Part shown: positions 1 through 64,000 of the stretch, piece by piece | Numbering within the stretch: the first letter of the stretch is position 1 | Layout: each line of letters begins with the position of its first letter | DNA from: Vicinamibacterales bacterium | GTDB taxonomy: Bacteria; Acidobacteriota; Vicinamibacteria; Vicinamibacterales; UBA2999 | NCBI GenBank assembly: GCA_050250875.1 | Contig: JBFWNV010000002.1 | Coordinates: 384,334 to 448,333, forward strand | DNA length: 64,000 nt | Direction of reading: 5' to 3' | Made by a program: the position numbers and the translations under genes | The notes under the pieces: model-generated | What the model was told of the DNA's origin: nothing | What the model saw: only the letters and a program-made list of their open reading frames with translations | Databases searched by the model: none

Positions 1-1
1 A

Positions 2-724
2 GTGGGCCGCGACCGGCAGCGTCGGGTGGCCGAACTGCGTGAGCGCCTGATGATAGAGGTCGACGAAGGGCCGGAACCGCACCGGGCTGCCGCCGATGAT
101 CGCCACGGTGAGCGGGAAGCCGTAGCGGGCGGCGCGTACCACCGATTCGGGGCTGCCGCCGACGCCGACCCACGTCCGCAGCCGCCGCCCGTCCTCGATC
201 GGCGGATACACGCGCTGCTGGCGGAGCGCCGGCCGCGTCCGTCCCGACCAGGTCACCGGCTCGCCGGTCTGCAGGGCCGCGAACAAGCCCAGCTTCTCCT
301 CGAAGAGCCCCTCGTAATCGGCGAGGTCGTAGCCGAAGAGCGGGAACGACTCGGTGAAGGACCCGCGGCCGAGAATCACCTCGGCGCGGCCGTGGGAGAG
401 CGCGTCGAGCGTCGAGAAGCGCTGGTAGACGCGAATCGGATCGTCGGTGCTGAGCACGGTCACCGCCGATCCAAGGTGGATCCGCGTCGTCCGCGACGCG
501 ATCGCGGCCAGCACCACCTCGGGCGCCGAAATGGCGAAGTCGGCGCGATGGTGCTCGCCGACGCCGAAACAGGCGAGCCCGACCTGGTCGGCCAGCACGG
601 CTTCCTCGACGACGTGGCGCAGCACCTGCGCCTGCGACAGCGCCAACCCATCGGGGCCGAGCGTGACGTCGCCGAAAGTATCGACGCCGAAGGCGATCCG
701 GTCGGGCGGAACGGGCAGGTCCAT
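2..724 (-). CDS. LLM-class (luciferase-like) flavin-dependent oxidoreductase; C-terminus lies beyond the left window edge
   Basis: Hand translation of the reverse strand from ATG 724-722 gives MDLPVPPDRIAFGVDTFGDVTLGPDGLALSQAQVLRHVVEEAVLADQVGLACFGVGEHHRADFAISAPEVVLAAIASRTTRIHLGSAVTVLSTDDPIRVYQRFSTLDALSHGRAEVILGRGSF... and stays open to position 2. It is missing from the ORF track only because no stop lies in the window. The FGVGEHH-type N-terminus is typical of LLM TIM-barrel oxidoreductases. Confidence 0.75.
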   Translation of the reverse strand, partial: MDLPVPPDRIAFGVDTFGDVTLGPDGLALSQAQVLRHVVEEAVLADQVGLACFGVGEHHRADFAISAPEVVLAAIASRTTRIHLGSAVTVLSTDDPIRVYQRFSTLDALSHGRAEVILGRGSFTESFPLFGYDLADYEGLFEEKLGLFAALQTGEPVTWSGRTRPALRQQRVYPPIEDGRRLRTWVGVGGSPESVVRAARYGFPLTVAIIGGSPVRFRPFVDLYHQALTQFGHPTLPVAAH

Positions 725-742
725 CCGATCGAGTCTACCCGC

Positions 743-1846
743 TCAGAGCGGACCGGTCGCCGGACGGCCGATCGTCGCCACGGAGTCGCCGGCCACCACC
801 GGCGGTCCGGCCAGCCCGTAGAGCACGTAGCCGTCGATCGGCGACACCACGGTCTCGACGAGCGCACGGCGGTAGTCGCGGATCGTGCCGATCGTCGCCC
901 CCGCTTTCACCACGCGGCCTGTCGTGGCCACCGGCGTGAAGATGCCGGTCGTCTTCGCGCTCACGCCCGTCGTGTCGTCGAACCAACGTGTGTCGGCGCG
1001 CGGCGGCGGCGTCCCCGCGTTCATGCCGAACTCGCGGAGCAAGTTCTCGACGCCGGTGACGATCGGCGTCACGAAGGCATCGTCGGTACGGCCGTTCTCG
1101 CCGATCTCGACCAGCACCGTCGGCGTGCCGTCGGCGACGGCCTGCCGATTGAGGGACCGTCCGCTGTCCACCTGCGCCTGGGTGTTCATCGAGTACTTGA
1201 CGTAGTTGGGCAGGCCGAACGCCAGCGCCATGCGCCGCGCATCGGCGTACTGCGCGGCGGCCAGCGGCCCGCCGTAGGCCCCGGCAAAGGCCTCGAGCCA
1301 CTCGGCGCCGTCGCCCCCGTGCAGTTCGACATGCAGATCCGAGCGCCGGATCACCTCGGTGGTCAGCGTCCAGGCGATGCGCTCGGCCTGGCTGCCGTCG
1401 GCCGTGCCGGGGAACATCCGGTTGAGGTTCTTCCGATCGAACGGGTTGACGAACGGGACGCGCTGCTCGAACGCGGCGACGTGAGCCAGGCGCACCAGGA
1501 TCACCGTGCCCGCCAGCGTCGCCGGGTCGATGCGATCGCGCAGCCGCTGGGCGGCGAGAATAGGCGCGTACTCGAAGCCGTGCACGCCGGCGGTCAGCGC
1601 CAGCGCGCGGCCGGGCCGGGCGCCGTGGAACACCGTGGTCAGCACCGCCGTGGCCGGGTCGCCGGCACCGGCGGGCACCACGAGGTCGACGTCGGCCCGC
1701 TGACCCGCCGGCACCGAGGTACCGCCGATCGCGAACGGCCGGCTCGCCTGGCGAGCCTCGCCCCTCGGCGTCGTCACCGCAATAGCCGTCGCGATGGCCG
1801 CGACGCCGGCGAAGAACCGCCGCCTCGCCGCTGATGTCTCGCGCAT
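743..1846 (-). CDS. Succinylglutamate desuccinylase/aspartoacylase-family (M14-like) zinc hydrolase, secreted
   Basis: 367-aa ORF with ATG at 1846-1844. Signal-like N-terminus MRETSAARRRFFAGVAAIATAIAVT. HxxE-type zinc motif (GVHGFEYAP). Balanced amino-acid composition, unlike the overlapping Arg/Gly-rich shadow ORFs. Lies 18 nt upstream of the LLM gene start. Confidence 0.75.
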   Translation of the reverse strand: MRETSAARRRFFAGVAAIATAIAVTTPRGEARQASRPFAIGGTSVPAGQRADVDLVVPAGAGDPATAVLTTVFHGARPGRALALTAGVHGFEYAPILAAQRLRDRIDPATLAGTVILVRLAHVAAFEQRVPFVNPFDRKNLNRMFPGTADGSQAERIAWTLTTEVIRRSDLHVELHGGDGAEWLEAFAGAYGGPLAAAQYADARRMALAFGLPNYVKYSMNTQAQVDSGRSLNRQAVADGTPTVLVEIGENGRTDDAFVTPIVTGVENLLREFGMNAGTPPPRADTRWFDDTTGVSAKTTGIFTPVATTGRVVKAGATIGTIRDYRRALVETVVSPIDGYVLYGLAGPPVVAGDSVATIGRPATGPL

Positions 1847-1976
1847 CGTCCGACTTTACCGCCCATCCGGGTGGCCGACCGGCGCGAGCCAATGGATGGC
1901 CGGTTGACCCCGTTCACTGGGCCGGCAGCGGCGATCAGCGGGGCGCCGACCCGGCGGCGCCGCCGGCGCGCGACGC

Positions 1977-2013
1977 TTGACACGGACGCTTATTTGTCAC
2001 ATTGTAAGTTACA
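1977..2013 (+). promoter_or_regulatory. Putative promoter/operator of the Rrf2 gene: TTGACA (1977-1982), N17, CATTGT; palindrome TGTAA-G-TTACA (2003-2013) abuts the ATG
   Basis: An AT-rich island in GC-rich DNA immediately 5' of ATG 2013. The -10 is weak, so the call is tentative. The geometry would give a leaderless or near-leaderless transcript. Confidence 0.3.
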
Positions 2014-2474
2014 TGAAACGTGACAGCCGGCTGTCCGGGGTCCTGCACCTGCTGCTGCACATGGCCGATCACGACGGGCCGGTCACCTCCGAGGTGCTCG
2101 CCCGGGCGATGGACACCAACCCGGTGGTGATTCGGCGGGTGATGGCCGGGCTGCGGCGGCGGCGTCTGGCCCGCTCCGCCACCGGCCATGGCGGCGGCTG
2201 GACGCTGGCCCGCGATCCCGACGCCATCTCCCTGCGCGACGTCTACGAGGCGTTGGGGCGGCCGGGGCTGCTGGCCATCGGCCATCGCACCGAATCGCCG
2301 GGCTGCCTGGTCGAGCAGGCCGTGAACGCGGCGCTCGGTCGCGCGTTCGACGAGGCCGAGGCGCTGCTGCTCGCGCGGTTCGGCGAGGTGACGGTGGGAA
2401 TGCTGAGCCACGCCGTCCGCCGGCATCCGCACTGGCGGCGGCGGGTCGCGGCGCTGGAGAAGGCCCATGCGTGA
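2013..2474 (+). CDS. Rrf2-family transcriptional regulator
   Basis: [49 protein letters not shown]... is a typical Rrf2 winged-helix N-terminus. The track start (TTG 1977) coincides with the -35 box, so I use ATG 2013. Confidence 0.8.
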
Positions 2475-3360
2475 CGACGCGATCATCGTCGGCGGCAGTT
2501 TCGCCGGCCTGGCGGCGGCGCTGTACCTGGCCCGGGCGCGGCGTTCGGTCACCATCGTCGATGCCGGCGCCCCGCGCAACCGGTTCTCCGCCCGCGCCCA
2601 CGGCGTGCTGGCGCAGGATGGCCGCCCTCCCGTCGAGATCCTCGCCGCGGCACGCGCGCAGGTTCTGGCCTACCCGAGTGTCCGCGTCGTCGAGGGCGAG
2701 GCCGTGGACGCCGCTGGCCAGGCCGACGGGTTCACCGTGACTCTGCGCACCGGCGCGCGGCTCGAGAGCCGGCGCCTGGTGCTGGCCTTCGGCGTCCGCG
2801 ACGAGCTGCCGGCCATTCCCGGTTTGGTCGAGCGCTGGGGCCGCTCGGTGCTGCACAGCCCCTACTGCCACGGCTACGAGTTCAGCGGCCGGCGGCTGGG
2901 CGTGCTGCACACCTCGCCGCACTCGCTGCAGCAGGCGCAGCTCATCGCCGAATGGGGGCCGACCACCTACTTCCTCAACGGTGCGGAGACGCCCGACGAG
3001 GCGGCGCTGGCGGCGCTCCGCGCGCGTCACATCGCCCTGGAGCCGGCAGCCGTCGCGGCACTCCGCGGGCCCGGTGACGCGCTGCAGGCCCTCGAGTTGG
3101 TAGATGGCCGAACCGCCGACCTCGATGCGTTGTACGTGGGCCCCCGGACGCACCTCAACAGCGACCTCGCCATCCGCCTGGGCTGTGCCCTCGACGACGG
3201 ACCGTGGGGGCCGACGATCCGCACCGACGCGACGAAGCTGACGACAGTGGCCGGCGTCTATGCGGCCGGCGACATCACCCGGAGCATGCACAACGTCACG
3301 TTCGCGGCGGCCGACGGCGTAGCAGTGGGGATGGCAGCGCACCGCGCCTTGGTCTTCTGA
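2467..3360 (+). CDS. FAD/NAD(P)-dependent oxidoreductase, thioredoxin-reductase-like
   Basis: N-terminal dinucleotide-binding motif [18 protein letters not shown] and C-terminal GVYAAGD motif. The start overlaps the Rrf2 stop by 8 nt, which indicates an operon. Confidence 0.8.
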
Positions 3361-3383
3361 GTTCCGGCACCGGTGGTCCGGAC

Positions 3384-3412
3384 TTGACAGCCGGTGAGCA
3401 CGGGCGTATCGT
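3384..3412 (+). promoter_or_regulatory. Sigma70-type promoter candidate: TTGACA (3384-3389), N17, TATCGT (3407-3412)
   Basis: Perfect -35 hexamer, 17-nt spacer and a 4/6 -10, located about 55 nt upstream of the TonB-dependent receptor start. Confidence 0.45.
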
Positions 3413-3427
3413 AATTCGAGTTTTGAT

Positions 3428-3451
3428 TGTTCAAAATACACATTTTGAACA
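3428..3451. promoter_or_regulatory. 24-bp perfect palindrome TGTTCAAAAT-ACAC-ATTTTGAACA (candidate repressor operator)
   Basis: Ten-bp perfect inverted arms with a 4-nt centre. Strongly AT-rich in GC-rich DNA. Sits between the predicted -10 and ATG 3466. Confidence 0.5.
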
Positions 3452-3465
3452 CAGGGCTCAATCCG

Positions 3466-5880
3466 ATGCCGCTCCGTAACTCACTGCTGCGACTCGCCTT
3501 CTGCGTCATGCTCAGCGCGGCCGTGCCGGCGCCCGCGGCGGCGCAGGTCACGACGGCGATTCGCGGCACGGTCCTCGATGACTCCGGCGCCGCGGTCCCC
3601 GGCGTGGCCATCAGCCTGCGGCAACCAGCGAGCGGCCTGGAACGGGTCACGACCTCCGACGGCGTCGGCCGGTTCGAAGTCGCCAACCTGCCACTCGGCA
3701 GTTTCGATGTCGCCTTCGAGATCGCCGGCTTCACCACCGAGCATCGCCGCGTGACCGCCGCCACGGCGCTGCCGGTGACCCTCGAGGTCGTTCTGGTGCT
3801 GGCACCCGTGACCGACGTGGTCACCGTGCGGCCGCCTGCGCCGACCATCGACACCGCCTCGGCCGGTACCCGCCACGCCGTGAGCGTCACGCGGATCGAA
3901 CGGCTGCCAGTGGCCGTGTCCAGCCGCGGTCTCGAGGCGGTCCTGGTCGCCTTCCCCGGGTTCTCACAGAACGCCAACGGCGCCATCCATCCGCGCGGCG
4001 CGCACAACCAGATGACGTTCGTGGTCGACGGGTTGCCGATCAGCGATCAGCTCACCGGTGCCTTCGCCAACTCGCTCGACGTCGGCGTGGTGCAGACGGC
4101 CGAGCTGCTCACCGGCAACATCCCGGCGGAGTTCGGCAGCAAGGTGTCGGGCGTGGCCGTGCTCAACAGCCGCAGCGGCCTCGGCACGGGACGGGCCTCC
4201 ACCGGGTCGGTGTCGCTGTCGGCGGGTGGCTTCGACACCCGGATGGCCACGCTGCAGTGGGGCGGCGAGCGCGGCCGTGTCGGCTACTTCGGCTCGGCGA
4301 CGACGATGCGCACCGATCGCTTCCTCGATCAGGTGTCGCGCGACAACCTGCACAACGGCGGCCGCTTCGCCCGCGGCTTCGGCCGCGCCGACGTGCGGCT
4401 GTCCGACCGCGACACCTTCCGGGTGCACGCGATGGGCGGCGGCTCGACGTTCGAGCTCGCCAACCTGCGCTCGCAGCAGGCCGCCGGCCAGGATCAGCGG
4501 CAGGCCCTCGAGGACGTGTCGGTGTGGACGACATGGCTCCGCACGCTCGAGTCCGCCTCGACGCTCGAGGCGACGGCCGGCTACCGCAGCACCGGCGCCA
4601 TGCTCACTCCCAGTGCGGGCGACACGCCGGTCACGGCGGCACAGGACCGCCGGCTGTCGACGCTCAGCCTGACGACCCGCTACACCCGCGCCGCCGGTCC
4701 ACACGTCATTCGGGCGGGGGTGGACGTCCAGCGATTCCCGGTCGACGAGCGCTTCTCCATGGGACTCACGTCGCCGACCTTCAACGTGCCCGGATCCGGC
4801 GGCTTCAACGAGGCGCTCCTGCCTTACGACCTGACCCGCGGCGGCGGCCTGTTCGTGTTCGACGACGCCAGGACCGGGACCCAGGCGAGCGCGTTCGTGC
4901 AGTCCACCTGGCGGCTGCAGGATCTGACCGTGAACATCGGCGTGCGGCACGACGAGTACCGCTTCCTCGTCACCGGCCGGCAGTTCCAGCCCCGCGTCGG
5001 CCTGTCCTACAAGCTCCCGGGGCGCGACGTGGTCGTCCGCGCGTCCTACAACCGCAACTATCAGACCCCGCCCAACGAGAACCTGCTGCTGTCGAATTCC
5101 GAGGCCGCCAGCCGGCTCGCCCCTGCCAGCGTCCGCGAGGCGCTCGGCGGTGCCTACCAGCCGATCCGGCCGGAACGGCAGGACGTGTTCGAGGTCGGCT
5201 CGCAGCTGTCGATCGCCGGCCTGATGACCTTCGACGCGGCCGTGTACCGCAAGGTGTCGCGCGATCAGCAGGACAACAACAACTTCTTCGACACCGGGAT
5301 CATCTTCCCGACGACCCTGAAGCGCATCACCGTGACCGGCGCGGAGGCACGGCTGACGCTCCAGCCGCGCCGCGGCGTGTCGGGCACGCTCAGCGCCACG
5401 ACCGGCCGGGCGATCTCGTCGCCGCCCTTCACCGGCGGCCTGTTCCTCGGCCAGGACGCCGTCGACCTGCTGTCGGCCGGGCCGTTCGCCATCGACCACG
5501 ACCAGCGGCTGGCGGTGCACGGGGCGCTCACCTACGATCCCGCGGGACCGTGGTGGCTGGGCACATCGGTGCGCTACGACAGCGGCCTGGTGTCGAACCC
5601 GTCCGATCCCGCCGCGGTGGCGGCCAACCCCGACTTCGCCGATCTGCTGCCCTACGTGAACCTCGGCGCCGCGACCCCGCGGGTGCGGCCGCGCACGATC
5701 GTAGACGTCGCCGGCGGCCTCGATCACGCCGACGCGCGCGGCCGGCGCACCTGGGGCCTGCACCTGCAGCTGACCAACCTGACCGACCGCACCGCGCTCT
5801 ATAACTTCCAGTCGGTGTTCGTGGGGACCCGCCTCGTGCAGCCGCGCACGGCCTCGGTGCGGCTGACCCGGTATTTCTGA
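3466..5880 (+). CDS. TonB-dependent receptor with N-terminal carboxypeptidase-regulatory-like domain
   Basis: Signal peptide MPLRNSLLRLAFCVMLSAAVPAPAAAQ. CarboxypepD_reg-like segment (IRGTVLDDSGAAVPGVAISL...GRFEVANLPLGSFDV). Plug-like region (IHPRGAHNQMTFVVDGLPISD). Terminal aromatic residue (...RLTRYF). Confidence 0.85.
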   Translation: MPLRNSLLRLAFCVMLSAAVPAPAAAQVTTAIRGTVLDDSGAAVPGVAISLRQPASGLERVTTSDGVGRFEVANLPLGSFDVAFEIAGFTTEHRRVTAATALPVTLEVVLVLAPVTDVVTVRPPAPTIDTASAGTRHAVSVTRIERLPVAVSSRGLEAVLVAFPGFSQNANGAIHPRGAHNQMTFVVDGLPISDQLTGAFANSLDVGVVQTAELLTGNIPAEFGSKVSGVAVLNSRSGLGTGRASTGSVSLSAGGFDTRMATLQWGGERGRVGYFGSATTMRTDRFLDQVSRDNLHNGGRFARGFGRADVRLSDRDTFRVHAMGGGSTFELANLRSQQAAGQDQRQALEDVSVWTTWLRTLESASTLEATAGYRSTGAMLTPSAGDTPVTAAQDRRLSTLSLTTRYTRAAGPHVIRAGVDVQRFPVDERFSMGLTSPTFNVPGSGGFNEALLPYDLTRGGGLFVFDDARTGTQASAFVQSTWRLQDLTVNIGVRHDEYRFLVTGRQFQPRVGLSYKLPGRDVVVRASYNRNYQTPPNENLLLSNSEAASRLAPASVREALGGAYQPIRPERQDVFEVGSQLSIAGLMTFDAAVYRKVSRDQQDNNNFFDTGIIFPTTLKRITVTGAEARLTLQPRRGVSGTLSATTGRAISSPPFTGGLFLGQDAVDLLSAGPFAIDHDQRLAVHGALTYDPAGPWWLGTSVRYDSGLVSNPSDPAAVAANPDFADLLPYVNLGAATPRVRPRTIVDVAGGLDHADARGRRTWGLHLQLTNLTDRTALYNFQSVFVGTRLVQPRTASVRLTRYF

Positions 5881-5893
5881 GGCGACGGCGCCG

Positions 5894-7279
5894 TCACTTC
5901 GGCAACCGCTCCTCCATCTCGGCGACCACGTAGGTCACGACCGCAATCGCCGCGGCGGCCTGGGAGACCTCTTCGGGCGCGATCCGGTCCACCGTGTCGG
6001 CCGGCGTGTGGTGAATGGTGAAGTAGCGCGTGGCGTCGCCCTGGTAGGCCATCATCGGCACGTTGCCGGCCTGGGCGATCGGTCCGATGTCGGCGCCGCC
6101 GCCGCCGGGGCCGATCTCGGCCATGCCGAGCGGGGCGAGGAGCGTGCCGATGTGGTCGATGACGGCCCGGGCCGCGCTCGAGCCCGAGAAACCCAGGCGC
6201 GATGGCGCGAACACGCCCGAGTCCGATTCCAGGGCGAAGACGTGGTCGGCGGCCGTCGCCTTGTGGGCGTCACGGTAGGCATTGCCGCCGCGCAGGCCGT
6301 TCTCCTCGTTGGTGAACAGCCCGAGGCGCACGGTGCGGCGCGGCTGCAGGCCGAGCCGCTTCATGAGACGCAGCGCCTCCCAGGTGACGATGCAGCCAAC
6401 GCCGTCGTCGGAGGCCCCGGTGCCGATGTCCCACGAGTCGAAGTGGCAGCCGACGAGGACGATCTCGTTCGGATGGTCGCGGCCGACGATCTCGCCGAAC
6501 ACGTTCGCCGACTCGACGTCGGACTCGAACCTGGCCTCCATGCGCAGACGGACGCGGACGCGCAAGCCGCGGTCGGCCAGCCGCTGGATCCGGTTGGCGT
6601 CCTCGGCGGCGATGGCCGCCGCGGGGATCTTCGCCGCAGCCTCGCCGTAGCTCATGTTGCCGGTGTGCGGCGTGCGCAGGCCCATCGGCCCGACGGCGCG
6701 GACGAACGACGCCACGGCCCCGTGCCGCGCGGCGGCGGTGGCTCCGCCCGAGCGATACTGCACCGTCTCGCCGTAGCTGGTGTACGGCACGTTGAACAGC
6801 ACGATCCTGCCGCGGGCCTCGGCCGCCCTCGCGTCGAGGTCCTGGAAGCTCTTCACCACCAGCACGTCGGCTTCGACGCCGCCCGGCGGCGTGCCGACGC
6901 TGCCGCCCAGGCCGAGCATCGCGATTGGATGCTCCGGCGGATCGACGATGACGGCGTTCTCCTGGCCGCGCACCCAGCGCGGCACCATCACGCGCTCGGT
7001 GTGGACGTTGGCGAGGCCGTCGGCCTTCAGCGTGGTCACCGCCCACTTGATGGCGCGGTTCAGGTTCTCGGATCCCGACAGACGGTTGCCGTAGGTGTCG
7101 GTCAGCTCGGCGAGCCGGCGCCAGGCGAAGTCGTCGGCCTGGGCGGCGGCGATGAGGCGGGACGCCGCCTCCTGATAGGGGGCGACACGCGACGGGACGG
7201 CGGACTGGCCGGTCGGCGACACGGTGGTCGCCGCCACGAGGCCGGCGACGAGGCCGGCAGCACGCAAAGAAAGGGGCAT
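5894..7279 (-). CDS. M28-family aminopeptidase with PA domain, secreted
   Basis: MPLSLRAAGLVAGLVAATTV signal peptide, then ...VGCHFDSWDIGTGASDDGVGC...FTNEENGLRG..., which are M28 metal-ligand motifs. The track ORF (to 7750) has an Arg-rich extension that overlaps the neighbouring receptor gene. An alternative start is ATG 7303. Confidence 0.8.
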   Translation of the reverse strand: MPLSLRAAGLVAGLVAATTVSPTGQSAVPSRVAPYQEAASRLIAAAQADDFAWRRLAELTDTYGNRLSGSENLNRAIKWAVTTLKADGLANVHTERVMVPRWVRGQENAVIVDPPEHPIAMLGLGGSVGTPPGGVEADVLVVKSFQDLDARAAEARGRIVLFNVPYTSYGETVQYRSGGATAAARHGAVASFVRAVGPMGLRTPHTGNMSYGEAAAKIPAAAIAAEDANRIQRLADRGLRVRVRLRMEARFESDVESANVFGEIVGRDHPNEIVLVGCHFDSWDIGTGASDDGVGCIVTWEALRLMKRLGLQPRRTVRLGLFTNEENGLRGGNAYRDAHKATAADHVFALESDSGVFAPSRLGFSGSSAARAVIDHIGTLLAPLGMAEIGPGGGGADIGPIAQAGNVPMMAYQGDATRYFTIHHTPADTVDRIAPEEVSQAAAAIAVVTYVVAEMEERLPK

Positions 7280-7335
7280 GGCGCCGATTGTATCCGGCGC
7301 CATGCCCGGGACGGCCGCGGGGACGGCCAACGAGA

Positions 7336-9588
7336 TCAGAACTTGACGGTGTAGACCAGCCGGAACGCCCGGCCCATCTCGGGCACGACGTCCTTGAGGA
7401 AGTTCAGGTGGTTCCGGTAGAACGTGTTGGTCGCGTTGTCGAGACGCGCGGTCACGGTCTGGATGGCGCGCGTGGACTGCAGCGTGTAGGTGGCGTAGGC
7501 GCGCAGCAGGCCGTAGGCCGCCGTTTCGGTCTCGGCGCCGAACACGCGGTCCTGCCGCGACACCGCCGTGCCGTTCACGCCCACCTGCAGCGGACCCTGT
7601 GTATAGCGAAGTCCGGCCATGAAACGCTGCGGCGGGATGCGCGGCAGCGGCTGGCCGTCGGCGCGCCGCTCGGCGCGGACGAAGTCGTAGGTCGACTCGA
7701 TCGCCAGCCGCTCGGTGAGAGTGACGTCGGCATGCGCCTCGACGCCCCACAGCGTCGCGTCGGTGCCGCTGAACTCGATGATCGGGAACTCGGCTTCGTG
7801 CCCGTGGTCCTCGCCGTCTTCGTGGACGACGCCGAACCGCTCGTCGAACTCCTCCTCGCGCGCCTCGAAGTCCTCCTCGGGCACCGGGGTGCGGAAGATG
7901 AAGTCGTCGATGCGGTTGTGAAAGACGGTCACCGCGCCCTGCAGACGCGAGGTCCGCGCCCGCACTGACACGTCGAAGCCGAGGGCGTGCTCCGCCTTCA
8001 GGTCCGGATTGCCGACTTCGAAGGTCAGGTTGCCGAAATGCGGACCGAAGAAGTAGAGCTCCTCGAGAGCCGGATTGCGGGCGGCGCGCGCCAGGCTCAC
8101 CGCGATGACCAGGTTGTCGCTGGCCGCCTGCGGGCGGAAGAGGCCGCCCACCGAGGCCGAGAACTGGGTGAAGTCGCGGTCGGGCAGCACGCCCCCCGGC
8201 GCGAACGAGGTGTGATCGACGCGGCCGCCGAACTGCAGCGAGAAGTGGGGCCAGTTCACCTCCTCGTAGAGAAACGCGGCCAGCGTCCGCTGGTCCACCG
8301 GCGGCGACAGCGCCTCGGCGCCGGCGGCGGCGAACTGCCGGTCGAGGAACCAGCCACCCACCGATCCCGACAACCGGCCGGCCGGTCGATGCGACACCAT
8401 GGCCTCGCCTTCGACGGTGTTGTTCTCGAACCGGGTGCCGATCTCCTCGCCTTCGAGCTCGGTGTGGGTGTAGCGGCGGACGCCCAGGGTGGCGCGATAC
8501 GAACTGAACAGCCCGCTCAGGCCCTGACCGCCGGCGCGCGCCGAGAACGCATGGCGCTTGGGCGTGAGGCTGATCTGGCCGTCCTCGAGCACCGGCACGC
8601 CGTACTTCGTGTCGTCGTAGCCATAGCTGACGCCGGCGTACTGCCGGTCGCCGGTCCAGCCGCCGCCGACGTTGACGAAGCCGCTGCGCGACTGTGAGTT
8701 GTCGACCTCCCCGTCGCGCGTGTGGTAGCTGTCGGCACGCTGGCCGCCGCCGCCGAAGTGCAGGGCGAAGCGGCCGTTGCCGACGTGGACGTCGCCGGCC
8801 GCCCCGGCGGGCAGGTTGTTGCTGCCGGCGTTGAACGTGAACGAGCCGGTGGGCGCCGTCACCTTCTCGGTGGGGATCTGGTCGGTGACGATGTTGACGA
8901 GCCCGCCGATGGCGTTGGCCCCGTAGAGCAGCGTGGCGGGGCCGCGTACCACCTCGATACGCTGTGCCGACGCCGGGTTCACGGGCACACCGTGGTCGCC
9001 CGACTGGCTCGACAGGTCGCCCATGCGCTGGCCGTCCTGCAACACCAGCACCCGGTCACCGTCGAGACCGCGGATCACCGGCCGGGCCGGGCCGGGACCG
9101 ACCGATCGCATGGTGACACCCGGCTCGTTCTGCAGCGTCGCGCCGATGGTGTCCTGGAGCTGACGCTGGAGGTCTTCATTCGAGAGCACGGACGTCGGCT
9201 GGTACGACTCGAACTGCGGTCGCGGGTTGGGGCTGACCGAGAGCACCTCGGCGAAGTGCAGGTCGAGGTCCACCTCGAGATCGAGCGTCGCCGCGCCGGC
9301 GCCGACGGTGACCTCGGCGCGCCGGCTGCTGTACCCCTCGGCCCGCACCGACACGTGGTACTCGCCCGGCGCGAGTTTGTCGAAGGTGTAGGTGCCGTCC
9401 TCGGCGGTGCGTGCCTCCCGGCGCAACTCCTCCAAGACCACGGCGGCGCCGCCCATCGGCTCGGTCGTCCCGGCACGTGTCACCTTGCCGGTCAGGGTGC
9501 CGGTCTGGGCGAATGCCGGGCCGGCCGTGGCGAGCAACAGCGCGGCGATGGACAGCACGCCGCGGACGAGTACGACCGAGTGACGCAC
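7336..9588 (-). CDS. TonB-dependent receptor with carboxypeptidase-regulatory-like domain
   Basis: GTG start at 9588 preceded by AAGGAG (5-nt spacing). Signal peptide ...LLLATAGPAFAQ. Plug motifs (IRGLDGDRVLVLQDGQRMGD, IEVVRGPATLLYGANAIGG). C-terminal ...VYTVKF. Confidence 0.9.
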   Translation of the reverse strand: MRHSVVLVRGVLSIAALLLATAGPAFAQTGTLTGKVTRAGTTEPMGGAAVVLEELRREARTAEDGTYTFDKLAPGEYHVSVRAEGYSSRRAEVTVGAGAATLDLEVDLDLHFAEVLSVSPNPRPQFESYQPTSVLSNEDLQRQLQDTIGATLQNEPGVTMRSVGPGPARPVIRGLDGDRVLVLQDGQRMGDLSSQSGDHGVPVNPASAQRIEVVRGPATLLYGANAIGGLVNIVTDQIPTEKVTAPTGSFTFNAGSNNLPAGAAGDVHVGNGRFALHFGGGGQRADSYHTRDGEVDNSQSRSGFVNVGGGWTGDRQYAGVSYGYDDTKYGVPVLEDGQISLTPKRHAFSARAGGQGLSGLFSSYRATLGVRRYTHTELEGEEIGTRFENNTVEGEAMVSHRPAGRLSGSVGGWFLDRQFAAAGAEALSPPVDQRTLAAFLYEEVNWPHFSLQFGGRVDHTSFAPGGVLPDRDFTQFSASVGGLFRPQAASDNLVIAVSLARAARNPALEELYFFGPHFGNLTFEVGNPDLKAEHALGFDVSVRARTSRLQGAVTVFHNRIDDFIFRTPVPEEDFEAREEEFDERFGVVHEDGEDHGHEAEFPIIEFSGTDATLWGVEAHADVTLTERLAIESTYDFVRAERRADGQPLPRIPPQRFMAGLRYTQGPLQVGVNGTAVSRQDRVFGAETETAAYGLLRAYATYTLQSTRAIQTVTARLDNATNTFYRNHLNFLKDVVPEMGRAFRLVYTVKF

Positions 9589-9755
9589 GCGGACTCCTTG
9601 TGGAAGGCTGTCCGAGAGTAGCGCCCGCGTGAGCCAACCGCCACCACGAGCCGGCCAGCTGCCGCCACGCCCCCATCGGTGGGTGCCTGGCCCCCATGAG
9701 TGGTGAACCGCGAGCGGGTGCCGCCCTCGTGTTACCTTCGACTCACCGCGCCGAC

Positions 9756-10424
9756 ATGCCGTCCATCGCCGCCGCCATCGTGCTCCTCCTCCTGGTGCCA
9801 GGCTCGGCCGCCGCCCAGGCCGGGTCCATCATCGGGACCGTGACGACCGCCGTCCCGGCCCTGCGCCCGCTGCGCGTGACCGCCGATATGAAAGTGTGCG
9901 GCACGCAGTTGCCCGACGAAGCCGTCGCCGTCGGGCCCGGCGGCGTCCTCGCCAACGCCGTCGTCACGCTCACCGGCGTGAAGGTGCGCACGCCGTATCC
10001 AGACCCGCAGGTGGTCAACGAGGGCTGCCGCTTCACGCCTCGGGTCCAGCTGGCCCGTCCGGGGGCGCCGACGAAGACGTTCAGCAAGGATCCGCTGCTG
10101 CACACCACCAACGCCCAGCAGGACGGCGGCCGGACGCTCTTCAACGTCGGCCTGCCGGTGCCGAACCTGGTCGTCACCCGGCCCCTGAACGGCCCCGGGC
10201 TGGTCCGGATCACCTGTAACACCCACACGTGGATGCGCGGCTTCATCGTCGTCACCGACGAGATGGGGGCCGTTACCGGGACCGACGGGCGCTTCCAGCT
10301 GAGCGGCGTGCCGCCGGGCACCTACGAACTCAAGGTGTGGCACGAGATGCTCAAAGCCCCACCCGTGAAGGTCACCGTCACCGCCGGCGGCACCGCCAAG
10401 GTGGCGATCGCCCTGACGCGCTAG
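9756..10424 (+). CDS. Secreted cupredoxin-like protein flanked by carboxypeptidase-regulatory-like segments
   Basis: Signal peptide MPSIAAAIVLLLLVPGSAAAQ. Amicyanin-type copper loop C-x2-H-x2-M (ITCNTHTWM). C-terminal TDGRFQLSGVPPGTYELKVW (CarboxypepD_reg-like). Confidence 0.6.
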   Translation: MPSIAAAIVLLLLVPGSAAAQAGSIIGTVTTAVPALRPLRVTADMKVCGTQLPDEAVAVGPGGVLANAVVTLTGVKVRTPYPDPQVVNEGCRFTPRVQLARPGAPTKTFSKDPLLHTTNAQQDGGRTLFNVGLPVPNLVVTRPLNGPGLVRITCNTHTWMRGFIVVTDEMGAVTGTDGRFQLSGVPPGTYELKVWHEMLKAPPVKVTVTAGGTAKVAIALTR

Positions 10425-10499
10425 GCGGCAACGCGCCAACGACGCGGCACGCGTTTTGTAGAATTGCGGGCAAGCCCGACCATGAGGGAGCCGATGCCG

Positions 10500-11921
10500 A
10501 TGAGCGCCCGCGCCACCCGTTCGACCACGCGGCGACGCCTGCCGTTCGCCGCGGCCGCCGCCGTCCTCGGCCTTGCGGCAACGCTGACCGCCCAGACGGT
10601 CGTCAAGCCGCCGAACAACAAGTACACGCCCGAACAGGACGTGCAGCTCGGCAAGGAAGCGGCGGCCGAGGTGCGCCGGGAGTACCCCATCATCGACGAC
10701 CCGGAGATCGCGGGGTATCTCACCCGCACCGGCACGAGGCTGGTGGAGCAATCGCCGCCGGAGCTGAACCGGCCGGTCTTCGAGTACTCGTTCACGCCGG
10801 TCAACCTCAAGGAAATCAACGCCTTCGCGCTGCCGGGCGGGCCCATGTTCGTCAACCGCGGCATGTTCGACGCCGCCGAGGACGAGGGCGAGGTCGTGGG
10901 TGTGATGGCCCACGAACTGGCGCACGTGCTGCTCCGCCATGGCACCGCCAACGCCACCAAGGCACAGCGCTTCCAGATCGGTGCGATCGCCGGCGCGATC
11001 GCCGGCGCCGTCATCGGCGGCGGCTGGGGCGAGGCGATCTCGCAGGGCTCGCAGTTCGGGCTCGGCGCCTGGCTGCTCAAGTACAGCCGCGAGTACGAGA
11101 AGCAGGCCGACCTGCTCGGCGCGCAGATCATGGCGCGCGCGGGCTACGACCCGCGCGACCTGGCGCGGATGTTCGAGACGATCGAGAAACAGTCCAAGGG
11201 CAACACGCCGCCGCAGTGGCTGAGCAGCCACCCGAATCCGGGCAACCGTTCGCAGTACATCCAGCAGGAAGGCGCCAAGCTGACCATCGCGGCGCGTCCG
11301 AACGGAACGGGCTTCGCGGCCGCCAAGGCGCGTTTCGCCGCGCTGCCGCCGGCCAAGTCGATGACCGACACGACCCGCGCCGGCGGCGGCACCAGCAACG
11401 GCGAAGTCACCTCGGTCGGCACCGTGGGTCAGCCGGTGCCGCCCCCATCGACGCAGTACCGGACCCAACGCGGCGGGCAGCTGTTCCAGGTCAGCGTGCC
11501 GGCCAACTGGACCGGCGTGTCGGGCAGCAATGCCGTCAAGTTCGTGCCGCAGAACGGCCTCGGCCCCTATCAGGGGCAGAGCGTCTTCACCCACGGCGTG
11601 GAGCTGGGCGTGACGCGCGCCTCGTCACGCACCCTGACGCAGGCGCACGAGGCGTTCGTCAACGCCATCCTGCGCTCGAATCCCGGACTTCGCGTGGCCG
11701 AGGCCCAGCGCCAGGTGCGCATTTCGCAGCGCAGCGCCATCGGCACCGTGCTCGTCGGCCCGTCGGCGCTCAACCAGCAGGAACGTGTTGGCGTCTTCAC
11801 CACGTTCCTGGCCGACGGCAATCTCTTCTACTACCTCACGGTCGTAACGGAGCGCGATGCCGAGGTCTTCGGCCCCGCGTTCGACCGCGTCGGCAACTCG
11901 ATTCGCCTGAACGACCGCTGA
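10500..11921 (+). CDS. M48-family zinc metalloprotease (BepA/HtpX-like), secreted
   Basis: HEXXH motif (MAHELAHVLLRH) plus downstream YSREYEKQADLLG. ATG 10500 has AGGGAG 9 nt upstream. In-frame alternatives are 10482 and 10494. TAGAAT at 10459-10464 is a plausible -10. Confidence 0.8.
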   Translation: MSARATRSTTRRRLPFAAAAAVLGLAATLTAQTVVKPPNNKYTPEQDVQLGKEAAAEVRREYPIIDDPEIAGYLTRTGTRLVEQSPPELNRPVFEYSFTPVNLKEINAFALPGGPMFVNRGMFDAAEDEGEVVGVMAHELAHVLLRHGTANATKAQRFQIGAIAGAIAGAVIGGGWGEAISQGSQFGLGAWLLKYSREYEKQADLLGAQIMARAGYDPRDLARMFETIEKQSKGNTPPQWLSSHPNPGNRSQYIQQEGAKLTIAARPNGTGFAAAKARFAALPPAKSMTDTTRAGGGTSNGEVTSVGTVGQPVPPPSTQYRTQRGGQLFQVSVPANWTGVSGSNAVKFVPQNGLGPYQGQSVFTHGVELGVTRASSRTLTQAHEAFVNAILRSNPGLRVAEAQRQVRISQRSAIGTVLVGPSALNQQERVGVFTTFLADGNLFYYLTVVTERDAEVFGPAFDRVGNSIRLNDR

Positions 11922-12020
11922 CGGGGGACAGTCCCGGTTCGAGGCGGAACCAGACGTCGTGCAGTCTCTGCGCGGACGTCCGTGCAGCAGTCTGGTCCCA
12001 TGCGTGAATGGCGACTGTCT

Positions 12021-12701
12021 CTACAGCTCCGCCCAGCGGCGCACCAGGTTGTGGTACACGCCGGTGAGTTGCACGGCGGCGGCCTGCGCGTCAGCCGTCA
12101 GGGGCAGCGAGCGAATCGCCGCGTCGAGCTCGAACAACAGCGTCCGGTCGGCGTCGTTCCGCACCATGCTCTGCAGCCAGAAGAACGAGCACACGCGGGC
12201 GCCGCGGGTCACCGGACGCACGTGGTGCAGGCTGGTGGACGGATACAGCACGAGGTGGCCGGCCGGCAGCTTCACCGCGTGCGTGCCGTAGGTGTCCTCG
12301 ACCACCAGCTCGCCGCCGTCGTACTCGTCGGGCCCGGTGAAGAACAGCGTGCACGACAGGTCGGTGCGGAGGCGATGCGGCGTCCCCGGCACCTGGCGGA
12401 TGGCGTTGTCGACGTGATTGCCGAACGACTGCCCGCCCGCGTAGCGGTTGAACAGCGGAGGGAAGACGTGCAGCGGCAGCGCCGCGGCGATGAACAGCGG
12501 GTGGCGTTGCAGGGCCTGGACGATGATCCCGCCGAGTTCGCGGCCGATCGGATGCCCTTCGGGAATCTGCTGGTTGTCCTTGGCTCGCGCCGACTGCGGA
12601 CCGGCGGTGACCTTGCCGTCCACCCACTCGGCGGCGGCGAGCAGGCGGCGCGCGTGCGCCACCTGCTCGGCCGTGAGGACGTCGGGAATCTGCAGCAGCA
12701 T
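12021..12701 (-). CDS. piuC: Fe(II)/2-oxoglutarate-dependent PKHD-type hydroxylase (PiuC/YbiX family)
   Basis: [14 protein letters not shown]... with HVDNA (HxD) and ...[13 protein letters not shown] motifs. About 226 aa, as in the PiuC family. Starts 7 nt after the receptor stop. Confidence 0.8.
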
Positions 12702-12708
12702 CGCGCGC

Positions 12709-15180
12709 TCAGAAGCCGATCTGCGTGCTGAGCAGCAGGGCCCGCCTGAATCCCGGGTTGTAGCGTCCGCCGTTGTTGTTGACACTGCGGATGTAGACCT
12801 CGTCGGTGAGGTTGTAGCCGTTCAGGCGCAGCGTCAGGTGGGCGTTGACCGCGTAGGACGCCACGGCATCGACCAGATGGCAGGCCGGCACCGAGATGGT
12901 ATTGGCCGTGTTGACGAAGACCCGGTCTGAGAAGCGGACGCCGCCGCCGGCGGTGAAGCCACGCACCGCGTAGGTCGTCCACAGGCTGCCCGACCATTCG
13001 GGCATGAGGGTCAGCTGACGTCCGTCGGTGGCGACGGCCTGCGAGTCCTGCCTGCCGTCGAGCCAGGCAGTGTTGGCCATGACGCTCCACCGATCGGTGA
13101 TCTGGCCGACCAGCCCGATGGTGGCGCCGTGCAAGATCTGGGCATCGTCCTGGTTGAAGAGCGGCGGCACGGTCGTGGCGTCGATCGTGTAGATGACGTT
13201 CTCGTTGCGGGTGTCGAACCACGCCGCCGTCGCCGACAGCCGACGCCGTAACAGATCCCACTTGGCGCCGACCTCGAGGTGGCGCGAGATCTGCGGCGCG
13301 ACGTTGGGATTGTTGGCGTTGTTGGATTGGGCGCTGAGCGCGAAGTTGCCGGACCCGGGCGGCGTGACGGTGCGGCCGTAGGAGGCGTAGAGGTTGGCCG
13401 CCGGCGTCAGCGGGAACAGCACCCCGGCCTTGCCGCTGACAATCGTGTCGGCGGCGTCGAGGTCGGTGCGGAGGCCGGTCGTCGCCACGGCACGGTACAC
13501 GGTGTCGTAGCGCTCGACGCGGAGGCCCCCGTTCAGCTGCAGACGGCCGAGGGTGGCGACGTCGAAGGCCGACAGCGCCAGCGTCCGTGTCGTCGCCTCG
13601 GTGGTCGCGCCACTTGGCCGCGGCGCGAAGTCGGCGATCGGCGCGAATGGATTCGGCGTGTAAACGCTGTCGGCCGCGCGCGTACCACCGCCGGTCAGCC
13701 CAGGAGCCGAGTAGTCCTCGCTGGTCAGCTCGACGCCGATGGTCAGCGCATGCGCGACACGGCCGGTGGTCAGCCGGCCGGTCACGGCGGTCTGGTTCGA
13801 CAGGATGCGGTTCTCGCGACGGTTCACCTGACGGCTGAAGGTGACCGTCTCGGTCTCCGGCAGGTAGCTGGCCACCGACTGGATCGCGGTGACGACGGCC
13901 TCGCGCGTCGTCTCGTTGACGCGCGTCTGGTTGCGCACCGACCAGCGGGCCGACAGATCGTGTTCGACGCGCCCGGTGACGCTGGCCTGTCGGGCCTCGT
14001 CGTAGTCGTAGTCGGGCGAGCCGTAATAGGTGTCCTGCGCGACCGGGCGCGTCGTGAGTACCGTCGTCGGCGTCAGCGGCTGGTCCCAGGCCGCTCCCGG
14101 GATTCCGTAGTCCGGCAAGCTGTCCTGCCGTGTGAACTGCCCTTGCAGCACGACGCGGGTCGGGGTTCCCAGCCCCATCGCCACGCTCGGGGCGATCGCC
14201 TTACGCCCGCTCTCGACGTAGTCGCGGCCGGCGACGCCGCCGTCCTGCCACAGCGCGTTCAGCCGCACCGACGTGCCGGCCAGCCAGCGACCCGGCTCGC
14301 CGATCGGCAACTGCGCGTTGAGATCGGCGGTCGCCCGCCGTGCTTCCGCCGACCCGTAGCTCACGGTGGCGATGTGGGCGTTGCCCAGGTGCGGCGCCTT
14401 GGTGGTCATGTTGACGTAGCCGGCGGCATTGCCGCGGCCGACGTCCGCGCCGGTCGGGCCGAGGTAGACCTCGACCTGCTCGAGATTGAAGACGTCACGC
14501 GTGACCAGGCCATCGTCGCGGACGTTGTCGACGAACAGGCTGTTGGCGGCCGAGAAGCCGCGCATGTTGAACATGTCGCCGGCGGTGCCCGAGGCGCCGC
14601 CGCCTTCGCCGGCCTGCAGCGTGATACCCGGCACGTTGCGCATCGCGTCCGACAGCGTGAACGACCCCTGCTCGGCCATCGCGGCGTGCGGAATCACCTG
14701 AATGGTCTGCGGCGTGGCCGCCAGCGTCGTCGCGTACTTGGGCGACTCGACCCGCGGCAGACGGCCGGTGACCTCGACCGACTCGCGGACACCACGCACG
14801 TCGATCACGAAGACGCCGTCGTCGCGTCGCGTCGCCGCCAGGGAGGTGCCGTCGAGCAGGGCGGCGAATGCCGCCTCGATGGTGTACGCACCGGACACGC
14901 CCGGCGAGGTCATCATGCCGACCGTGTCGGCCGGCAACTGCACCACGACACTGAGACCGGTGGCGGCCTCGAGGGCGCGGATGGCCGAGTCGAGTGGCCC
15001 GGCGGCGATGTCGACGCGGACCAGCGTGGTGTCGCGCACCGCCGGCGTCGGCTGGGCGACCTGGGCGCCGGCCGGGGCGGCGGCCAGCGCCGCCGACATC
15101 ACGAGCGCACTGATCGAGAAGAAACGGACGGCGCCGCGCCTGCGGGGGCGGCGGAACGGACGAACCGGACGACGGAGCAT
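12709..15180 (-). CDS. TonB-dependent siderophore receptor with N-terminal STN signalling domain
   Basis: ATG 15180. Signal peptide ...[13 protein letters not shown]-like segment [27 protein letters not shown]...[24 protein letters not shown]. Plug ([20 protein letters not shown]). C-terminal ...STQIGF. Confidence 0.9.
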
Positions 15181-15244
15181 GGCCTGACCACGAACCTTCC
15201 TGACGCTGTACCGAGAACCCGACGCTGAGTGACGAGTGCGAGCG

Positions 15245-16459
15245 CTACGCCGCCTGGCGGTTGTCGCGCACTGGCGAGCGGCGACGCATCCACGCCCACC
15301 ACCGCCGCAGCGCGAGGGCGATGCCCGTATAGACCAGCACGGCGCCACCGGCCGAGACCAGCCCGGCGATGGTCTGGCCGGGCAGACCGTAGATCTCGCC
15401 AGTGTGGGCGAAGCGCAGCCAGCTGCGCAGCTGGCGGCCCGGCCCGAGGTCGTCGAACGTCTCGCGTTTCTGGATCGCCGTCGACGCCCGATCGATCGTG
15501 ACCGTCGTCCGGTACTGCGGCTGGCCGCCGTAGCCCCGATCGACCGTCAGCACGAACGGCGCGGCCGGCGGGCCACCCAGGCGGGTGCCGATCGTGCGCC
15601 ATCCGGGCACGTCGGCCTGGGCGGCCGTCCAGGCGGCGTCGAGTCCGCGGACGTCGAGGGCGCGCGGCTCACGGTCGCCACGACGCTCGCGGTCGCCGCG
15701 GGCCGGAGGCGCTCCCCCGGGACCGCCAGGCCCGCCGGGCGGCCCCGGCCGGGCCGCGGCCTGTGGCGGCGCCTCGCCGGCGATGCGGAACACGAGGTTG
15801 CCGGCCCACGAGTAGGAGATCGGCACGGCGCCGGCGACCACGATCGCCAGCGGCACGGCCGACCAGATCCCGATCACGTTGTGCCAGTTGAAGTCGCGCG
15901 CCTTGGCCGCCAGGCCGGCGCGGAACCACAACACCTGCTTGAACTGGACCCACGACCGAACACGCGGCAGCCAGAGGTACATCCCGCTCACCACGATGAA
16001 GAGGAAGCCGAGGTTCGCCGCGCCGGTGATGGCCTTGCCGGTGCCGCGGCTGACGCCCTCGAGCGCCAGCCAACGGTGCCAGCTGGTCATGCTGCGGAAA
16101 AAGGCCCGCAGCCCGGGCGACGGCTCACCCAGGACGGCGCCGGTGTAGGGGTCGACCAGCCGGGCCCGGCCACCCTCGAACGTGACCGTAACCGGCGCGC
16201 GCCGGTCGGCCCGCATCGTCATCCCGGTGGGTGCCGCCCCCGCCTCGGCAGCGGCCACCGACGCCAGCAGCGTCTCTGGCGGCAGCGGCCGCGCGTCGGC
16301 CGGAAGCGGCACCGACCCGGATCGGCGATCGGCCCACTCGAGCATCTGTTTCTCGTAGGTCAGGACCACGCCGGTCACGCACATCAGGAGGATGACGGCT
16401 CCCGCCACGCCGCCGGTGACGAGGTGCATCCAGAACAGGACGGTTCGGAAAGGCTTCAT
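15245..16459 (-). CDS. PepSY-associated transmembrane protein (PiuB-like iron-uptake factor)
   Basis: MKPFRTVLFWMHLVTGGVAGAVILLMCVTGVVLTYEKQ... and C-terminal ...LRFAHTGEIYGLPGQTIAGLVSAGGAVLVYTG are typical of PepSY_TM proteins. Confidence 0.8.
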   Translation of the reverse strand: MKPFRTVLFWMHLVTGGVAGAVILLMCVTGVVLTYEKQMLEWADRRSGSVPLPADARPLPPETLLASVAAAEAGAAPTGMTMRADRRAPVTVTFEGGRARLVDPYTGAVLGEPSPGLRAFFRSMTSWHRWLALEGVSRGTGKAITGAANLGFLFIVVSGMYLWLPRVRSWVQFKQVLWFRAGLAAKARDFNWHNVIGIWSAVPLAIVVAGAVPISYSWAGNLVFRIAGEAPPQAAARPGPPGGPGGPGGAPPARGDRERRGDREPRALDVRGLDAAWTAAQADVPGWRTIGTRLGGPPAAPFVLTVDRGYGGQPQYRTTVTIDRASTAIQKRETFDDLGPGRQLRSWLRFAHTGEIYGLPGQTIAGLVSAGGAVLVYTGIALALRRWWAWMRRRSPVRDNRQAA

Positions 16460-16469
16460 GGCGTAAAAC

Positions 16470-16484
16470 TGAGACTCCGTCTCA
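16470..16484. promoter_or_regulatory. Palindromic operator candidate TGAGAC-TCC-GTCTCA
   Basis: Perfect 6-bp arms. Located 11 nt upstream of the PepSY start codon on the minus strand. Outer positions match the 7-1-7 Fur box TGATAATnATTATCA. Confidence 0.45.
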
Positions 16485-16533
16485 GAAACTGCGCCAGTCT
16501 ATCGGCGACCAGATCGGTCGGTCAAGCAGAAAA

Positions 16534-16548
16534 TGAGATCGCGTCTCA
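16534..16548. promoter_or_regulatory. Second operator candidate TGAGAT-CGC-GTCTCA
   Basis: Same half-sites and spacing as 16470-16484, with centres 64 bp apart. Abuts the -35 position of the plus-strand TAGAAT promoter. Confidence 0.45.
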
Positions 16549-16571
16549 CAATTGCCGCCCGGCGGGGTGGT

Positions 16572-16577
16572 TAGAAT
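16572..16577 (+). promoter_or_regulatory. -10 box TAGAAT, 6 nt upstream of GTG 16584 (leaderless-type geometry)
   Basis: The sequence reads ggttAGAATgccggaGTG. The same arrangement recurs at 24569 and 27324, and on the minus strand at 22456-22461. Confidence 0.35.
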
Positions 16578-16583
16578 GCCGGA

Positions 16584-17693
16584 GTGACGAAACCCCTCCT
16601 GCTCGTCCTGGCCGCAGCGACGGCAACTGCCACGCTGACGGCGCAATCGTCTCCGGCGCCCTATCAGGAGCGGGACTTCCTGTCGCGGGTGCGGCGGCTG
16701 ACGGTCGAGGGCCGGCGCGCCGGCGAAGGCTACTGGTCGCCCGACGGGAAGCGGCTCGTGCTGCAGAGCGAACGCGAGCCGGGCAACCCCTTCTATCAGA
16801 TGTACGTGATGGACCTGACCACCGGCGACGCGACGCGCATCTCGCCGGGGCTGGGCAAGACGACCTGCGGCTTCTTCCGGCCGGGCAGCGACCAGATCCT
16901 GTTCGCCTCCACGCACCACGACCCGAAGTCGAAGCAGTACCAGGACGAGGAGCTGGCCTTTCGGGCCTCGGGCAAGGAGCGCCGCTATGCCTGGGACTAC
17001 GACCCCGAGATGGAGATCTACGCCTACGCCGAGAAGACCAGGGCGCTGACCCGCCTCACCAGCGTGCGCGGCTACGATGCCGAAGCGGGATACTCGCCTG
17101 ACGGCCAGTGGATCGTGTTCAGTTCGACACGCGCCGGCTACGACCACGCGCTGTCGCCCGCCGAGGAAAAGCAGCTGGCGACGGACCCGAGCTGGTTCGC
17201 CGAGATCTACATCATGAAGGCCGACGGCTCCGACCAGCGGCGGCTGACCACGACGCCCGGCTACGACGGCGGGCCGTTCTTCACCCCTGACGGCAAGAAG
17301 GTGCTGTGGCGCCGCTTCGACGAGCAGGGACTCATCGCCGACGTCTGGACGATGAATCCGGACGGCAGTGACAAGCGGCAGATCACCGACTTCAAGGCGA
17401 TGAGCTGGGCGCCGTACATGCACGTCTCGGGCGAGTACATCCTGTTCGCCTCGAACAAGCTCGGCTTCGAGAACTTCGAGATCTTCATGGTCGACGCCGC
17501 TGGCGCCAAGGAGCCCGTACGGGTCACCTACTCCGACGGCTTCGACGGACTGCCGGTGCCGTCGCCCGACGGCACGCAGCTCGCCTTCACGTCGTCGCGC
17601 AGCGGCGGCGGGGCCGGCCAGATCTTCCTGGCCCAGTGGAACCACCAGAAGGCCCTCGAGGCCATCCGCAACGCGCCGCCGCGCACGCACTGA
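16584..17693 (+). CDS. TolB-like beta-propeller (PD40/WD40-like repeat) protein, secreted
   Basis: Signal peptide MTKPLLLVLAAATATATLTAQ. Repeated PD40 signatures (YWSPDGKRLV, GYSPDGQWIVFSS, FFTPDGKKVLW, PSPDGTQLAFTS). Confidence 0.8.
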   Translation: MTKPLLLVLAAATATATLTAQSSPAPYQERDFLSRVRRLTVEGRRAGEGYWSPDGKRLVLQSEREPGNPFYQMYVMDLTTGDATRISPGLGKTTCGFFRPGSDQILFASTHHDPKSKQYQDEELAFRASGKERRYAWDYDPEMEIYAYAEKTRALTRLTSVRGYDAEAGYSPDGQWIVFSSTRAGYDHALSPAEEKQLATDPSWFAEIYIMKADGSDQRRLTTTPGYDGGPFFTPDGKKVLWRRFDEQGLIADVWTMNPDGSDKRQITDFKAMSWAPYMHVSGEYILFASNKLGFENFEIFMVDAAGAKEPVRVTYSDGFDGLPVPSPDGTQLAFTSSRSGGGAGQIFLAQWNHQKALEAIRNAPPRTH

Positions 17694-17700
17694 GGACGCC

Positions 17701-19533
17701 ATGCCGACGCTGTCCCGATCGCTCACACTGGCCGCCGTGATCGCCCTGGCGGCGGTCGACAGCCGCGCCCAGTCCGCCGCCCCGTCGAGGACCCGCGTCG
17801 ATGTCGAGGTGCTGGCCTCCGAGCGGCTCGCCGGCCGGCAGGCCGGCGCCGAGGGCGCACGGCTCGCCGCCGATCACCTCGTGGCCGAGCTGAGGAAGAT
17901 GGGGGCGCGGCCGCTGCCGGGCCAGCAGGACTTCCGCCTGCCGTTCAGCTTCACGGCCGGGGTGAAGGACGGCGGCACGACGCTGCAGGTCACCGCGCCA
18001 GCCGACGGTGACGCCCGCGGCGTGGCGCAGTTCGACACCGTGCGCCAGGTGCAGGCGCTGTCGTTCTCGGACAACGCCGAAGTGAGCGGCGCCGCCGTCT
18101 TCGCCGGCTACGGCCTGGTCGTGCCCGAGTCGCAGAACTTCGGCTACGACAGCTACGCGACACTCGACGTCAAGGACAAGGTCGTCGTCGTCCTGCGCTA
18201 CTTCCCCGAGGACGCCGACCAGAAGACCCGCACCATCCTGTCGCGCTACGCCGACCTGCGCTACAAGGCAATGCAGGCACGGCAGCGCGGCGCCAAAGCC
18301 CTGCTGGTCGTGACCGGACCGCGCTCGCCGAACGCCGGCGAGACGATTCCGATGAGCTTCGACACGGCGCTCGCCGGTTCGGGCATCGTCGCCGCCAGCG
18401 TGTCGGCCGACGCCGCCAGAGCGCTGTTCGCCGGGGTGGCCGATCGGTCGCTCGAGGACATCCAGAAGTCGTTCGACTCCGGCAACCCGCACACCGCCGG
18501 CTTCGCGCTGCCGGGCGTGACCGTCACCGTGAAGACCGCGGTAGTGCGCGAGAAGCAGGAAGGCTTCAACGTCGCCGGCTATCTGCCGGCGACGGCACGG
18601 ATAGCGCTGCCGAAGCCGTGGGTGGCGCTGGGCGCCCACTACGACCACCTCGGGCGCGGCAGCCACGGCAACTCGCTCGCCGCCAAGGAGGACGCCGGCA
18701 AGGTCCATCACGGCGCCGACGACAACGCCTCGGGCACCGCTGCAGTGCTCGCCGCCGGGCGGGCCCTGGCCACGGGCCAGCGGGCCCGCCATGTGCTTCT
18801 CGCCTTCTGGTCAGCCGAGGAGATCGGCCTCATCGGCTCCAACGCCTACGTCACCACGCCGCCGGTGCCGAACGATCAGCTCGCCGCCTACTTCAACTTC
18901 GACATGGTCGGGCGGATGCAGGACAACAAACTCACGGTCCAGGCGGTCGGGACCAGCCCCGGCTGGCGGACGCTCATCGAGCGCGCCAACGTCGCTGCCG
19001 GCTTCGACCTGGTGCTCCAGGACGACCCGTATCAGCCGACCGACGTCGCCAGCTTCAACGCCGCCGGCGTGCCCAGCCTCGCCTTCTTCACCGGCACCCA
19101 CGTCGACTACCATAAGCCGAGCGACACCGCCGACAAGATCAACTACGAGGATCTCGACCGGGTGGTCGACTTCGCCGTCACGCTGGCCAGGCGCGTCGGC
19201 CAGCAGGACGAGACGCTGGCGTTCGCCAAGGTCGATCAGGTGCAGCAGGGCGGCGGGCGGGCCGGCGTTCGGATCTTCACCGGCACCATTCCCGATTACG
19301 CGACCGACGTGAAGGGCCTGCTGCTCGGCGGCGTAATCGGCGGCGGTCCTGCCGAACAGGCCGGGCTGCAGAAGGGCGACGTGGTGATCCAGCTCGGCGA
19401 GCAGACCATCGCCAACATCTACGACTACACCTACGCGCTCGAGGCCCTCAAAGTGAACCAGCCGGTCAGGGTGATCTACATGCGTGGCAGCGAACGGCGC
19501 GAGACCACACTCACGCCGTCGGCACGCAAGTAG
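17701..19533 (+). CDS. M28-family peptidase with PA domain and C-terminal PDZ domain, secreted
   Basis: Signal peptide ...LAAVDSRAQS. M28 ligand motifs (GAHYDHLG, GADDNASGTA, SAEEIGLIGS). PDZ-like C-terminus (GGPAEQAGLQKGDVVIQLGEQTI). Starts 7 nt after the propeller gene. Confidence 0.85.
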   Translation: MPTLSRSLTLAAVIALAAVDSRAQSAAPSRTRVDVEVLASERLAGRQAGAEGARLAADHLVAELRKMGARPLPGQQDFRLPFSFTAGVKDGGTTLQVTAPADGDARGVAQFDTVRQVQALSFSDNAEVSGAAVFAGYGLVVPESQNFGYDSYATLDVKDKVVVVLRYFPEDADQKTRTILSRYADLRYKAMQARQRGAKALLVVTGPRSPNAGETIPMSFDTALAGSGIVAASVSADAARALFAGVADRSLEDIQKSFDSGNPHTAGFALPGVTVTVKTAVVREKQEGFNVAGYLPATARIALPKPWVALGAHYDHLGRGSHGNSLAAKEDAGKVHHGADDNASGTAAVLAAGRALATGQRARHVLLAFWSAEEIGLIGSNAYVTTPPVPNDQLAAYFNFDMVGRMQDNKLTVQAVGTSPGWRTLIERANVAAGFDLVLQDDPYQPTDVASFNAAGVPSLAFFTGTHVDYHKPSDTADKINYEDLDRVVDFAVTLARRVGQQDETLAFAKVDQVQQGGGRAGVRIFTGTIPDYATDVKGLLLGGVIGGGPAEQAGLQKGDVVIQLGEQTIANIYDYTYALEALKVNQPVRVIYMRGSERRETTLTPSARK

Positions 19534-19535
19534 GA

Positions 19536-19856
19536 ATGCCGATCTCGGGCCGGTTCGTGGCCGTGGGCCGCGCCGAGACGTTCGGTCCGGGCGGACACTT
19601 CGTGAAGGTCGAGGGCCGTCATGTCGCGCTGTTCCGGCTGGCTGACGGGTTCCACGCCCTCGACAACCTGTGCCTGCACCACGCCGGGCCGCTGTGCGAG
19701 GGCCGGATCGACGCCGCCGACGTCGTGACGTGCCCGTGGCACGGCTGGAGCTACGAGATTCGCTCGGGTCGGCTGACCCAGGACCGCAGCGTCGGGGTGA
19801 GCCGGCACGACGTCAGGGTCGCGGACGGCGAGGTGCAGGTGCGGTTGAGCGAGTGA
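19536..19856 (+). CDS. Small Rieske [2Fe-2S] protein (NirD-like)
   Basis: CLH-x17-CPWH Rieske ligand pattern. 106 aa with no signal peptide. Starts 2 nt after the peptidase stop. Confidence 0.8.
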   Translation: MPISGRFVAVGRAETFGPGGHFVKVEGRHVALFRLADGFHALDNLCLHHAGPLCEGRIDAADVVTCPWHGWSYEIRSGRLTQDRSVGVSRHDVRVADGEVQVRLSE

Positions 19857-19948
19857 CGACCGACCGAGCTGGCCGTGCGACGCTCGCGGGGCCAGGCATG
19901 GCGCCGTTCACCGGGAAGCGCGCCGCCAAATAGCCCCACCGCGGCCGC

Positions 19949-22447
19949 TCAATACGCGGCCAGCAACCGGGCCGCGCGCTCGATCTCCGCCGCGCTGACG
20001 AGGTACTGCTCCTCGAGCGGTGGTGCGTACGGCACCGGGGTGTCGAGCGCGCCGAGCACGCGCACCGGCGCATCGAGCCACTCGAACGCCTCTTCCTGCA
20101 CGATCGCCGCCACGCTCTCGCCGATGCCGCCGGTGCGCGAGTCCTCGTGCACGACGAGCACGCGGCCGCAGTGCTTCGCCACGGCGAGCACGGCCTCGCG
20201 ATCGAGCGGCGCCAGCGTCCGCAGATCGAGCACCGCGGCGTCGATGCCATCGCCGGCGAGCGTTTCGGCGACGCGCAGGCACTCGTGCACGTAAGCGCCG
20301 TAGGAGATCATCGCCAGCGTGCGGCCGGCGCGACGCAACGCCGCCCGGCCGATCGGGCAGGGCGACGGCGGGGACGCCGCGTCGCCGAGCACCTGCTTGA
20401 TGCGTGGGTCGCGATAGAGCGCGATGTGCTCGTAGTAGAGCACCGGGTCGGGGTCGGCAACGGCCGCGGCCAGCAGCCCGCGGGCATCCTCCGGCGTCGA
20501 TGGCACGACGATCTTGAGGCCCGGCGTCCGGTAGAACCACGGCTCGGTGTTCTGGCTGTGATACGGGCCGGCGTAGCGCAGGCCGCCCCACGGCATCCGC
20601 ACCACCATCGGCACCTCGCCACCCCAGCGGTAGCGGATCTTGGCGGCGTTGTTGACCAGCTGGTTGAAGCCGGTGGCGACGAAGTCGTTGAACTGCATCT
20701 CGCCGATCGGCCGCTGGCCGGCCAGCGCCGCGCCGACACACACCCCGACCACCGCGCCTTCGGCGAGCGGTGAGTTGAGGATGCGATCGCCGAACTCGGC
20801 CAGCAGCGGCCGGAGCAGCAGGAAGGCGTTGCCGTAGACGCCGCCGACGTCCTGGCCGTAGACGAAGGCGCGCGGGTCGGCGCGCAGTGCGTCGCCGACG
20901 CCGAGCATCACCGCCTCGAGAAGCGTCGCGCCCTTCTTGTCGAACGGCGCCATCGGCGCGAGTGGCGGCAGCGGCGGCGCCGCCACTCCGACGGCGCGGC
21001 GCCCGGGCTCCAGCACTTCAACGCGGGTTCGCGGCGATTCGTCCTTGAACACACCGACGCCGGCCTCGGGTGGCTCCGGCCATGGCTCGGCGATCACCCG
21101 CCGCGCCTGGGCGTCGACCAGCGCCTCGGCCCAGCGCTGCAGCCGGCCCAGCTCGGTGCCGTTGATCACCCGTTCCGCCTCGAGCCGCGCCGCGTAGCGG
21201 GCGATTGGATCGCGCGCGCTCCAGAACGCGTAGCGCTCGGGGTCGGCGTAGCCGCTCTCGTGGAGCGGCGGGTACTCCCACGACGGCTGCGGGTCCTTGC
21301 CGAGGTACAGCATGTCGTCGTGATGGGCGTGCCCGCACATCCGCATCGAGACGAGCTCGATGAGCGTCGGACCGGCCCCGGCGCGGGCCCGGTCGGCGGC
21401 CCAGGTGAACGCCGCCGCCACCGCCTCGGCATCGGTGCCATCCGCCGTCACGCCGGGGACGCCGTAGCCGATCGCCTTGTCGGCGAAGACGCGGACGGCC
21501 GACGTCTCCGGGACGGGCGTCGACAGCGCCGTCTGGTTGTTCTCGACGCAGAACACCGCCGGCAGGCGACGGGCCGCGCACAGATTGATCGCCTCGTGCC
21601 ATTCGCCGAGCGAGCTGCCGCCTTCGCCGATGAACGCGAACGCCACCCGGCCGGCCTGCTGCTGCCAGAACGCCATCGCCATTCCGGCGACGGTCAGCGC
21701 GCCGATCGCCAGCGGCGCGGTGGCGGGCAGCACGCCCCACGCGAAGTCGCCGACGTGGAGGTCCTTGCCGTGCATCGGCGGGCCGCCCTTGCCCATCTGG
21801 GCGCGCAGCACCGCCGCGACGGCGTCCTCGTCGCCACGCATCGCCAGCGCCACGCCAAGGTCGCGAATCACCGGCGCGACGACGTCGCCGTTCCAGGTCC
21901 CGTCGGCCGACCGGTAGCGCGGGCCGCGCTTCAGACGAATCCCGGCGGCGTAGATCGCCTCCTGCCCCAGCGACCGGAAACCCTTGCCCTGGAATGCCTT
22001 GGTGCCCCAGCGCACCTCGCCGCCGGCGAAGAACTGCTTCAGTCGGTTGTCCACCGCGCGGGTCAAGCACATCCCGCGCAGAATCTCCTTGCGCTCGTCG
22101 CTGGTGAGCGAGGCGGCGATCGCCTCGCGGTACAGGAAGCCGTCGCACGCCTCGAGAATCTGCGCCCGTGCCTGCTCGAGCCGGCGAACCGCCGAGACCC
22201 CGGGCGTGGTCTCGTCGAGGCCCTCGGGGGCGGTGACGGCGTGATAGAGCCGGCTGGCCAGTTCGCGCCTGAACAGCGGGCGCAGGCTGTCGAGCCCGGC
22301 CCGATCGCGTGGCTTGAGCTTGCCGCCGCCGGCGGCGTCGAAGACGTCGAGCACGAGGTGGACGAGCGCGGGGTGCTGTTCGGCCACGAACGCGCCGAAG
22401 CGCGACGCGAGGCCGGTGGCGCGGGCGGCCGTGACCGGGCGGGACAT
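19949..22447 (-). CDS. Fused E1 alpha/beta subunit of a TPP-dependent 2-oxoacid dehydrogenase
   Basis: 832 aa. N-terminal half has the E1-alpha TPP motif (IGEGGSSLGEWHEAINLCAARRLPAVFCVENNQTA). C-terminal half is transketolase-like E1-beta (FGDRILNSPLAEGAVVG...). Confidence 0.85.
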   Translation of the reverse strand: MSRPVTAARATGLASRFGAFVAEQHPALVHLVLDVFDAAGGGKLKPRDRAGLDSLRPLFRRELASRLYHAVTAPEGLDETTPGVSAVRRLEQARAQILEACDGFLYREAIAASLTSDERKEILRGMCLTRAVDNRLKQFFAGGEVRWGTKAFQGKGFRSLGQEAIYAAGIRLKRGPRYRSADGTWNGDVVAPVIRDLGVALAMRGDEDAVAAVLRAQMGKGGPPMHGKDLHVGDFAWGVLPATAPLAIGALTVAGMAMAFWQQQAGRVAFAFIGEGGSSLGEWHEAINLCAARRLPAVFCVENNQTALSTPVPETSAVRVFADKAIGYGVPGVTADGTDAEAVAAAFTWAADRARAGAGPTLIELVSMRMCGHAHHDDMLYLGKDPQPSWEYPPLHESGYADPERYAFWSARDPIARYAARLEAERVINGTELGRLQRWAEALVDAQARRVIAEPWPEPPEAGVGVFKDESPRTRVEVLEPGRRAVGVAAPPLPPLAPMAPFDKKGATLLEAVMLGVGDALRADPRAFVYGQDVGGVYGNAFLLLRPLLAEFGDRILNSPLAEGAVVGVCVGAALAGQRPIGEMQFNDFVATGFNQLVNNAAKIRYRWGGEVPMVVRMPWGGLRYAGPYHSQNTEPWFYRTPGLKIVVPSTPEDARGLLAAAVADPDPVLYYEHIALYRDPRIKQVLGDAASPPSPCPIGRAALRRAGRTLAMISYGAYVHECLRVAETLAGDGIDAAVLDLRTLAPLDREAVLAVAKHCGRVLVVHEDSRTGGIGESVAAIVQEEAFEWLDAPVRVLGALDTPVPYAPPLEEQYLVSAAEIERAARLLAAY

Positions 22448-22455
22448 CGGCTTCG

Positions 22456-22461
22456 ATTCTA
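22456..22461 (-). promoter_or_regulatory. -10 box TAGAAT (minus strand), 8 nt upstream of the E1 start codon
   Basis: The minus strand reads gCTAGAATCGAagccgATG. The decamer CTAGAATCGA is identical to the one at 24568-24577. Confidence 0.35.
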
Positions 22462-22490
22462 GCGGCTGGCGGCTGGCAGCTAGCGGCTAG
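22460..22490. repeat. Heptanucleotide tandem array TAGCGGC-TGGCGGC-TGGCAGC-TAGCGGC-TAG
   Basis: Read directly from the sequence. It is the inverted complement of the arrays at 22581-22643 and occupies the -35/spacer region of the E1 promoter. Confidence 0.8.
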
Positions 22491-22534
22491 ATTGGCCACG
22501 CGTCACGCTGCCACGGCGTCGGCGTCAAGACAAA

Positions 22535-22562
22535 GGGCCCGGTCGGGAATCCCGCCGGGCCC
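22535..22562 (-). terminator. GC-rich hairpin GGGCCCGGTCGGG-AAT-CCCGCCGGGCCC, followed by TTTG on the minus strand
   Basis: 12-bp stem with one bulge. Lies about 90 nt downstream of the M20 gene stop, with a T-run on the transcribed strand. Confidence 0.55.
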
Positions 22563-22580
22563 TCTCCGTGTGCCAGCTCT

Positions 22581-22643
22581 CTAGCCGCTAGCCGCTAGCC
22601 GCTTCAAGCGTCTTGGTGCCGCCAGCCGCCAGCCGCCAGCCGC
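22581..22643. repeat. Two heptamer arrays: (CTAGCCG)x3 at 22581-22601 and (GCCAGCC)x3 at 22621-22641
   Basis: Perfect triple tandem repeats read directly from the sequence, in inverted orientation relative to 22460-22490. Confidence 0.85.
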
Positions 22644-22651
22644 TGAGCGCG

Positions 22652-24337
22652 TCAGTTCTGCGTGCTGCCGCCGCGCACCGTCGGATAGCTGTAGCCGAAC
22701 TCGGCTTTCATCTGGTCGAGATACGTCTTGTGCTTGGTCGGGTCGAAGTAGTACTTGCGCATGTCCGGGCGATAGCGGTCCATGATGCCCTTGTTCAGGT
22801 GGATCGCCGGCTTGTCACCCGGGCGCAGCAGCGGCGTGTACTTGCGGTTCTTGGTCTGAACGTTGACGAAGTAGTCCTTCGCCTGCGTCACCAGCTCGGG
22901 CCGCATCATGAACTCCAGCAGGGTCATCGCCTGGGCCTTGGCCCCGGCGTTGACGCCCTTGTGGGCAATCGGCGTCGCCATCGGGATGGCGTTGGCCCAG
23001 TTGTGGCCGGGCCCGGCCTGGAAGTTCGAGGGAAACGACAGCGACACCGTCGGCACGTTCCACGAGATGTCGCCGATGTCGTCGGAGCCGCCGCCGCGCT
23101 TGTCCTCTTCCGGCATCGACTCGCGGCCCCGCAGCTCGGGAATCTGGGTCGCCAGGCCGACGACCGGCACGTTCAGCTCCTTCTGGGTGGCCCGGGCCAG
23201 CGTCAGGTCGGCCTCGCTCCAAGTGGGCAGCCCGACCTGCTTGATGTTGGCGTAGAGCGTCTCGGCCATCGTCCGGTTCATGTGCGACGGCCACGCCGAG
23301 CCGAGCACTCGCGAGGTCCATTTGGTGTTGGTCATCAGCGCCGCGCCCTCGGCCATCTTGTCGCCGATGTCCCACATGTTCTTGATCGCCTCGTAGCTGG
23401 TCTCGCGGAAGTAGTACCAGACTCCGGCGTTGCGGGGAACGACATTGGGCTGGTCGCCGCCGTTGGTGACCACGTAGTGCGAGCGCTGCTGCAGCCGCAG
23501 GTGTTCGCGGCGGTAGTTCCAGCCGACGTTCATCAGCTCGACGGCGTCGAGGGCGCTGCGCCCGCGCCACGGCGCGCCGGCGCTGTGGGCGGTCTCGCCC
23601 TCGAACATGTACTCCAGCGAGATGAGGCCGTTGCCGCCGCTCTCGCCCCACGACGTCGACAGGTTCGACCCGACGTGGTTGTACATGACCAGGTCGACGT
23701 CCTTGAACAGCCCTTCACGCACGTAGTAGGCCTTGGTGCCAAGCTGCTCCTCGGCAACGCCCGGCCAGATGAGAATCGTGCCCGGCAGCTTCTCGCGCTC
23801 CATGATCCGCTTGACGGCGATGGCCGCCACGATGTTGAGCGGCGTGCCTGAGTTGTGGCCTTCGCCGTGGCCCGGGGCGCCGTCGACGATCTGGTCGCGG
23901 TAGGCCACGCCCGGCTTCTGCGACGCCTGCGGGATGCAGTCGACGTCGGAGCCGAGCGCGATCACCGGGCGGCCCGAGCCCCACCTGGCGACCCAGGCGG
24001 TCGGAATGCCGGCCACCCCGTTTTCCACGGTGAAGCCGTTGTCCTTCAGGATGCCGCCCAGGTAGCGCTGCGTCTCGAACTCCTGGAAGCCGAGTTCGCC
24101 GTAGCTGAACACCATGTCGGTCATCACCTGACCGAAGTCGTACATGCCGTTCACGTCGGCCATCACCTGGGCCTTCAGCGCGGCGACCCGCGGATCGACC
24201 TTGGCGGCCGCCGCGCGAGGCGCGGCCTGGGCCGCGGGCGGCGAATCGGCGGCCCGAAGGTGGGCCTGCGGCATCACGGCGGCCAGGGTGAGCGCGACAC
24301 CCGTGGCCGAACACCAGAGAATTGTCGTTCGAGTCAT
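22652..24337 (-). CDS. M20-family amidohydrolase (AbgB-like), secreted
   Basis: ATG 24337. Signal peptide MTRTTILWCSATGVALTLAAVMPQAHLRA. Motifs GSDVDCIP, GHGEGHNSG and FEGETAHSAGAPW. The track ORF (to 24937) carries a spurious upstream extension. Confidence 0.8.
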   Translation of the reverse strand: MTRTTILWCSATGVALTLAAVMPQAHLRAADSPPAAQAAPRAAAAKVDPRVAALKAQVMADVNGMYDFGQVMTDMVFSYGELGFQEFETQRYLGGILKDNGFTVENGVAGIPTAWVARWGSGRPVIALGSDVDCIPQASQKPGVAYRDQIVDGAPGHGEGHNSGTPLNIVAAIAVKRIMEREKLPGTILIWPGVAEEQLGTKAYYVREGLFKDVDLVMYNHVGSNLSTSWGESGGNGLISLEYMFEGETAHSAGAPWRGRSALDAVELMNVGWNYRREHLRLQQRSHYVVTNGGDQPNVVPRNAGVWYYFRETSYEAIKNMWDIGDKMAEGAALMTNTKWTSRVLGSAWPSHMNRTMAETLYANIKQVGLPTWSEADLTLARATQKELNVPVVGLATQIPELRGRESMPEEDKRGGGSDDIGDISWNVPTVSLSFPSNFQAGPGHNWANAIPMATPIAHKGVNAGAKAQAMTLLEFMMRPELVTQAKDYFVNVQTKNRKYTPLLRPGDKPAIHLNKGIMDRYRPDMRKYYFDPTKHKTYLDQMKAEFGYSYPTVRGGSTQN

Positions 24338-24568
24338 ACCGGCCTCCGACCTCGTGGGACCGTCCGGGCGGGGGCGATCGGGCGAGGACGGGCGAATTAT
24401 GGCACCGATGACGCGTCCGCCGGCCCTGATGCGCAATGACCCCTGCTCGCGGCGGGCATCCAGAGCGACCGAGGCCGCCGGCCGCCCGGTCGCTGGCGGC
24501 GAACGCCCGTCGGTCGAGCCGGCGCGACCAGCCATTGCCCCGCCGCCACTGCCGGCGGGGCCGGGGTC

Positions 24569-24574
24569 TAGAAT
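24569..24574 (+). promoter_or_regulatory. -10 box TAGAAT, 6 nt upstream of ATG 24581
   Basis: The sequence reads gtCTAGAATCGAccgATG, sharing a decamer with the E1 promoter. Confidence 0.35.
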
Positions 24575-24580
24575 CGACCG

Positions 24581-26428
24581 ATGGGCGTCGTCAGCGCCGC
24601 CGAAGTGCTCAACCTGGTGGGGTTCCTCACCGGGGCGGCGCTCTTCGCCATGCTCCTCGCCCTGGTACGCCGGGGCCGGGCCGGGGCCGACGCACCCGAC
24701 ACACTGCCGCTCGCCACCGCCGTCCTCGGCCTCACCTGGAATCTCGGCGAGCTGGCCGACTACCTGTCGAGCCGGCTGGGGTTTCACGGCGCAGAACCGG
24801 CGCTCAACATCCTGTCCTTCGCCGCCCTCGCGGTCCTGGCTGCGGTGGTCGTGCACTCGGTGGCGCGGGGCCTTCCGCACCGTCGCCCGATCACGGTGGC
24901 GGCCTACGCCGGATCGGGAGCGGCCATCAGCCTGCACGTCTGGGCCATCGCCACCGGCGATCCCCTGCCGTCACCCGCCGCGTTTGCGATGCTGACCGTG
25001 GCGTTCGGCGCGCTCAGCGTGCCGCTGGCCGTCGCCACGCGGACACAGACCAACGGCCGGCGCGCGCTGTGGATCCTGGCGCTGGCACTGTTCGCCGTCT
25101 CGGCCAACCACCTCGGCCACTTCCACGACGAGGCCGGGGGCTGGGTCGCGGAGTTGCTCGGCCACCACGCGGTGCTGCCACTCGCGTTCGCCATCCTCTA
25201 CCAGGAGTACCGCTTCGCACTCGCCGACCTCTTCCTCAAACGGGCGTTGACGCTCCTGGCCGTGGTCGCCCTGGCGATGGCGGCCTATGCGGCGATCGCC
25301 GTCGTGCCGCCCGGGCCGGTGGCGGTGGCCCTGCTCCTCGGCGCCTGGGTGCTGACCGCCGTGGTGTATCCGGCGCTGCGGCGGGCAATTGCCAGCTTCG
25401 TCGATTACGCCCTCCTCGGCCGCGAGGACTTCGGGCGGCTGCGCGGTGAACTCGCCCGGACGCTGCCCGACTGTGACACGGTGGAGAGCGTGCTGCACCG
25501 CACCGCCGAGGTCGTCGCCCGGGCGGCCAACGCCGAACGCGTGTGGTGGGCCGATCCGGTATCACCGCCGGCCGACGAGCCGCGGGTCACCGCTGAGGTC
25601 GCCGTGCCGACGACGGAGCGGCCGACGTTCGTCCTGCGCATCGGCGCGCTGGCCGGCGGGCGCCGGCTGCTCTCGGACGATCGCGTCTTTCTCGACGCGG
25701 CGGCCCTGGCGGCAGCACGGCGGATCGACGCTGTGCGCCTGTCGCTCGAGCGCTTCGAGCAACGACTCCGCCAGGAGGAGATGGAGCGGCTCGCCGCCGA
25801 GGCCGAACTGCGCGCGCTGCGGTCGCAGATCAACCCGCACTTCCTGTTCAACACGCTGACCACGATCGGCTACCTGATCGAAATGGCGCCGCCGCGCGCC
25901 ACCCGTACGCTGCTGCGCCTCACCTCGCTGTTGCGCAGCGTGCTCCGATCCGAGGGCGAGTTCACCACGCTGGGCCGCGAGATCGAACTGGTCGAGCACT
26001 ATCTCGAGATCGAGCGGGAGCGCTTCGAGGAGCGGCTGCGGGTGACCATCGACGTGCCGCCGGCCCTGCGGTCGCTGCAGGTGCCGTGCCTGCTCGTCCA
26101 GCCCCTGGTCGAGAACGCGGTGAAGCACGGCATCGCCCGGGCGATTCGTGGCGGCGACGTCCGCGTCGAGGCCCGCCTCGACGCCTCGAGCGGCACGCAG
26201 ACGCTGGTGCTGGCGGTCCGCAACACCGGCGCGCCGCTGTCCGCCGACCTCGACGGCCGCTCCGGGGGCGTCGGCCTGGCCAACGTCGAGCGCCGCCTCG
26301 CCGGCCACTACGGCGCGGCGGCAACGCTGACGCTCTCGGTGGCCCACGGCGTGACCACTGCCGAGATCCGGCTGCCGGCCACGACCGCGACGCTGCCCGC
26401 GGCCGACCAGCGGCGGGCGATCGGGTGA
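24581..26428 (+). CDS. LytS/YehU-family sensor histidine kinase with polytopic N-terminal sensor domain
   Basis: About 7 predicted hydrophobic helices, followed by the His_kinase signature LRSQINPHFLFNTLTTIGYLI and an HATPase region (LLVQPLVENAVKHG...GGVGLANVERRL). Confidence 0.85.
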   Translation: MGVVSAAEVLNLVGFLTGAALFAMLLALVRRGRAGADAPDTLPLATAVLGLTWNLGELADYLSSRLGFHGAEPALNILSFAALAVLAAVVVHSVARGLPHRRPITVAAYAGSGAAISLHVWAIATGDPLPSPAAFAMLTVAFGALSVPLAVATRTQTNGRRALWILALALFAVSANHLGHFHDEAGGWVAELLGHHAVLPLAFAILYQEYRFALADLFLKRALTLLAVVALAMAAYAAIAVVPPGPVAVALLLGAWVLTAVVYPALRRAIASFVDYALLGREDFGRLRGELARTLPDCDTVESVLHRTAEVVARAANAERVWWADPVSPPADEPRVTAEVAVPTTERPTFVLRIGALAGGRRLLSDDRVFLDAAALAAARRIDAVRLSLERFEQRLRQEEMERLAAEAELRALRSQINPHFLFNTLTTIGYLIEMAPPRATRTLLRLTSLLRSVLRSEGEFTTLGREIELVEHYLEIERERFEERLRVTIDVPPALRSLQVPCLLVQPLVENAVKHGIARAIRGGDVRVEARLDASSGTQTLVLAVRNTGAPLSADLDGRSGGVGLANVERRLAGHYGAAATLTLSVAHGVTTAEIRLPATTATLPAADQRRAIG

Positions 26429-27207
26429 CCGTGGCGACGACCTTGCGCACGCTCATCGCCGACGACGAGCGGCCGGCCCGCCGCTTCCTGGCCAACCTGC
26501 TGGCCGCATGCCCTGGCGTCGAGATCGTCGGCGAGGCCGCCAACGGCCGGGAGGCCGTCGAGCTCATCGAGCAGCTCAAGCCCGACCTCGCGTTACTCGA
26601 CCTCCAGATGCCCGAGCTGGGCGGCCTCGACGCCGCCCGTCTCGTCGCGGCCGGCGCGTTGCCGGCGATCGTCTTCGTCACCGCGTTCGACGACTACGCG
26701 GTCGAGGCGTTCGAGCTGAACGCGGTCGACTACCTGCTCAAACCCGTCGAACAGGAGCGGCTCCAGGCAGCGGTGGATCGGGCCCGCACGCGGATCCGCG
26801 CCGCCGTCGCTGAACGGGTCCGCACGGTGTCGGCGGCGGCCGCCGCCGTCGACGCCGCGACGCGGCGCGCCTACCTGGAGCGCATCCCCGTACGCCGGCG
26901 CGACGAGGTGGTGCTGCTGCCCGTGCGGCAGATCGCCTCGATCGTGGCCGAGGGCGAGCTGCTGCACCTGACCACGGTGGCCAACGAACGCTACACCATC
27001 GCCCACCGCCTCCACGCGCTCGAGGCCCGCCTCGATCCGCGCCGCTTCGTGCGGCTGGGACGCGGCACGCTGGTGGCGGTGGACCTCATCCAGCGCTTCA
27101 CGCCGATGCCGGGCGGCACCTACGAGGTCACGCTCAGCAACGGCCAGACGCTGCAGGCCAGCCGCATCCAGTCGAAGGTGCTGCGCGAGACGTTGTTGCG
27201 ACTTTGA
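26425..27207 (+). CDS. LytR/AlgR-family response regulator (receiver + LytTR DNA-binding domain)
   Basis: GTG 26425 overlaps the kinase stop (GTGA). Receiver domain LIADDERPARRFL...DLALLDLQMPELGG. LytTR domain ERIPVRRRDEVVLLPVRQIASIVAEGELLHL...FVRLGRGTLV. Confidence 0.85.
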   Translation: MTVATTLRTLIADDERPARRFLANLLAACPGVEIVGEAANGREAVELIEQLKPDLALLDLQMPELGGLDAARLVAAGALPAIVFVTAFDDYAVEAFELNAVDYLLKPVEQERLQAAVDRARTRIRAAVAERVRTVSAAAAAVDAATRRAYLERIPVRRRDEVVLLPVRQIASIVAEGELLHLTTVANERYTIAHRLHALEARLDPRRFVRLGRGTLVAVDLIQRFTPMPGGTYEVTLSNGQTLQASRIQSKVLRETLLRL

Positions 27208-27307
27208 GATCGGTGGATCGCGTGATCGGGTGTTCGGTTGATCGATCTGACGATCTGTCGATCGGCTGATCAGTTGATCGACCGATAGAGCGCCAGATCA
27301 CCAGATC
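27208..27307. repeat. GATC-saturated intergenic tract (11 GATC sites in 100 bp)
   Basis: Counted by hand: gaGATCgg, gGATCgc, tGATCgg, tGATCGATCtg, cGATCtg, cGATCgg, tGATCag, tGATCga, aGATCac, aGATCag. Shares ACCGATAGA and CCAGATCA words with the tract at 46158-46250. Confidence 0.8.
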
Positions 27308-27323
27308 AGCCGTTCACCAGATG

Positions 27324-27329
27324 TAATAT
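27324..27329 (+). promoter_or_regulatory. -10 box TAATAT, 6 nt upstream of ATG 27336
   Basis: The sequence reads atgTAATATctgcccATG, with no Shine-Dalgarno sequence, which is leaderless-type geometry. Confidence 0.35.
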
Positions 27330-27335
27330 CTGCCC

Positions 27336-28592
27336 ATGCCCCGCGCAACCGTCCTCACCGCCGTTGCCCTCTTGATGCTCCACTCCACGCCTTCGGCCCA
27401 GCAGGAACTGATCGCCCGTGCCAAGGCCCTGCACGCGCAGGTGCCGCTCATCGACGGGCACAACGACTACCCGTGGGCGCTGCGCGAGATCGACCCCGGC
27501 CGCGATTTCGCAAAGGCCGACATCACCGGCAAGCTGCCGGCGCTGATGACCGACATCCCCCGGCTCAGGGCCGGCGGCGTCGGCGGCCAGTTCTGGTCGG
27601 TGTACGTGCCGTCGACCATGCCGGGGTCGACGGCGGTCACCGCCACGCTCGATCAGATCGAGGTGGTGCATCGGATGACGAAGCGGTGGCCGCAGGTCTT
27701 CGAGCTGGCGCTCACTGCCGAGGACGTGGAGCGCAGCTTCCGCCGCGGCCGCATCGCGTCGCTGATCGGGATGGAGGGTGGGCACTCGATCGACAACTCG
27801 CTGGCCGCGCTGCGCATGATGCACGCGCTCGGCGCGCGCTACATGACGCTCACTCACAACAACCACACGGCCTGGGCCGACTCGGCGGCCGAAGCGCCGG
27901 TGCACGGCGGGCTGACGGCCTTCGGGGAAGAAGTGGTCCGCGAGATGAACTGGCTGGGGATGATCGTCGACCTGAGCCACGTCTCACCCGGCACGATGGA
28001 GGACGCCCTGCGCGTGTCGGCGGCGCCGGTGATCTTCTCGCACTCCTCGGCCCGCGCCCTCACCGACGTGCCGCGCAACGTCCCCGACGACATCCTGCGC
28101 CAGCTGCCCAGGAACGGCGGCGTGGTGATGGTCACGTTCGTCCCGGGCTTCATCTCGACGGCGGTCGTCGAGCACGGCCGGCGGGCCGGTGCCGAGCAGG
28201 CGCGGCTGCGCACGGCGATGCCCAACGACGAGGCCGGGCAGAAGGCGGCGATGGCGGCATGGCACAAGGCCAACCCGGAGCCGCGCGCGACGCTCGCCGA
28301 GGTGGCCGACCACATCGATCACATCCGCAAGGTGGCCGGCATCGACCACATCGGCCTGGGCAGCGACTTCGACGGCATCACCAGCGTGCCGGTCGGCCTC
28401 GAAGACGTGTCGACCTACCCGGCGCTCACCGTGGAGCTGCTGAAGCGTGGCTACTCGGACGACGACGTGAAGAAGATTCTCGGCCTCAACGTCCTGCGCG
28501 TGATGCGGCAGGTCGAGCGGGTGTCAGCCGAACTGCACGGCAAGCGCGGTCCGTCGACGGCCACGCTCCAGTCCCTCGACGGCGTGAAGTAG
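27336..28592 (+). CDS. M19-family membrane dipeptidase, secreted
   Basis: Signal peptide MPRATVLTAVALLMLHSTPSAQ. Hallmark VPLIDGHNDYPWALRE, plus MEGGHSIDNSLAALR, DLSHVS and FSHSSARAL. Confidence 0.9.
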   Translation: MPRATVLTAVALLMLHSTPSAQQELIARAKALHAQVPLIDGHNDYPWALREIDPGRDFAKADITGKLPALMTDIPRLRAGGVGGQFWSVYVPSTMPGSTAVTATLDQIEVVHRMTKRWPQVFELALTAEDVERSFRRGRIASLIGMEGGHSIDNSLAALRMMHALGARYMTLTHNNHTAWADSAAEAPVHGGLTAFGEEVVREMNWLGMIVDLSHVSPGTMEDALRVSAAPVIFSHSSARALTDVPRNVPDDILRQLPRNGGVVMVTFVPGFISTAVVEHGRRAGAEQARLRTAMPNDEAGQKAAMAAWHKANPEPRATLAEVADHIDHIRKVAGIDHIGLGSDFDGITSVPVGLEDVSTYPALTVELLKRGYSDDDVKKILGLNVLRVMRQVERVSAELHGKRGPSTATLQSLDGVK

Positions 28593-28598
28593 CAGCCG

Positions 28599-29525
28599 TC
28601 AGGCGCGGGCGGCGATCCGCGTGAACAGGCAGGCACCCTCGGGCTCGCCGTCGACGCGCACCGCGGCGTCCGGGCCGGCCGTGGCGTGGGCCAGCGCGGC
28701 GAGGTGGTCGGCGGTGCGGTGCGCCAGGAACCAGCCGGCGACCACTTCCAGGTACGGCCGCGACGGGTTCGCCGCCGCGACGTCGGCGACGACGAGCGCG
28801 CCGTCCGGCGCCACCAGGTCGTAAAGGCGGCTCGCCAGCGCGACCCACGCCCGATCGTCGAGGCAGCACCCGTGCGCCGGCGCCCACACCAGGTCGAACC
28901 GGCTGCGCAGACGCAGGGCCTCGACCTCGTGCGGCACGATGGTCACCGCCTGGCGCAGATCCCGGCAACGCGCCTCGGCCAGCGCTGCCGCGGGAGGATG
29001 GCCCTCGGTACAGGTGACCCGCAGCCGCGACTCCGGATGCGCCGCGAGGTAGGCGTGCACGTCGTGGGCCGCGCCACTGCCGGCGACGAGCACGGCGGCC
29101 CCGAGTGGCCGGCGGTCGTCGAGCCGGCCGAGCAGTTCGTGGAGCCGGGCCGAACGGTTGCGGACCGCTCTGGCAACCGGCTGCGCCTGGCAGAATGCGT
29201 CCCACGCCGCCAGCCGCGGATCCGTCGAGACGGCGCCGGTGAGAATCCTTTCGGTCACGACGTGGTCGCCGATCCGGCCGAGCGGGCGGAGGTAGGCCCA
29301 GCCGTGCAGACACTCGGGCGTCAACGTCGGCGCCAGCACTTCGGCGACGCGCTCGGGCGACACCCTGTCGATGCTGAGCACCGACAGCACCGCGGTCACC
29401 TGGGGATACTCGGACGGGACGGGCCCACCCCGCCGGACACATCCGGCGAGAATCGAGAGGGCCAGTGCCGACGTTCGATGGCCCCGGGGGGAGGGGCTGT
29501 CGGGGGCGTCGCGCTGCAGATCCAT
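28599..29525 (-). CDS. Hypothetical protein, class I SAM-dependent methyltransferase-like
   Basis: ATG 29525 (MDLQRDAPDS...). Motif-I-like VLVAGSGAAHD and LVAPDGALVVADV. Composition is more balanced than in the competing frames. The function call is weak. Confidence 0.5.
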   Translation of the reverse strand: MDLQRDAPDSPSPRGHRTSALALSILAGCVRRGGPVPSEYPQVTAVLSVLSIDRVSPERVAEVLAPTLTPECLHGWAYLRPLGRIGDHVVTERILTGAVSTDPRLAAWDAFCQAQPVARAVRNRSARLHELLGRLDDRRPLGAAVLVAGSGAAHDVHAYLAAHPESRLRVTCTEGHPPAAALAEARCRDLRQAVTIVPHEVEALRLRSRFDLVWAPAHGCCLDDRAWVALASRLYDLVAPDGALVVADVAAANPSRPYLEVVAGWFLAHRTADHLAALAHATAGPDAAVRVDGEPEGACLFTRIAARA

Positions 29526-29577
29526 CTCCGAAGACTGACGGACCCACCTCGACGATTCCCGGGCGGGACGTTGGCGA

Positions 29578-30441
29578 CTACTCGGTGGCGGTGAACAGCG
29601 ATTCCGGATCGACGCGAGCCCCGAGCACCCGCACCGCCCAGTGCAGGTGCGGCCCGGTGACGCGGCCGGTGGCGCCGACCTTCCCCAGCAGGTCGCCGCG
29701 CGCGACCACGTCGCCCTCGGCGACATCGAACGCCGACAGGTGGGCCATGGTCGAGAGGACCCCGGCCCCGTGGTCGAGGATGACCGTGTTGCCCGAGTAG
29801 TAGAACGGCCGCGCGTAGACGACGCGGCCGGCCGCCGGCGCGACGATCGGCGTCCCCGTCCCGGCCGCGAAGTCAGCGCCGTTGTGCGGGCCGCGTGGCT
29901 GCCCGTTGAGGATGCTGCGCACGCCGAAGCCGCTCACCGCGACGCCTTCGACCGGCCGCGCGAACGCGCCGTCCCACTGCCGTGCCGTCGGCGGCGAGCG
30001 GAACAGCGCGTTCAGCAGCGCGGTCTCCTCGCGGATCCGCGGCAGCGCGCTGGCCGGCGGGGTGACGAAGCGGCGGGCGACCGTGAGGCGCCGCGTCCGC
30101 CACTGCTTCGGCGCGACCGTGAACGTGTGGACGGCGACGAGTTCGGACGCGCCGGGCCGAACGCCCACGACGCGGACGCTGCGCGGCCCGGGAGTCTCCT
30201 CGACGTCGATGCCGATGAGCGCGTGCCACCGGCCGTCGGTGCCGCGCTGAAACGGCACGGCGCGATCGCGCCAGACCGTGCGCACTGCCGTCACCGCCGC
30301 CGGCGCCGCGGCGGCCAGGGCCACCACCTCGCCCGGGGCCAGCGCGCGCGCCCGCTCGCTCACCGCGAGTGCATCCTGCGCGCGCAGCGACGCAGCCGCA
30401 CACACCAACAGCAGTCCGATCGCGCGCAGCACCGGCGCCAT
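29578..30441 (-). CDS. M23-family metallopeptidase (LytM-like), secreted
   Basis: ATG 30441. Signal peptide MAPVLRAIGLLLVCAAASLRAQ. M23 motifs HNGADFAAGTGTPIVAPAAG, NTVILDHGAGVLSTMAHL and TGPHLHWAV. Confidence 0.85.
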   Translation of the reverse strand: MAPVLRAIGLLLVCAAASLRAQDALAVSERARALAPGEVVALAAAAPAAVTAVRTVWRDRAVPFQRGTDGRWHALIGIDVEETPGPRSVRVVGVRPGASELVAVHTFTVAPKQWRTRRLTVARRFVTPPASALPRIREETALLNALFRSPPTARQWDGAFARPVEGVAVSGFGVRSILNGQPRGPHNGADFAAGTGTPIVAPAAGRVVYARPFYYSGNTVILDHGAGVLSTMAHLSAFDVAEGDVVARGDLLGKVGATGRVTGPHLHWAVRVLGARVDPESLFTATE

Positions 30442-30647
30442 GCAGTGATTGTAGAGCCGCCCGGTGCTCGAGCGGGTCGCGGCCGGCGCGGCATTGTCCT
30501 CAGCGGCGGACAGGGGGCGGACCGGCAACCGCGACCGCGCGCCAGTACGCCGAGACGGCGAGCGAATTCCCGCGGAAAACGGTCAGCCCGCAGGCTCACG
30601 CCTGCCGGCATGGTCCTTGAACCCTCGATGCCCAGGAGGACATGGTC

Positions 30648-31223
30648 ATGCGTGACATCACTGGATGGGCCGGTGGAGCCCTCGGCGTCGCGGCGCTGAT
30701 CGGCGCGTTCTACCTCGGCGGGCGCACCAGCGCGGCACCGGCGGGCTCGTCGTCGGCGTCACCGCCCGCCGCCACCGCTGTCGCGGCGATCGACGGCGTC
30801 GAGTTCGCGTGCGCGCCGGGACAGCGGGTGGTGATGCGCGACGCCACGCCGACCACGCCGCGCACGGCCGCCTGCGTCGGTGAGACGTCGAGCATGCCGG
30901 CGCCGGCGCTGACGACCGCGGCTCCGGCCTCCCTGCCGCTCCCGGCCGCCGTGCCGGCGGCACATCGCACGGTGGTCACCGAGCCGCTCGAGGTCTACCG
31001 CCCCCGCTCGGTGCCGGTGTCCTACGAGAGCGAGCGTGACGTGCGCCGGCCGGTCCGGACGAAGACGAAGAGCGCAGTGATCATCGGCAGTTCGGCGGCC
31101 ATCGGCGCCACCATCGGCGGCCTGGCCAAGGGCACCAAGGGCGCGATCGTCGGCGGCATCGTCGGCGGCGGTGCGGCCACGGTGTGGGACCAAGTGACGC
31201 GCCGGCAGGGTGAGCGCCGGTGA
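30648..31223 (+). CDS. Small membrane protein with C-terminal glycine-zipper
   Basis: N-terminal TM segment (WAGGALGVAALIGAFYLGG). C-terminal IIGSSAAIGATIGGLAKGTKGAIVGGIVGGGAATVW. AGGAGGA lies 8 nt upstream of ATG 30648; ATG 30642 is the alternative start. Confidence 0.6.
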   Translation: MRDITGWAGGALGVAALIGAFYLGGRTSAAPAGSSSASPPAATAVAAIDGVEFACAPGQRVVMRDATPTTPRTAACVGETSSMPAPALTTAAPASLPLPAAVPAAHRTVVTEPLEVYRPRSVPVSYESERDVRRPVRTKTKSAVIIGSSAAIGATIGGLAKGTKGAIVGGIVGGGAATVWDQVTRRQGERR

Positions 31224-31240
31224 ACTCTGGATGCGAGCGT

Positions 31241-31266
31241 GCCGGGCGGTTCCTCCCCGCCCGGGC
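31241..31266. terminator. Hairpin GCCGGGCGG-ttcctc-CCCGCCCGGGC between convergent genes
   Basis: Imperfect GC stem in the 45-nt gap between stops 31223 (+) and 31269 (-). No clear U-tract. Confidence 0.35.
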
Positions 31267-31268
31267 GT

Positions 31269-32426
31269 TCAGCGTGACGGCGCCCGGTACCCCTGCCGGG
31301 CGCGAATCCGCAGGTCCCGCCGCGGCGAGGTCAGGTCGATCTTCCGCCAGCGGCCGTCGGCGGCCCCGTTGGTCGGCGCGTAGCCAATCAGGTACTGGTG
31401 GGACAGTTCCGCCAGCACGTCGCCGAATCGCTCACCGAGCTGGCCGCTCCGCGCCGCCCGCAGCACCCGCCCGCCGCTGAGTGTCGCCAGCCCGTCCATG
31501 CCGTCGAGCAGCTGCTCGACCTCCTGCCCCCGCCCCAGCGCGACGAAGTAGAGCGCGACGTCGCTGGCCTCGACCGCGCTCTGCACCTGGGCGCGGGTCG
31601 CCCGGCTCGACTGGTCGTCGCCGTCGGTGAAGATCACCAGCGCGCGCCGGCCGGATCCGCGCGACAGGTCGGCGAAGCCGCGCATCATCACGTCGTAGAG
31701 GGCGGTGCCGCCGAACGGCTGGAGGTGCCCGAGCATCTCGAGGCGGCGCGCCACCGTGTCGGACGGCTGCCCGATGGGAAACATCTCGTCGTTGAAGGCG
31801 ACCAGCGAGACGGCGGCGCCCGGCGGCAGGCGGGTGACGAACTCGCCGACGGCCTGTTTGAGCGCCGGCAACGCCTCGCCCATGCTCTGGCTGACGTCGA
31901 GCGCGAGCACCAGTTCGAGCGGTGCCTCCTCGCTCGAGAAGTGCTGGATGGTCTGCGGCACGCCGTCCTCGACCAGGCGGAAGGCGTCGCGCGACAGGCC
32001 GCGGACGAAGCCGCCGTCGCGATCGGTCACGATCGCCGGCACCTGCACGACGCGCACCGCGGTGCGCTCGACGACGTCGAGCGCCGGCGTGCGGCGGGTG
32101 GCGACCAGGCGGGCGCCGTCGGCCAGGGTGGCGACGACACGGAGCTGGTGGGCCCGGACGATCGGCCCGGCGTCCCAGACACAGCGCGGCCGGCCGCCGG
32201 CCTCGACGCGGCAGACCTCGCGGCCGTCGGCGAAGAAGACGTACCCGGTGACGTCGCCGGTGCGCTCGGCGGGCTCGACGCGGGCTTCGATGGCGACGCG
32301 GTCGCTGACGTACTCCCCGTCGGCCGGTGTGAGGATGCTCAGCGAGGGTGCCTGCGCCGCCGGCGTGACCCCCGGCGTGGCGGCAAGGGCCAGACCCGAG
32401 ACGAACAGGCCGCTCCACCCGGTCAT
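31269..32426 (-). CDS. Secreted von Willebrand factor type A (VWA) domain protein, Acidobacterial TIGR03436-like
   Basis: ATG 32426 overlaps the upstream stop (ATGA). Signal peptide MTGWSGLFVSGLALAATPGVTPAAQA. MIDAS motif LALDVSQSM, then ...GGTALYD...VIFTDGDD. The C-terminal ...RARQGYRAPSR is typical of the family. Confidence 0.8.
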   Translation of the reverse strand: MTGWSGLFVSGLALAATPGVTPAAQAPSLSILTPADGEYVSDRVAIEARVEPAERTGDVTGYVFFADGREVCRVEAGGRPRCVWDAGPIVRAHQLRVVATLADGARLVATRRTPALDVVERTAVRVVQVPAIVTDRDGGFVRGLSRDAFRLVEDGVPQTIQHFSSEEAPLELVLALDVSQSMGEALPALKQAVGEFVTRLPPGAAVSLVAFNDEMFPIGQPSDTVARRLEMLGHLQPFGGTALYDVMMRGFADLSRGSGRRALVIFTDGDDQSSRATRAQVQSAVEASDVALYFVALGRGQEVEQLLDGMDGLATLSGGRVLRAARSGQLGERFGDVLAELSHQYLIGYAPTNGAADGRWRKIDLTSPRRDLRIRARQGYRAPSR

Positions 32427-35400
32427 CGCCGCACCGCATCCGCCGGCGTCAGGACGCCGATACCGGCCAGCGCCGACACGTAGTCTTCGAACCGTTCGCG
32501 GGTGAGCCGGCGCGCCTGGCGTCCCAGCCCCGCCCAGTCCTCCGACGAGGCGAGCTCGGCCGAGTCGAGCAGGTCCTGCACGGCGAACGCCAGCACGCCG
32601 GGGTACACCTCGGGCGGCAATCCCGCCTGGACGGTGAGCTCGGCGATGCGCAGCGGCAGATCGGCGGTCAGCGCTGCCAGCAGCCCCAGCGCGGGCCGTC
32701 CCGAGTACGGCTCCCACGGTTCCGAGCCCCGCCATTCCAGCCGCAACCGGCCATCGAGCGGCAGCGTCGGCGTGCCGAAGGCCGCTGGCAGCATCGCCGT
32801 CGGCTCGCCGATCCGCACCAGCTCCGCGAGGGTGAAGAGGTCGGCGATGCGGGCGGGTTCGTGGGCCGTCATCCACGCCAGCACCGCCCGCCGATCCGCG
32901 CTGAGCCGGCCGGCCGCGGCGAGGGCGTCGAGGGCGGCCGGATCGGTGCGGGCGCTCTGCACCCGCTCGCGGCCGCGCGTCAGCGCGGCGACGACGTCGC
33001 GGAGCTCCGATCCGGTGGCGTCGCGAGGACTGGCCAGCGCCGCCTGCAGCGCCAGCGCCTGCAGGTTCGCGGCGGTGAGGAGCGTCGGCCGCGGCGGCGC
33101 CGCTGAGGACAGCCGGCGCAGCGACAGCCGGGCCAGCGCGTGCTCGAGCCCGACGGCGGCACCGACCACCGCACCGGTGTCGTCGGCTTCCGCCGGGAGA
33201 CTCCACGGCGTCTCGCGCCTGGCGCTCTCGCTCACTTCGTGGACACCGAATCGGTGACGGAGCGCCAGATCGCCGGCGCGTGCCGCGGCCCCGTCGGGAT
33301 CGCCCAGGTGCGGCGTGTAGGCGACCGACAGCAGCAGGTGCATCGCCATCCACTCGACGACCTCGCCGAGCCGCTCGGCGGCCCGACCGACGCGGTCGCG
33401 ATCCCGCGGCCCGCGCACGCGCTCGAGCTCGCGGCGGGCCTGGGGCAGCACCCGCGTCACTTCCAGCGGCTCCGTGATCTCCTCGAGGGCCCGCGGCCGG
33501 CCCAGGGCCTTCTCCACCTCGGCGATGTCGCGCATCTCGTCGCGGGCCTTTTCGGGCGACGGCGTGCCGTGCGCCACCTGCCGCATCACCTGCAGCACGC
33601 GCGCCAGCATCTCGAGTGAGACTCCGCCCTGCGCCGCGCGCAGGCGCGACAGACGCTCGCCTTCCGCCGCCGTCCAGTCGACGACGTAGTCAGCCCCTTC
33701 CCAGGTGACCCGGCTGCGGGGGCCGGCGCGCGTTGCCATCGCGTCGGCGAGGGCGACGTCGAGGCCGTCGGTGACGCGCGGCAGCCGCGGCACGACGCGA
33801 TCGACGAGCCAGGCGGCGACCCCCGCGCCGAACCCGTCGGGGCCGAGCGGCACGCTCATCAGCGCCGAGAGCAACGCGGCGGCCGCCTCCTGCCCGAGCA
33901 CTCCGGCGCGCAGCAGCCGATCGATCAGCGCGACGGCGCCCTGCAACCCGCCGAGGGCCACCGCGCGACGGTTACGATCCTCGAGCCGCTGCACGGCCGA
34001 CGCCTGGTGCACGGCCTGCGTCGCCAGACCGGGCGACAACAGACCGCTCCGCTCCAGCACCAGCAGCAGCGCCGGAAACTCCGCGAGGCCGCGCGCGGCG
34101 AGCAGCGCACCGGCCAGATCGCCCGCCGCAACCGCCGGCATCGCCCGCGGCAGGACCAGTACCTGCCGGAAGCGGATTGGCCGCTGGTCGCGCGCGTCGT
34201 TGCAGACACGCTCGACGAGCCACGCCGCGTCGACCAGCCCGTCGTCGTCGAGATCGCGCAGCGCCCGCGCCGGGTCGTCCGGGATGCCGGCCTCGAACGC
34301 GCGCTCCCAGAAGCGGCGCTGCTGCGGGCCGGCGAGCCCGTTGCCGGCCGCCGCGGCCGAGGTGGGCAGGCCCCGCAGCAGCAGCCACGGATCGGCCGGA
34401 TAGCGCTTGAGCGGCGCGATCGCTGGCGTCCAGTCGGCGTCGGCCCGGGCGACCGCCTCGTAGAGGGCCCGGAACCGGTCGAGGCGGCGGCCGGCATCGC
34501 GCATCCAGGCCCCGGTGGCGAAGCGGCGCTGGGGCTCGGGCAGCGCCTGGACGAGGTCGAAGAACACCGCCAGGCGTCCGCCGTCGCGGGTGAAGAGCCG
34601 GCGCACGAACGCCGCCGGAGCGGCGACCGGTTCATCGACCAGCGCGTCCCACAGCGCGGCCTCCTGTGGATCGCCGGCCACCTGCACGCGGCCGCTGCGC
34701 ACTACCACCTGGGCGCCGTAGGCGGCAAACAGCGGCGCCGCCTCGCGGTGCAACGCGCGCACGAGATCCGGGGACGACTCGAGGAACCGACGCGTCGAGG
34801 CGTCGAGGGACATCGCGCCCTGCCAGAGCAGCAGCGCGTTCGGATCGCGGAACAGCTCGGCGAACAGCGCGCGCGCCGGGATCTCGCGCTCGAACACCAC
34901 CCGCGTCCACGTGGCCGGCGACAGCGCCAGCGGCACGTCCACCGCCGGCACCTCCAGCGTCACGCTCTCGCCGGAGTTGAGGCGGGCGGCGACCGCCTCG
35001 ACGTCGAGGCCGAGGGCCTTGAGCGCGGTGTGCAGATCGCGGCTGCGCCGGCCGTCGTCGAGTTCCACCGAGTACTGGCCGCGCCGCTCGCGCAGCCGCC
35101 CGCCCAGCGCTTCGACGGCCTCGCGGAGACGGTCGCGCGACTGGCGCGTCTTCGCCGTGCCGAGCGACAGGACGCCGCCGGGGCCAGCGAGGCGCGCTGC
35201 CTGCTCCACCCGGACCGCCAGATCGAGCTGCGCCTGCACACGGGCCAGCGTCGCCTCGTCGGTCCGCACCGACGCCGCGGCATCGTAGCGACGCTGGATC
35301 AGCAGGCGGAGCACCGACGCCCGCTCCACCGTCGCCGGAATCCCGAGCTCGGCGAAGGCCCAGGCGCCGGCCGGCACCGCCAGGGTCGACAGCTCACCCG

Positions 35401-35518
35401 GCGGCGCGGACTGCGCCGTCGCGGGCCGGACGGCCACCACGCCGACGAGGGCGAGCGCGACGAATACAGGGGCCGCGGGACGTCGGCGGACCGACGGGCG
35501 AGCTGGCGCGGGGAACAT
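32423..35518 (-). CDS. Large (1031 aa) secreted protein of unknown function
   Basis: ATG 35518. N-terminus MFPAPARPSVRRRPAAPVFVALALVGVVAVRPATAQS is signal-like. Composition is consistent and non-shadow across 3.1 kb. I recognise no domain or catalytic motif. Translationally coupled to the VWA gene. Confidence 0.7.
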   Translation of the reverse strand: MFPAPARPSVRRRPAAPVFVALALVGVVAVRPATAQSAPPGELSTLAVPAGAWAFAELGIPATVERASVLRLLIQRRYDAAASVRTDEATLARVQAQLDLAVRVEQAARLAGPGGVLSLGTAKTRQSRDRLREAVEALGGRLRERRGQYSVELDDGRRSRDLHTALKALGLDVEAVAARLNSGESVTLEVPAVDVPLALSPATWTRVVFEREIPARALFAELFRDPNALLLWQGAMSLDASTRRFLESSPDLVRALHREAAPLFAAYGAQVVVRSGRVQVAGDPQEAALWDALVDEPVAAPAAFVRRLFTRDGGRLAVFFDLVQALPEPQRRFATGAWMRDAGRRLDRFRALYEAVARADADWTPAIAPLKRYPADPWLLLRGLPTSAAAAGNGLAGPQQRRFWERAFEAGIPDDPARALRDLDDDGLVDAAWLVERVCNDARDQRPIRFRQVLVLPRAMPAVAAGDLAGALLAARGLAEFPALLLVLERSGLLSPGLATQAVHQASAVQRLEDRNRRAVALGGLQGAVALIDRLLRAGVLGQEAAAALLSALMSVPLGPDGFGAGVAAWLVDRVVPRLPRVTDGLDVALADAMATRAGPRSRVTWEGADYVVDWTAAEGERLSRLRAAQGGVSLEMLARVLQVMRQVAHGTPSPEKARDEMRDIAEVEKALGRPRALEEITEPLEVTRVLPQARRELERVRGPRDRDRVGRAAERLGEVVEWMAMHLLLSVAYTPHLGDPDGAAARAGDLALRHRFGVHEVSESARRETPWSLPAEADDTGAVVGAAVGLEHALARLSLRRLSSAAPPRPTLLTAANLQALALQAALASPRDATGSELRDVVAALTRGRERVQSARTDPAALDALAAAGRLSADRRAVLAWMTAHEPARIADLFTLAELVRIGEPTAMLPAAFGTPTLPLDGRLRLEWRGSEPWEPYSGRPALGLLAALTADLPLRIAELTVQAGLPPEVYPGVLAFAVQDLLDSAELASSEDWAGLGRQARRLTRERFEDYVSALAGIGVLTPADAVRR

Positions 35519-35576
35519 CTCCGTCCGGGTAGGTGAGCGTACACCGGACCGGAGGAGCGCTCAACGCGCCGCCGGG

Positions 35577-36578
35577 TCAGAACGCCGCCTGATAACAGAA
35601 CTCGCTGTCGGGCGGACTGAGCAGGCGCGGCTGCCCGGCGCCGGCCGAGGCCCCGACGAGCCCCTTGCATGGGATCGAGACTTCCACGGCCGGGTCGGCG
35701 TCGTACTCCTCGGTCATCGCCAGCGGCCGGTACTTGACCGGGTCGCCCGACGCCGTCTGGAAGAAATCGAAGTAGTGGTCGCCGTGCCGGAGGATGTGCG
35801 GCTGCGGATTGGTCGGCGGGTAGGCGGGCAGCGCCACCACCCACGCGGGCGTACCCGCCGCCGGGGTCACCACGAATCTGCCGGCGCCCCCCTGCAGCCG
35901 CAGGCCGAGCGGCGCGGCATGCTCGAACGCGCCAATGTCGGTGAGCCGGCGCGGACCGCCAATCGGCCCGGTCGGCAGCCAGAACGTGTAGCCGCGATCG
36001 CCGCCGGCGGCGCCCGTCGGCGGCGCCTCGCGCAGCCGGCCGTCGAACAACGTCACGACTCTCCGGTGGGCGGCGTGGAACCGGTAGTCGACGCCGGGGT
36101 TGGCCATCGCCGCGACGTCCTGCATCCGCGGCCACAGGTCGGGCGTGGCCACGACAGCCTCGCCGGCCGATCCGACGGCGAGATCCCACGGCGCCAGGCA
36201 AAGCGCCTTGAACAGCGTCTGGAGCGTCGCGGCCGCGGCGAAGTAGGGATGGATGGGACCGAGCGTCGTGGCGGCGACGTCGGAGAAGTACGCGGCGCCG
36301 GCGCCGAGATCGCTCCCGGCGTGGACGAGCAGAATGGGCTCGTGGCCCGGAATGCCGTAGCCGACCAGCGCCTGGCGCTGCTTGCGGTAGCCGAAGGCGC
36401 CGACCAGCCGCAACTCACGGTCGCTGCCCCGATCGTCGCTGGATCGGACCGGCGAGGCCGTCCCGACCTGGGCGGCACTGGCCCGGAGCTCGACTGGCGG
36501 GCCGCTGGCGGCAGCCGCGGCCACCCCGCTGGCGGCCAGGGTCGCGAACTGTCGCCTCGTCAGCATCGGCTGCGCCAT
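35577..36578 (-). CDS. Tat-exported protein of unknown function (333 aa)
   Basis: ATG 36578 with GAGGAGG about 8 nt upstream. Twin-arginine signal MAQPMLTRRQFATLAASGVAAAAASG. No recognisable domain. Ends ...FCYQAAF. Confidence 0.7.
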   Translation of the reverse strand: MAQPMLTRRQFATLAASGVAAAAASGPPVELRASAAQVGTASPVRSSDDRGSDRELRLVGAFGYRKQRQALVGYGIPGHEPILLVHAGSDLGAGAAYFSDVAATTLGPIHPYFAAAATLQTLFKALCLAPWDLAVGSAGEAVVATPDLWPRMQDVAAMANPGVDYRFHAAHRRVVTLFDGRLREAPPTGAAGGDRGYTFWLPTGPIGGPRRLTDIGAFEHAAPLGLRLQGGAGRFVVTPAAGTPAWVVALPAYPPTNPQPHILRHGDHYFDFFQTASGDPVKYRPLAMTEEYDADPAVEVSIPCKGLVGASAGAGQPRLLSPPDSEFCYQAAF

Positions 36579-36619
36579 CGATTCCGCCTCCTCGCTCGAC
36601 GGATCGACGGACCGCGCCG

Positions 36620-39600
36620 TCAGATTCCGGACCCGACGACCACGGTGCGGGCCCAGACCCTCGAGGGCAGGCCGCGGGCGATGCCGTCGAGCTGCGCGGT
36701 GCGCAGGGCCTCGTGGACGGGCCGGCCGCGGGCCAGCTGGCGGTGCACGCTCACGGAAAAGGCCGCCGCAGCCTCGTCGGGCACGTCGGTCAGGGTGGCG
36801 ATGACGCTGCCGGCTCCCGCCGCGAGCACGGCGCGCGCCAGCGACAGCGGCCCCTCGCCGCGGCGGGTCACGCCGCCGGCCGTGCCGCAGGCGGCGAGGA
36901 ACACCACGCGGGCTGCGTGGAGGTCGGCGCCCGACAGGTCGGTGGCGTACAGCCGTCCGGAATCGCCACCACTGGCGGTCAGCTGCAGGTGCGAACGCAT
37001 GGGGTGCTCTTCGTTGGCGATCCCGTGCGCGGCGAAGTGGATGACTTCCGCGCCGTCGAGCGCCTGCAGCACCGCCGCCGGCGATGCCGCCGCGGCTGTC
37101 AGCACCACGCCGTCGCGGTAGAGGCCGCGCACCGCCGCGGCTTCACGGCCGGCCGCCGGAAGCGCCGGCGTTCCGGCGCCCGCATCGACGACGCCGACGG
37201 CCACCGCCCGCGCCGGCACGCCGCGGTCCGTGCGGGGGTGCAGCGCCTGATCCACGGTCGGCGCGAAGACCACGCCGTGGTCCTGCACGAGTCGCCGGCC
37301 GGTCGCGGTGTCGACGAGTGAGGCGAACGGCACGTCGTAGTACGGCACGTCGGGCACGATCCACAGGGTGTCCAGTCCGCGCAGATCGGCCTGCACGGGC
37401 CGCACGAGGGCGTCGAACAGGGCCGCGGCGGCCGCGGCGTCGACGTCGCCGTCCAGGGTCACCTGGCGGGCCAGTGCCCGGGCCCGGCCGCTGGGCATCG
37501 GCACCCACACATGGCGAGCGCCGCGGTGGCCGACGACGAGCAGCGACAGCCGCGTGTCGAACTGGGAGATGAGCAGGAGGCCGTCGGCCGGGCCGAGGGC
37601 CCGTTCGGCCTCGGTCAGCGAGCGCCGCCCGGCACGCGACCGTCTGGCCTCGGCGAGCGTGCGGCCGCGGCTGTCCTGGAAGGCCTGGAATGCGGCGTCG
37701 AGATCGCCGCGAGTCAGCGCCGCCTCGATGCGGTCGGCGAGCAACCCCCATGAGGCGTCGAAGTACGAGATGCGATCGTCGCTGCCCAGCGCCAGGCGTT
37801 CGCGCTCGAACGCGTCGAGTCCGGCCTCGAGCGAACTGGCCGCGGTGGCGGCGTCGCCCAGCCGGCTGGCCGCGCGGCTGTGCGCGAGCCGCAGCTGCGC
37901 CAGGCGCAGCGTCTCGCCGCCCGCTTCGACGATTCGCAGGGCCTGCTCCGCCGCGGCGCGGGCGCGGCGCCAGTCGCCGTCCGGCGCTTCGGCTTCAGCC
38001 GACAGCAACTGCAGTTCGATGCGGGTCCGGAACGCCGCGTCCGTCACGCCGACCAGCGCCGCACGCGCCGCCGCCAGGGCCGCCGGAATCAGATCCGGGC
38101 GCCCGCTCGCCGCCAGCACGCGCACCTGTGTCGCCAGCGCCTCCACCTCTGCCGCGGGATGCAGCAGGCGGGCATTGGCGACGAGCGCCGCGGTCACGCT
38201 GCCGGCGGCGTGCGGCCAGCCGGCGGCGAGGCAGGCGTTGGCCATGCCGATCAGCCACAGATGTCGGGACCGCGGATCGGCCGCGCCTCCGAAACGCCCG
38301 GCGGCGACCCAGTACCCCCACGAGCGATCGACGTCGCCGACGTAGCGCGAGAACGTCCCGAGCATCGCGTGGGCCGTCATCAGCGTCGGCGCGCCGGCCC
38401 CGTCCTCGGCGGCCCGCAGGTGCGCGCGGTAATGGCGATCGACGTCGCCGAGGCGGCCGTCGCCGAACGCGAGCATGCCGAGGTGGGCCTGCGCGGCGGC
38501 GACCACGTCGGCATCGCCCGGCGGGCCATCGACGATCGCCGCCAGGTGCCGGAGGCCGGCCGCGGTACCGCCGGCACGCAGGTGCGCGCGGGCCGCGAGG
38601 AGGCGGGCCGCCTGGGCGAGCGGACTCCCGATCGCGCGCACGGCGATCACCGCGGCCTCCGCGGCGTCGAGGCTCTCCGCGTAGCGCTCCTGACGCTGCA
38701 GGGCCGACGCGGCGGCGAACGCCTCGTGGCCGAGGGCGAAGCGGCGGCACGCCGCGACCGAGCCGACACACGCCGTCCGCGCCGCCGCCGCCACGGCGGT
38801 CACCACGTCGGCGGGGCCGTTCGGATCGCCCGCAATCGCGGCCAGCGCCTCCGGCAGCACCACCGTCCCGCCGCGTGCCTCCCGCGCCCAGGCCGCCAGC
38901 ACGTCGTCCTCGACGTGGCGCCGGACGGCCCACCGCGGCGCGGCGCGGATCCAGGCGGCCGCCGCCATGGACGTGGGGCGCCTGGGCACACCGTTCTGCC
39001 ACGCCGGCAGCGCCGAGGACTGGGTCAGGGCGTCGAGCCGGCGGCGGGCGTCGCCGGCCCACGCCGAGGCGGCGTCGATCTCGAGGTAGCGCCGCCACGC
39101 CGCGGCGGCCTGGGGGGCCAGGTGCAGCGCGTCGAGCGCCAGCGCGCGGTTGTACAACGCCTCCGGGAGCTCGGGCGCCAGCGCCAGGGCCCGATCGGCC
39201 AGCTCCAAGGCCCGTGGCCAGTCTTCGGGCCGCTCCTGCCGGCCGGCCCGGGCGGCGTACGCCGCCGACAGGTCGCTGAGCAGCGACGGCGTCGCCGCGC
39301 CGGCGGCATTGGCCCGCTCGAGCGTCTCGAGCCCCTCGCCGAGGTCGCCGATCAGCACGTAGGCGACGCCGAGCGCGTGCAGGGTCTCGGGCGAGCCCTC
39401 CGCCGCCGCTCGGCGCTGCAGTTCGCCGGCCACCGCCAGCAGCGCCAGGTTCTCGCCGGCGAGTTCGCCGGATCCGCGCATGACCTGGCGCAGCGGGCCG
39501 TACTGGAAGCCGCCGGTCAACCGCGGTTCGATATAGCGGACCGCGCCCGCGGCCTCGACCAGCCGCGCCACGATGGCGTCGGGCTCGGCCGGCCCGGCGC

Positions 39601-39919
39601 GCCGCCCCTGGGCGAGCCAGACCATCACCGCGATGGCCGCCGCGGCGGCCAGCACGCCACCGACGGCCGCGGCGATGCGCGGACGGGGGGGCGCCACCGC
39701 GGCCACGCCATCCCCGGCGTTGGCCGGCGCCGCGGCGGCGGCGGCCTCGGCCGGCATGGTGTCGACCGCGTGCATCGTGTCAATCAGCCACGCCTGGAGT
39801 TCTGGGTCCGCGGCGATCTCGACATCGACCTTCGCGCGTTCCTCCGGGGGGAGTCGGCCATCGACGTAGGCGGCGAGTGTCTCGGCATCGAGACGGCGGG
39901 CCCCGGGTCGTTCAGTCAT
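36620..39919 (-). CDS. Membrane anti-sigma factor fused to TPR repeats and a C-terminal CHAT (caspase-like) protease domain
   Basis: N-terminal anti-sigma signature LAAYVDGRLPPEERAKVDVEIAADPELQAWL, without the HxxxCxxC cysteines. Single TM segment (IAAAVGGVLAAAAAIAVMVWLA, about 39611-39676). TPR-like helical repeats follow. CHAT region has His (VIHFAAHG, codon 37025-37027) and Cys (VVFLAACGTAGG, codon 36887-36889). The start is ATG 39919 or GTG 39925, and both overlap the sigma gene stop. Confidence 0.8.
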   Translation of the reverse strand: MTERPGARRLDAETLAAYVDGRLPPEERAKVDVEIAADPELQAWLIDTMHAVDTMPAEAAAAAAPANAGDGVAAVAPPRPRIAAAVGGVLAAAAAIAVMVWLAQGRRAGPAEPDAIVARLVEAAGAVRYIEPRLTGGFQYGPLRQVMRGSGELAGENLALLAVAGELQRRAAAEGSPETLHALGVAYVLIGDLGEGLETLERANAAGAATPSLLSDLSAAYAARAGRQERPEDWPRALELADRALALAPELPEALYNRALALDALHLAPQAAAAWRRYLEIDAASAWAGDARRRLDALTQSSALPAWQNGVPRRPTSMAAAAWIRAAPRWAVRRHVEDDVLAAWAREARGGTVVLPEALAAIAGDPNGPADVVTAVAAAARTACVGSVAACRRFALGHEAFAAASALQRQERYAESLDAAEAAVIAVRAIGSPLAQAARLLAARAHLRAGGTAAGLRHLAAIVDGPPGDADVVAAAQAHLGMLAFGDGRLGDVDRHYRAHLRAAEDGAGAPTLMTAHAMLGTFSRYVGDVDRSWGYWVAAGRFGGAADPRSRHLWLIGMANACLAAGWPHAAGSVTAALVANARLLHPAAEVEALATQVRVLAASGRPDLIPAALAAARAALVGVTDAAFRTRIELQLLSAEAEAPDGDWRRARAAAEQALRIVEAGGETLRLAQLRLAHSRAASRLGDAATAASSLEAGLDAFERERLALGSDDRISYFDASWGLLADRIEAALTRGDLDAAFQAFQDSRGRTLAEARRSRAGRRSLTEAERALGPADGLLLISQFDTRLSLLVVGHRGARHVWVPMPSGRARALARQVTLDGDVDAAAAAALFDALVRPVQADLRGLDTLWIVPDVPYYDVPFASLVDTATGRRLVQDHGVVFAPTVDQALHPRTDRGVPARAVAVGVVDAGAGTPALPAAGREAAAVRGLYRDGVVLTAAAASPAAVLQALDGAEVIHFAAHGIANEEHPMRSHLQLTASGGDSGRLYATDLSGADLHAARVVFLAACGTAGGVTRRGEGPLSLARAVLAAGAGSVIATLTDVPDEAAAAFSVSVHRQLARGRPVHEALRTAQLDGIARGLPSRVWARTVVVGSGI

Positions 39920-40742
39920 GGTCACCCCCGGTGCTCTGCTGGTGGGACGGACCGGTGCCCCCGATTTCTATTTCGAGTCCCTGGGCCGATCGGCCAGCCA
40001 GCCGCGTCATGACCTCGGCGACCGCCGAGGCGGCGATTCCCTGGCCCTCGAGCGCGCGCCGCAGGTCGGTCACGATGCGATCGAATCGCCGGTACAACGC
40101 CTTCTGATCGGCGCCGGTCATCGCGGCGATGCGGGCCACGGTGTGTCCCCCCCAATACCGCAGCTGCAGCTGCACCTGGTCGCCCGGGGTCAGCGCGCGC
40201 ATCGCGTCGCCCAGGGCGGCGGCCACCGCCGCGGCGGCGCGGTCCGCTTCGTGGTCGTCGACGGCGTCGCTGGCCCGGCCGGGGCCGGGCACCGTGGCGA
40301 GGTGGTGCTCGTCGACCCGGCGGCGGGCCGGCCGCCGCGGCAGCCGCCGCCAGGTGGCGTCGCACTCTTCGAGCGACGCGACGCCGCGCGCCGCCAGCGT
40401 CTGCGCTGCCTCGCCGAAGGTCAGCCGATCGCGCCCGACCATGCGTTCGAGCTCGATCGCGACCGGACCGAGACGGCGGGCCTCGGCGGTCGGCCGCCAC
40501 TTGCCCCACTCGGCGATCCGCCAGTCGAGATAGAGACGCTGGACGACCGTGATCAGGAAGGTGCGGAGCGAACTGCGCCCGGCGAACTTGCGGAGAATCG
40601 CCTGGTCGCGATCGAGCAGGCGCAGCCGTGCCCACGAACGGAATTCGTCGGCGGCGTCGGGAGCGAGCCGGTGCATCCGGCTGGCCTGGGCCAGAGCGGC
40701 TTCGATCGTCGCGGCGTGAGCGGTATAGAGATCGGGCGGCAC
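39912..40742 (-). CDS. ECF-like sigma-70 family sigma factor, atypically long (276 aa)
   Basis: GTG 40742. Region 2-like FRSWARLRLLDRDQAILRKFAGRSSLRTFLITVVQRLYLDWRIAEWGKW. Region 4-like LTPGDQVQLQLRYWGGHTVARIAAMTGADQKALYRRFDRIVTDLRRAL. About 85 aa lie between them and about 45 aa follow region 4. Confidence 0.8.
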   Translation of the reverse strand: MPPDLYTAHAATIEAALAQASRMHRLAPDAADEFRSWARLRLLDRDQAILRKFAGRSSLRTFLITVVQRLYLDWRIAEWGKWRPTAEARRLGPVAIELERMVGRDRLTFGEAAQTLAARGVASLEECDATWRRLPRRPARRRVDEHHLATVPGPGRASDAVDDHEADRAAAAVAAALGDAMRALTPGDQVQLQLRYWGGHTVARIAAMTGADQKALYRRFDRIVTDLRRALEGQGIAASAVAEVMTRLAGRSAQGLEIEIGGTGPSHQQSTGGDHD

Positions 40743-40759
40743 CGGCGTCCGGACCCGAG

Positions 40760-40789
40760 ATTATCGGGGGACGCTCTGCCCGAACTCAA
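40760..40789 (-). promoter_or_regulatory. Sigma70-type promoter candidate for the sigma operon: TTGAGT, N18, GATAAT (minus strand)
   Basis: The minus strand reads cTTGAGTtcgggcagagcgtcccccGATAATctcgggtccggacgccgGTG. The -10 ends 17 nt from the start codon. Confidence 0.35.
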
Positions 40790-40951
40790 GAAGCCTCGCG
40801 GCGCCGGCGGCGACCGGCGCCGCCGAGTTGACCTCGACCGGCCACCCCGGCACGCGGGCTCTAGGGAAGCCTGGACGCCGGGCCGATCTCCCCCCGGACA
40901 TCGGAGCCGGACGAGGTCGAGTGGGTGGACGGACCGGTCCGCGAAGTTCCG

Positions 40952-43429
40952 CTACTCCGCCCGAAGTGCCACGACCGGGTCGACCCGCGTCGCCCGTTGC
41001 GCCGGCAGATATGCCGCCGCCGCCGCGACACCGAGCATCAACAGCGCGACCGCGACGAAGCTGAGCGGGTCGGTCGGCGTGACGTCGTAGAGCAGGCTGC
41101 CGATGAGCCGGGTCACGCCGAGCGCGCCAGCCACGCCGAGGGCGACGCCGATCGACGCCAGCCGCAGCCCGTGGCCGATCATCATCCGGCGCACGTCGCC
41201 GGCCCCGGCCCCGAGGGCCATGCGGACGCCGAACTCCTGCGTCCGCTGCGACACGCTGAAGGACAGCACGCCGTAGACGCCGACCACGGCCAGCAGCAGC
41301 GCCAGCGCGCCGAAAGTGCCGAACATCTGGCCGAACAACGCATACTGCCAGAAGCCCTTGCGGCGCAGCTCGTCCATCGACGTCGCCGCGAACACGGGCA
41401 GGATCGGGTCGGACGCCCGAATCGCCGCGCGGATCGCCGGCGTGACGGCCACGGCGTTCCCGCCGGCACGCACCAGGAGGCCGGTGTTGGGTGTCTCCTG
41501 ATACGGATACGGGACGAACGCCGCTGGCGTCACCTCGCGTTCGCCGACCTCCTCGACCATCACGTCGGGCACGACGCCGATCACCGTGAACCACCCGGCG
41601 TCCGGATCGTCGAGCAGGCGGAAGCGCCGCCCGATCGGATCGATGGCGCCAAGTTCGCGGGCGCCGGCGAGCCGGCCGGCGGCCGGCGGCGGCGCGGCAG
41701 CGCCCTCGGGCGGCGTGAAGTGGCGTCGCGCCATGCTGACGTTGATTACCGCGACCCCGGAGCGGGTCCGGCTCTCGGCCTCGGTGAAAGTCCGGCCGCG
41801 GATCGCGGCGGCGCCGAGGGCCTGCAGGTAGTGGCTGGTGACGCCGGCGAAGAACAGCTGCGGCTCGCGGCCGACCTCGGCGGCGCCCCCTTCGACCTCC
41901 ACGCGGCTCACGTCCCCGCCGCCGTCGAGCGGAATCAGGTTCGAGGCGCCCGCCGCCGACACGCCCGGCAGGGCCTCGATGCGCGCGACGACGTCGTCGA
42001 TGCGCCGGGCCATCGCCCCCGGCTCCTGATAGCCGTCGCCCGGCATGAACAGCCGCACCGTGGTCAGCACCGACGGATCGAAGCCGACGTCGGCGCGCTG
42101 CAGATTGAGGAAGCTGCGGGTGAAGAGCGCGGCGCCGACCAGCAGCACGATCGACAGCGCCACCTCCATGACCACCAGGATGTGCCGGGCGCGGTTGCGC
42201 GCGCCGGCATCGCCGGTGCGGCCGCCCTCGCGCAGCGCGGCGACCAGATTGCCCCTGACGGCGTGCACGGCCGGGGTCAGCCCGAACACGACGCCGGTCA
42301 GCAGGCTCACCGCGATGGTGTAGCCCAGCGTGCGCGGATCGAGCGTGAAGTCGATGAGGTACGGCACGTCGTCGGCCGGCACGCGGGCGCGCAGGGCGCC
42401 GATGCCGACCCACGCCAGAACCAGGCCGAGCGGTGCCGACGCCGCGCCGAGCAGCACGCTCTCGGTCAGCAGCTGACGGACGATCCGGCCGCGCCCGGCG
42501 CCGATCGCCGCCCGCACCGACATCTCGCGGGCGCGGCTGGTCGCCCGGGCCAGCAGCAGGTTGGCGACGTTGGCGCAGGCGATGAGCAGCACCAGCGTGA
42601 CCGCCCCCAGCGCGGTGAGCGTGACCAGCCGGACGTCGGCCGGCACGTAGTACTCGGTGAGCGGGTCGACGCGGATCCCCCAGCCGTCGTCCTCGGCGTA
42701 CGTGCCCGCCAGCCGCGTCGCGATGGCCGACAGCTCATCGCGCGCCTGATCGGTGCTGCGCCCGTCGGCGAGCCGCGCGAACACCTCGAGCGTGCGGGTC
42801 TGCCGCGGCAGGTCGGCGACGAGCGGCTCGAGTGGCACCCAGGCGACCTGCAGGAACGGGAACTTCACTCGCGGCGGCAGCACGCCGACGACGGTGTAGG
42901 GGCGGGCGTTGATGGTGACGGCGCGGCCGACGATGGCCGGATCGGCGTTGTAGCGGCGCCGCCACAGCTCGTCGCTCAGGATGACGACGTCGGCGGCGCC
43001 GACCCGATCGTCGGCGGCGGTGAAATCGCGCCCCAGGGCCGGCACGATGCCGAGCATCGAGAACAGGCGCCAGCCGACCGCCGCGCCGAGGACGCGCTCC
43101 GGCTCGTCGCCGTCGGAGAAGGTGAGGCTGCGCCCGTCCACCCCGGCGACGGCGGCGATCGACCGGCTCCCCGCCTCGTAGTCGCGCAGGTCGGGCACCG
43201 ACAGCCCGCCGCGGCGCACCCCGCTCTGCTGCTGGGTGGACCACAGCGTGACGAGCTGTCCGGGGTCGCGGAACGGCAGCGGATTGAGCAGCGTGCCGCT
43301 CACGACGCTGAAGATCGTGGCGTTGGTGCCGATCCCCAGCGCCAGGCAGGCGATGGCCAGGACGGTGGCGAGCGGCGCCTTGCGCAGCGCGCGCAGCGCC
43401 AGCCTGATGTCCTGGCGGAGGCCGTCCAT
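40952..43429 (-). CDS. ADOP-family duplicated ABC-type permease (2x MacB-like periplasmic domain + FtsX)
   Basis: MDGLRQDIRLALRALRKAPLATVLAIACLALGIGTNATIFSVV... is the canonical ADOP N-terminus. 825 aa with two FtsX-like 4-TM modules. No adjacent ATPase gene. Confidence 0.85.
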   Translation of the reverse strand: MDGLRQDIRLALRALRKAPLATVLAIACLALGIGTNATIFSVVSGTLLNPLPFRDPGQLVTLWSTQQQSGVRRGGLSVPDLRDYEAGSRSIAAVAGVDGRSLTFSDGDEPERVLGAAVGWRLFSMLGIVPALGRDFTAADDRVGAADVVILSDELWRRRYNADPAIVGRAVTINARPYTVVGVLPPRVKFPFLQVAWVPLEPLVADLPRQTRTLEVFARLADGRSTDQARDELSAIATRLAGTYAEDDGWGIRVDPLTEYYVPADVRLVTLTALGAVTLVLLIACANVANLLLARATSRAREMSVRAAIGAGRGRIVRQLLTESVLLGAASAPLGLVLAWVGIGALRARVPADDVPYLIDFTLDPRTLGYTIAVSLLTGVVFGLTPAVHAVRGNLVAALREGGRTGDAGARNRARHILVVMEVALSIVLLVGAALFTRSFLNLQRADVGFDPSVLTTVRLFMPGDGYQEPGAMARRIDDVVARIEALPGVSAAGASNLIPLDGGGDVSRVEVEGGAAEVGREPQLFFAGVTSHYLQALGAAAIRGRTFTEAESRTRSGVAVINVSMARRHFTPPEGAAAPPPAAGRLAGARELGAIDPIGRRFRLLDDPDAGWFTVIGVVPDVMVEEVGEREVTPAAFVPYPYQETPNTGLLVRAGGNAVAVTPAIRAAIRASDPILPVFAATSMDELRRKGFWQYALFGQMFGTFGALALLLAVVGVYGVLSFSVSQRTQEFGVRMALGAGAGDVRRMMIGHGLRLASIGVALGVAGALGVTRLIGSLLYDVTPTDPLSFVAVALLMLGVAAAAAYLPAQRATRVDPVVALRAE

Positions 43430-43653
43430 GGACGGAGGATACGCTCGCCCGCGGTCACGGGTTCGGGTTCACCCTCACATCCGAGTTGGCGGTGACGATC
43501 GCCCGGCCTGGGAATTCCAGGGCAGTCTCCGCGAGACAAACAAAGGCATACTGATGAGCTGGCCGCCCGTCCCGGCCCGGGATGCTTGCGGCATACTTAC
43601 CAGGCACGGGCGGCCGGTGGCGCGTCCGCTTGGGCGGCCTTTTCGAGGTGGCA

Positions 43654-46188
43654 ATGAGACAGCTCCTGGTGGCGGCGGCGGGCGTCGCAGTGCTCTCCTA
43701 CGGCGTCGCGGCGAACCGCGGTCAGGCGCCAACGGCCGCCCCGGCAGCGCTGCGTCCTGCCGCTCAGACCCTGGCCCAGGCCCCCGCCCGTCCGACGCCG
43801 GCGGGCAGCCCGGCAGCACGGCCGGCGATGGTCGCCGCCGAACAGACCCGCCTCGTCACCACCTACTGCGGCACCTGCCACAGCGAGCGTGGCAAGGCCG
43901 GCGGACTGTCATTGGCCAGCTTCGACGCCATGAAGGCGCACGAGCAGCCGGCGGTCATCGAGAAGATGATCCGCAAGCTGCGCGCCGGGATGATGCCGCC
44001 GCCGGGCGCGAAGCGACCCGCGGCCGCCGAGATCGACCAGCTCGCCGGCGCCCTCGAGGCGCGCATGGACGAGTTCGCGGCCAGCAACCCCAACCCGGGC
44101 TGGCGGCCGTTCCAGCGTTTGACGCGCTCCGAGTACTCGCAGGCCGTCAAGGACCTGCTCGATCTCGAGGTCGACATCACCTCCTACCTGCCGGCCGACA
44201 CCCAGGCGCACGGCTTCGACAACATTGCCGAGGCGCAGAGCTTCAGCCCGGCGCTGCTCGACGGCTATCTCCGCGCCGCCTCGCAGGTGAGCCGGCTGGC
44301 GCTGGGCGACAAGCAGGCGTCACCGACCTCGGCGACCTACCGCGTGCTGCAGGTCGAGTCGCAGATGCAGTACGTCGAGGGCACGCCGCTCGGCTCGCGC
44401 GGCGGGCTGGCCGTCGTCCACACCTTCCCGGCCGACGGCGACTACAAGTTCACGGCGCTGCTGCAGCGGACGATCAGCGGCGAGCTGTTCGGCAACACCG
44501 GCATCTTCATGGCCGGCAGCGACGAGCTGCTCGAGATCTCGATCGACGGCGAGCGCGCCGCGGTGCTCGAGGTCAAGGCGAGCATGAGCGACGCCTTCGA
44601 GCGCGGCTTCGAGATCGACAGCCCGGTGATCCACGTCAAGGCCGGCCCGCAGCGCATCGCCGCGGCGTTCGTGCCGCGCTCGGTCGGCCCGGTGGACGAC
44701 CTGATGATGCCGATCGACCACACGCTGGTCGACATGCGCATCGGCACCGGCTTCGGCATCACCTCGCTGCCGCACATCCAGGACCTGGTGATCTCGGGGC
44801 CGATGAAGGTCACCGGCATCTCCGACACGCCGAGCCGGCGCAAGGTCTTCGCCTGCCGGCCGACGGCCGCCGAGGAAGAGCGCGGCTGCGCCACCGACAC
44901 GGTGCGCCGCCTCGCCACCCAGGCGTTCCGCGGCCCGGTCAACGCCGCCGACCTGGCCGACCTGATGAAGTTCTACGACCAGGGCCGCCGGGACGGCGAC
45001 TTCGAGAACGGCATCCGTCTGGCGCTGCAGGGCATCCTGGCCAACCCGCGCTTCCTGTTCCGCGTCGAGGAGCAGCCCGACGTGCCCGCCGGCAGCATCT
45101 ACCGCATCGGCGACCTGGAACTGGCGTCGCGACTGTCGTTCCTCCTGTGGGGCACGGTGCCCGACGCCGACCTGATCAAGGCGGCGACGTCGGGCGGCCT
45201 GAAGACGACCGCCGGGCTCGAGCGCCAGGTGCGGCGCATGCTGGCCGACCCGAAGGCCGAGGCGCTGGCGACCCGCTTCGGCGCGCAGTGGCTGCGCCTG
45301 CAGGACGTCGAGAAGGTGCGGCCCGACGGCATCCTCTTCCCGCAGTGGGACCAGTCGCTCACCGAGGCGATGCGCAAGGAGACCGAACTGTTCTTCGCCA
45401 GCCTGGTGCGCGAAGACCGCAGCCTGCTCGACCTGATCAACGCCGACTACACCTACGTGAACGAGCGCCTCGCCCGCCACTACGGCTTCCCCAACGTGAC
45501 CGGGCCGGAGTTCCGGCGCGTGGCGCTGCCGCCGACCAGGCGCGGCGTGCTCACGCAGGGCAGCATCCTGATGATGACGTCGGTCGCCGACCGCACCTCG
45601 CCGGTGCAGCGCGGCAAATGGGTGATGCAGGTGATGCTCGGATCGCCGCCGCCGCCGCCGCCGCCGAACGTGCCGGCGCTCGAAGAGACCGGCGGCTCGA
45701 GAGACGGCCGCGTGCTCTCGGTGCGCGAGCGCATGGAGGAGCACCGCAAGAACCCGGCCTGCACGTCGTGCCACCGCGTCATCGACCCGCTCGGCCTGGC
45801 GCTCGAGCACTTCGACGTCACCGGCCAGTACCGCATCAAGGACAACGGCGTGCCGATCGACGCCGTCGGCACGCTCTACGACGGCAGCGAGATGAACGGC
45901 GCCGACGGCCTGCGCCAGGCGCTGCTCAAGTACAAGGACGCGATGCTCGCCAGCTTCACCGAAAGCCTGATGACCTACGCCCTGGGGCGCCACGTCGAGG
46001 CCTACGACATGCCGACGGTGCGCGGGATCCAGCGCGACGCCGCCCGCCACGACCACAAGCTGTCCGCCTACGTGCTCGGCGTGGTGAAGAGCCAGCCGTT
46101 CCGCATGATGACCCGCCCGGCCCAGACCGACACGACGGCGCCGGTCGCCGCCGCCCCGATCAACCCGGTCAACCAGATCAACCGATAG
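43654..46188 (+). CDS. DUF1592/DUF1595/DUF1587/DUF1588/DUF1585-type protein with CxxCH haem-c motifs (Planctomycete-cytochrome-like)
   Basis: ATG 43654 after GAGGTGG. Signal peptide MRQLLVAAAGVAVLSYGVAA. YCGTCHSERGKAGGLSL and PACTSCHRVIDPLGLALEHFD are CxxCH motifs typical of the family. Confidence 0.8.
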   Translation: MRQLLVAAAGVAVLSYGVAANRGQAPTAAPAALRPAAQTLAQAPARPTPAGSPAARPAMVAAEQTRLVTTYCGTCHSERGKAGGLSLASFDAMKAHEQPAVIEKMIRKLRAGMMPPPGAKRPAAAEIDQLAGALEARMDEFAASNPNPGWRPFQRLTRSEYSQAVKDLLDLEVDITSYLPADTQAHGFDNIAEAQSFSPALLDGYLRAASQVSRLALGDKQASPTSATYRVLQVESQMQYVEGTPLGSRGGLAVVHTFPADGDYKFTALLQRTISGELFGNTGIFMAGSDELLEISIDGERAAVLEVKASMSDAFERGFEIDSPVIHVKAGPQRIAAAFVPRSVGPVDDLMMPIDHTLVDMRIGTGFGITSLPHIQDLVISGPMKVTGISDTPSRRKVFACRPTAAEEERGCATDTVRRLATQAFRGPVNAADLADLMKFYDQGRRDGDFENGIRLALQGILANPRFLFRVEEQPDVPAGSIYRIGDLELASRLSFLLWGTVPDADLIKAATSGGLKTTAGLERQVRRMLADPKAEALATRFGAQWLRLQDVEKVRPDGILFPQWDQSLTEAMRKETELFFASLVREDRSLLDLINADYTYVNERLARHYGFPNVTGPEFRRVALPPTRRGVLTQGSILMMTSVADRTSPVQRGKWVMQVMLGSPPPPPPPNVPALEETGGSRDGRVLSVRERMEEHRKNPACTSCHRVIDPLGLALEHFDVTGQYRIKDNGVPIDAVGTLYDGSEMNGADGLRQALLKYKDAMLASFTESLMTYALGRHVEAYDMPTVRGIQRDAARHDHKLSAYVLGVVKSQPFRMMTRPAQTDTTAPVAAAPINPVNQINR

Positions 46189-46250
46189 ATCTCCAGATCA
46201 ACAGATTCCGTACCGATCAACCGATCACGAGATCAACCGATCACGAGATA
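46158..46250. repeat. GATC-dense tract (8 sites in about 93 bp) including a perfect 16-nt tandem duplication GATCAACCGATCACGA x2 (46215-46246)
   Basis: Read directly from the sequence. It spans the last codons of the DUF1592 gene and the whole spacer before the DUF1552 gene. Confidence 0.8.
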
Positions 46251-46264
46251 ACAGGACGCCCGCC

Positions 46265-47674
46265 ATGCTCATCACCAGGAAGAACCTCTCCCGCCGCACC
46301 GTCCTGAAGGGGATCGGCGTCACCGCGGCCCTGCCGCTGCTCGAGGCGATGGTGCCGGCGGGTACGGCGCACGCCAGGACCGCCGCGACCGGCAAGGTGC
46401 GGCTGGCCTGCATCGAGATGGTGCACGGCGCCGCCGGCAGCACCGCCTACGGCATGAAGACGAACATGTGGTCGCCGGCGGCGACCGGCCGCGCCTTCGA
46501 CCTGGCGCCCGGCGCGCTGCAGCCGCTCGAGTCGGTGCGCCAGCACCTGACCATCGTCAGCAACACCGACCTGCGTCAGGCCGAGGCGTTCACGACGCCG
46601 GAGATCGGCGGCGACCACTTCCGCGCCAGCGCGGTGTTCCTCACCCAGGCGCACCCGAAGCAGACGATGGGCTCCGACGTCCGCGCCGGCATCTCCATCG
46701 ATCAGCTCTACGCCCAGCGCTTCGGCCAGGACACGCCGATTCCCTCGATGCAGCTGTGCATCGAGCCGGTCGACCAGGCCGGCGGCTGCGAGTACAACTA
46801 CTCCTGCGTCTACACCGACTCGATCAGCTGGAGCGACCCCGCGACGCCGTTGCCGATGATCCGCGATCCGCGCACGGTGTTCGACCAGCTGTTCGGCGTC
46901 GGCGCCACCGCCGAGGAGCGCGCTGCCCGCCGCAGGGAGGATCGCAGCATCCTCGACTCGCTGATGGGGTCGGTGGGCCGGCTCAAGACCCAGCTCGGCG
47001 CCGCCGACCGCGCCCGTCTCGACGACTACCTCGACGACGTCCGCGAGATCGAGCGGCGGATCCAGAAGGTCGAGGAGTTCAACTCGAGCGGCGAGGCCCG
47101 CGAACTGCCCGGCGCGCCGATCGGCGTGCCCGACTCCTACGAGGAGCACGTCAAGCTGATGTTCGACCTGCAGGCGCTGGCCTTCGGCAACGACATCACC
47201 CGCGTGTTCGCCTTCAAGATGTCGCGCGACGTGTCGGGCCGCGTCTTCCCGGCCACCGGCGTCACCACCGGCTTCCACAACGCCAGCCACCACAACGCCC
47301 GCGAAGACCGCATCCGCGACTTCAACAAGATCAACAAGTACCACGTCAGCCTGCTGCCGCACTTCATCGAGAAACTGAAGACGATGCCCGAGGGCGACGG
47401 CACGGTGCTCGACAACACCGTCGTGATGTACGGCTCGCCAATGGGCGATCCGAACGTCCACAACCACAAGCGCTGCCCGCTGCTCTTCTTCGGCCACGGC
47501 GGCGGCGCGATCAAGGGCGGCCTGCACATCAAGGCCGCCGACGGCACGCCGATGGCCAACAGCTTCGTCGACCTGCTGCACAAGATCGGCCTCGACGACG
47601 TCAAGGCCTTCGGCGACAGCAGCGGCACGCTCGACTTGAACGCCGTGCAGGACACGACGGCGGCGGCGCAGTAA
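46265..47674 (+). CDS. DUF1552 domain protein with Tat-type signal
   Basis: MLITRKNLSRRTVLKGIGVTAALPLLEAM is the hallmark DUF1552 N-terminus. Immediately downstream of the DUF1592 gene, its usual partner. Confidence 0.85.
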   Translation: MLITRKNLSRRTVLKGIGVTAALPLLEAMVPAGTAHARTAATGKVRLACIEMVHGAAGSTAYGMKTNMWSPAATGRAFDLAPGALQPLESVRQHLTIVSNTDLRQAEAFTTPEIGGDHFRASAVFLTQAHPKQTMGSDVRAGISIDQLYAQRFGQDTPIPSMQLCIEPVDQAGGCEYNYSCVYTDSISWSDPATPLPMIRDPRTVFDQLFGVGATAEERAARRREDRSILDSLMGSVGRLKTQLGAADRARLDDYLDDVREIERRIQKVEEFNSSGEARELPGAPIGVPDSYEEHVKLMFDLQALAFGNDITRVFAFKMSRDVSGRVFPATGVTTGFHNASHHNAREDRIRDFNKINKYHVSLLPHFIEKLKTMPEGDGTVLDNTVVMYGSPMGDPNVHNHKRCPLLFFGHGGGAIKGGLHIKAADGTPMANSFVDLLHKIGLDDVKAFGDSSGTLDLNAVQDTTAAAQ

Positions 47675-47688
47675 GGGAGACCCGGGCC

Positions 47689-49413
47689 ATGCGACGACGG
47701 ATTCTCGGCGGGATGTTCGCGGCGGTGCTGGGCGCCCTCGCGCTGACGACCACGCTCGGCGCGGTCGAGGGCACGGTGGCCGACGCGGCCATGAAGGGTG
47801 ACGTGGCCACGGTGCGGGCGCTGCTCAAGGACGGCGCCGACGTCAACGCCGTGCAGGGCGACGGCGTGACCGGCCTGCACTGGGCGGCACGCCAGGGTGC
47901 CGAGGAGCTGGCCAGCACGCTCATCGTCGCCGGCGCCAACGTCAAGGCGACGACGCGTTTCGGCGCGATCACGCCGCTGCACCTGGCCGCCGAGCGCGGC
48001 GCGGCGGCCGTGGTGTCGCTGCTCGTCAAGAGCGGCGCCGACGTCAACGCCCGCACCAGCACCGGGGCGACGCCGCTGATGTTCGCCGCGGCCTCGGGCG
48101 ACACCGCCGCCATCACCGCCCTGCTCGACGGTGGCGCCGACCTGGAGGCCAAGGAACGCGGCCGCGAGCAGACGCCGCTCATCTTCGCCGCCGCCGCCAA
48201 CCGCGTCGACGCCGTGAAACTGCTGCTCGCCCGCGGCGCCGACAAGAACGCGATGACCAGGGTGACCGACCTGATGGCGCTCAGCGCCAACGGCGAGAAC
48301 CCCGACGGCCGCAACCTCGCCGCCAAGCCCGAGACCGCCGGCGGCGGGGCCGCGCGCGGGGCCGCGTCGCGGCGCACCGGCAGCAGCCGGCCCCGCCAGC
48401 CGGGCCTCGAGCGCGGCTATCTGATCAACGAGCAGGTGCACACGCAGGGGGGCATGACGCCGCTGCTCTACGCGGCGCGCCAGGGGTTCGCCGACGTCGC
48501 CGTCGCGCTGCTCGACGCCGGGGTCAGCGTGAACCAGCTCAAGGGTGGCGACCGCGTGTCGGCGCTGCTCACCGCCACCATCAACGGCCACTTCGATCTG
48601 GGGGCGCTGCTGCTCGACCGGGGCGCCGATCCCGACCTCTACGCCGAGAACGGCGTCGGGCCGCTCTACGCCGCCATCAACCTGATGTGGGCGCCGCGCG
48701 CCGGCTACCCGCAGCCGCGCGCCCACCTCAACCAGCGCATCGGCTACCTCGAGTACATGAAGAAGCTGCTCGACAAGGGTGCCGACCCGAACGCCCGCGT
48801 CAACAAGAAGGTCTGGTACACGAGCCACAACTTCGACCTGTCGGGCATCGAAGAGACCGGGTCGACCGCGTTCTGGCGCGCCGCCTACGCGGCCGATGTC
48901 GAGGCGATGAAGCTGCTGATGTCGTACGGCGCCGACCCGCACATTCCGACGGCGAAGCCGCCGGAGCGCGGCGAGTTCGGCGACGCCGGGCGCCGCGAGA
49001 TCGTCGACGTATCGGGTGTGCCGCCGGTGCCGCTGGCCGGCCCCGGCATTCCGCCGCTGCTGGCCGCCGCCGGCGCCGGGTACGGCGAAGGGTTCGCCGG
49101 CAACTCGCACCGCTTCGCTCCAGGCGGCATGCTGGCCGGCGTGAAGTTCCTCGTCGAGGTGGCTGGCGCCGACGTCAACGCCCGCGACCACGAGGGCAAC
49201 TCGGCGCTGCACCACGCCGCGGCGCGCGGCGACCTCGAGATGGTGAAGTACCTGGTGGAGAAAGGGGCCGATCCGCTGGTGGTCAACCGCGAAGGCCAGT
49301 CCACCGCCGACATGGCCAACGGCCCGGTGCAGCGCATTCAGCCGTGGCCCGAAACGCTCAAGTTCCTCGAGAGTCTCGGCGCCAGGAACAACCACAAGTG
49401 CCTGTCGTGCTGA
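47689..49413 (+). CDS. Secreted ankyrin-repeat protein
   Basis: ATG 47689 after AGGGAGA. Signal peptide MRRRILGGMFAAVLGALALTTTLGA. Multiple ANK repeats (GVTGLHWAARQGAEELASTLIVAGANVKA, ITPLHLAAERGAAAVVSLLVKSGADVNA, NSALHHAAARGDLEMVKYLVEKGADP). Confidence 0.85.
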   Translation: MRRRILGGMFAAVLGALALTTTLGAVEGTVADAAMKGDVATVRALLKDGADVNAVQGDGVTGLHWAARQGAEELASTLIVAGANVKATTRFGAITPLHLAAERGAAAVVSLLVKSGADVNARTSTGATPLMFAAASGDTAAITALLDGGADLEAKERGREQTPLIFAAAANRVDAVKLLLARGADKNAMTRVTDLMALSANGENPDGRNLAAKPETAGGGAARGAASRRTGSSRPRQPGLERGYLINEQVHTQGGMTPLLYAARQGFADVAVALLDAGVSVNQLKGGDRVSALLTATINGHFDLGALLLDRGADPDLYAENGVGPLYAAINLMWAPRAGYPQPRAHLNQRIGYLEYMKKLLDKGADPNARVNKKVWYTSHNFDLSGIEETGSTAFWRAAYAADVEAMKLLMSYGADPHIPTAKPPERGEFGDAGRREIVDVSGVPPVPLAGPGIPPLLAAAGAGYGEGFAGNSHRFAPGGMLAGVKFLVEVAGADVNARDHEGNSALHHAAARGDLEMVKYLVEKGADPLVVNREGQSTADMANGPVQRIQPWPETLKFLESLGARNNHKCLSC

Positions 49414-49422
49414 GCGCGGCAG

Positions 49423-49442
49423 GGCCGAGCTGAAGCTCGGCC
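49423..49442 (+). terminator. Hairpin GGCCGAGC-TGAA-GCTCGGCC
   Basis: Perfect 8-bp stem 10 nt after the ankyrin gene stop. No U-tract. Confidence 0.45.
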
Positions 49443-49456
49443 GTGCGAGGGTGGTG

Positions 49457-49484
49457 ACGGGCGGCGGGGCAACCCGCCGCCCGT
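49457..49484 (+). terminator. Hairpin ACGGGCGGCGGG-GCAA-CCCGCCGCCCGT
   Basis: Perfect 12-bp GC stem with a GNRA-like loop, followed by a single T. Confidence 0.45.
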
Positions 49485-49560
49485 TGCACGTACGGCGGCG
49501 CCGGCGACCGCGGCGTCACCCGTCACCCCAGTTCCCCGTGTCCCGGCCCCTGGTCCCGGG

Positions 49561-49588
49561 GCCCCGAGCCCCGAGCCCCGAGCCCCGG
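49561..49588. repeat. Heptamer tandem array (GCCCCGA)x3 + GCCCCGG
   Basis: Read directly from the sequence. Its exact reverse complement (TCGGGGC)x3 occurs at 51587-51607. Confidence 0.85.
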
Positions 49589-49858
49589 CGGCTCTGTTTC
49601 AGATCGCATCAGATCGCCGGATCCGCGCGCGCAATAATTGCCCACGGCCCGGCTGGCATTCGGCAGTTTCCGAAGAGCCGGACGGGGAATTGGCGGGAAA
49701 TGGCGGCAAGCCGATGCAGGGCACACCGTTTGCTGATGCTGACGGCGAGTCAGCCAACCTCCAAGGAGCAGCCCAGGATGAGCGCCTTTCTCCCGTCGGC
49801 CGGTCCCTTGATGAGTGCCCCCAGCACCAAGGTGGTCTGGACCTAGCCTCTCCCTCGC

Positions 49859-49881
49859 GCGACGGGGCCGCGCCCCGTCGC
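49859..49881 (-). terminator. Hairpin GCGACGGGGC-cgc-GCCCCGTCGC downstream of the minus-strand hydrolase gene
   Basis: Perfect 10-bp stem 23 nt beyond stop 49904. No U-tract. Confidence 0.4.
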
Positions 49882-49903
49882 CGTCCGTCGTCCACCCTTC
49901 GTC

Positions 49904-51112
49904 TCAGCGCGCGCTCGACATCGGTCGGATCGCCGCCACCACCCGCTTCACGAACTCGGCTTCGTTACCGGCGTGCCAGCGCCACACCACGACCAGGTCG
50001 TGGTCGGGCGAGATGGTGATGGTGTTGCTGCCGGCGCCGCGCGCGCCGTAGACGTTGGTGGGCAGGCCCGGGTAGTTCTTGGCCTGCGTGTTCAGCCACC
50101 ACAGGTAGCCGTAATCGGGGCCGTGCTGACTGGGCGCGATCGCCGCCTTCACGTAGGCCGGCGGCACGATCTGCCGGTCGCCCCACTTGCCGCCGCGCAG
50201 CCAGAGGTAGCCGAAGCGGGCCATGTCCTGGGCGTTGATCCACACGCCGCCGCCCCACCGCGTGCCGCCGCTCACCGAGGCGAGTCGCTTGCCGTCCACG
50301 TCCACGAAGCTGTTGTGGTACGGGATCCAGCGCCAGGTGTTCGACGCGCCGATCGGGTCCATCACCTCGCGGCGGAAGACATCGGGCACCGACTCCTTGA
50401 AGGTGCGCATCAGAGACAGGCCGAGCCGGTTGATGCGGACGTCGTTGTATTCGTAGTAGGTCCCTGGACGCCGCAGCTCACGCGGCTTGCGCTCGCCCTC
50501 GCCGAACGCCTCTTTGCCGACGAAGTCGTCCTTCTTGCCGAACATCGTCCCTTCCCATTCGGTCTCCTGCTGCAGGTGCATCTTCCAGGTGACCAGGGCG
50601 TTGCGCGGCGAGTCGTAGCCGCCGTCCTTGACGGTGCGCCCCACCGGCTCCTCGAGATTGGCGATCTTGCCGTCGCGCACGGCGATGCCGGCGACGGTGG
50701 CCATCATGCTCTTGGCCACCGAGTAGGTTGGATCGGTCCAGCTGGTGTCGCCGAACTCGGCGACGACGTAGCCCTTGTAGATGACCAGGCCGTTGGTCCG
50801 GGTGCGGATGTTGGGCACCGAGCCGAGCATCGAGCCGAAGATGCGTTCCTGGTCGCTGAAATCCATCGCCCGTGTCGATTCGCGCGACTGCGCGAACTGC
50901 ACCGCGGCGTCGAGGGCCGCCTGGTCCATGCCCAGCTCGGCGGCCGACTTCTTCGCCCAGCTGCCGGCCGGCGGGTAGTAGACCGCGGTGGCCGCCGCCT
51001 GCTCCGCGGCCAGCGGCGCGACGAGGGCGGAACCGCGATCCAGGGCGACGAGCGACGAACCAACGAGGGCCAGCGCGGCGACGAGCGAGGTGCGGCGAAG
51101 GGTCATGGACAA
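49904..51112 (-). CDS. Serine hydrolase, beta-lactamase/transpeptidase fold (S12-like), secreted
   Basis: Signal peptide MSMTLRRTSLVAALALVGSSLVA. SxxK (YSVAKS) and YxN (YEYNDV) motifs. Confidence 0.75.
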   Translation of the reverse strand: MSMTLRRTSLVAALALVGSSLVALDRGSALVAPLAAEQAAATAVYYPPAGSWAKKSAAELGMDQAALDAAVQFAQSRESTRAMDFSDQERIFGSMLGSVPNIRTRTNGLVIYKGYVVAEFGDTSWTDPTYSVAKSMMATVAGIAVRDGKIANLEEPVGRTVKDGGYDSPRNALVTWKMHLQQETEWEGTMFGKKDDFVGKEAFGEGERKPRELRRPGTYYEYNDVRINRLGLSLMRTFKESVPDVFRREVMDPIGASNTWRWIPYHNSFVDVDGKRLASVSGGTRWGGGVWINAQDMARFGYLWLRGGKWGDRQIVPPAYVKAAIAPSQHGPDYGYLWWLNTQAKNYPGLPTNVYGARGAGSNTITISPDHDLVVVWRWHAGNEAEFVKRVVAAIRPMSSAR

Positions 51113-51182
51113 GGTCTCCCGGCGCGGCGAGCCCGCGCGATCCGCCCTACTCTACACCTGCGCCGGCTCCGAGAGCGCCGTC

Positions 51183-53960
51183 TCAGTAGGCGGGGCCGAG
51201 CAGCACTGCGTTCATGAACAGCAGCATCGACGCCTCGGTGTAGGCGCGGTAGTTCGGGTCTTCGGCGAAGCCGATGACGTGGCCCTGGCCGAAGGGCTGA
51301 TGCATGAGGTAGGGCTTGCGCACCAGCAGGTCCTGCCCTTCCGGCCAGACCAGCCCGGAGGCGACCAGCCGATCCTTGGTGGCGTAGTAGGCGACGTTGC
51401 GGCCGGCGTTGAGCTTGATCGGCGCAAACACCCGGGCGCCTTCGATCACCACCTGAGTCTCGGCGTCGCTGCCGGCGCTCAGCCAGTGGTCGACGTCCAC
51501 CGTCGCCCGCAGGAGTGCGCCGGGCTGGGCGGCGGGCCGTTCGCGATCGGGCTGGATGGCCTTGTCGTAGGCGACATCATCGGGATTCGGGGCTCGGGGC
51601 TCGGGGCTGGGGCGGGACTCGGGCTTCGCTCCCTGGCCGGCCGGGCGGGCCGACGCGCTGTCGGACGCCCGCGGCTTCGCGGTCGTGCTCGGGGCCTGGG
51701 CTCCAGTCGTGCTCGCACCGCCGCCGGCGGGCGCGGCGCCGGTGGTCGCCGGAACGTCCGGCCGGCCGTCCTTCAGCAGCGCGTCGGTGTCGAGCAGGCC
51801 CACGCTGCCCCCGACGGCCCACCGCGTCGCCTCGGCCAGGGTCACCAGCGTGCCGCCGAGACGCAGCCAGTCCTTGAGGCGCGCCAGTACCGCATCGGAA
51901 ATCTGCCCGGCGTAGTTGCCCGAGGGCAGCACCAGGACGTCGTAGTCGGCGAAGTCGGCGCGGCCGAGCGAGGCGGTACGGACCGTCGTCACCGCCTGGC
52001 CGAAGCGGCGCTCGAGGACGTAGCGGGTCCACCCGGCGGAGAGCGACGAGGTCGGCTGATCCCAGGCCAGCAGCACCCGCGGCCGCTTGACGAAGCCGTT
52101 CTCCGGGCTGCCGAGCGACGTGCCGCCTTCGACGTAGGCCGAGTCGATCGGCACCACCTCGGCGCCGTGCGTCGACGCCAGCGCCGACATCCGCGCCTGC
52201 AGTTCGGCGGGATTGCCGGCCGTGCGCACGAGAGCGGTGCCGATCGGATACGACCGACCGGCCAGCGTGAACGCCCCGCCCACGCTCTCGACGCGGATCC
52301 CCTGGGCGACGGCATCCGCGGTGAGGGCCACCGCCGCCGCGCCCCACGGCACGAGATAGCCGACCTTGCCCGGGCCCACGGCGCGCGAGACGGCCGGCGG
52401 GTCGTAGCTCGCCGCAACCGGGCTCGTCGCAACGGCCAGAGCCGTGCCGCTGGTCGCCACCTCGACGTCGTAGACCAGCGGCAGGCTCCAGGCGGTGATG
52501 TCGTAGATCTGATCGTTCTGCCGCCGCGCCCGCCGCGCTTCCTGGCGGGCGATGAACGCCGCATCCTGCTTCGTGTCCGGGTCGAGCAGGTTGCGCACCA
52601 GCCGTGCCGCCGGCTGGGCGTTCGACACGAGGTAGGCGCCGGCGGGAATCGTGCGCGGGCCGAGTGTCACGGGCGCGCTGGCGCGGCGTACCTCGATGCC
52701 CTGTGTCGCCAGGTTGCGCGCCAGCCGATCGGCACGCGACGGATCGTGGCCGGGCACCAGGACGTACTCGCGCACGCTCGCCTTCTCGCCCTCGGCGACG
52801 GCGCTGCGGCGATAGTCGAGGAAGTCGCGCAGCAGCCGCTCGCGGTTGCGCGCGGCGGTGATCGCGGTGGTGATGGCGGCGTTGAAGTGGTGCATCACGC
52901 CGTCGCGGAAGGTCATCACCGTGCCGTCGGTGCGGGCAAACGACAACGCCCGCGCCGACGCCTGCTCGTAGGTCATGCCGATCGAGCCGTGGAACATCGC
53001 CCAGCTGTCGCCGTAGCCGGGGTAGAACCCGTCGTAGACCTCGCGGATGTAGTACGGCCAGCCGCGCTCGTCGAAACGGGCGGCGTTGGCGCGCCCGAAC
53101 AGGTCGAAGCCGGCGATCTGCGCCTTGGTGTAGTGCGGGTTGAGCGGATCGGCCGGCGGCGCGAAGTAGTAGGTGTTGTTGCCGCCCTGCTCGTGCAGGT
53201 CGACGTTGACCTGCGGGAAGTAGTCGAGGGCCACCTTGATGCGGCCGCGGGTCTCGGGCTGGGTCTGGGCGAACCAGTCGCGGTTCATGTCGAACAGATA
53301 GTGGTTCGAGCGCCCGCCCGGCCACGGCTCGTCGTGCTCGGCGTTGTAGGGGGCCGGATCGGGCACGGCGGCGCGGCCCTGCAGGTTCTGGAACAGGAAG
53401 CGGGCGCGGCCGTCGGGGTTCTGCATCGGGTCGATGAGCACCAGGGCGTCGCGCAGCACCGCGTCCACGCCGGCGTCGCCGCGCGCGGCCAGCAGATGGT
53501 AGGCCTCGAGCAGCGCCGCGTCGCTGGAGCTGATCTCGTTGCCGTGGACGCCGTGGACCAGCCAGACGACGACGGGCAGGGTGCCGAGGAGCCGGTCGGC
53601 GTCGGCCGCCGACAGCGTCCGCGGGTCGGCGAAGCGCTGGATGTCGGCCTTGACCTGGTCCAGGGCGCCGATGCGGGCGGCACTGCCGACGACGAACAGC
53701 CATAGCGGGCGCCCCTCCCATGTGCGGGCGTACTCGACCAGGCGGGTGCGATCCGGCGCCGCCTGGGCCAGCGCGCGCAGGTAGGTGGCCACCTGCTCGG
53801 GCGAGGTGATCTCCTCGCCGGGCGCGTGCCCGACGACCTGCTGCAGGGTGGGGATCTTCGGGTCGTATTGCGCCCCCGGCCAGAACGGCTCGGTCTGGGT
53901 CTGTGCGGCCGCGACGTGGGGGGTAAGGGCGAGAAGGAGGGCGAGCCACGAACAACGCAT
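51183..53960 (-). CDS. M14-family zinc carboxypeptidase, large (925 aa), secreted
   Basis: Signal peptide MRCSWLALLLALTPHVAAAQ. Zinc motif VHGVHGNEISS (HxxE) and MQNPDGR. Long C-terminal extension with a low-complexity linker. Confidence 0.85.
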   Translation of the reverse strand: MRCSWLALLLALTPHVAAAQTQTEPFWPGAQYDPKIPTLQQVVGHAPGEEITSPEQVATYLRALAQAAPDRTRLVEYARTWEGRPLWLFVVGSAARIGALDQVKADIQRFADPRTLSAADADRLLGTLPVVVWLVHGVHGNEISSSDAALLEAYHLLAARGDAGVDAVLRDALVLIDPMQNPDGRARFLFQNLQGRAAVPDPAPYNAEHDEPWPGGRSNHYLFDMNRDWFAQTQPETRGRIKVALDYFPQVNVDLHEQGGNNTYYFAPPADPLNPHYTKAQIAGFDLFGRANAARFDERGWPYYIREVYDGFYPGYGDSWAMFHGSIGMTYEQASARALSFARTDGTVMTFRDGVMHHFNAAITTAITAARNRERLLRDFLDYRRSAVAEGEKASVREYVLVPGHDPSRADRLARNLATQGIEVRRASAPVTLGPRTIPAGAYLVSNAQPAARLVRNLLDPDTKQDAAFIARQEARRARRQNDQIYDITAWSLPLVYDVEVATSGTALAVATSPVAASYDPPAVSRAVGPGKVGYLVPWGAAAVALTADAVAQGIRVESVGGAFTLAGRSYPIGTALVRTAGNPAELQARMSALASTHGAEVVPIDSAYVEGGTSLGSPENGFVKRPRVLLAWDQPTSSLSAGWTRYVLERRFGQAVTTVRTASLGRADFADYDVLVLPSGNYAGQISDAVLARLKDWLRLGGTLVTLAEATRWAVGGSVGLLDTDALLKDGRPDVPATTGAAPAGGGASTTGAQAPSTTAKPRASDSASARPAGQGAKPESRPSPEPRAPNPDDVAYDKAIQPDRERPAAQPGALLRATVDVDHWLSAGSDAETQVVIEGARVFAPIKLNAGRNVAYYATKDRLVASGLVWPEGQDLLVRKPYLMHQPFGQGHVIGFAEDPNYRAYTEASMLLFMNAVLLGPAY
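51587..51613. repeat. Heptamer array (TCGGGGC)x3 + TGGGGC inside the M14 coding sequence
   Basis: On the coding (minus) strand it reads (GCCCCGA)x3 and encodes the linker ...SRPSPEPRAPNPDD.... The unit length is not a multiple of 3. Confidence 0.85.
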
Positions 53961-53974
53961 GGCCGGGATTGTAC

Positions 53975-54085
53975 GGGGGTCAGACCCCTTTCAAGCCTGG
54001 GCTGGAAAAGACCGCAGAGTTCAAGGCCGGCCCAGAAAGGGGTCTGACCCCCATTCACGGCCGGACTGGAATGGGGTCTGACCCC
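53975..54085. repeat. REP-like element: three copies of GGGGTC-N-GACCCC, two of which form a perfect 18-bp inverted repeat (53975-53992 / 54035-54052); third copy at 54073-54085
   Basis: GGGGGTCAGACCCCTTTC pairs with GAAAGGGGTCTGACCCCC across a 42-nt loop. The third copy supplies the last 11 codons and the region before the stop of the upstream gene. Confidence 0.75.
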
Positions 54086-55782
54086 AGGCGTTCGCGCGCG
54101 GCCTCGGCCAGATCGGCGAGGCGGGCTCTCGTCGCCATCTTCTCGGCCAGCTCGAACTGCGTGCGGGCTTCGGCGGCGTGACCGCCCCGGGCCAGCGCGT
54201 CGCCGAACTTCAGCACCACGGCAACGACGGCGGCCGGTTCCGGCGGCGCCGTGCCCGACCGGGCCACCACTCGCTCCAGCCACGCGCGGTAGCCGCGTGC
54301 GGCGTCATCGGCGCGGCCCTGCTCGTCGAACAGCTCGGCCAGATACAGCTGCACGTGCGTCAGGCCGGGGTCGTGCGCCATCGCATCGGTCCAGTGGCGC
54401 TCGGCATCGGCCTGCCGCCCCTGCTGCCGCGCCAGCACACCGGCATTGACCAGCGTGTCGACGTCGTGCGGATCGCGGGCCAGGTTCGCCTCGAAGTGCG
54501 CGCGCAGCCCGGCCTCGTCGCCGCGCTCGGTCAAGGCGCGGACCAGACGGGCCTGCAGCGCAGCGTCATAAGGATTGACGCGAGCCGCCGCCGCCAGCGC
54601 CGCGGGGTCGGTGTCGCGCTGGGCCAGCTGATAGCGCCACTGGTCGAGCCCGGCCAGGGCCACCAGCGCCACGGCCGCCCCGGCCACGACGGGAATCCGC
54701 CAGCGCGGCACCGGCGCGCGCCTCGGCGCGACGCCGCCTGCCACGGCGTCGGCCGTGAGCGTGCGACCGACCCGGGGATCGCGCAGCTTCCACACCACGC
54801 CGTCGATCATGAAGTGGTGCAGGTTGACGACCGCGGTCACGATAAGCACGCTGGCCGTGAAGTCCACACGCCCGACGTAGCTGGCCAGCCACGGCACGGG
54901 CAGGAACAGCGCCAGGCCGCCGAGCCCCACCGCGGTCCAGTAGGCGCGGCTGCGCCACGCCGCGCCCTCATCGCGCCGGGCGAAGTACTGCGTGACCCAC
55001 AGATACTGCACCGAGTGCATCACGGCCAAGATGCCCGAGCTGTAGCGCGTCTGCGGCGTGGCGACGCCCGCCGCCCACGACAGGGCGATCGGCACGACGA
55101 ACCACAGCGCCTGCGTGACGAAGAGCAGCAGCGGCGCCGCGGCGCGGATGCCGGCGCCGGCGACGACCGGCCAGAGCGCCGGCAGCCCGAGGGCGAGAAA
55201 CATGGCCGCCGCCGTCCAGCCGACGGCGCGTGTCATCGTGGTCGGCAGGCCCAGCGACAGCACCGTCGGATCGGCCGACGGGCCCTCGTTGAACGCGGCC
55301 AGCAGCATGACGAACGAGGCGATGAAGGCCAGCTTCAGCCGCCGCGCCCTGGCCGGCGTGATCACGAGCCCGGCCCGGCGCACGAACATCATCAGCAGCC
55401 CGTAGTTCTGGCCGCTGTAGTGCCAGGGGCTCCACATCACGTAGGCGGTGAAGAGCACCGGCAGCAGCCGCAGCTCGACGTGGGCGACCGCGCCCAGGGC
55501 GACCAGCGCGGCCGTCGCGTGCACGGTGTAGAGCCGATGGGCGCCGCGGTCGGCGGCGCCGTAGGCGCGATACACCGTCGCCATGTAGTGCGGGTAGTTG
55601 GCGACGAGCGCCAGCGCGTAGAAGGCACCGGCCCACTCCCGGGCGCTGTCGCCCGTCAGGGCGTAGGACCACGCCAGGAGGGGCAGCGACCAGCCGCCGC
55701 AGCCGACGACGAGATCCACCCAGGGGTGGGCGATCCAGTAGCGGGAGGGTGTCGACGGGTGGGCGGGCGGCGGGGTCACCAC
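54055..55782 (-). CDS. Polytopic membrane protein with conserved-looking histidine motifs fused to a C-terminal TPR domain
   Basis: About 9 hydrophobic segments carrying NYPHYMAT, SPWHYSGQNYG, MHSVQYLW and NLHHFMIDG. The C-terminal about 190 aa are TPR-like (NPYDAALQARLVRALTERGD..., DAERHWTDAMAHDPG...). Confidence 0.7.
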   Translation of the reverse strand: MVTPPPAHPSTPSRYWIAHPWVDLVVGCGGWSLPLLAWSYALTGDSAREWAGAFYALALVANYPHYMATVYRAYGAADRGAHRLYTVHATAALVALGAVAHVELRLLPVLFTAYVMWSPWHYSGQNYGLLMMFVRRAGLVITPARARRLKLAFIASFVMLLAAFNEGPSADPTVLSLGLPTTMTRAVGWTAAAMFLALGLPALWPVVAGAGIRAAAPLLLFVTQALWFVVPIALSWAAGVATPQTRYSSGILAVMHSVQYLWVTQYFARRDEGAAWRSRAYWTAVGLGGLALFLPVPWLASYVGRVDFTASVLIVTAVVNLHHFMIDGVVWKLRDPRVGRTLTADAVAGGVAPRRAPVPRWRIPVVAGAAVALVALAGLDQWRYQLAQRDTDPAALAAAARVNPYDAALQARLVRALTERGDEAGLRAHFEANLARDPHDVDTLVNAGVLARQQGRQADAERHWTDAMAHDPGLTHVQLYLAELFDEQGRADDAARGYRAWLERVVARSGTAPPEPAAVVAVVLKFGDALARGGHAAEARTQFELAEKMATRARLADLAEAARERLGSDPIPVRP

Positions 55783-55787
55783 CCGGC

Positions 55788-56756
55788 TTATCGGTCGAAG
55801 TACTCCACGATCTTCAGGGTCACCCGGCCCATGTGGTCCTCGGCCTCGCCGTAGTTGCCACGGATCTCGTTGAGGAAGAACGACACGACGATCGCCCCGC
55901 TTCGGGCGTAGATCACGCCGACGTCGTTGGCGAGCACGGGCGGGAAGTCGCCGGTCTTGTGGGCCACCGTCACCCCGGTGAGGAAGTGCGGCAGCCGCCG
56001 GGCCCCGGCCTGCTGGGCCCGCATCATCCGCAGCAGCTCGTCGGCCCCTTCCTTCGAGGGCAGGGCCCGGTTCTCGATCGCCTCCAGCATCCGCCCGGTG
56101 GCCCGCGGCGTGAGCTCACCCAGCCAGTAGGCACGGTCGCCGTTGGTCTTCGCATTGCGGTCGTCGGCGGGGGCCAGCGCGCCGTACTTGGCGAACAGCT
56201 CGCCGGTGGTCTGCGTGAGCTTCATCCCGCCGGCGTAGCCCGCCCGCTCGAGCCAGGCGTTCACACTGGCCACGCCGCCGACCTGCCCGATGGCCAGATC
56301 GGTGGCGGTGTTGTCGCTGGTGATGATCATCTGCAGCAGCACGTCGCGGATCGTCGGCTGCAGGCCGGCGTCGTGATACCGGAAGATGCCGGAACCGCCG
56401 CGCACGTCGGCGGGCCTGAGGGTGAGCCGGCGGTTCAGATCGAGCCGCTTCATCTCGGCCATCTCGAGCGCCTGCACCGCGACCGGGATCTTGATCACGC
56501 TGGCGCTGTTGAAGACCTCGTCGGCGCGCACGGCGCCTTCCTCTCCGGTCGTCAGATGCTTGACCCAGATGCCGGCGCGGGCCGGGATCGCCGGCAACTC
56601 GGCGTCGAGCAGCGCCTGCAGCGAGGCCGGACGCGCGGGCGGCGCCGCGGCCGGCGTCGACGGCGCCGGCGGCTGCGTGGGCGCCTGGGCGCTGCACGCC
56701 GCGGTGCCGACGACGAGGGCCAGAGCCATCAGGGTGCGCATCACGGATCTCCTCAT
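55788..56756 (-). CDS. Class A beta-lactamase-fold serine hydrolase, lipoprotein-type signal
   Basis: ATG 56756 overlaps the upstream stop (ATGA). MRRSVMRTLMALALVVGTAAC lipobox. SxxK (SVIK), SDN (TSDNTA) and KTG (HKTGDF) motifs. Confidence 0.8.
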   Translation of the reverse strand: MRRSVMRTLMALALVVGTAACSAQAPTQPPAPSTPAAAPPARPASLQALLDAELPAIPARAGIWVKHLTTGEEGAVRADEVFNSASVIKIPVAVQALEMAEMKRLDLNRRLTLRPADVRGGSGIFRYHDAGLQPTIRDVLLQMIITSDNTATDLAIGQVGGVASVNAWLERAGYAGGMKLTQTTGELFAKYGALAPADDRNAKTNGDRAYWLGELTPRATGRMLEAIENRALPSKEGADELLRMMRAQQAGARRLPHFLTGVTVAHKTGDFPPVLANDVGVIYARSGAIVVSFFLNEIRGNYGEAEDHMGRVTLKIVEYFDR

Positions 56757-58492
56757 CTCGCGGTCGTGAGGGCGTGGACCTCGAGCGCCGCGGTCAGCGC
56801 CATCGCGCCGCCCCGGTCGTCGGGACCGAACAACGCCGGGCGGTTGAGATAGTACTCGCGCGTGGCGTTCTGGCCGGCGCCGGTGCCGGTGCACACGTCC
56901 ACGAGGGCACCCGTATCGGACACGCGCGCGAGGACGGCGCGCCAGCCCTTGTCCACCACCTCGCGGTAGCTGCGATCCAGCCAGCCGAGGCGCACCCCGC
57001 GCGCCATCGCCGCCACCGTCATCGCCGTCACGGTGAACTCGCGGTAGGTGCCCGGTTCGTCCACCACCTGGTGCCAGGCGCCGTCGGCGGCCTGGTGCCG
57101 GCGCATCCCGTTCATCAGCCGCTGGAAGGCCGCGAGCACCTGCGGACGCGCCGGCCACGTCGCCGGCAGGTGCGTCAGCGCCTCCATCAGCCCGAATGCC
57201 GCGAAGCCATTGCCACGTCCCCAGGCGTGCGGGCCGCTCACGGCGTGGATGAACAGCCGGTCGTCGCGCTGCAGACGCGCCACATACGTGGTGAGCAGGC
57301 GGGCGACCGCGTCCGCGTACTTGGCCTCGCCGGTGGCGGCCGCGGCGCGAGCCAGCACCGAGGTGGCCATGAACATGTCGTCGGTCCATGCGGTGGCGAA
57401 GCGGACGATCTCGCCGTCGGTCTGGCCGAGGATGAAGTCGGCGGCCTTCCGCCCCAGCGCGAGCGCCTCGGCGTCCCGCTCCCGGCTCGCCAGATCGAAG
57501 AACGCCTGGTGGCCGGCCAGGCTGGTGAGGAGGTACGGCGCGGCGATGGCCGGCTTGCCACCCGAGAGGAACGGCTGCATCTGCTCGACCGCGCGATCGC
57601 GGTACTGCGGGTCGCCGGTGAGCGCCGACACCGTGAGCGCGCCGCTCCACGACAGCGCCGGGATGTAGCTCATGATCGGGTTGGCGGGATAGGCCCCCGC
57701 CAGGAGCCGCGCGACGGCGAGCGGTGTGCGCGCCTGGCGCGTGGTGAGGACGCGCTGCAGCGGCGAAGGCTCGGCTGGCGGACGGCGTTCGAGGAACTGG
57801 CGCAGTGCGGAAACGACGTCGGAAGTCGTTCCGGCGACCTGCAGCGCCGCGACCGGCGCCAGTCCCGACGGCGCGCCGATGCCGAGCGCGCCGGCGAACG
57901 AATCGGGGGCGGCAGCCGCCGCGCCGTCCACGATCCCTGTGGCCAGCGGGTTCGCACTCCACTGCAGCCGATCACCCCGACGGACGTCGATGACCAGGTC
58001 GGGGCCGACCATCGCGACCCAGCGCCAGAGATAGCGGGCCTCACGGTCCTGCGGCGCGTCGAAGAAGCCCTTCTCCGGCGGGAATGCCGGGACCGGGGCC
58101 GCTGCGGTCCCGGCCATGTCGCATCGCCCGGGAAGCACGCACGGCACCCCCGCCACCTGCCAGCGCCGGCGGTTGCTGCTCGCCGGCGTGGTGCCGGCGC
58201 TCCAGCGCAGCACGTCGAGCACGGCCGCGGTGCTGCCAGCCGTGCCATCGAGGCCGCCGACGATCACGACACGCCGTTGATTGGCTACTGGCGGTAGGGC
58301 CGGCTCGAGCGCGATGATGCGCCGGCCCTCGGCGGTGAGACCGATCGCCTCGACCGCGTACTGGTTGGCGCCGCCGGTGAGCGGCTGCAGCGTCGCGGTG
58401 ATCGCGTCGGGCGTCTGCGCCCCGGTCTGACCCGCCAAGCCACAGACGACGACCGCGGACGCGAGGAAGACCAAGCCAGGAGGACGGAGCAT
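56753..58492 (-). CDS. Secreted protein with C-terminal glycoside hydrolase family 88/105 domain and unknown N-terminal about 240 aa
   Basis: Signal peptide MLRPPGLVFLASAVVVCGLAGQTGAQ. GH88/105 signatures WTDDMFMATSVLARAA, WGRGNGFAAFGLMEAL, DGAWHQVVDEPGTYREFTVTAM and VCTGTGAG. Confidence 0.8.
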   Translation of the reverse strand: MLRPPGLVFLASAVVVCGLAGQTGAQTPDAITATLQPLTGGANQYAVEAIGLTAEGRRIIALEPALPPVANQRRVVIVGGLDGTAGSTAAVLDVLRWSAGTTPASSNRRRWQVAGVPCVLPGRCDMAGTAAAPVPAFPPEKGFFDAPQDREARYLWRWVAMVGPDLVIDVRRGDRLQWSANPLATGIVDGAAAAAPDSFAGALGIGAPSGLAPVAALQVAGTTSDVVSALRQFLERRPPAEPSPLQRVLTTRQARTPLAVARLLAGAYPANPIMSYIPALSWSGALTVSALTGDPQYRDRAVEQMQPFLSGGKPAIAAPYLLTSLAGHQAFFDLASRERDAEALALGRKAADFILGQTDGEIVRFATAWTDDMFMATSVLARAAAATGEAKYADAVARLLTTYVARLQRDDRLFIHAVSGPHAWGRGNGFAAFGLMEALTHLPATWPARPQVLAAFQRLMNGMRRHQAADGAWHQVVDEPGTYREFTVTAMTVAAMARGVRLGWLDRSYREVVDKGWRAVLARVSDTGALVDVCTGTGAGQNATREYYLNRPALFGPDDRGGAMALTAALEVHALTTAR

Positions 58493-58498
58493 CGAGTG

Positions 58499-59938
58499 CT
58501 ACTTCTCGACCCGGGCCAATGCCCAGACGTTCATCTGCAGGTAGTCGGCCGGCCCGGCATCGGGCAAGCCGAAGACGATGGTCTCGTAGCCGCCGCGAGG
58601 CAGGCCCACCTGGAACTGGCCGGGCGCGAGATAGCGCATCGGAAAATCGCGACCGAAGCGCTTCAGCGTCAGGCCGTCGCCATCACGAACGACCTCCAAC
58701 GTGAAGCGGCGAGGGTTGCTGTAGGTGCCGACGTAGCGTAGCGCCTGGTCGGACGGCAGAAACACGCCAGGTGACGGCGCGGGCTGCGAGCCCTCCGCGG
58801 CGAAACTGGCCGGCTTGCCGGTGGCGAGCGTCTGGCCGGCCTGCCGCGCGATCTCGGCGATCCGACCGGGGTTGACGCCGTCGCCGTTGGTCAGCACCAC
58901 GACGCCCGACCCCTCGGCGAACAACGCCAGCTGGGCAGCATAGCCCGTCATCGTGCCGCCGTGAAAGGCGGAGAGCAGCGGACCGGAGGTGACGGCCGGA
59001 TAGAGAAAGAGCCCCTGACCGTAATGCTGGCCCGTCGTGGCCACTCTCGCCGCGGACGCGCGCATCTGCGTCGCGACCCCCGCCGGCAGCGCCTGCCGGC
59101 CGTTGACCCGGCCGTCGTTCATCATCGCCACGAGGAAGCGCGCCAACTCGCTCGCACTCGAGTAAAGCGTGCCGGCCGGCCACAGCCGGGCGTCGTTGGC
59201 GAGCGGCCGCACCACCGTGAACTTGCCCTCCTTGTCGCTTCGGTGGCCGACGGCGAGCGGCCACGTCATCGCCTCGGTGGGGCGGAACGTCGTCCGCGTC
59301 ATGCCGAGGGGATCGAGGACGCGCGCCCGCATCACCTCGGCGAAGGGCTTCTTCTCGGCGTCCTGCAGCGCCAGGCCGGCCAGCGCGTACCCCGAGTTCG
59401 AATACGAGAAGGCGCGCCCTGGCGGCAGCAGGCAGTACTCGCTGGTCCAGGTGCGTTGATACGCCCCCAGACCATCCTCGCCTTGCGGCCCGAACTCGTC
59501 GGGCTCGTCGATGATGCCGCCGGTGTGCGACAGCAACTGGGCGAGCGTCGGCGCGCCGACGCACGGCGTCAGCCCAGACACATACGAGCGCACCGGCCGA
59601 TCGGGCGCGACGACGCCCTGTGTGCTCGCCGCCAGCACGGCGGCCGCGGTGAAGGCCTTGGTCACCGAGCCGATCTGGAACAGGGTGTCAGGCGTGACCG
59701 CTGCGTTCGTCTCGACGCTGGCGACGCCGAAGCCCTTGGCCCACACCACGGCGTCGCCGATCACGACGGCCACTGCGGCACCCGGCGCCCCGACCTTGGC
59801 CAGCTCGTCCCGAATGGCCGCTTCGAATCCACTGAGATCCGCCGGCGCAGCGGCGGCGCGCTGCGTCGCCGACAGCCCGTCGCCGGTCATGGCCAGGACG
59901 ACCAGACAGGCCGTGGAGGTGTACCCCCGGCGTGTCAC
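58499..59938 (-). CDS. Serine hydrolase, beta-lactamase/PBP fold (S12/class C-like), secreted
   Basis: GTG 59938 overlaps the upstream stop (GTGA). The N-terminus TRRGYTSTACLVVLAMTG is signal-like. SxxK (GSVTKAF) and YxN (YSNSGY). The track ORF (to 61108) is an out-of-context extension. Confidence 0.75.
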   Translation of the reverse strand: MTRRGYTSTACLVVLAMTGDGLSATQRAAAAPADLSGFEAAIRDELAKVGAPGAAVAVVIGDAVVWAKGFGVASVETNAAVTPDTLFQIGSVTKAFTAAAVLAASTQGVVAPDRPVRSYVSGLTPCVGAPTLAQLLSHTGGIIDEPDEFGPQGEDGLGAYQRTWTSEYCLLPPGRAFSYSNSGYALAGLALQDAEKKPFAEVMRARVLDPLGMTRTTFRPTEAMTWPLAVGHRSDKEGKFTVVRPLANDARLWPAGTLYSSASELARFLVAMMNDGRVNGRQALPAGVATQMRASAARVATTGQHYGQGLFLYPAVTSGPLLSAFHGGTMTGYAAQLALFAEGSGVVVLTNGDGVNPGRIAEIARQAGQTLATGKPASFAAEGSQPAPSPGVFLPSDQALRYVGTYSNPRRFTLEVVRDGDGLTLKRFGRDFPMRYLAPGQFQVGLPRGGYETIVFGLPDAGPADYLQMNVWALARVEK

Positions 59939-61083
59939 CTCGCCCGCCACGGCGCCTTGATGAGCAGCGCCGGATTCGCGCCGGCCTTCGGCACGAACTT
60001 CTGCGTGCGCCCGTACTGGTTGTCGCCGCCGTAGAGGTTGCCGGCCGAGTCCACCGAGAAGGTGTGCACCTCGAGGTAGCCGTCCGGCAGGTCGGGCGGC
60101 ACCAGCCAGGTGTAGAGCCGCGTCCCGGAGAAGTCCAGCTTCACGAAGCGCAGCGGCTTGAGATCCGTCATCCACACCGCGTCGTCGTTGACGATGAGGT
60201 CGAGCGGCAGCGAGAAGCCCGGCCACGCCGCGACGAACTCGACCTTCGCCGGATCGGCGGTCGTCCGGAAGACGTTGATGCGGCCGCCCGATCGGTCGAG
60301 CGCGAAGATGCGCCCGCCCGGGCCGATGGCCACCGCGTGCACGCCGTTGAATTGCCCCGGCCCGGTGCCCTTGCCGCCGAACTCGCCCAGGAAGCGCAGA
60401 TCCTTGTCGAAGATCATCACCCGGTGGTTGTCGAGCCCGTCGGCGATGAGTACCCGTCCGTCGGGCAGGAACGCGACGTCCTGCGGCTTGGCGAAATGCG
60501 TGGCGTCGGCGCCCGGCACCCCTTTCTCGCCCAGCGTGGTCAGCAACTGCTTCCCGTCGTTCGAGAACACGTAGATCTGATGGAACGTCTCGTTGACGAG
60601 CCACACGCGCCGCTGCGGGTCGTAGGGACTGATGCGCAGGCGGTGCGGCCCCGGCCCGTCGGAGCCCTCGCACAGCCGATCCCACTGCGTCCACCGCTCC
60701 TTCACCCGCCCGTCGCGGTCGAGGGTGTACAGGCAGTTCTGCCACACGCGCCGGTCGGCGAGCGTCAGCACGTTCATCTTGAGCGAGCCGGCGAAGCCTG
60801 AGAACTCGGGCGGCACCGGACTGGGCAGCCGGAACTCCCCTCGCTGCGCCACGAAGATCCGGTCCGGAGACTCGGCGAACACGCCGGAGTTGCCGCCGAA
60901 GGCGAAGCCAGGCGCCGCGAACGGCTTGTGCCAGCCACGCACGACGTCGTAAGGGCTCGGGCCGACCGGTCCGGGATCGACCGCTGGCGGCGGCGTGGCC
61001 GTTGGCGCCGGCGCCTGGGCCCGTGGGGCCGGCGCGGCGAGCACCAGTGCCAGCAGGGCGGCCGACCAGAACGCGCGGGACAT
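59935..61083 (-). CDS. NHL-repeat six-bladed beta-propeller protein (peptidylglycine-amidating-lyase-like), secreted
   Basis: ATG 61083. Signal peptide MSRAFWSAALLALVLAAPAPRAQA. NHL repeats (FAKPQDVAFLPDGRVLIADGLDNHRVMIFD, FNGVHAVAIGPGGRIFALDRSGGRINVF). Confidence 0.75.
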   Translation of the reverse strand: MSRAFWSAALLALVLAAPAPRAQAPAPTATPPPAVDPGPVGPSPYDVVRGWHKPFAAPGFAFGGNSGVFAESPDRIFVAQRGEFRLPSPVPPEFSGFAGSLKMNVLTLADRRVWQNCLYTLDRDGRVKERWTQWDRLCEGSDGPGPHRLRISPYDPQRRVWLVNETFHQIYVFSNDGKQLLTTLGEKGVPGADATHFAKPQDVAFLPDGRVLIADGLDNHRVMIFDKDLRFLGEFGGKGTGPGQFNGVHAVAIGPGGRIFALDRSGGRINVFRTTADPAKVEFVAAWPGFSLPLDLIVNDDAVWMTDLKPLRFVKLDFSGTRLYTWLVPPDLPDGYLEVHTFSVDSAGNLYGGDNQYGRTQKFVPKAGANPALLIKAPWRAR

Positions 61084-61094
61084 GGCCGCCGATC

Positions 61095-62015
61095 TTACTT
61101 CGTGCCAAGCGGCCGCAGCTGCTTCCACCGCTCGATGAACGCCGCCGCGGCGGCGACGAAGGCGTCGGTGTCCTCGCGGCCGCGTTCGGCGGACGCAGCG
61201 CTCAGCTCGCGCGCGCTCCACACACCGGTGGCGGTCATCTCCCTGGTCGAGGTCCCCTTGCCCGTCTCTTCGGCCTTGAGCGACTCGGCCAGGAACACGC
61301 GCGTGGCGGTGGGGTCGCCGGCCACCACCTCGGGCAGCATCTTCTGCAGGTGTGGCCGCAAGGTGAGCGGCGCGGTGCGGGCCGCCCGCATGTCGACGAG
61401 ATTCGGCGTGAGATACAGCGACGCCGAGGTCTCGTTGACGCCGCCGTGGCGGTCGAACTCGCGCGGCTCCCGCCGGGTCGAGCGTTTCAGGAACGGCTCG
61501 GCCGCCTCGCCCAGCTCCACCGCGATGCCGGCGGTCTCCTGGTTGATGCGATCGACGATGTAGCGGGTGGTCGCCAGGTTGCCGCCGTGGCTGTTGAGCA
61601 GCAGGACGCGCTTGAAGCCGTGGCGAATCAGGCTTTGCACCGCCTGGAAGTAGACGAGCTGGATGGTCTCGGCCGGCAGCGTGATCGTGCCGGGAAACGC
61701 CATGTGATACGGCGAGTTGCCGGGGAAGAGAATCGGCGCGACCAGCACGTCGGTCTTCTGCGCGACCAGCTTGGCTTCTTCCAGCCCGTTCAGGAAGTCG
61801 GTGCCGATCGGTCCCTGGTGGCCGTGCTCTTCCAGCGAGGCCACCGGGATGATCACCATGTCGGTGCGCGTGAGCAGGTCGCGCACCTCTGGCCAGGTCA
61901 TGTGCGGCAGGTAGTTCTTCACCTTCGCCTCCTGCCACAACGGGTTGGCGGCCTGCCCCCGGGCAGGAGCGGCGGCGACGACGATCGCGGCGATGGCGAG
62001 AGCGAATCGGAGCAT
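61095..62015 (-). CDS. Creatininase-family amidohydrolase with signal peptide
   Basis: ATG 62015. MLRFALAIAAIVVAAAPARGQ, followed by IIPVASLEEHGHQGPIGTDF and LLNSHGGN, which are typical of the creatininase fold. Confidence 0.75.
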   Translation of the reverse strand: MLRFALAIAAIVVAAAPARGQAANPLWQEAKVKNYLPHMTWPEVRDLLTRTDMVIIPVASLEEHGHQGPIGTDFLNGLEEAKLVAQKTDVLVAPILFPGNSPYHMAFPGTITLPAETIQLVYFQAVQSLIRHGFKRVLLLNSHGGNLATTRYIVDRINQETAGIAVELGEAAEPFLKRSTRREPREFDRHGGVNETSASLYLTPNLVDMRAARTAPLTLRPHLQKMLPEVVAGDPTATRVFLAESLKAEETGKGTSTREMTATGVWSARELSAASAERGREDTDAFVAAAAAFIERWKQLRPLGTK

Positions 62016-62035
62016 GGCGGTCCTCGCTGGCGTGG

Positions 62036-62545
62036 TCACTTGCTGCGCACGGCGGTCATGGTGAGTTCGAGGCGCGCGCCGCGGGCCAGGTCGCGCACGG
62101 CCACGGTGGAGCGTGCCGGATAGGCGCCGTTGGGGAACACCTCGCGGTACAGCTCGTTGAAGCGGGCGTAGTCGCCCATGTCGGCGAGATACGCGGTGAC
62201 GCCGACGACGTCGGCGAAGGTCATGTCGGCGGCCGCCAGCACGGTGCGCAGGTTGGCGACGATCTGCCGCATCTCGGCCTCGAGGCCGCCGGCGACGAGC
62301 TGGCCGGTGGCCGGGTCGCCGCCGGTGCTGCCGGAGAGATACAGCGTGTCGCCGACGAGGACCGCCGGCACCAGCGGTGCCGGCGACGGCTTGTGGCCGG
62401 CTGGCTGAATCACGCGGCGGTCCGGCGGCGCAGCGCGCGGGGCGTTCTGCTGGCCGACGGCGAATCCGCCGCCGGCGAAGAGAACGAGCAGCGGGACATG
62501 AACGGCGAGCCGTCGCCACGCCAGCAGAGCGTTCGAGACCGACAT
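62036..62545 (-). CDS. RidA/YjgF-family protein with N-terminal signal/anchor
   Basis: ATG 62545 after GGAGGGAGG. Hydrophobic N-terminus LLAWRRLAVHVPLLVLFAGGGFAVG. RidA core TLYLSGSTGGDPATGQLV...VGVTAYLADMGDYARFNELY...ARSTVAVRDLARGARLELTMTA. Confidence 0.8.
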   Translation of the reverse strand: MSVSNALLAWRRLAVHVPLLVLFAGGGFAVGQQNAPRAAPPDRRVIQPAGHKPSPAPLVPAVLVGDTLYLSGSTGGDPATGQLVAGGLEAEMRQIVANLRTVLAAADMTFADVVGVTAYLADMGDYARFNELYREVFPNGAYPARSTVAVRDLARGARLELTMTAVRSK

Positions 62546-62616
62546 CGGCGCCTCCCTCCGGCCACGCGGAGGGCGTGGCCGGTCGGCGCCAGTATGAAGG
62601 AGATCGCCGCCGCCGA

Positions 62617-63984
62617 TCAGATGCCGAAGCGCTCCGCGTCCCAGACCAGGCCGAGTTCCGAGGGCGGGGCCATGTAGCCGGCCAGCGCCGACGCCGCCAC
62701 CACCGACGGGCTGGCCAGGTAGCCCTCGCCGCCCAGCCCCATGCGGTTCTGCCAATTGCGGTTGAACGAGGTGATGGCGCGCTGGCCTTTGGCGAGCGCG
62801 TCGGGCCCCTGGCCGAAGCACGGACCGCACCACGAGTGGCGGATGACGCCACCGGCGCCGCGAAAGACGCCGGCAATCGACTCGCCGTCGAGCCGCGGAT
62901 CGGGGCGTTCGATGGCGTGCGTCACGCCGATCGACCCCGGGAAGATCACGAACTCCTTCGCCGCCGTCGTCAGGCCCCTGGCCCGCGCCGCCACCAGCAC
63001 CAGCGCCGCCGACAGCAGGTCGTCGTAGCTGCCATTGGTGCACGAGCCGATCATCGCCTTGTCGAAGGTGATCCGTTCGCGCGCCACCTCCTCGGCCGCG
63101 AACGCGTTGCCCGGCGAGAACGGCTTGGCGATCATCGGTTGCACGTCGGTGAGCGCCAGCTCCTCGTCGAGGGCGAACACCGCGTCCTCGCCGCACGCGA
63201 TCGGCGGATACGGCAGCGCGGTCATGCCCTTGGCGCGGTACCACGCAGACGTCGTCTCGTCGGGCGCGAAGATGCCGTTCAGCGCCTCGGCCTCGGCCAT
63301 CATGTTGGCGATGGTGTTGCGGAAGGTCATCGGCAGCTGACGGCCGGCGTCCACCAGCTCCACCGACATCCCCTGCGACTGCGTCGCGCCCCACCGGCGC
63401 AGCAGCTCGAGCACGATGTCCTTGCCGGTCACCCACTCGCGCAGCGTGCCGGTGAAGCGCACGCGCCGCTGCCGCGCCATCGTGACGTAGACGTAGCCGG
63501 TGGACCAGCCGAAGCCGAGCGTTGTCGATCCGACGCCGATCCCCACCGCGCCGTAGGCGCCGTAGGCGCGACTGTGCGAGTCGGCGCCGGGGATGAATTG
63601 CCCGGGCACGACCAGGCCCTGTTCGGGGAAGTAGAAATGGAAGATGCCGTCGCCGGGGTTGGCGTAGTACGGCTTCTCGAGGCCGTGCGCAGCCGCGAAC
63701 TGGCGGCCGATGGCGGTCTGCTTGTCGTCGTCGGCCTTGCCGGTGAACACGAAGTGGTCGTTGGCCACCGCCGCCTGGCGAGGGAAGACCGACTGCCCGC
63801 CGGTGATCTGGTTGAAGGTGTGGATGGCGAAGGGCGCGGTGCCGTCGGAGGCCGGCAGCAGGTCGGCGTAGACACGCAGCGTCGCCCCCGGATCCACGGC
63901 CGCGTCCTTGTCCACCCGGTGCGCCCACACGATCTGCTGCGTGGTGCTCAACCGCCGGGCGGTGGCAGCGTCGGGCCAGATCAC
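62617..63984 (-). CDS. Aconitase-family Fe-S dehydratase large subunit (LeuC/HacA-like); N-terminus may extend beyond the window
   Basis: GADSHS, GSCTNGSYDDL and WCGPCFG cluster-ligand motifs. GTG 63984 is a plausible start, but the frame stays open to position 63999. Confidence 0.75.
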   Translation of the reverse strand: MIWPDAATARRLSTTQQIVWAHRVDKDAAVDPGATLRVYADLLPASDGTAPFAIHTFNQITGGQSVFPRQAAVANDHFVFTGKADDDKQTAIGRQFAAAHGLEKPYYANPGDGIFHFYFPEQGLVVPGQFIPGADSHSRAYGAYGAVGIGVGSTTLGFGWSTGYVYVTMARQRRVRFTGTLREWVTGKDIVLELLRRWGATQSQGMSVELVDAGRQLPMTFRNTIANMMAEAEALNGIFAPDETTSAWYRAKGMTALPYPPIACGEDAVFALDEELALTDVQPMIAKPFSPGNAFAAEEVARERITFDKAMIGSCTNGSYDDLLSAALVLVAARARGLTTAAKEFVIFPGSIGVTHAIERPDPRLDGESIAGVFRGAGGVIRHSWCGPCFGQGPDALAKGQRAITSFNRNWQNRMGLGGEGYLASPSVVAASALAGYMAPPSELGLVWDAERFGI

Positions 63985-64000
63985 CTCGGGCTGGCGCGCC

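Follow-up and report, generated by a model that had tools for sequence, protein, structure and literature searches.

A DdvS/DdvA-type sigma factor and anti-sigma-protease cassette, predicted from sequence, beside a separately conserved protein pair in Vicinamibacterales

Gene organisation and transcription signals

Five open reading frames lie on the minus strand of the window (the whole 64-kb stretch of DNA analysed), and their overlaps, gaps and domain assignments were confirmed on re-checking. The sigma gene (39912-40742) encodes 276 aa from a GTG start. It is followed by the gene of an anti-sigma::TPR::CHAT protein (36620-39925), which comprises 1101 aa from a GTG start or 1099 aa from an ATG at 39919, the start found in its 98% homologue P0035. 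The overlap with the sigma gene is 14 nt with the GTG start and 8 nt with the ATG start. A 41-nt gap separates the anti-sigma gene from the gene of a 333-aa protein (35577-36578), and a further 58 nt precede the gene of a 1031-aa protein (32423-35518), which shares an ATGA overlap with a VWA gene encoding 385 aa (31269-32426). This gene structure is observed directly: coordinates, junctions and a coding-type GC pattern (GC1>GC2<<GC3 in all five genes) agree with the layout of the original prediction, which had been made from the sequence alone.

A promoter scan of 30.5-41.5 kb returned a single sigma-70-like site, TTGAGT-N18-GATAAT (40789-40760), as expected from the earlier claim that such a candidate lies solely before the sigma gene. 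Scan and related loci together define a conserved cassette promoter, CTTGAGT-N18-GATAATC (40759-40790, minus strand). The motif CTTG(A/T)GT-N17/18-(G/C)ATAATC occurs once, directly 5' of the sigma gene, in approximately 24 of 27 related loci, and was found neither in the cassette-free loci nor in the rest of the 64-kb window, where a second copy would have marked a regulon. The promoter ends 17 nt from the start codon of the sigma gene, which would leave a very short leader, and autoregulation is unproven because the motif resembles a housekeeping sigma-70 promoter.

Within the 58-nt gap before the 1031-aa gene lies a promoter-like element, TTGAGC-N17-TACGCT (35536-35564, minus strand). TTGnnn-N17/18-TAnnCT-like elements stand at an equal distance upstream of the 1031-aa orthologues in two cassette-free loci (L001 and L004), and we infer that the element is probably the own promoter of the 1031-aa/VWA pair. 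The GC-rich hairpin predicted after the VWA gene is present beyond the stop codon (31241-31266, minus strand), but its stability does not exceed that of shuffled sequences (z = -1.3) and it has no U-tract, for which reasons it was not called by the terminator scan.

The sigma factor

The 276-aa protein is classed on its sequence as an atypical, ECF-like factor of the sigma-70 family. Its match to TIGR02937 (3.4e-9, 36.6 bits) falls under the cut-off of 42.9. Region 4 was matched in all 22 family members, region 2 in four of them and region 3 in none. A profile search of the PDB gave matches confined to the sigma-4 domains of ECF sigmas, with no match to any DdvS chain. The protein consists of a divergent sigma-2, a conserved insert of ~60-70 aa (WGKWRPSAEARRLGPVAIELER...) and a clear sigma-4, and in 26 of 27 loci its gene immediately precedes that of the anti-sigma.

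The anti-sigma::TPR::CHAT protein

The N-terminus of the 1101-aa protein matches PRK13920 (7e-7) and, weakly, zf-HC2. Its profile recovered RslA (3hug_B; 3.5e-6) and the NMR structure of the DdvA N-terminal domain (8rlz_A; 2.7e-3) from the PDB. The predicted cytoplasmic anti-sigma domain covers approximately residues 12-55 (39761-39892, minus strand; N-terminal profile search). In the window protein this domain has no HxxxCxxC zinc ligands and reads EIAADPELQAW; the loss belongs to the window clade, and HLASCxxC is retained in sister clades. A single predicted transmembrane helix follows at approximately residues 82-107 (39605-39682, minus strand), the sole strong Kyte-Doolittle segment (19-residue mean 2.47), which aligns with the transmembrane region of DdvA.

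The family alignment revealed a juxtamembrane motif at residues 122-152, LVxAxGxxRYIEPRLTGGFQYGPLRQVMRG (39470-39562, minus strand), in which R130, R135, L136 and G139 are invariant and E133, T137, G138, F140 and R150 nearly so. The motif aligns with DdvA R109..E112.R114..Q128-V129-M130-M131-G132, and the aligned stretch reaches the DdvA loop V129-P140, which faces the CHAT dyad (PMC11506125). It is a candidate cleavage or docking segment for CHAT.

TPR matches in the protein are weak. The CHAT caspase-like protease domain occupies residues 832-1098 (36632-37432, minus strand) and was recognised by profile search and by Pfam (PF12770, 4.8e-51). Alignment with DdvA places an intact dyad at His967 (37025-37027) and Cys1013 (36887-36889), both on the minus strand. 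The annotation of the locus as a sigma factor, an anti-sigma fused to a predicted extracytoplasmic TPR-CHAT part, and predicted exported partners, with no NTPase, is supported.

The dyad is strictly kept in the window clade and in clade B. Both residues are lost in the largest related clade (L020-type, ~11 genomes), which keeps the sigma factor, the architecture and the 333-aa gene, so that CHAT catalysis is not essential to family function. Loss of E133, R146 and R150 in the juxtamembrane segment coincides exactly with this dyad-less clade, a co-variation that, being confined to one clade, represents one evolutionary event. Split variants also occur (L038, L036, L032 and L017), in which a short anti-sigma adjoins a separate membrane-anchored TPR-CHAT protein; the two L038 proteins have scaffolds paralogous to each other (33% identity across 209 aa, E = 2e-14). 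This is an arrangement that a protease acting in trans on a partner chain would allow.

The exported proteins

The 333-aa protein is predicted to be exported, of Tat type and beta-rich. It begins with a twin-arginine-type TRRQF sequence, and the RRxF motif is present in most family members. A search of 1.8 billion cluster representatives gave just eight relatives at E<=1e-6, and in 12 loci the gene next after that of the anti-sigma encodes a homologue. H79, H110, C127, D214, H265, C304 and C328 are invariant in the family, a pattern suggestive of a folded Tat substrate that perhaps binds metal. Foldseek comparison of the AF2 model (pLDDT 76, pTM 0.77) with PDB and BFVD gave no fold match.

The 1031-aa protein has 34 homologues, none of which is named or has a Pfam match, and is confined to Vicinamibacteria. 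Its AF2 model (pLDDT 88.9, pTM 0.86) is almost all alpha-helical, and Foldseek against PDB returned nothing below E = 1. As noted in the original prediction, neither this protein nor the 333-aa protein has a recognised domain; no family was matched in Pfam, NCBIfam, PADLOC or PHROGs. The VWA protein comprises an Ig-like N-terminal domain and a VWA domain of the acidobacterial TIGR03436 family (1.3e-45, 156 bits against a cut-off of 81). Its MIDAS, D177-V-S-Q-S, is intact as claimed, and DxSxS is present in eight of eight proteins (window and seven orthologues). What differs from the TIGR03436 family is the fixed pairing with an all-alpha protein lacking a PDB fold match: of 14 genome loci carrying the 1031-aa gene, 11 have a VWA homologue next in line, and no described system with this pairing was found. 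More distant genomes extend the pair by a ~950-aa TPR protein.

Both members of the pair are predicted to be exported, with signal peptides ending in AxAQ in the 1031-aa orthologues and of AQA type in the VWA orthologues, according to heuristics. The earlier view that every product downstream of the sigma factor leaves the cytoplasm is consistent with these signal peptides, the transmembrane segment and the twin-arginine motif, but the support is heuristic.

Synteny of the cassette and the pair

The cassette of sigma, anti-sigma::TPR::CHAT and 333-aa genes was found in no fewer than 27 genomes of Vicinamibacterales, in differing surroundings and with its single conserved promoter, and most cassettes have no 1031-aa/VWA pair. 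Conversely, the pair stands without the cassette in the closest relatives, L001 (78% identity) and L004/L015 (70%), where the flanking genes are those of the window (the same MacB...M23/M19 neighbourhood), and in all more distant loci. The MacB-sigma spacer of the window is homologous to the MacB-1031 spacer of L001. One locus (L002) lacks both the cassette and the VWA gene beside its 1031-aa gene, and another (L017) combines cassette and 1031-aa gene without a VWA gene. A related cassette, its sigma factor 72% identical, stands upstream of the 1031-aa gene in L003/L017. From this directly observed modular synteny, the five genes are read as two adjacent units, a sigma/anti-sigma-protease cassette and a separately conserved exported pair. 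The neighbourhoods of related genomes thus separate what had been proposed as one conserved unit.

Comparison with known systems

The original prediction knew of no characterised example, a statement contradicted by the DdvS/DdvA system of M. xanthus, in which a transmembrane anti-sigma with periplasmic TPR-CHAT has been resolved by cryo-EM (PMC6061681, PMC11506125). The full-length family profile found DdvA (8rot_B, 1.4e-26) as the best natural protein in the PDB, and the CHAT-only profile found DdvA at 4.9e-17 compared with ~1e-4 for separase and 5e-4 to 1e-3 for craspase, aligning H967 with H862 and C1013 with C907. The N-terminal profile matched DdvA residues 8-135 (anti-sigma, transmembrane and juxtamembrane regions) at 1.2e-5; single-sequence comparison gave no detectable similarity. 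At the profile level, the anti-sigma, transmembrane, juxtamembrane and CHAT parts are thus homologous to those of DdvA.

DdvA is ordered as anti-sigma domain, transmembrane helix, flexible linker, scaffold, TPR and CHAT (PMC11506125). Shared with DdvS/DdvA (PDB 8ROT, 8RW5, 8RLZ) are translational coupling of the sigma gene to that of an anti-sigma of ~1000-1100 aa with one membrane pass; the order of cytoplasmic anti-sigma domain, transmembrane helix, linker, TPR scaffold, TPR superhelix and His-Cys CHAT; the juxtamembrane R-x-[IL]-E-x-R-[LV]-T...QVM motif; and further genes downstream in the same operon, here read from gene layout. DdvA-like proteins had been reported only in Myxococcota and one Comamonas species (PMC11506125), whereas the present system belongs to Acidobacteriota (Vicinamibacterales), a phylum new for this type. 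Also new are the zinc-less anti-sigma domain, where DdvA has a CHCC/HxxxCxxC zinc site; the atypically long sigma factor, which differs from DdvS in its ~275 aa and conserved insert; the natural split and catalytically dead variants; and the conserved juxtamembrane motif that aligns with the active-site-facing loop of DdvA. Downstream of ddvA lie an unknown gene and a C25 peptidase. The conserved third gene here, likewise new, encodes the Tat-type 333-aa protein without a PDB or BFVD fold match. The cassette has no CBASS or CRISPR neighbourhood and is new in being unconnected with defence genes.

Type III-E craspase (Cas7-11 with TPR-CHAT Csx29, which cleaves Csx30) likewise has a caspase-like protease of TPR-CHAT type, and the cut that this makes in a partner protein is tied to a putative anti-sigma/sigma pair (PMC11506125). 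However, it is cytoplasmic, RNA-guided and CRISPR-associated, with protease and target as separate soluble proteins; family profiles matched the Csx29 CHAT domain weakly (5e-4 to 5e-5), and the window locus has no cas genes. With RseA/DegS/RseP and self-cleaving anti-sigmas, the system would share the logic of a site-1 cut outside the membrane followed by an intramembrane site-2 cut. The site-1 protease would here be built into the anti-sigma or, in split variants, be its paralogous partner, and it would be a clan CD cysteine protease rather than a serine protease.

Proposed mechanism and alternative explanations

The interpretation favoured, at somewhat better than an even chance, is a DdvS/DdvA-type regulated-proteolysis switch (35577-40790) next to an independent exported pair (31269-35564). 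The N-terminal cytoplasmic domain of the 1101-aa protein would hold the sigma factor at the membrane. The extracytoplasmic TPR-CHAT part, probably dimeric, would sense a signal, probably a protein, perhaps assisted by the co-conserved 333-aa protein. The His967/Cys1013 dyad would then cut the juxtamembrane segment of the partner chain (~residues 130-152) and expose a stub to a site-2 (RseP-type) protease, freeing the sigma factor. Protease-controlled release, as originally proposed, is the best current model. The idea that the protease replaces the classical site-1/site-2 cascade is not upheld, since the DdvA mechanism proposed in 2018 and 2024 has CHAT self-cleavage as site-1 with RseP next (PMC6061681, PMC11506125). 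Points against this explanation are the dyad-less clade, the DdvA dyad mutants without a phenotype in resting cells, the absent zinc ligands, a sub-cut-off sigma factor without DdvS similarity in the PDB, a housekeeping-like promoter with no second copy in the window, and a dyad/motif co-variation confined to one clade.

The dyad-less clade, with its sigma factor, anti-sigma architecture and 333-aa gene, supports a rather unlikely reading in which the TPR-CHAT part would bind a ligand and act as a steric block, catalysis by CHAT would be unnecessary or used otherwise, and the anti-sigma would be inactivated by a conformational signal or by a separate, conventional site-1 protease of the DegS/Prc type. 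This reading is also consistent with DdvA, whose active site is reported to be in an incomplete, resting state and whose H862A and C907A mutants have no phenotype in resting cells, self-cleavage being a proposal (PMC11506125). Strict retention of the dyad in the window clade and clade B, the juxtamembrane residues that change together with its loss, and the active-looking CHAT proteins beside short anti-sigmas in split variants argue against this reading. That same retention of the 333-aa gene without a dyad means that the 333-aa protein cannot be a substrate only, and weakens the least probable reading, a very doubtful one, in which CHAT mainly processes another exported protein (333-aa or 1031-aa/VWA) and the anti-sigma domain just couples protease expression to envelope status. 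The sequence indicates no cleavage site for it. In its favour, the 333-aa gene shows the most consistent linkage among the partners, its invariant His, Asp and Cys residues point to a folded, perhaps metal-binding Tat substrate, and separase/securin and craspase/Csx30 are TPR-CHAT enzymes with dedicated protein partners (PMC11506125).

A single, unprecedented five-gene envelope signalling or self-defence system, with CHAT, both proteins of unrecognised family and VWA acting together, would explain the shared strand, the close spacing, the single strong promoter-like site at the front and the terminal hairpin, as well as the plausible export of all products downstream of the sigma factor and the related arrangement in L003/L017. 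It is nevertheless improbable, given the cassette-free pairs, the pair-free cassettes, the incomplete sets in L002 and L017, the promoter-like element retained by the 1031-aa gene and the DdvA precedent. Its self-defence component found no support, as PADLOC gave a weak generic CHAT match and no other, and there are no defence genes nearby. Under the preferred interpretation, switch and pair would be independent units; as the pair lies immediately downstream of the switch in this lineage, read-through transcription into it is also possible.

Gene layout and domain content

The five genes are encoded on the minus strand as open reading frames for the sigma factor (39912-40742), the membrane anti-sigma::TPR::CHAT protein (36620-39925, with an alternative ATG at 39919), the 333-aa protein (35577-36578), the 1031-aa protein (32423-35518) and the VWA protein (31269-32426). 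All were found where the original prediction had placed them, as were the junctions: sigma and anti-sigma overlap by 8 or 14 nt, the two gaps measure 41 and 58 nt, and the last two genes overlap at ATGA. Each of the five shows GC1>GC2<<GC3, as real genes do in this genome of 72% G+C. Over 31000-40000, where the five genes lie, the G+C content reaches 74-77%, whereas most of the remaining window has 69-73%. No mobile-element signature was detected around the three upstream genes (hereafter the cassette); the window has no tRNA genes, and the repeats on either side of the cassette are only GC-rich chance ones.

The annotation of the products is accurate. Profile searches recovered the CHAT domain (4.8e-51), the TIGR03436 VWA domain (1.3e-45; 156.4 bits vs a curated cut-off of 81.25) and the anti-sigma N-terminus (7e-7; NCBIfam PRK13920). 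The sigma assignment also stands (TIGR02937, 3.4e-9), yet its 36.6 bits fall below the model cut-off of 42.9. The 333-aa and 1031-aa proteins, in which no domain had been recognised, gave zero matches in Pfam, NCBIfam, PADLOC and PHROGs. The VWA protein has an intact MIDAS motif (DVSQS at residue 177), and all seven orthologues checked have retained DxSxS. Export of the products downstream of the sigma factor is likewise predicted, the signals being backed by simple heuristics and orthologue conservation. NTPase domains are absent from the five proteins and their neighbours. The locus therefore differs from cytoplasmic NTPase-dependent CHAT/VWA conflict systems, given that no STAND/AAA-type NTPase is adjacent and that transmembrane (TM) and signal features indicate export. 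The hairpin proposed 3' of the VWA gene is present, but its stability does not exceed that of shuffled sequence and it lacks a U-tract.

Relationship to the DdvS/DdvA system

The original prediction knew of no characterised example of such a system; however, DdvS/DdvA of Myxococcus xanthus is a characterised sigma/anti-sigma pair (PMC6061681; PMC11506125). In DdvA, a zinc-binding anti-sigma domain in the cytoplasm is followed by one TM helix, a flexible linker and, in the periplasm, a dimeric TPR-CHAT "arrowhead"; the authors proposed that a signal induces CHAT to cut the partner's linker, as a site-1 step before RseP (PMC6061681; PMC11506125). The signal and the proposed self-cleavage are both unproven (PMC11506125). 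Because CHAT site-1 cleavage before RseP was already proposed for DdvA, the protease-controlled sigma release suggested for the window is essentially the published hypothesis. DdvA-type features further include, besides the dimeric arrowhead, a CHAT domain without the three-helix motif and RseP-dependent degradation after removal of TPR-CHAT.

Single-sequence phmmer searches of the PDB with the anti-sigma and sigma proteins returned nothing beyond a weak sigma-4 match and a designed TPR protein, so family profiles were needed to obtain relevant matches. The full-length family profile matched 8rot_B (991 aa, "CHAT domain-containing protein") at 1.4e-26, with only designed TPR proteins scoring better, and a CHAT-only profile matched the same chain at 4.9e-17, whereas separases scored about 1e-4 and craspases 5e-4 to 1e-3. 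PDB entry 8ROT is M. xanthus DdvA, and its numbering (H862, C907, Q128, V129) agrees with the published paper. The alignment pairs His967 and Cys1013 of the window protein with His862 and Cys907 of DdvA, respectively. An N-terminal profile, A9, covering the anti-sigma domain, TM segment and juxtamembrane region, matched 8rot_B (1.2e-5 over residues 8-135), the Mycobacterium tuberculosis anti-sigma factor RslA (3hug_B; 3.5e-6) and 8rlz_A ("Antisigma factor DdvA"; 2.7e-3).

The window protein thus has a class I (ZAS-type) anti-sigma domain at its N-terminus by profile A9 and PRK13920, a single strong hydrophobic segment (residues 82-107, located by a heuristic and not a dedicated predictor) aligned with the TM region of DdvA, and a C-terminal TPR-CHAT region with a His-Cys dyad. 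The sigma gene lies immediately upstream and is translationally coupled to it through the 8-14 nt overlap.

The differences from DdvA are also clear. DdvA-like proteins were reported by the DdvA authors only in Myxococcota and one Comamonas species (PMC11506125), whereas the present family covers at least 27 species-level Acidobacteriota genomes and approximately 50 protein clusters. Unlike DdvA, the window clade is zinc-less: the CHCC/HxxxCxxC site is absent from the window protein, which has E-I-A-A-D-P-E-L where sister clades have HLASCPQC and similar sequences. No DdvS chain was matched in the PDB by the window sigma profile. Furthermore, in contrast to DdvA, no CBASS or CRISPR defence island is present; the neighbours are MacB, PSD/DUF1552, M23 and M19 peptidase genes and a LytTR two-component system. 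PADLOC gave only a weak generic CHAT match, and the proposed self-defence role finds no support. A DdvA fragment searched against the genome contigs found no related locus, and among homologous proteins it recovered only short fragments of at most 63% identity, with DdvA itself absent.

Distribution and modular synteny

The anti-sigma profile identified 27 genome loci, all from Acidobacteriota and mostly from Vicinamibacterales. The unusual sigma factor of approximately 275 aa is encoded directly upstream in 26 of them. A 333-aa homologue lies directly downstream of the anti-sigma gene in 12 loci (ten of the 27, plus L019 and L020), and the surroundings of these 12 vary. The 1031-aa family profile identified 14 loci, all from Vicinamibacteria apart from evident mislabels; a VWA homologue follows in 11 of the 14, and sigma and CHAT genes lie upstream in only one (L003, the same locus as L017 and L037).

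In the nearest relatives (L001 at 78% identity; L004/L015 at 70%), the gene neighbourhood matches that of the window, with the shared order PSD/DUF1552, MacB, pair, C19orf12-like gene, M23, M19 and LytTR two-component system. In these loci, which are cassette-free, MacB directly precedes the 1031-aa gene, and the MacB-1031 spacer of L001 is homologous to the MacB-sigma spacer of the window. The three genes of the cassette therefore sit within the MacB-1031 intergenic region. The single five-gene unit originally proposed thus breaks up on comparative synteny into two conserved units, the cassette of three genes and the pair of two. That they adjoin each other is lineage-specific, occurring in the window, in its near-identical twin contigs P0001/P0035 and, rearranged, in L003/L017.

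Sigma factor and promoter

The window sigma factor is atypical. Among 22 family members, region 4 was matched in all, Sigma70_ECF in six, region 2 in four and region 3 in none. Region 4 is clear and region 2 barely detectable, and a conserved insert of approximately 60-70 aa separates them. Inspection of the sequence had suggested a sigma-3-like reading of this insert, which was dropped as Pfam region 3 was not matched. In its main text, the ECF classification paper makes no mention of caspase or TPR.

The promoter candidate before the sigma gene was recovered as a single sigma-70-like match (TTGAGT-N18-GATAAT, 40789-40760). It belongs to a conserved element, CTTG(A/T)GT-N17/18-(G/C)ATAATC, with exactly one copy per cassette, just upstream of sigma; no further copy was found elsewhere in the 64-kb window or in cassette-free loci. 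The element is sigma-70-like in sequence (an autoregulated promoter of the ECF type would have AAC ... CGT). A GGAAC...CGTC ECF-like motif just 3' of the MacB stop codon was rejected for its wrong spacing and lack of conservation. The 58-nt gap before the 1031-aa gene contains TTGAGC-N17-TACGCT, with similar elements in L001 and L004. The two promoter-like elements in the window (40743-40790 and 35519-35564) end only 14-17 nt before start codons; transcripts from them would have almost no leader and could not accommodate a Shine-Dalgarno sequence.

Family subtypes, juxtamembrane motif and split forms

Three subtypes of the anti-sigma::TPR::CHAT protein were distinguished. (i) The window clade has EIAADPExYEW, no zinc ligands and an intact dyad, (ii) a second subtype has both HxxxCxxC and an intact dyad, and (iii) the L020 type keeps the zinc motif and has lost both His and Cys. 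The last is a clade of 12 loci (L020, L023-L025, L027, L028, L030, L031, L034, L035, L040 and L041; anti-sigma genes at approximately 6000-9270 of the loci), with Q, R, E, P, G or A in place of His, and D, E, H and others in place of Cys. This clade retains the zinc anti-sigma motif, the sigma gene and the promoter, together with the 333-aa gene in 10 of the 12 loci, and represents a pseudo-protease form of the switch.

Conservation within the family is highest in a juxtamembrane motif, LVxAVGxxR-x-I-E-x-R-L-T-G-G-F-x-Y-G-P-L-R-x-V-x-R-G. It aligns with R109...E112-x-R114-V-T...Q128-V129-M130-M131-G132 of DdvA, a stretch that runs into the loop V129-P140. In the cryo-EM structure, this loop faces the dyad of the other protomer (PMC11506125). 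E133, R146 and R150 of the motif are replaced in the dyad-less clade (...VLGRLTGGFPHAPLGVPSAGG). This pattern fits a candidate protease substrate or docking site, with the replacements belonging to one clade and so counting as one evolutionary event.

In four loci the protein is split into a short anti-sigma factor followed by a separate TPR-CHAT protein: L038 (2515-6680), L036 (5986-10096), L032 (5872-10028) and L017 (4814-8663). The anti-sigma proteins (approximately 300-385 aa) contain the anti-sigma domain, TM helix and scaffold, and the TPR-CHAT proteins have approximately 1000-1100 aa, those of L036 and L038 with their own hydrophobic N-terminal anchor and a repeated scaffold domain. In L038, the only locus in which this was directly tested, the scaffolds of the two halves are paralogous (33% identity over 209 aa, E = 2e-14). 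Two of the four assemblies appear to be short-read; a simple frameshift was ruled out by overlapping profile coverage. Three further loci (L044, L045 and L047) have the same sigma family with only a short anti-sigma (approximately 320-375 aa) and no CHAT gene directly following; in L044 a CHAT ORF lies approximately 4 kb away on the opposite strand.

The 333-aa and 1031-aa families

The 333-aa family is rare: at E<=1e-6, a set of 1.8 billion cluster representatives yielded eight relatives. Most members have an N-terminal RRxF twin-arginine motif, and the invariant residues include three His, one Asp and three Cys. The AlphaFold2 (AF2) model is mostly beta (pLDDT 76, pTM 0.77), and Foldseek found no match below E = 0.1 in the PDB and BFVD. 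Since the protein is retained in the dyad-less clade, it is not merely a CHAT substrate, and would more likely be a co-sensor or regulatory partner. Against the third genes of L021, L038 and L017, hhalign gave no significant match; in these clades the third genes are either unrelated to the family or diverged beyond recognition. Residues 244-295 are weakly matched 13 times (E = 5e-6) in a metagenomic protein of 4717 aa (P0093), for which Pfam returned only odd, uninformative PIN7/TOPRIM matches.

The 1031-aa protein has a conserved predicted signal peptide and a confident all-alpha AF2 model (pLDDT 88.9, pTM 0.86), for which Foldseek returned nothing below E = 1 in the PDB. The one partner with which it is firmly associated is the exported VWA protein with the MIDAS site. 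In more distant Vicinamibacteria, a conserved protein of approximately 950 aa with C-terminal TPR repeats comes after the pair (L006:14315-17197 and L009:13810-16659; also L007, L011, L012 and L014), which suggests a three-gene exported module there.

Proposed mechanism and alternatives

The homology to DdvA, the architecture, a dyad that is intact, the modular gene order and a conserved promoter were all observed. On balance, the cassette is regarded as a DdvA-type regulated-proteolysis switch. In such a switch, the anti-sigma domain would bind sigma, and the protein would dimerise with its CHAT domain outside the cytoplasm. CHAT would then cleave the partner protomer in trans near residues 130-152, and site-2 cleavage would follow. 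The main rival makes TPR-CHAT a sensor or steric block only, with another protease performing the cut. The existence of the dyad-less clade and the negative mutant data for DdvA argue for this reading, and the intact dyad of the window protein is among the grounds for the DdvA-type switch; the rival is considered rather unlikely. Read-through from the cassette into the 1031-aa/VWA pair may occur. That all five genes form one system is a good deal less probable again, the two units being separate in most genomes.

A bolder and doubtful extension of the DdvA-type switch treats the Vicinamibacterial cassettes as a mutational series of the DdvA mechanism supplied by nature. Here the invariant juxtamembrane motif (E133-x-R135-LTGGF...R146-QVM-R150-G) would be a built-in substrate cut in trans by the partner's dyad, and the split genes would be trans cleavage caught as two polypeptides. 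The Tat-exported 333-aa protein would act as a co-sensor or securin-like protease regulator. The whole would be a general envelope sensor and not a phage-defence device, driving in this lineage the exported, adhesin-like 1031-aa/VWA pair.

Soil Acidobacteriota provide a second, larger and more diverse set of DdvA-type systems, which shows that a sensor of this kind does not depend on a link with CBASS or CRISPR defence. The versions in this set, whether fused or split, zinc-bound or zinc-less, active or dyad-less, serve as comparative handles. The value beyond DdvA lies in this comparative series, in a conserved candidate cleavage motif that indicates specific residues to mutate, in a candidate partner protein that offers a specific interaction to test, and in two well-defined dark families, the 333-aa proteins and the 1031-aa proteins with their confident model and no PDB match, suited to structural and functional work.

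Genomic surroundings

Directly upstream of the cassette, the window encodes an 825-aa MacB/FtsX-type ABC permease (40952-43429, minus strand). Beyond it, 43582-47674 contains an 868-aa PSD/PSCyt gene (DUF1592/1588/1587/1595/1585, cytochrome-like) and then a DUF1552 (HXXSHH) gene with a Tat-type signal, a Planctomycete-style pair that is syntenic in L015 and L017. Metagenome-assembled genomes with the Vicinamibacteria-type loci L001 and L030 are labelled Bifidobacteriaceae and Acidimicrobiia, probably through binning or labelling errors. In L021/L022 (16672-23354), a cassette with zinc motif and active dyad lies 3 kb upstream of a Bat-like MoxR-DUF58-VWA-VWA-TPR-BatD operon, with a DUF6345 gene directly after the third gene of the cassette. 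This is a second, independent case of the switch adjoining exported VWA proteins, though perhaps a coincidental one.

Follow-up and report, generated by a model that had tools for sequence, protein, structure and literature searches.

The window, that is, the whole 64,000-nucleotide stretch of Vicinamibacterales (Acidobacteriota) DNA that was analyzed, contains a minus-strand cassette in which the gene for an ECF-type sigma factor is followed by the gene for a large anti-sigma/TPR-CHAT protein and by a third gene encoding a Tat-signal protein (hereinafter gene X); two further genes for secreted proteins lie downstream on the same strand (Table 1). The anti-sigma/TPR-CHAT reading frame extends from GTG 39925, from which residues are numbered here, but the probable start is the ATG at 39919, which yields a protein of 1099 aa, has a G-run 5 nt upstream, and coincides with the end coordinate given in the initial annotation. 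The GC3 of this reading frame (0.91) matches that of the neighboring genes.

Table 1. Features of the cassette, of the encoded anti-sigma/TPR-CHAT protein and of the two genes downstream (positions in the window)
Feature	Position	Strand	Comment
Sigma-70-like promoter candidate	40760..40789	-	TTGAGT-N18-GATAAT, upstream of the sigma gene
ECF-type sigma factor	39912..40742	-	276 aa; ~60-70-aa insertion between sigma2 and sigma4
Anti-sigma/TPR-CHAT gene	36620..39925	-	1101 aa from GTG 39925; probable ATG start 39919
Class I anti-sigma domain, cytoplasmic, without zinc ligands	39761..39898	-	aa 10-55; profile matches and AF2 helices
Single transmembrane helix	39611..39676	-	aa 84-105; Kyte-Doolittle peak, AF2 helix 83-105
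Juxtamembrane flexible linker	39470..39610	-	aa 106-152; holds the conserved motif R130-YIEPRLTGGFQYGPLRQVMRG-151
Extracytoplasmic helical scaffold and TPR superhelix	37598..39469	-	aa 153-776; AF2 model, collinear with DdvA
CHAT caspase-like domain	36623..37597	-	aa 777-1101; 14 beta strands
Catalytic His967 codon	37025..37027	-	aligns with DdvA H862
Catalytic Cys1013 codon	36887..36889	-	aligns with DdvA C907
Gene X, Tat-signal protein	35577..36578	-	333 aa; third cassette gene, directly downstream of the anti-sigma gene
Secreted helical protein	32423..35518	-	1031 aa; same strand, 58 nt downstream of gene X
Secreted vWA-domain protein	31269..32426	-	ATG 32426 overlaps the stop of the 1031-aa gene (ATGA)

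The sigma factor is matched by the sigma70-ECF profile TIGR02937 over the whole model (E=3.4e-9), with 36.6 bits, below the cutoff of 42.9; the same profile matches each of the 21 sigma homologs examined (best E=1.3e-18), and the sigma4 part of the window protein matches SigL in PDB. The insertion between the two sigma regions is conserved. The sigma gene, with its stop codon TGA at 39912-39914, overlaps the anti-sigma gene, read from the ATG at 39919, by 8 nt (ATGACTGA), and a homolog of the sigma factor is encoded directly upstream of the anti-sigma gene in approximately 25 related loci. The sigma-70-like candidate site listed in Table 1, which presumably serves as the promoter of the sigma gene, is the only such site between positions 30400 and 41100, and no second match occurs anywhere in the window (0 expected by chance); four related loci (L011, L017, L021 and L024) retain CTTGAGTT...CATAATCC upstream of their sigma genes.

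Gene X has a Shine-Dalgarno sequence (GGAGG) 7 nt ahead of its ATG and encodes a protein with an RRQF twin-arginine signal and seven invariant residues (H79, H110, C127, D214, H265, C304 and C328), for which no Pfam match and no PDB fold match were detected; a search of 1.8 billion representatives yielded only 8 relatives. A gene for a protein of 230-345 aa lies 3' of the anti-sigma gene in most of the related loci. Homology of gene X to these downstream genes is certain only for locus L001 (6.7e-21) and is suggestive for another cluster of them (hhalign probability 66%, E=5.6e-5), and several of the downstream proteins apparently have no signal peptides. The 1031-aa protein has a signal-peptide-like N-terminus and no Pfam, NCBIfam or PADLOC match; its gene is absent beside the homologs in other loci, and its assignment to the operon is inferred from the spacing only. 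The next protein contains a vWA domain (VWA_2, 4.3e-9; VWA, 5.8e-8), and the neighboring genes encode peptidases, transporters and vWA proteins. Neither a CBASS or CRISPR gene nor any other defense gene or island was found nearby, the sole defense match being a generic CHAT similarity to BovA.

Domain architecture and membrane topology

The translation contains all the architectural elements that had been listed in the initial annotation: a three-helix anti-sigma domain free of zinc ligands, a transmembrane helix, a disordered linker of ~47 aa, a ~620-aa helical scaffold with TPR, and the CHAT domain, in this order. The AF2 model of the protein has a pLDDT of 80.9 and a pTM of 0.77. The gene thus encodes a real membrane-spanning anti-sigma factor, the large outer part of which is a caspase-like TPR-CHAT protease module.

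The N-terminal domain, previously recognized as an anti-sigma domain of ~50 aa, comprises helices at aa 14-21, 27-39 and 41-55 in the AF2 model, with AYVDGRLPPEERAKVD at aa 19-34. The assignment is borne out by matches of the domain profile to DdvA (1.7e-6), Mycobacterium tuberculosis RslA (2.3e-6), DdvA-Nt (3e-4), and also ChrR and RsiW, as well as by a match of the domain to NCBIfam anti-sigmaE (7e-7). The zinc motif is indeed missing: the HxxxCxxC site of the relatives corresponds to E36-x3-D40-x2-L43, so that L13, E36, D40 and L43 replace the C/H/C/C ligands, and all four are lost across the subclade to which the window protein belongs. About half of the relatives, including sister members of the family, retain C...HxxxCxxC as in the ZAS proteins and score as Pfam zf-HC2 (PF13490), whereas the window protein yields 13.7 bits with this model, under the cutoff of 22.2. 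Judging from the sequence, the N-terminal domain is homologous to zf-HC2 domains but is not a zinc-binding member. Compared with the ZAS class I anti-sigma factors (RslA, ChrR, RsiW and RsrA), the window protein therefore combines a homologous three-helix domain, free of zinc ligands, with an extracytoplasmic protease module of ~1000 aa in place of a small sensor domain.

The single transmembrane helix originally placed at aa ~84-105 coincides with the sole strong hydrophobic peak of the protein (Kyte-Doolittle value of 2.47 at aa 84-102), and the remaining peaks (no higher than 1.65) lie within confidently folded domains of the model. When the lysines and arginines flanking this helix are summed over the family, 103 are found on the N-terminal side vs 59 on the C-terminal side, a positive-inside bias; the ratio in the window protein itself (2:2) is uninformative for orientation. 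Paralogs that lack both the anti-sigma domain and the transmembrane helix carry lipoprotein (lipobox) or Sec signals directly before the same TPR-CHAT module, and this is independent evidence that the module is located outside the cytoplasm. These paralogs, together with the whole-length fold match to DdvA, the cryo-EM structure of which spans the membrane, agree with the extracytoplasmic location of the TPR-CHAT part that had been deduced from the topology.

The long region of TPR-like repeats that had been noted after the transmembrane helix consists of helical repeats according to DSSP of the AF2 model (~35 helices, mostly with pLDDT >85); its TPR matches in Pfam are weak. The CHAT domain is matched by PF12770 over aa 832-1098 (E=4.8e-51; 174.3 bits vs a cutoff of 24; profile positions 3-288 of 289). 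The His/Cys dyad reported earlier is intact and its codons lie exactly where they had been placed, with H967 being the histidine of VIHFAAHG and C1013 the cysteine of VVFLAACGTAGG. In the HMMER alignment of the family CHAT profile with DdvA chain 8rot_B (E=1.3e-20), the columns of H967 and C1013 fall on H862 and C907, the residues named as the DdvA dyad (PMC11506125), so that the proposed dyad aligns with catalytic positions; the model places H967 at strands 8/9 and has C1013 in the segment joining strands 12 and 13, the arrangement described for DdvA. Both residues are also retained in the paralogs without the anti-sigma domain.

Relationship to DdvA and other known systems

The DdvA-DdvS pair of Myxococcus xanthus consists of a transmembrane TPR-CHAT anti-sigma factor and an ECF sigma factor (PDB 8rot, 8rw5 and 8rlz; PMC6061681, PMC11506125). 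A Foldseek search with the AF2 model of the window protein returned DdvA (8rw5/8rot_A) as the top match (E=2e-20; TM-score 0.56 for the query and 0.68 for the target; 980-1007 columns), and profile searches matched 8rot_B with both the whole protein (8.9e-32) and its N-terminal part (1.2e-17, residues 7-287 in one stretch); a single-sequence phmmer search against PDB failed to find DdvA. The two proteins share a class I anti-sigma domain, a transmembrane helix (aa 84-105 in the window protein, 71-92 in DdvA), a linker of ~50 aa (106-152 and 95-143, respectively), a scaffold, a TPR superhelix, and a 14-stranded CHAT domain with an equivalent dyad. They also share the sigma gene directly upstream, a gene of unknown function 3' of the anti-sigma gene, and part of a linker motif (RYIEPRLT in the window protein, RTLEARVT in DdvA). 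Identity as a DdvA-type anti-sigma factor with the topology described above is therefore very likely.

The differences are considerable as well. Sequence identity is only ~20%, the hosts belong to different phyla (Acidobacteriota vs Myxococcota), and the subclade of the window protein has other residues in place of the four CHCC zinc ligands, whereas zinc binding matters to the DdvA-DdvS interaction (PMC6061681, PMC11506125). Unlike DdvS, the sigma partner is a 276-aa protein with the long conserved insertion, its candidate promoter is sigma-70-like whereas that of DdvS is GTAA-N16-CGT, and the locus has a Tat-exported gene directly downstream and no adjacent defense genes; only a subset of DdvA-like pairs is found near defense genes (PMC6061681, PMC11506125). 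The novelty implied by the initial annotation does not hold, given that publications of 2018 and 2024 on DdvA had presented the periplasmic TPR-CHAT architecture and proposed a self-cut, preceding RseP, as the site-1 step (PMC6061681, PMC11506125). Because the design has already been described and solved for the Myxococcus protein, the system is a distant Acidobacteriota relative rather than a new kind of system.

Among other proteins, the type III-E CRISPR-associated craspase Csx29 and eukaryotic separase similarly combine a TPR superhelix with a following CHAT domain that carries a His/Cys dyad, and are likewise allosterically switched proteases. However, they are cytoplasmic, monomeric and soluble, lack the anti-sigma domain and the transmembrane helix, and cut partner proteins (Csx30 and cohesin, respectively); the fold match is also much weaker (target TM-score 0.25-0.44 vs 0.68 for DdvA, with Csx29, at ~0.4, next after DdvA). 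The self-cleaving anti-sigma factors of the FoxR/FecR type and the RsgI type of Firmicutes resemble the window protein in supplying their own periplasmic site-1 cut, as proposed here. Their cleavage is non-enzymatic and constitutive, and the products remain together (PMC11506125), whereas here an enzymatic caspase-like domain would cut upon a signal; the likeness drawn here is one of proposed logic.

The juxtamembrane linker and the proposed switch

Within the family, conservation is highest not in the protease domain but in the juxtamembrane motif IExRLTGGF, which is partly common to DdvA: the most conserved 20-aa segment falls in the linker (0.78 vs 0.43 for CHAT), and the close clade shows no variation at E133, R135, L136, T137, G138, G139, F140, G143, P144, R146, R150 and G151. 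The model has a pLDDT <50 at residues 128-156, and the stretch of DdvA to which the motif aligns (109-116) falls inside the flexible linker Q95-S143 of that protein (PMC11506125). The motif is also retained in the paralogs without an anti-sigma role. Its function may lie within the TPR-CHAT module and not in the release of the sigma factor.

Taken together, the sequence and the homology to a solved structure place the three-helix domain in the cytoplasm, as the kind that holds a co-translated sigma factor, and establish that one helix crosses the membrane and that a ~47-residue linker leads to an extracytoplasmic scaffold-TPR-CHAT body. The locus is probably a two-gene ECF sigma/transmembrane anti-sigma switch of the DdvS-DdvA type. 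By analogy with the DdvA model, the bulky TPR-CHAT body would, at rest, sterically bar an RseP-type site-2 protease from the transmembrane helix; binding of a periplasmic protein signal by the TPR/scaffold would switch on the CHAT dyad; the activated domain would cut the juxtamembrane linker of the partner protomer, with the candidate cut site within the conserved IE-x-R-LTGGF...R...RG motif or immediately behind it; and RseP and cytoplasmic proteases would remove the remainder, setting the sigma factor free. In DdvA, a transmembrane dimer sets each CHAT site opposite the linker of the other protomer (PMC11506125), and removal of TPR-CHAT exposes the protein to RseP (PMC6061681, PMC11506125).

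That the CHAT domain is the site-1 protease itself can be put forward only tentatively. The analysis brought to light no RseP gene, signal or regulon. A somewhat less probable course of events in such a DdvA-like anti-sigma factor is that TPR-CHAT is a sensor and steric shield, with the protease aimed at another periplasmic protein, such as the gene X product or an incoming foreign protein, and regulated intramembrane proteolysis is started by a separate protease or by displacement. Small exported genes lie 3' of the anti-sigma gene in most loci, and exported TPR-CHAT paralogs without the anti-sigma domain have a small downstream gene as well, which implies a job of the protease module that is independent of sigma release. 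Furthermore, the DdvA variants H862A and C907A still repress, like the wild type without a signal, no cleavage of DdvA was seen upon phage infection, and separase and craspase cut partner proteins, not themselves (PMC11506125). Against this reading, no other part of the family proteins is as conserved as the juxtamembrane linker, which in DdvA faces the active site of the partner protomer, and gene X is poorly conserved, with the suggestive cross-locus homology and the apparently signal-less downstream proteins described above. The periplasmic module may have the gene X product as its ligand, substrate or inhibitor.

A catalytically silent CHAT domain, with the dyad kept for structure or binding and signaling effected by conformational change or partner binding only, appears improbable. 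The active site of DdvA has been described as incomplete and resting, without the three-helix motif of other CHAT proteases (craspase and separase) and with the dyad residues 11.3 Å apart (PMC11506125), and one relative, P0007 of locus L001, has lost both residues while retaining the sigma gene, the anti-sigma domain, the full architecture and the whole cassette, so that catalysis is not indispensable for every member. However, P0007 is the only such case: of the 27 aligned relatives with coverage of this region, the other 26 have both His and Cys at an overall identity of only 25-50%, and the anti-sigma-less paralogs have the two residues as well. It is difficult to see what, other than catalysis, would keep purifying selection acting on precisely these two catalytic residues. 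It is scarcely credible that the topology or role has been misread, with a hydrophobic stretch that is no membrane helix and TPR-CHAT in the cytoplasm, or with a neighboring sigma factor that is not bound by the N-terminal domain: the charge-neutral flanks and the sub-cutoff zf-HC2 and TIGR02937 scores of the window proteins are outweighed by the whole-length fold match to a membrane-spanning structure, the family-wide N-in charge bias, the lipoprotein paralogs, the profile matches to four solved anti-sigma domains, and the overlap and synteny with the sigma gene.

A more specific form of the site-1 reading, in which the CHAT dyad acts on a substrate built into the same chain, namely the invariant motif [IL]-E-x-R-[LV]-T-G-G-F...R...R-G with its first half common to DdvA, and the gene X product is a periplasmic trigger or a securin-like inhibitor, is doubtful and is offered as speculation.

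Distribution and implications

Members of the family to which the window protein belongs occur in at least 33 species-level genomes, with few exceptions from Acidobacteriota, whereas the occurrences reported by the authors of the DdvA work were limited to Myxococcota and one Comamonas (PMC6061681, PMC11506125). The TPR-CHAT anti-sigma design has a single studied example, DdvA, which its authors considered nearly confined to Myxococcota and tied to phage defense; the present family shows that it is also common in another phylum, one that is very abundant in soil, and occurs there without any defense island. The design tolerates loss of the zinc site and, in P0007, also of the catalytic dyad, and the strongest constraint acts on the short linker, where the DdvA model expects the cut. 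For experimenters, this provides a comparative handle on the mechanism, namely defined residues as targets for mutation and a gene for a candidate partner in the periplasm. If the speculation on the built-in substrate is true, TPR-CHAT anti-sigma factors of two phyla would carry a site-1 protease and its own cleavage site in one chain, the DdvA autoproteolysis hypothesis would gain a concrete, mutable target, and the mechanism would be a general envelope-signaling device rather than a myxobacterial defense specialty.

Identity and topology of the DdvA-like protein

The architecture of a transmembrane anti-sigma factor with TPR and CHAT modules is already published for DdvA from Myxococcus xanthus, a 991 aa protein with a zinc-binding domain in the cytoplasm, a single TM helix and a flexible linker that leads to a scaffold, nine TPR repeats and the CHAT domain (PMC6061681, PMC11506125). 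The C-terminal part of DdvA was called extracytoplasmic, and autoproteolysis was raised, already in 2018 (PMC6061681). The window protein, that is, the product of the anti-sigma/TPR-CHAT ORF, is a distant DdvA homolog over its whole length. A single-sequence phmmer search of the PDB with the window protein returned designed TPR proteins only, and a family profile was required to reach DdvA: the full-family profile matches the DdvA chain 8rot_B with an E-value of 8.9e-32, the best match apart from designed proteins, and the profile of the 327 N-terminal positions aligns with DdvA residues 7-287 in a single stretch (E=1.2e-17). The AlphaFold2 model, for which 28 relatives served as input (mean pLDDT 80.9, pTM 0.77), contains three short helices, the TM helix (83-105) and a linker of low confidence in its N-terminal part, ~35 helices between aa 153 and 776, and a 14-strand alpha/beta domain at aa 781-1098. 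When this model was compared with the PDB using Foldseek, the two DdvA entries came out on top (E=2e-20, target TM 0.68, 20% identity over ~1000 columns), with Csx29 (TM 0.25-0.44) and separase below them. As in DdvA, the CHAT domain of the model has 14 strands; the His is found at strands 8/9, and strands 12 and 13 flank the Cys.

The initial annotation had described an anti-sigma factor with an extracytoplasmic CHAT domain; all the elements that it listed were recovered at the same positions in the translation, the Pfam search and the AlphaFold2 model, and both its reading of the sequence and its topological conclusion are correct. The GC content at the third codon position of the ORF is 0.91, and all neighboring genes are alike in this respect. 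The ATG at 39919 is the more likely start, given the G-run 5 nt upstream of it and the use of the same start in a database protein that is 98% identical.

Features of the anti-sigma cassette and adjacent genes (residues of the window protein numbered from GTG 39925)
Feature	Position	Strand	Description
Candidate promoter	40760-40789	-	TTGAGT-N18-GATAAT, sigma-70-like; just upstream of the sigma gene
Sigma gene	39912..40742	-	276 aa; TGA overlaps the anti-sigma ATG (ATGACTGA)
Anti-sigma/TPR-CHAT ORF	36620..39925	-	1101 aa counted from GTG 39925
Segment of anti-sigma domain	aa 19-34		AYVDGRLPPEERAKVD
TM helix	aa 84-105		single strong hydrophobic segment, Kyte-Doolittle 2.47
CHAT domain	aa 832-1098		Pfam, E=4.8e-51
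H967	37025-37027	-	in VIHFAAHG
C1013	36887-36889	-	in VVFLAACGTAGG
Gene X	35577..36578	-	333 aa; 41 nt after the anti-sigma gene; strong Shine-Dalgarno
Secreted protein	32423-35518	-	1031 aa; mostly helical; no family match
Secreted vWA-domain protein	31269-32426	-	start overlaps the stop of the 1031-aa gene (ATGA)

Additional hydrophobicity peaks in the window protein do not exceed 1.65 and lie inside well-folded elements of the core, leaving one TM helix, as originally proposed. The Lys/Arg counts in the flanks of this helix in the window protein itself (2:2) are uninformative alone; across the family, there are 103 such residues in the 15 positions preceding the helix vs 59 in the 15 positions following it, a distribution that fits the N-in orientation. 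An independent argument comes from paralogs devoid of an anti-sigma domain (P0025, P0026, L009, L013, L026, L028, L032 and L033), which lack an upstream sigma gene and whose N-terminus consists of a lipobox, Sec-type signal or short anchor directly followed by the same conserved scaffold-TPR-CHAT module, indicating that the module is exported. Three of the respective loci (L026, L028 and L032) have in common a conserved downstream gene of their own, encoding ~230 aa. Taken together, these data show the DdvA-type identity and the topology of the window protein with high confidence.

Zinc loss and the partner sigma factor

The profile of the first ~170 residues matches DdvA (1.7e-6) and Mycobacterium tuberculosis RslA (2.3e-6), as well as the N-terminal domain of DdvA as solved by NMR (3e-4), ChrR and RsiW, in agreement with the assignment of the N-terminus as an anti-sigma domain. 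About half of the relatives contain the C...HxxxCxxC signature and match Pfam zf-HC2; in the subclade of the window protein, the four zinc-ligand columns are occupied by L13, E36, D40 and L43, so that the zinc motif is indeed missing, as had been noted from the sequence. The N-terminus thus derives from a ZAS-type domain but is zinc-free. In DdvA, zinc binding is important for the interaction with DdvS, its ECF sigma factor (PMC11506125), whereas every zinc ligand has been lost in the clade of the window protein.

The product of the sigma gene aligns with the entire ECF superfamily model TIGR02937 at a score of 36.6 bits, just below the cutoff; the same model matches all 21 sigma homologs from related loci (best E-value 1.3e-18), and the sigma4 region matches SigL from the PDB. 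With its 276 aa, the protein exceeds a minimal ECF sigma factor by ~80 residues, which make up a conserved insertion downstream of region 2, ~60-70 aa long, between sigma2 and sigma4 (aa ~75-140; WGKWRPSAEARRLGPVAIELERM...); W79, G80 and W82 in WGKWRPSAEARRLGP are invariant, being retained in the 21 homologs. A sigma homolog immediately precedes the anti-sigma gene in ~25 of the 33 related genome loci; the arrangement is the same in both loci fetched through an exact protein look-up. A review ties CHAT-context genes to group ECF54, a group without an anti-sigma factor. The publication on ECF classification (PMC7826278) does not mention CHAT in its main text.

The candidate promoter of the sigma gene is the single sigma-70-like match in 10.7 kb and is conserved (CTTGAGTT...CATAATCC) in four related loci, which suggests that transcription of the operon is of the housekeeping type rather than autoregulated. 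It differs from the GTAA-N16-CGT site of DdvS (PMC6061681). A regulon could not be defined within the window, where the full promoter pattern is present once and CTTGAGTT alone is not enriched (15 occurrences vs 10.9 expected).

Catalytic dyad, juxtamembrane linker and possible activation step

The profile of 20 family CHAT domains matches the solved chain 8rot_B (E=1.3e-20), and in this alignment the columns of H967 and C1013, proposed at the outset as the catalytic pair, correspond to H862 and C907, which the depositors of the structure named as the DdvA dyad (PMC11506125). Both dyad columns are covered in 26 of the 27 aligned relatives (the truncated P0029 lacks the His region), and among these 26 only P0007 lacks both residues.

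In the structure of DdvA, solved in 2024, two protomers form a dimer, with each CHAT site opposite the linker of the other protomer; DdvA is degraded in an RseP-dependent manner when TPR-CHAT is removed, and CHAT self-cleavage in trans has been proposed as the site-1 step (PMC11506125). The self-cleavage was not observed: the H862A and C907A variants of DdvA retain repression, and infection led to no visible cleavage (PMC11506125). By extension of the DdvA model, the TPR-CHAT body of the window protein would block a site-2 protease at rest, a periplasmic protein signal would turn the dyad on, the linker of the partner protomer would then be cut, and the sigma factor would be freed via intramembrane and cytoplasmic proteolysis. 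We propose the self-cleavage step of this scheme tentatively.

Within the family, conservation over 20-residue windows peaks neither in the CHAT nor in the anti-sigma domain but in the juxtamembrane linker (aa 121-151, with the motif IExRLTGGF), where the mean top-residue frequency is 0.78, compared with 0.62 in the anti-sigma domain and 0.43 in CHAT; this segment has no confident structure in the AlphaFold2 model. The first half of the motif aligns with DdvA residues 109-116 (RYIEPRLT in the window protein vs RTLEARVT), inside the flexible linker Q95-S143 of DdvA (PMC11506125). The counterpart of the DdvA segment closest to the dyad, V129-P140, would lie ~20 residues beyond, at aa ~150-161 here, still inside the conserved stretch. 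We infer that the linker stretch is the best candidate for a docking or cleavage site. Given that the paralogs without the anti-sigma domain retain the motif, its role may lie with the protease module more generally, for example, in release from the membrane anchor.

Alternatively, the CHAT domain might cut another target, the product of gene X being a candidate, with a different event starting the cascade; we regard this as the main alternative, somewhat less likely than self-cleavage. That CHAT is a silent pseudo-protease is improbable because exactly the catalytic pair is conserved at 25-50% identity, even though P0007 in locus L001 persists without the dyad. In this protein (L001 8001-11288), SAETRP and DVLDG stand in place of the His and Cys motifs. 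The protein is of full length and has a zinc-type anti-sigma domain, and its locus still contains the sigma gene and a gene X homolog; as judged from the sequence, a family member can survive without the dyad.

Gene X, genomic context and distribution

Gene X, the third gene of the cassette, encodes a protein with a twin-arginine (Tat) signal and invariant H79, H110, C127, D214, H265, C304 and C328. This protein may contain a metal or disulfides and act in the periplasm as a partner of the TPR-CHAT module. The family is tiny and fast-evolving: an exhaustive search of 1.8 billion representative proteins yielded 8 relatives, whereas a word-based search found one close relative. The AlphaFold2 model of the protein (pLDDT 76) is beta-rich and has no fold match in the PDB at an E-value below 0.5. 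In most loci, the anti-sigma gene is followed by a gene for 230-345 aa that is very divergent among loci; homology to gene X is clear in L001 (6.7e-21) and, for another cluster of downstream genes, suggestive only (hhalign 66%, E=5.6e-5). Similarly, ddvA precedes a gene of unknown function (PMC11506125). Residues 244-295 of the gene X product are matched by each of 13 repeats in a giant protein of 4717 aa (P0060), so this segment may be a repeat unit that occurs in giant proteins as well. A tblastn search of 36 related loci with the gene X, 1031-aa, vWA, M23 and methyltransferase proteins of the window found only gene X, in L001; thus, the long downstream genes lie outside the conserved cassette, and the 1031-aa and vWA genes appear, on this comparison, to be specific to the window organism.

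Analysis of eight proteins of the operon and its neighborhood with PADLOC for defense genes gave only a generic CHAT match to BovA, and the interpretation of the region as a defense island was dropped. The rest of the 64-kb window encodes TonB receptors, peptidases, an ADOP-type permease, DUF1592/DUF1552 proteins and metabolic enzymes. One TonB-dependent receptor (12709-15348(-)) contains an N-terminal STN signaling domain and adjoins a PepSY_TM protein (15245-16459(-)). Signaling through STN domains usually targets an anti-sigma/sigma pair of the FecR/FecI type, and no such pair was seen beside this receptor. The ORF at 54055-55782(-) encodes 575 aa, has gene-like codon bias (GC3 0.93) and lacks a Pfam match.

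The DdvA-like proteins reported by the DdvA authors come from Myxococcota and one Comamonas only. Our scan, seeded with a family alignment and covering one genome per species, yielded 33 loci, in Vicinamibacterales, Thermoanaerobaculia, Blastocatellia, Chloracidobacterium and unclassified Acidobacteriota. With 20% identity to DdvA, this family would be missed by BLAST with a coverage filter. Two more are on short contigs of 3.8 and 6.1 kb, assigned to a Chloroflexi MAG (L007) and a Bifidobacteriaceae MAG (L012), respectively; given that every other family locus is from Acidobacteriota, these are probably binning errors. The comparative value of the family lies in a second phylum, a zinc-free variant and a non-defense context, and the sharply conserved linker motif makes the question of self-cleavage directly testable.
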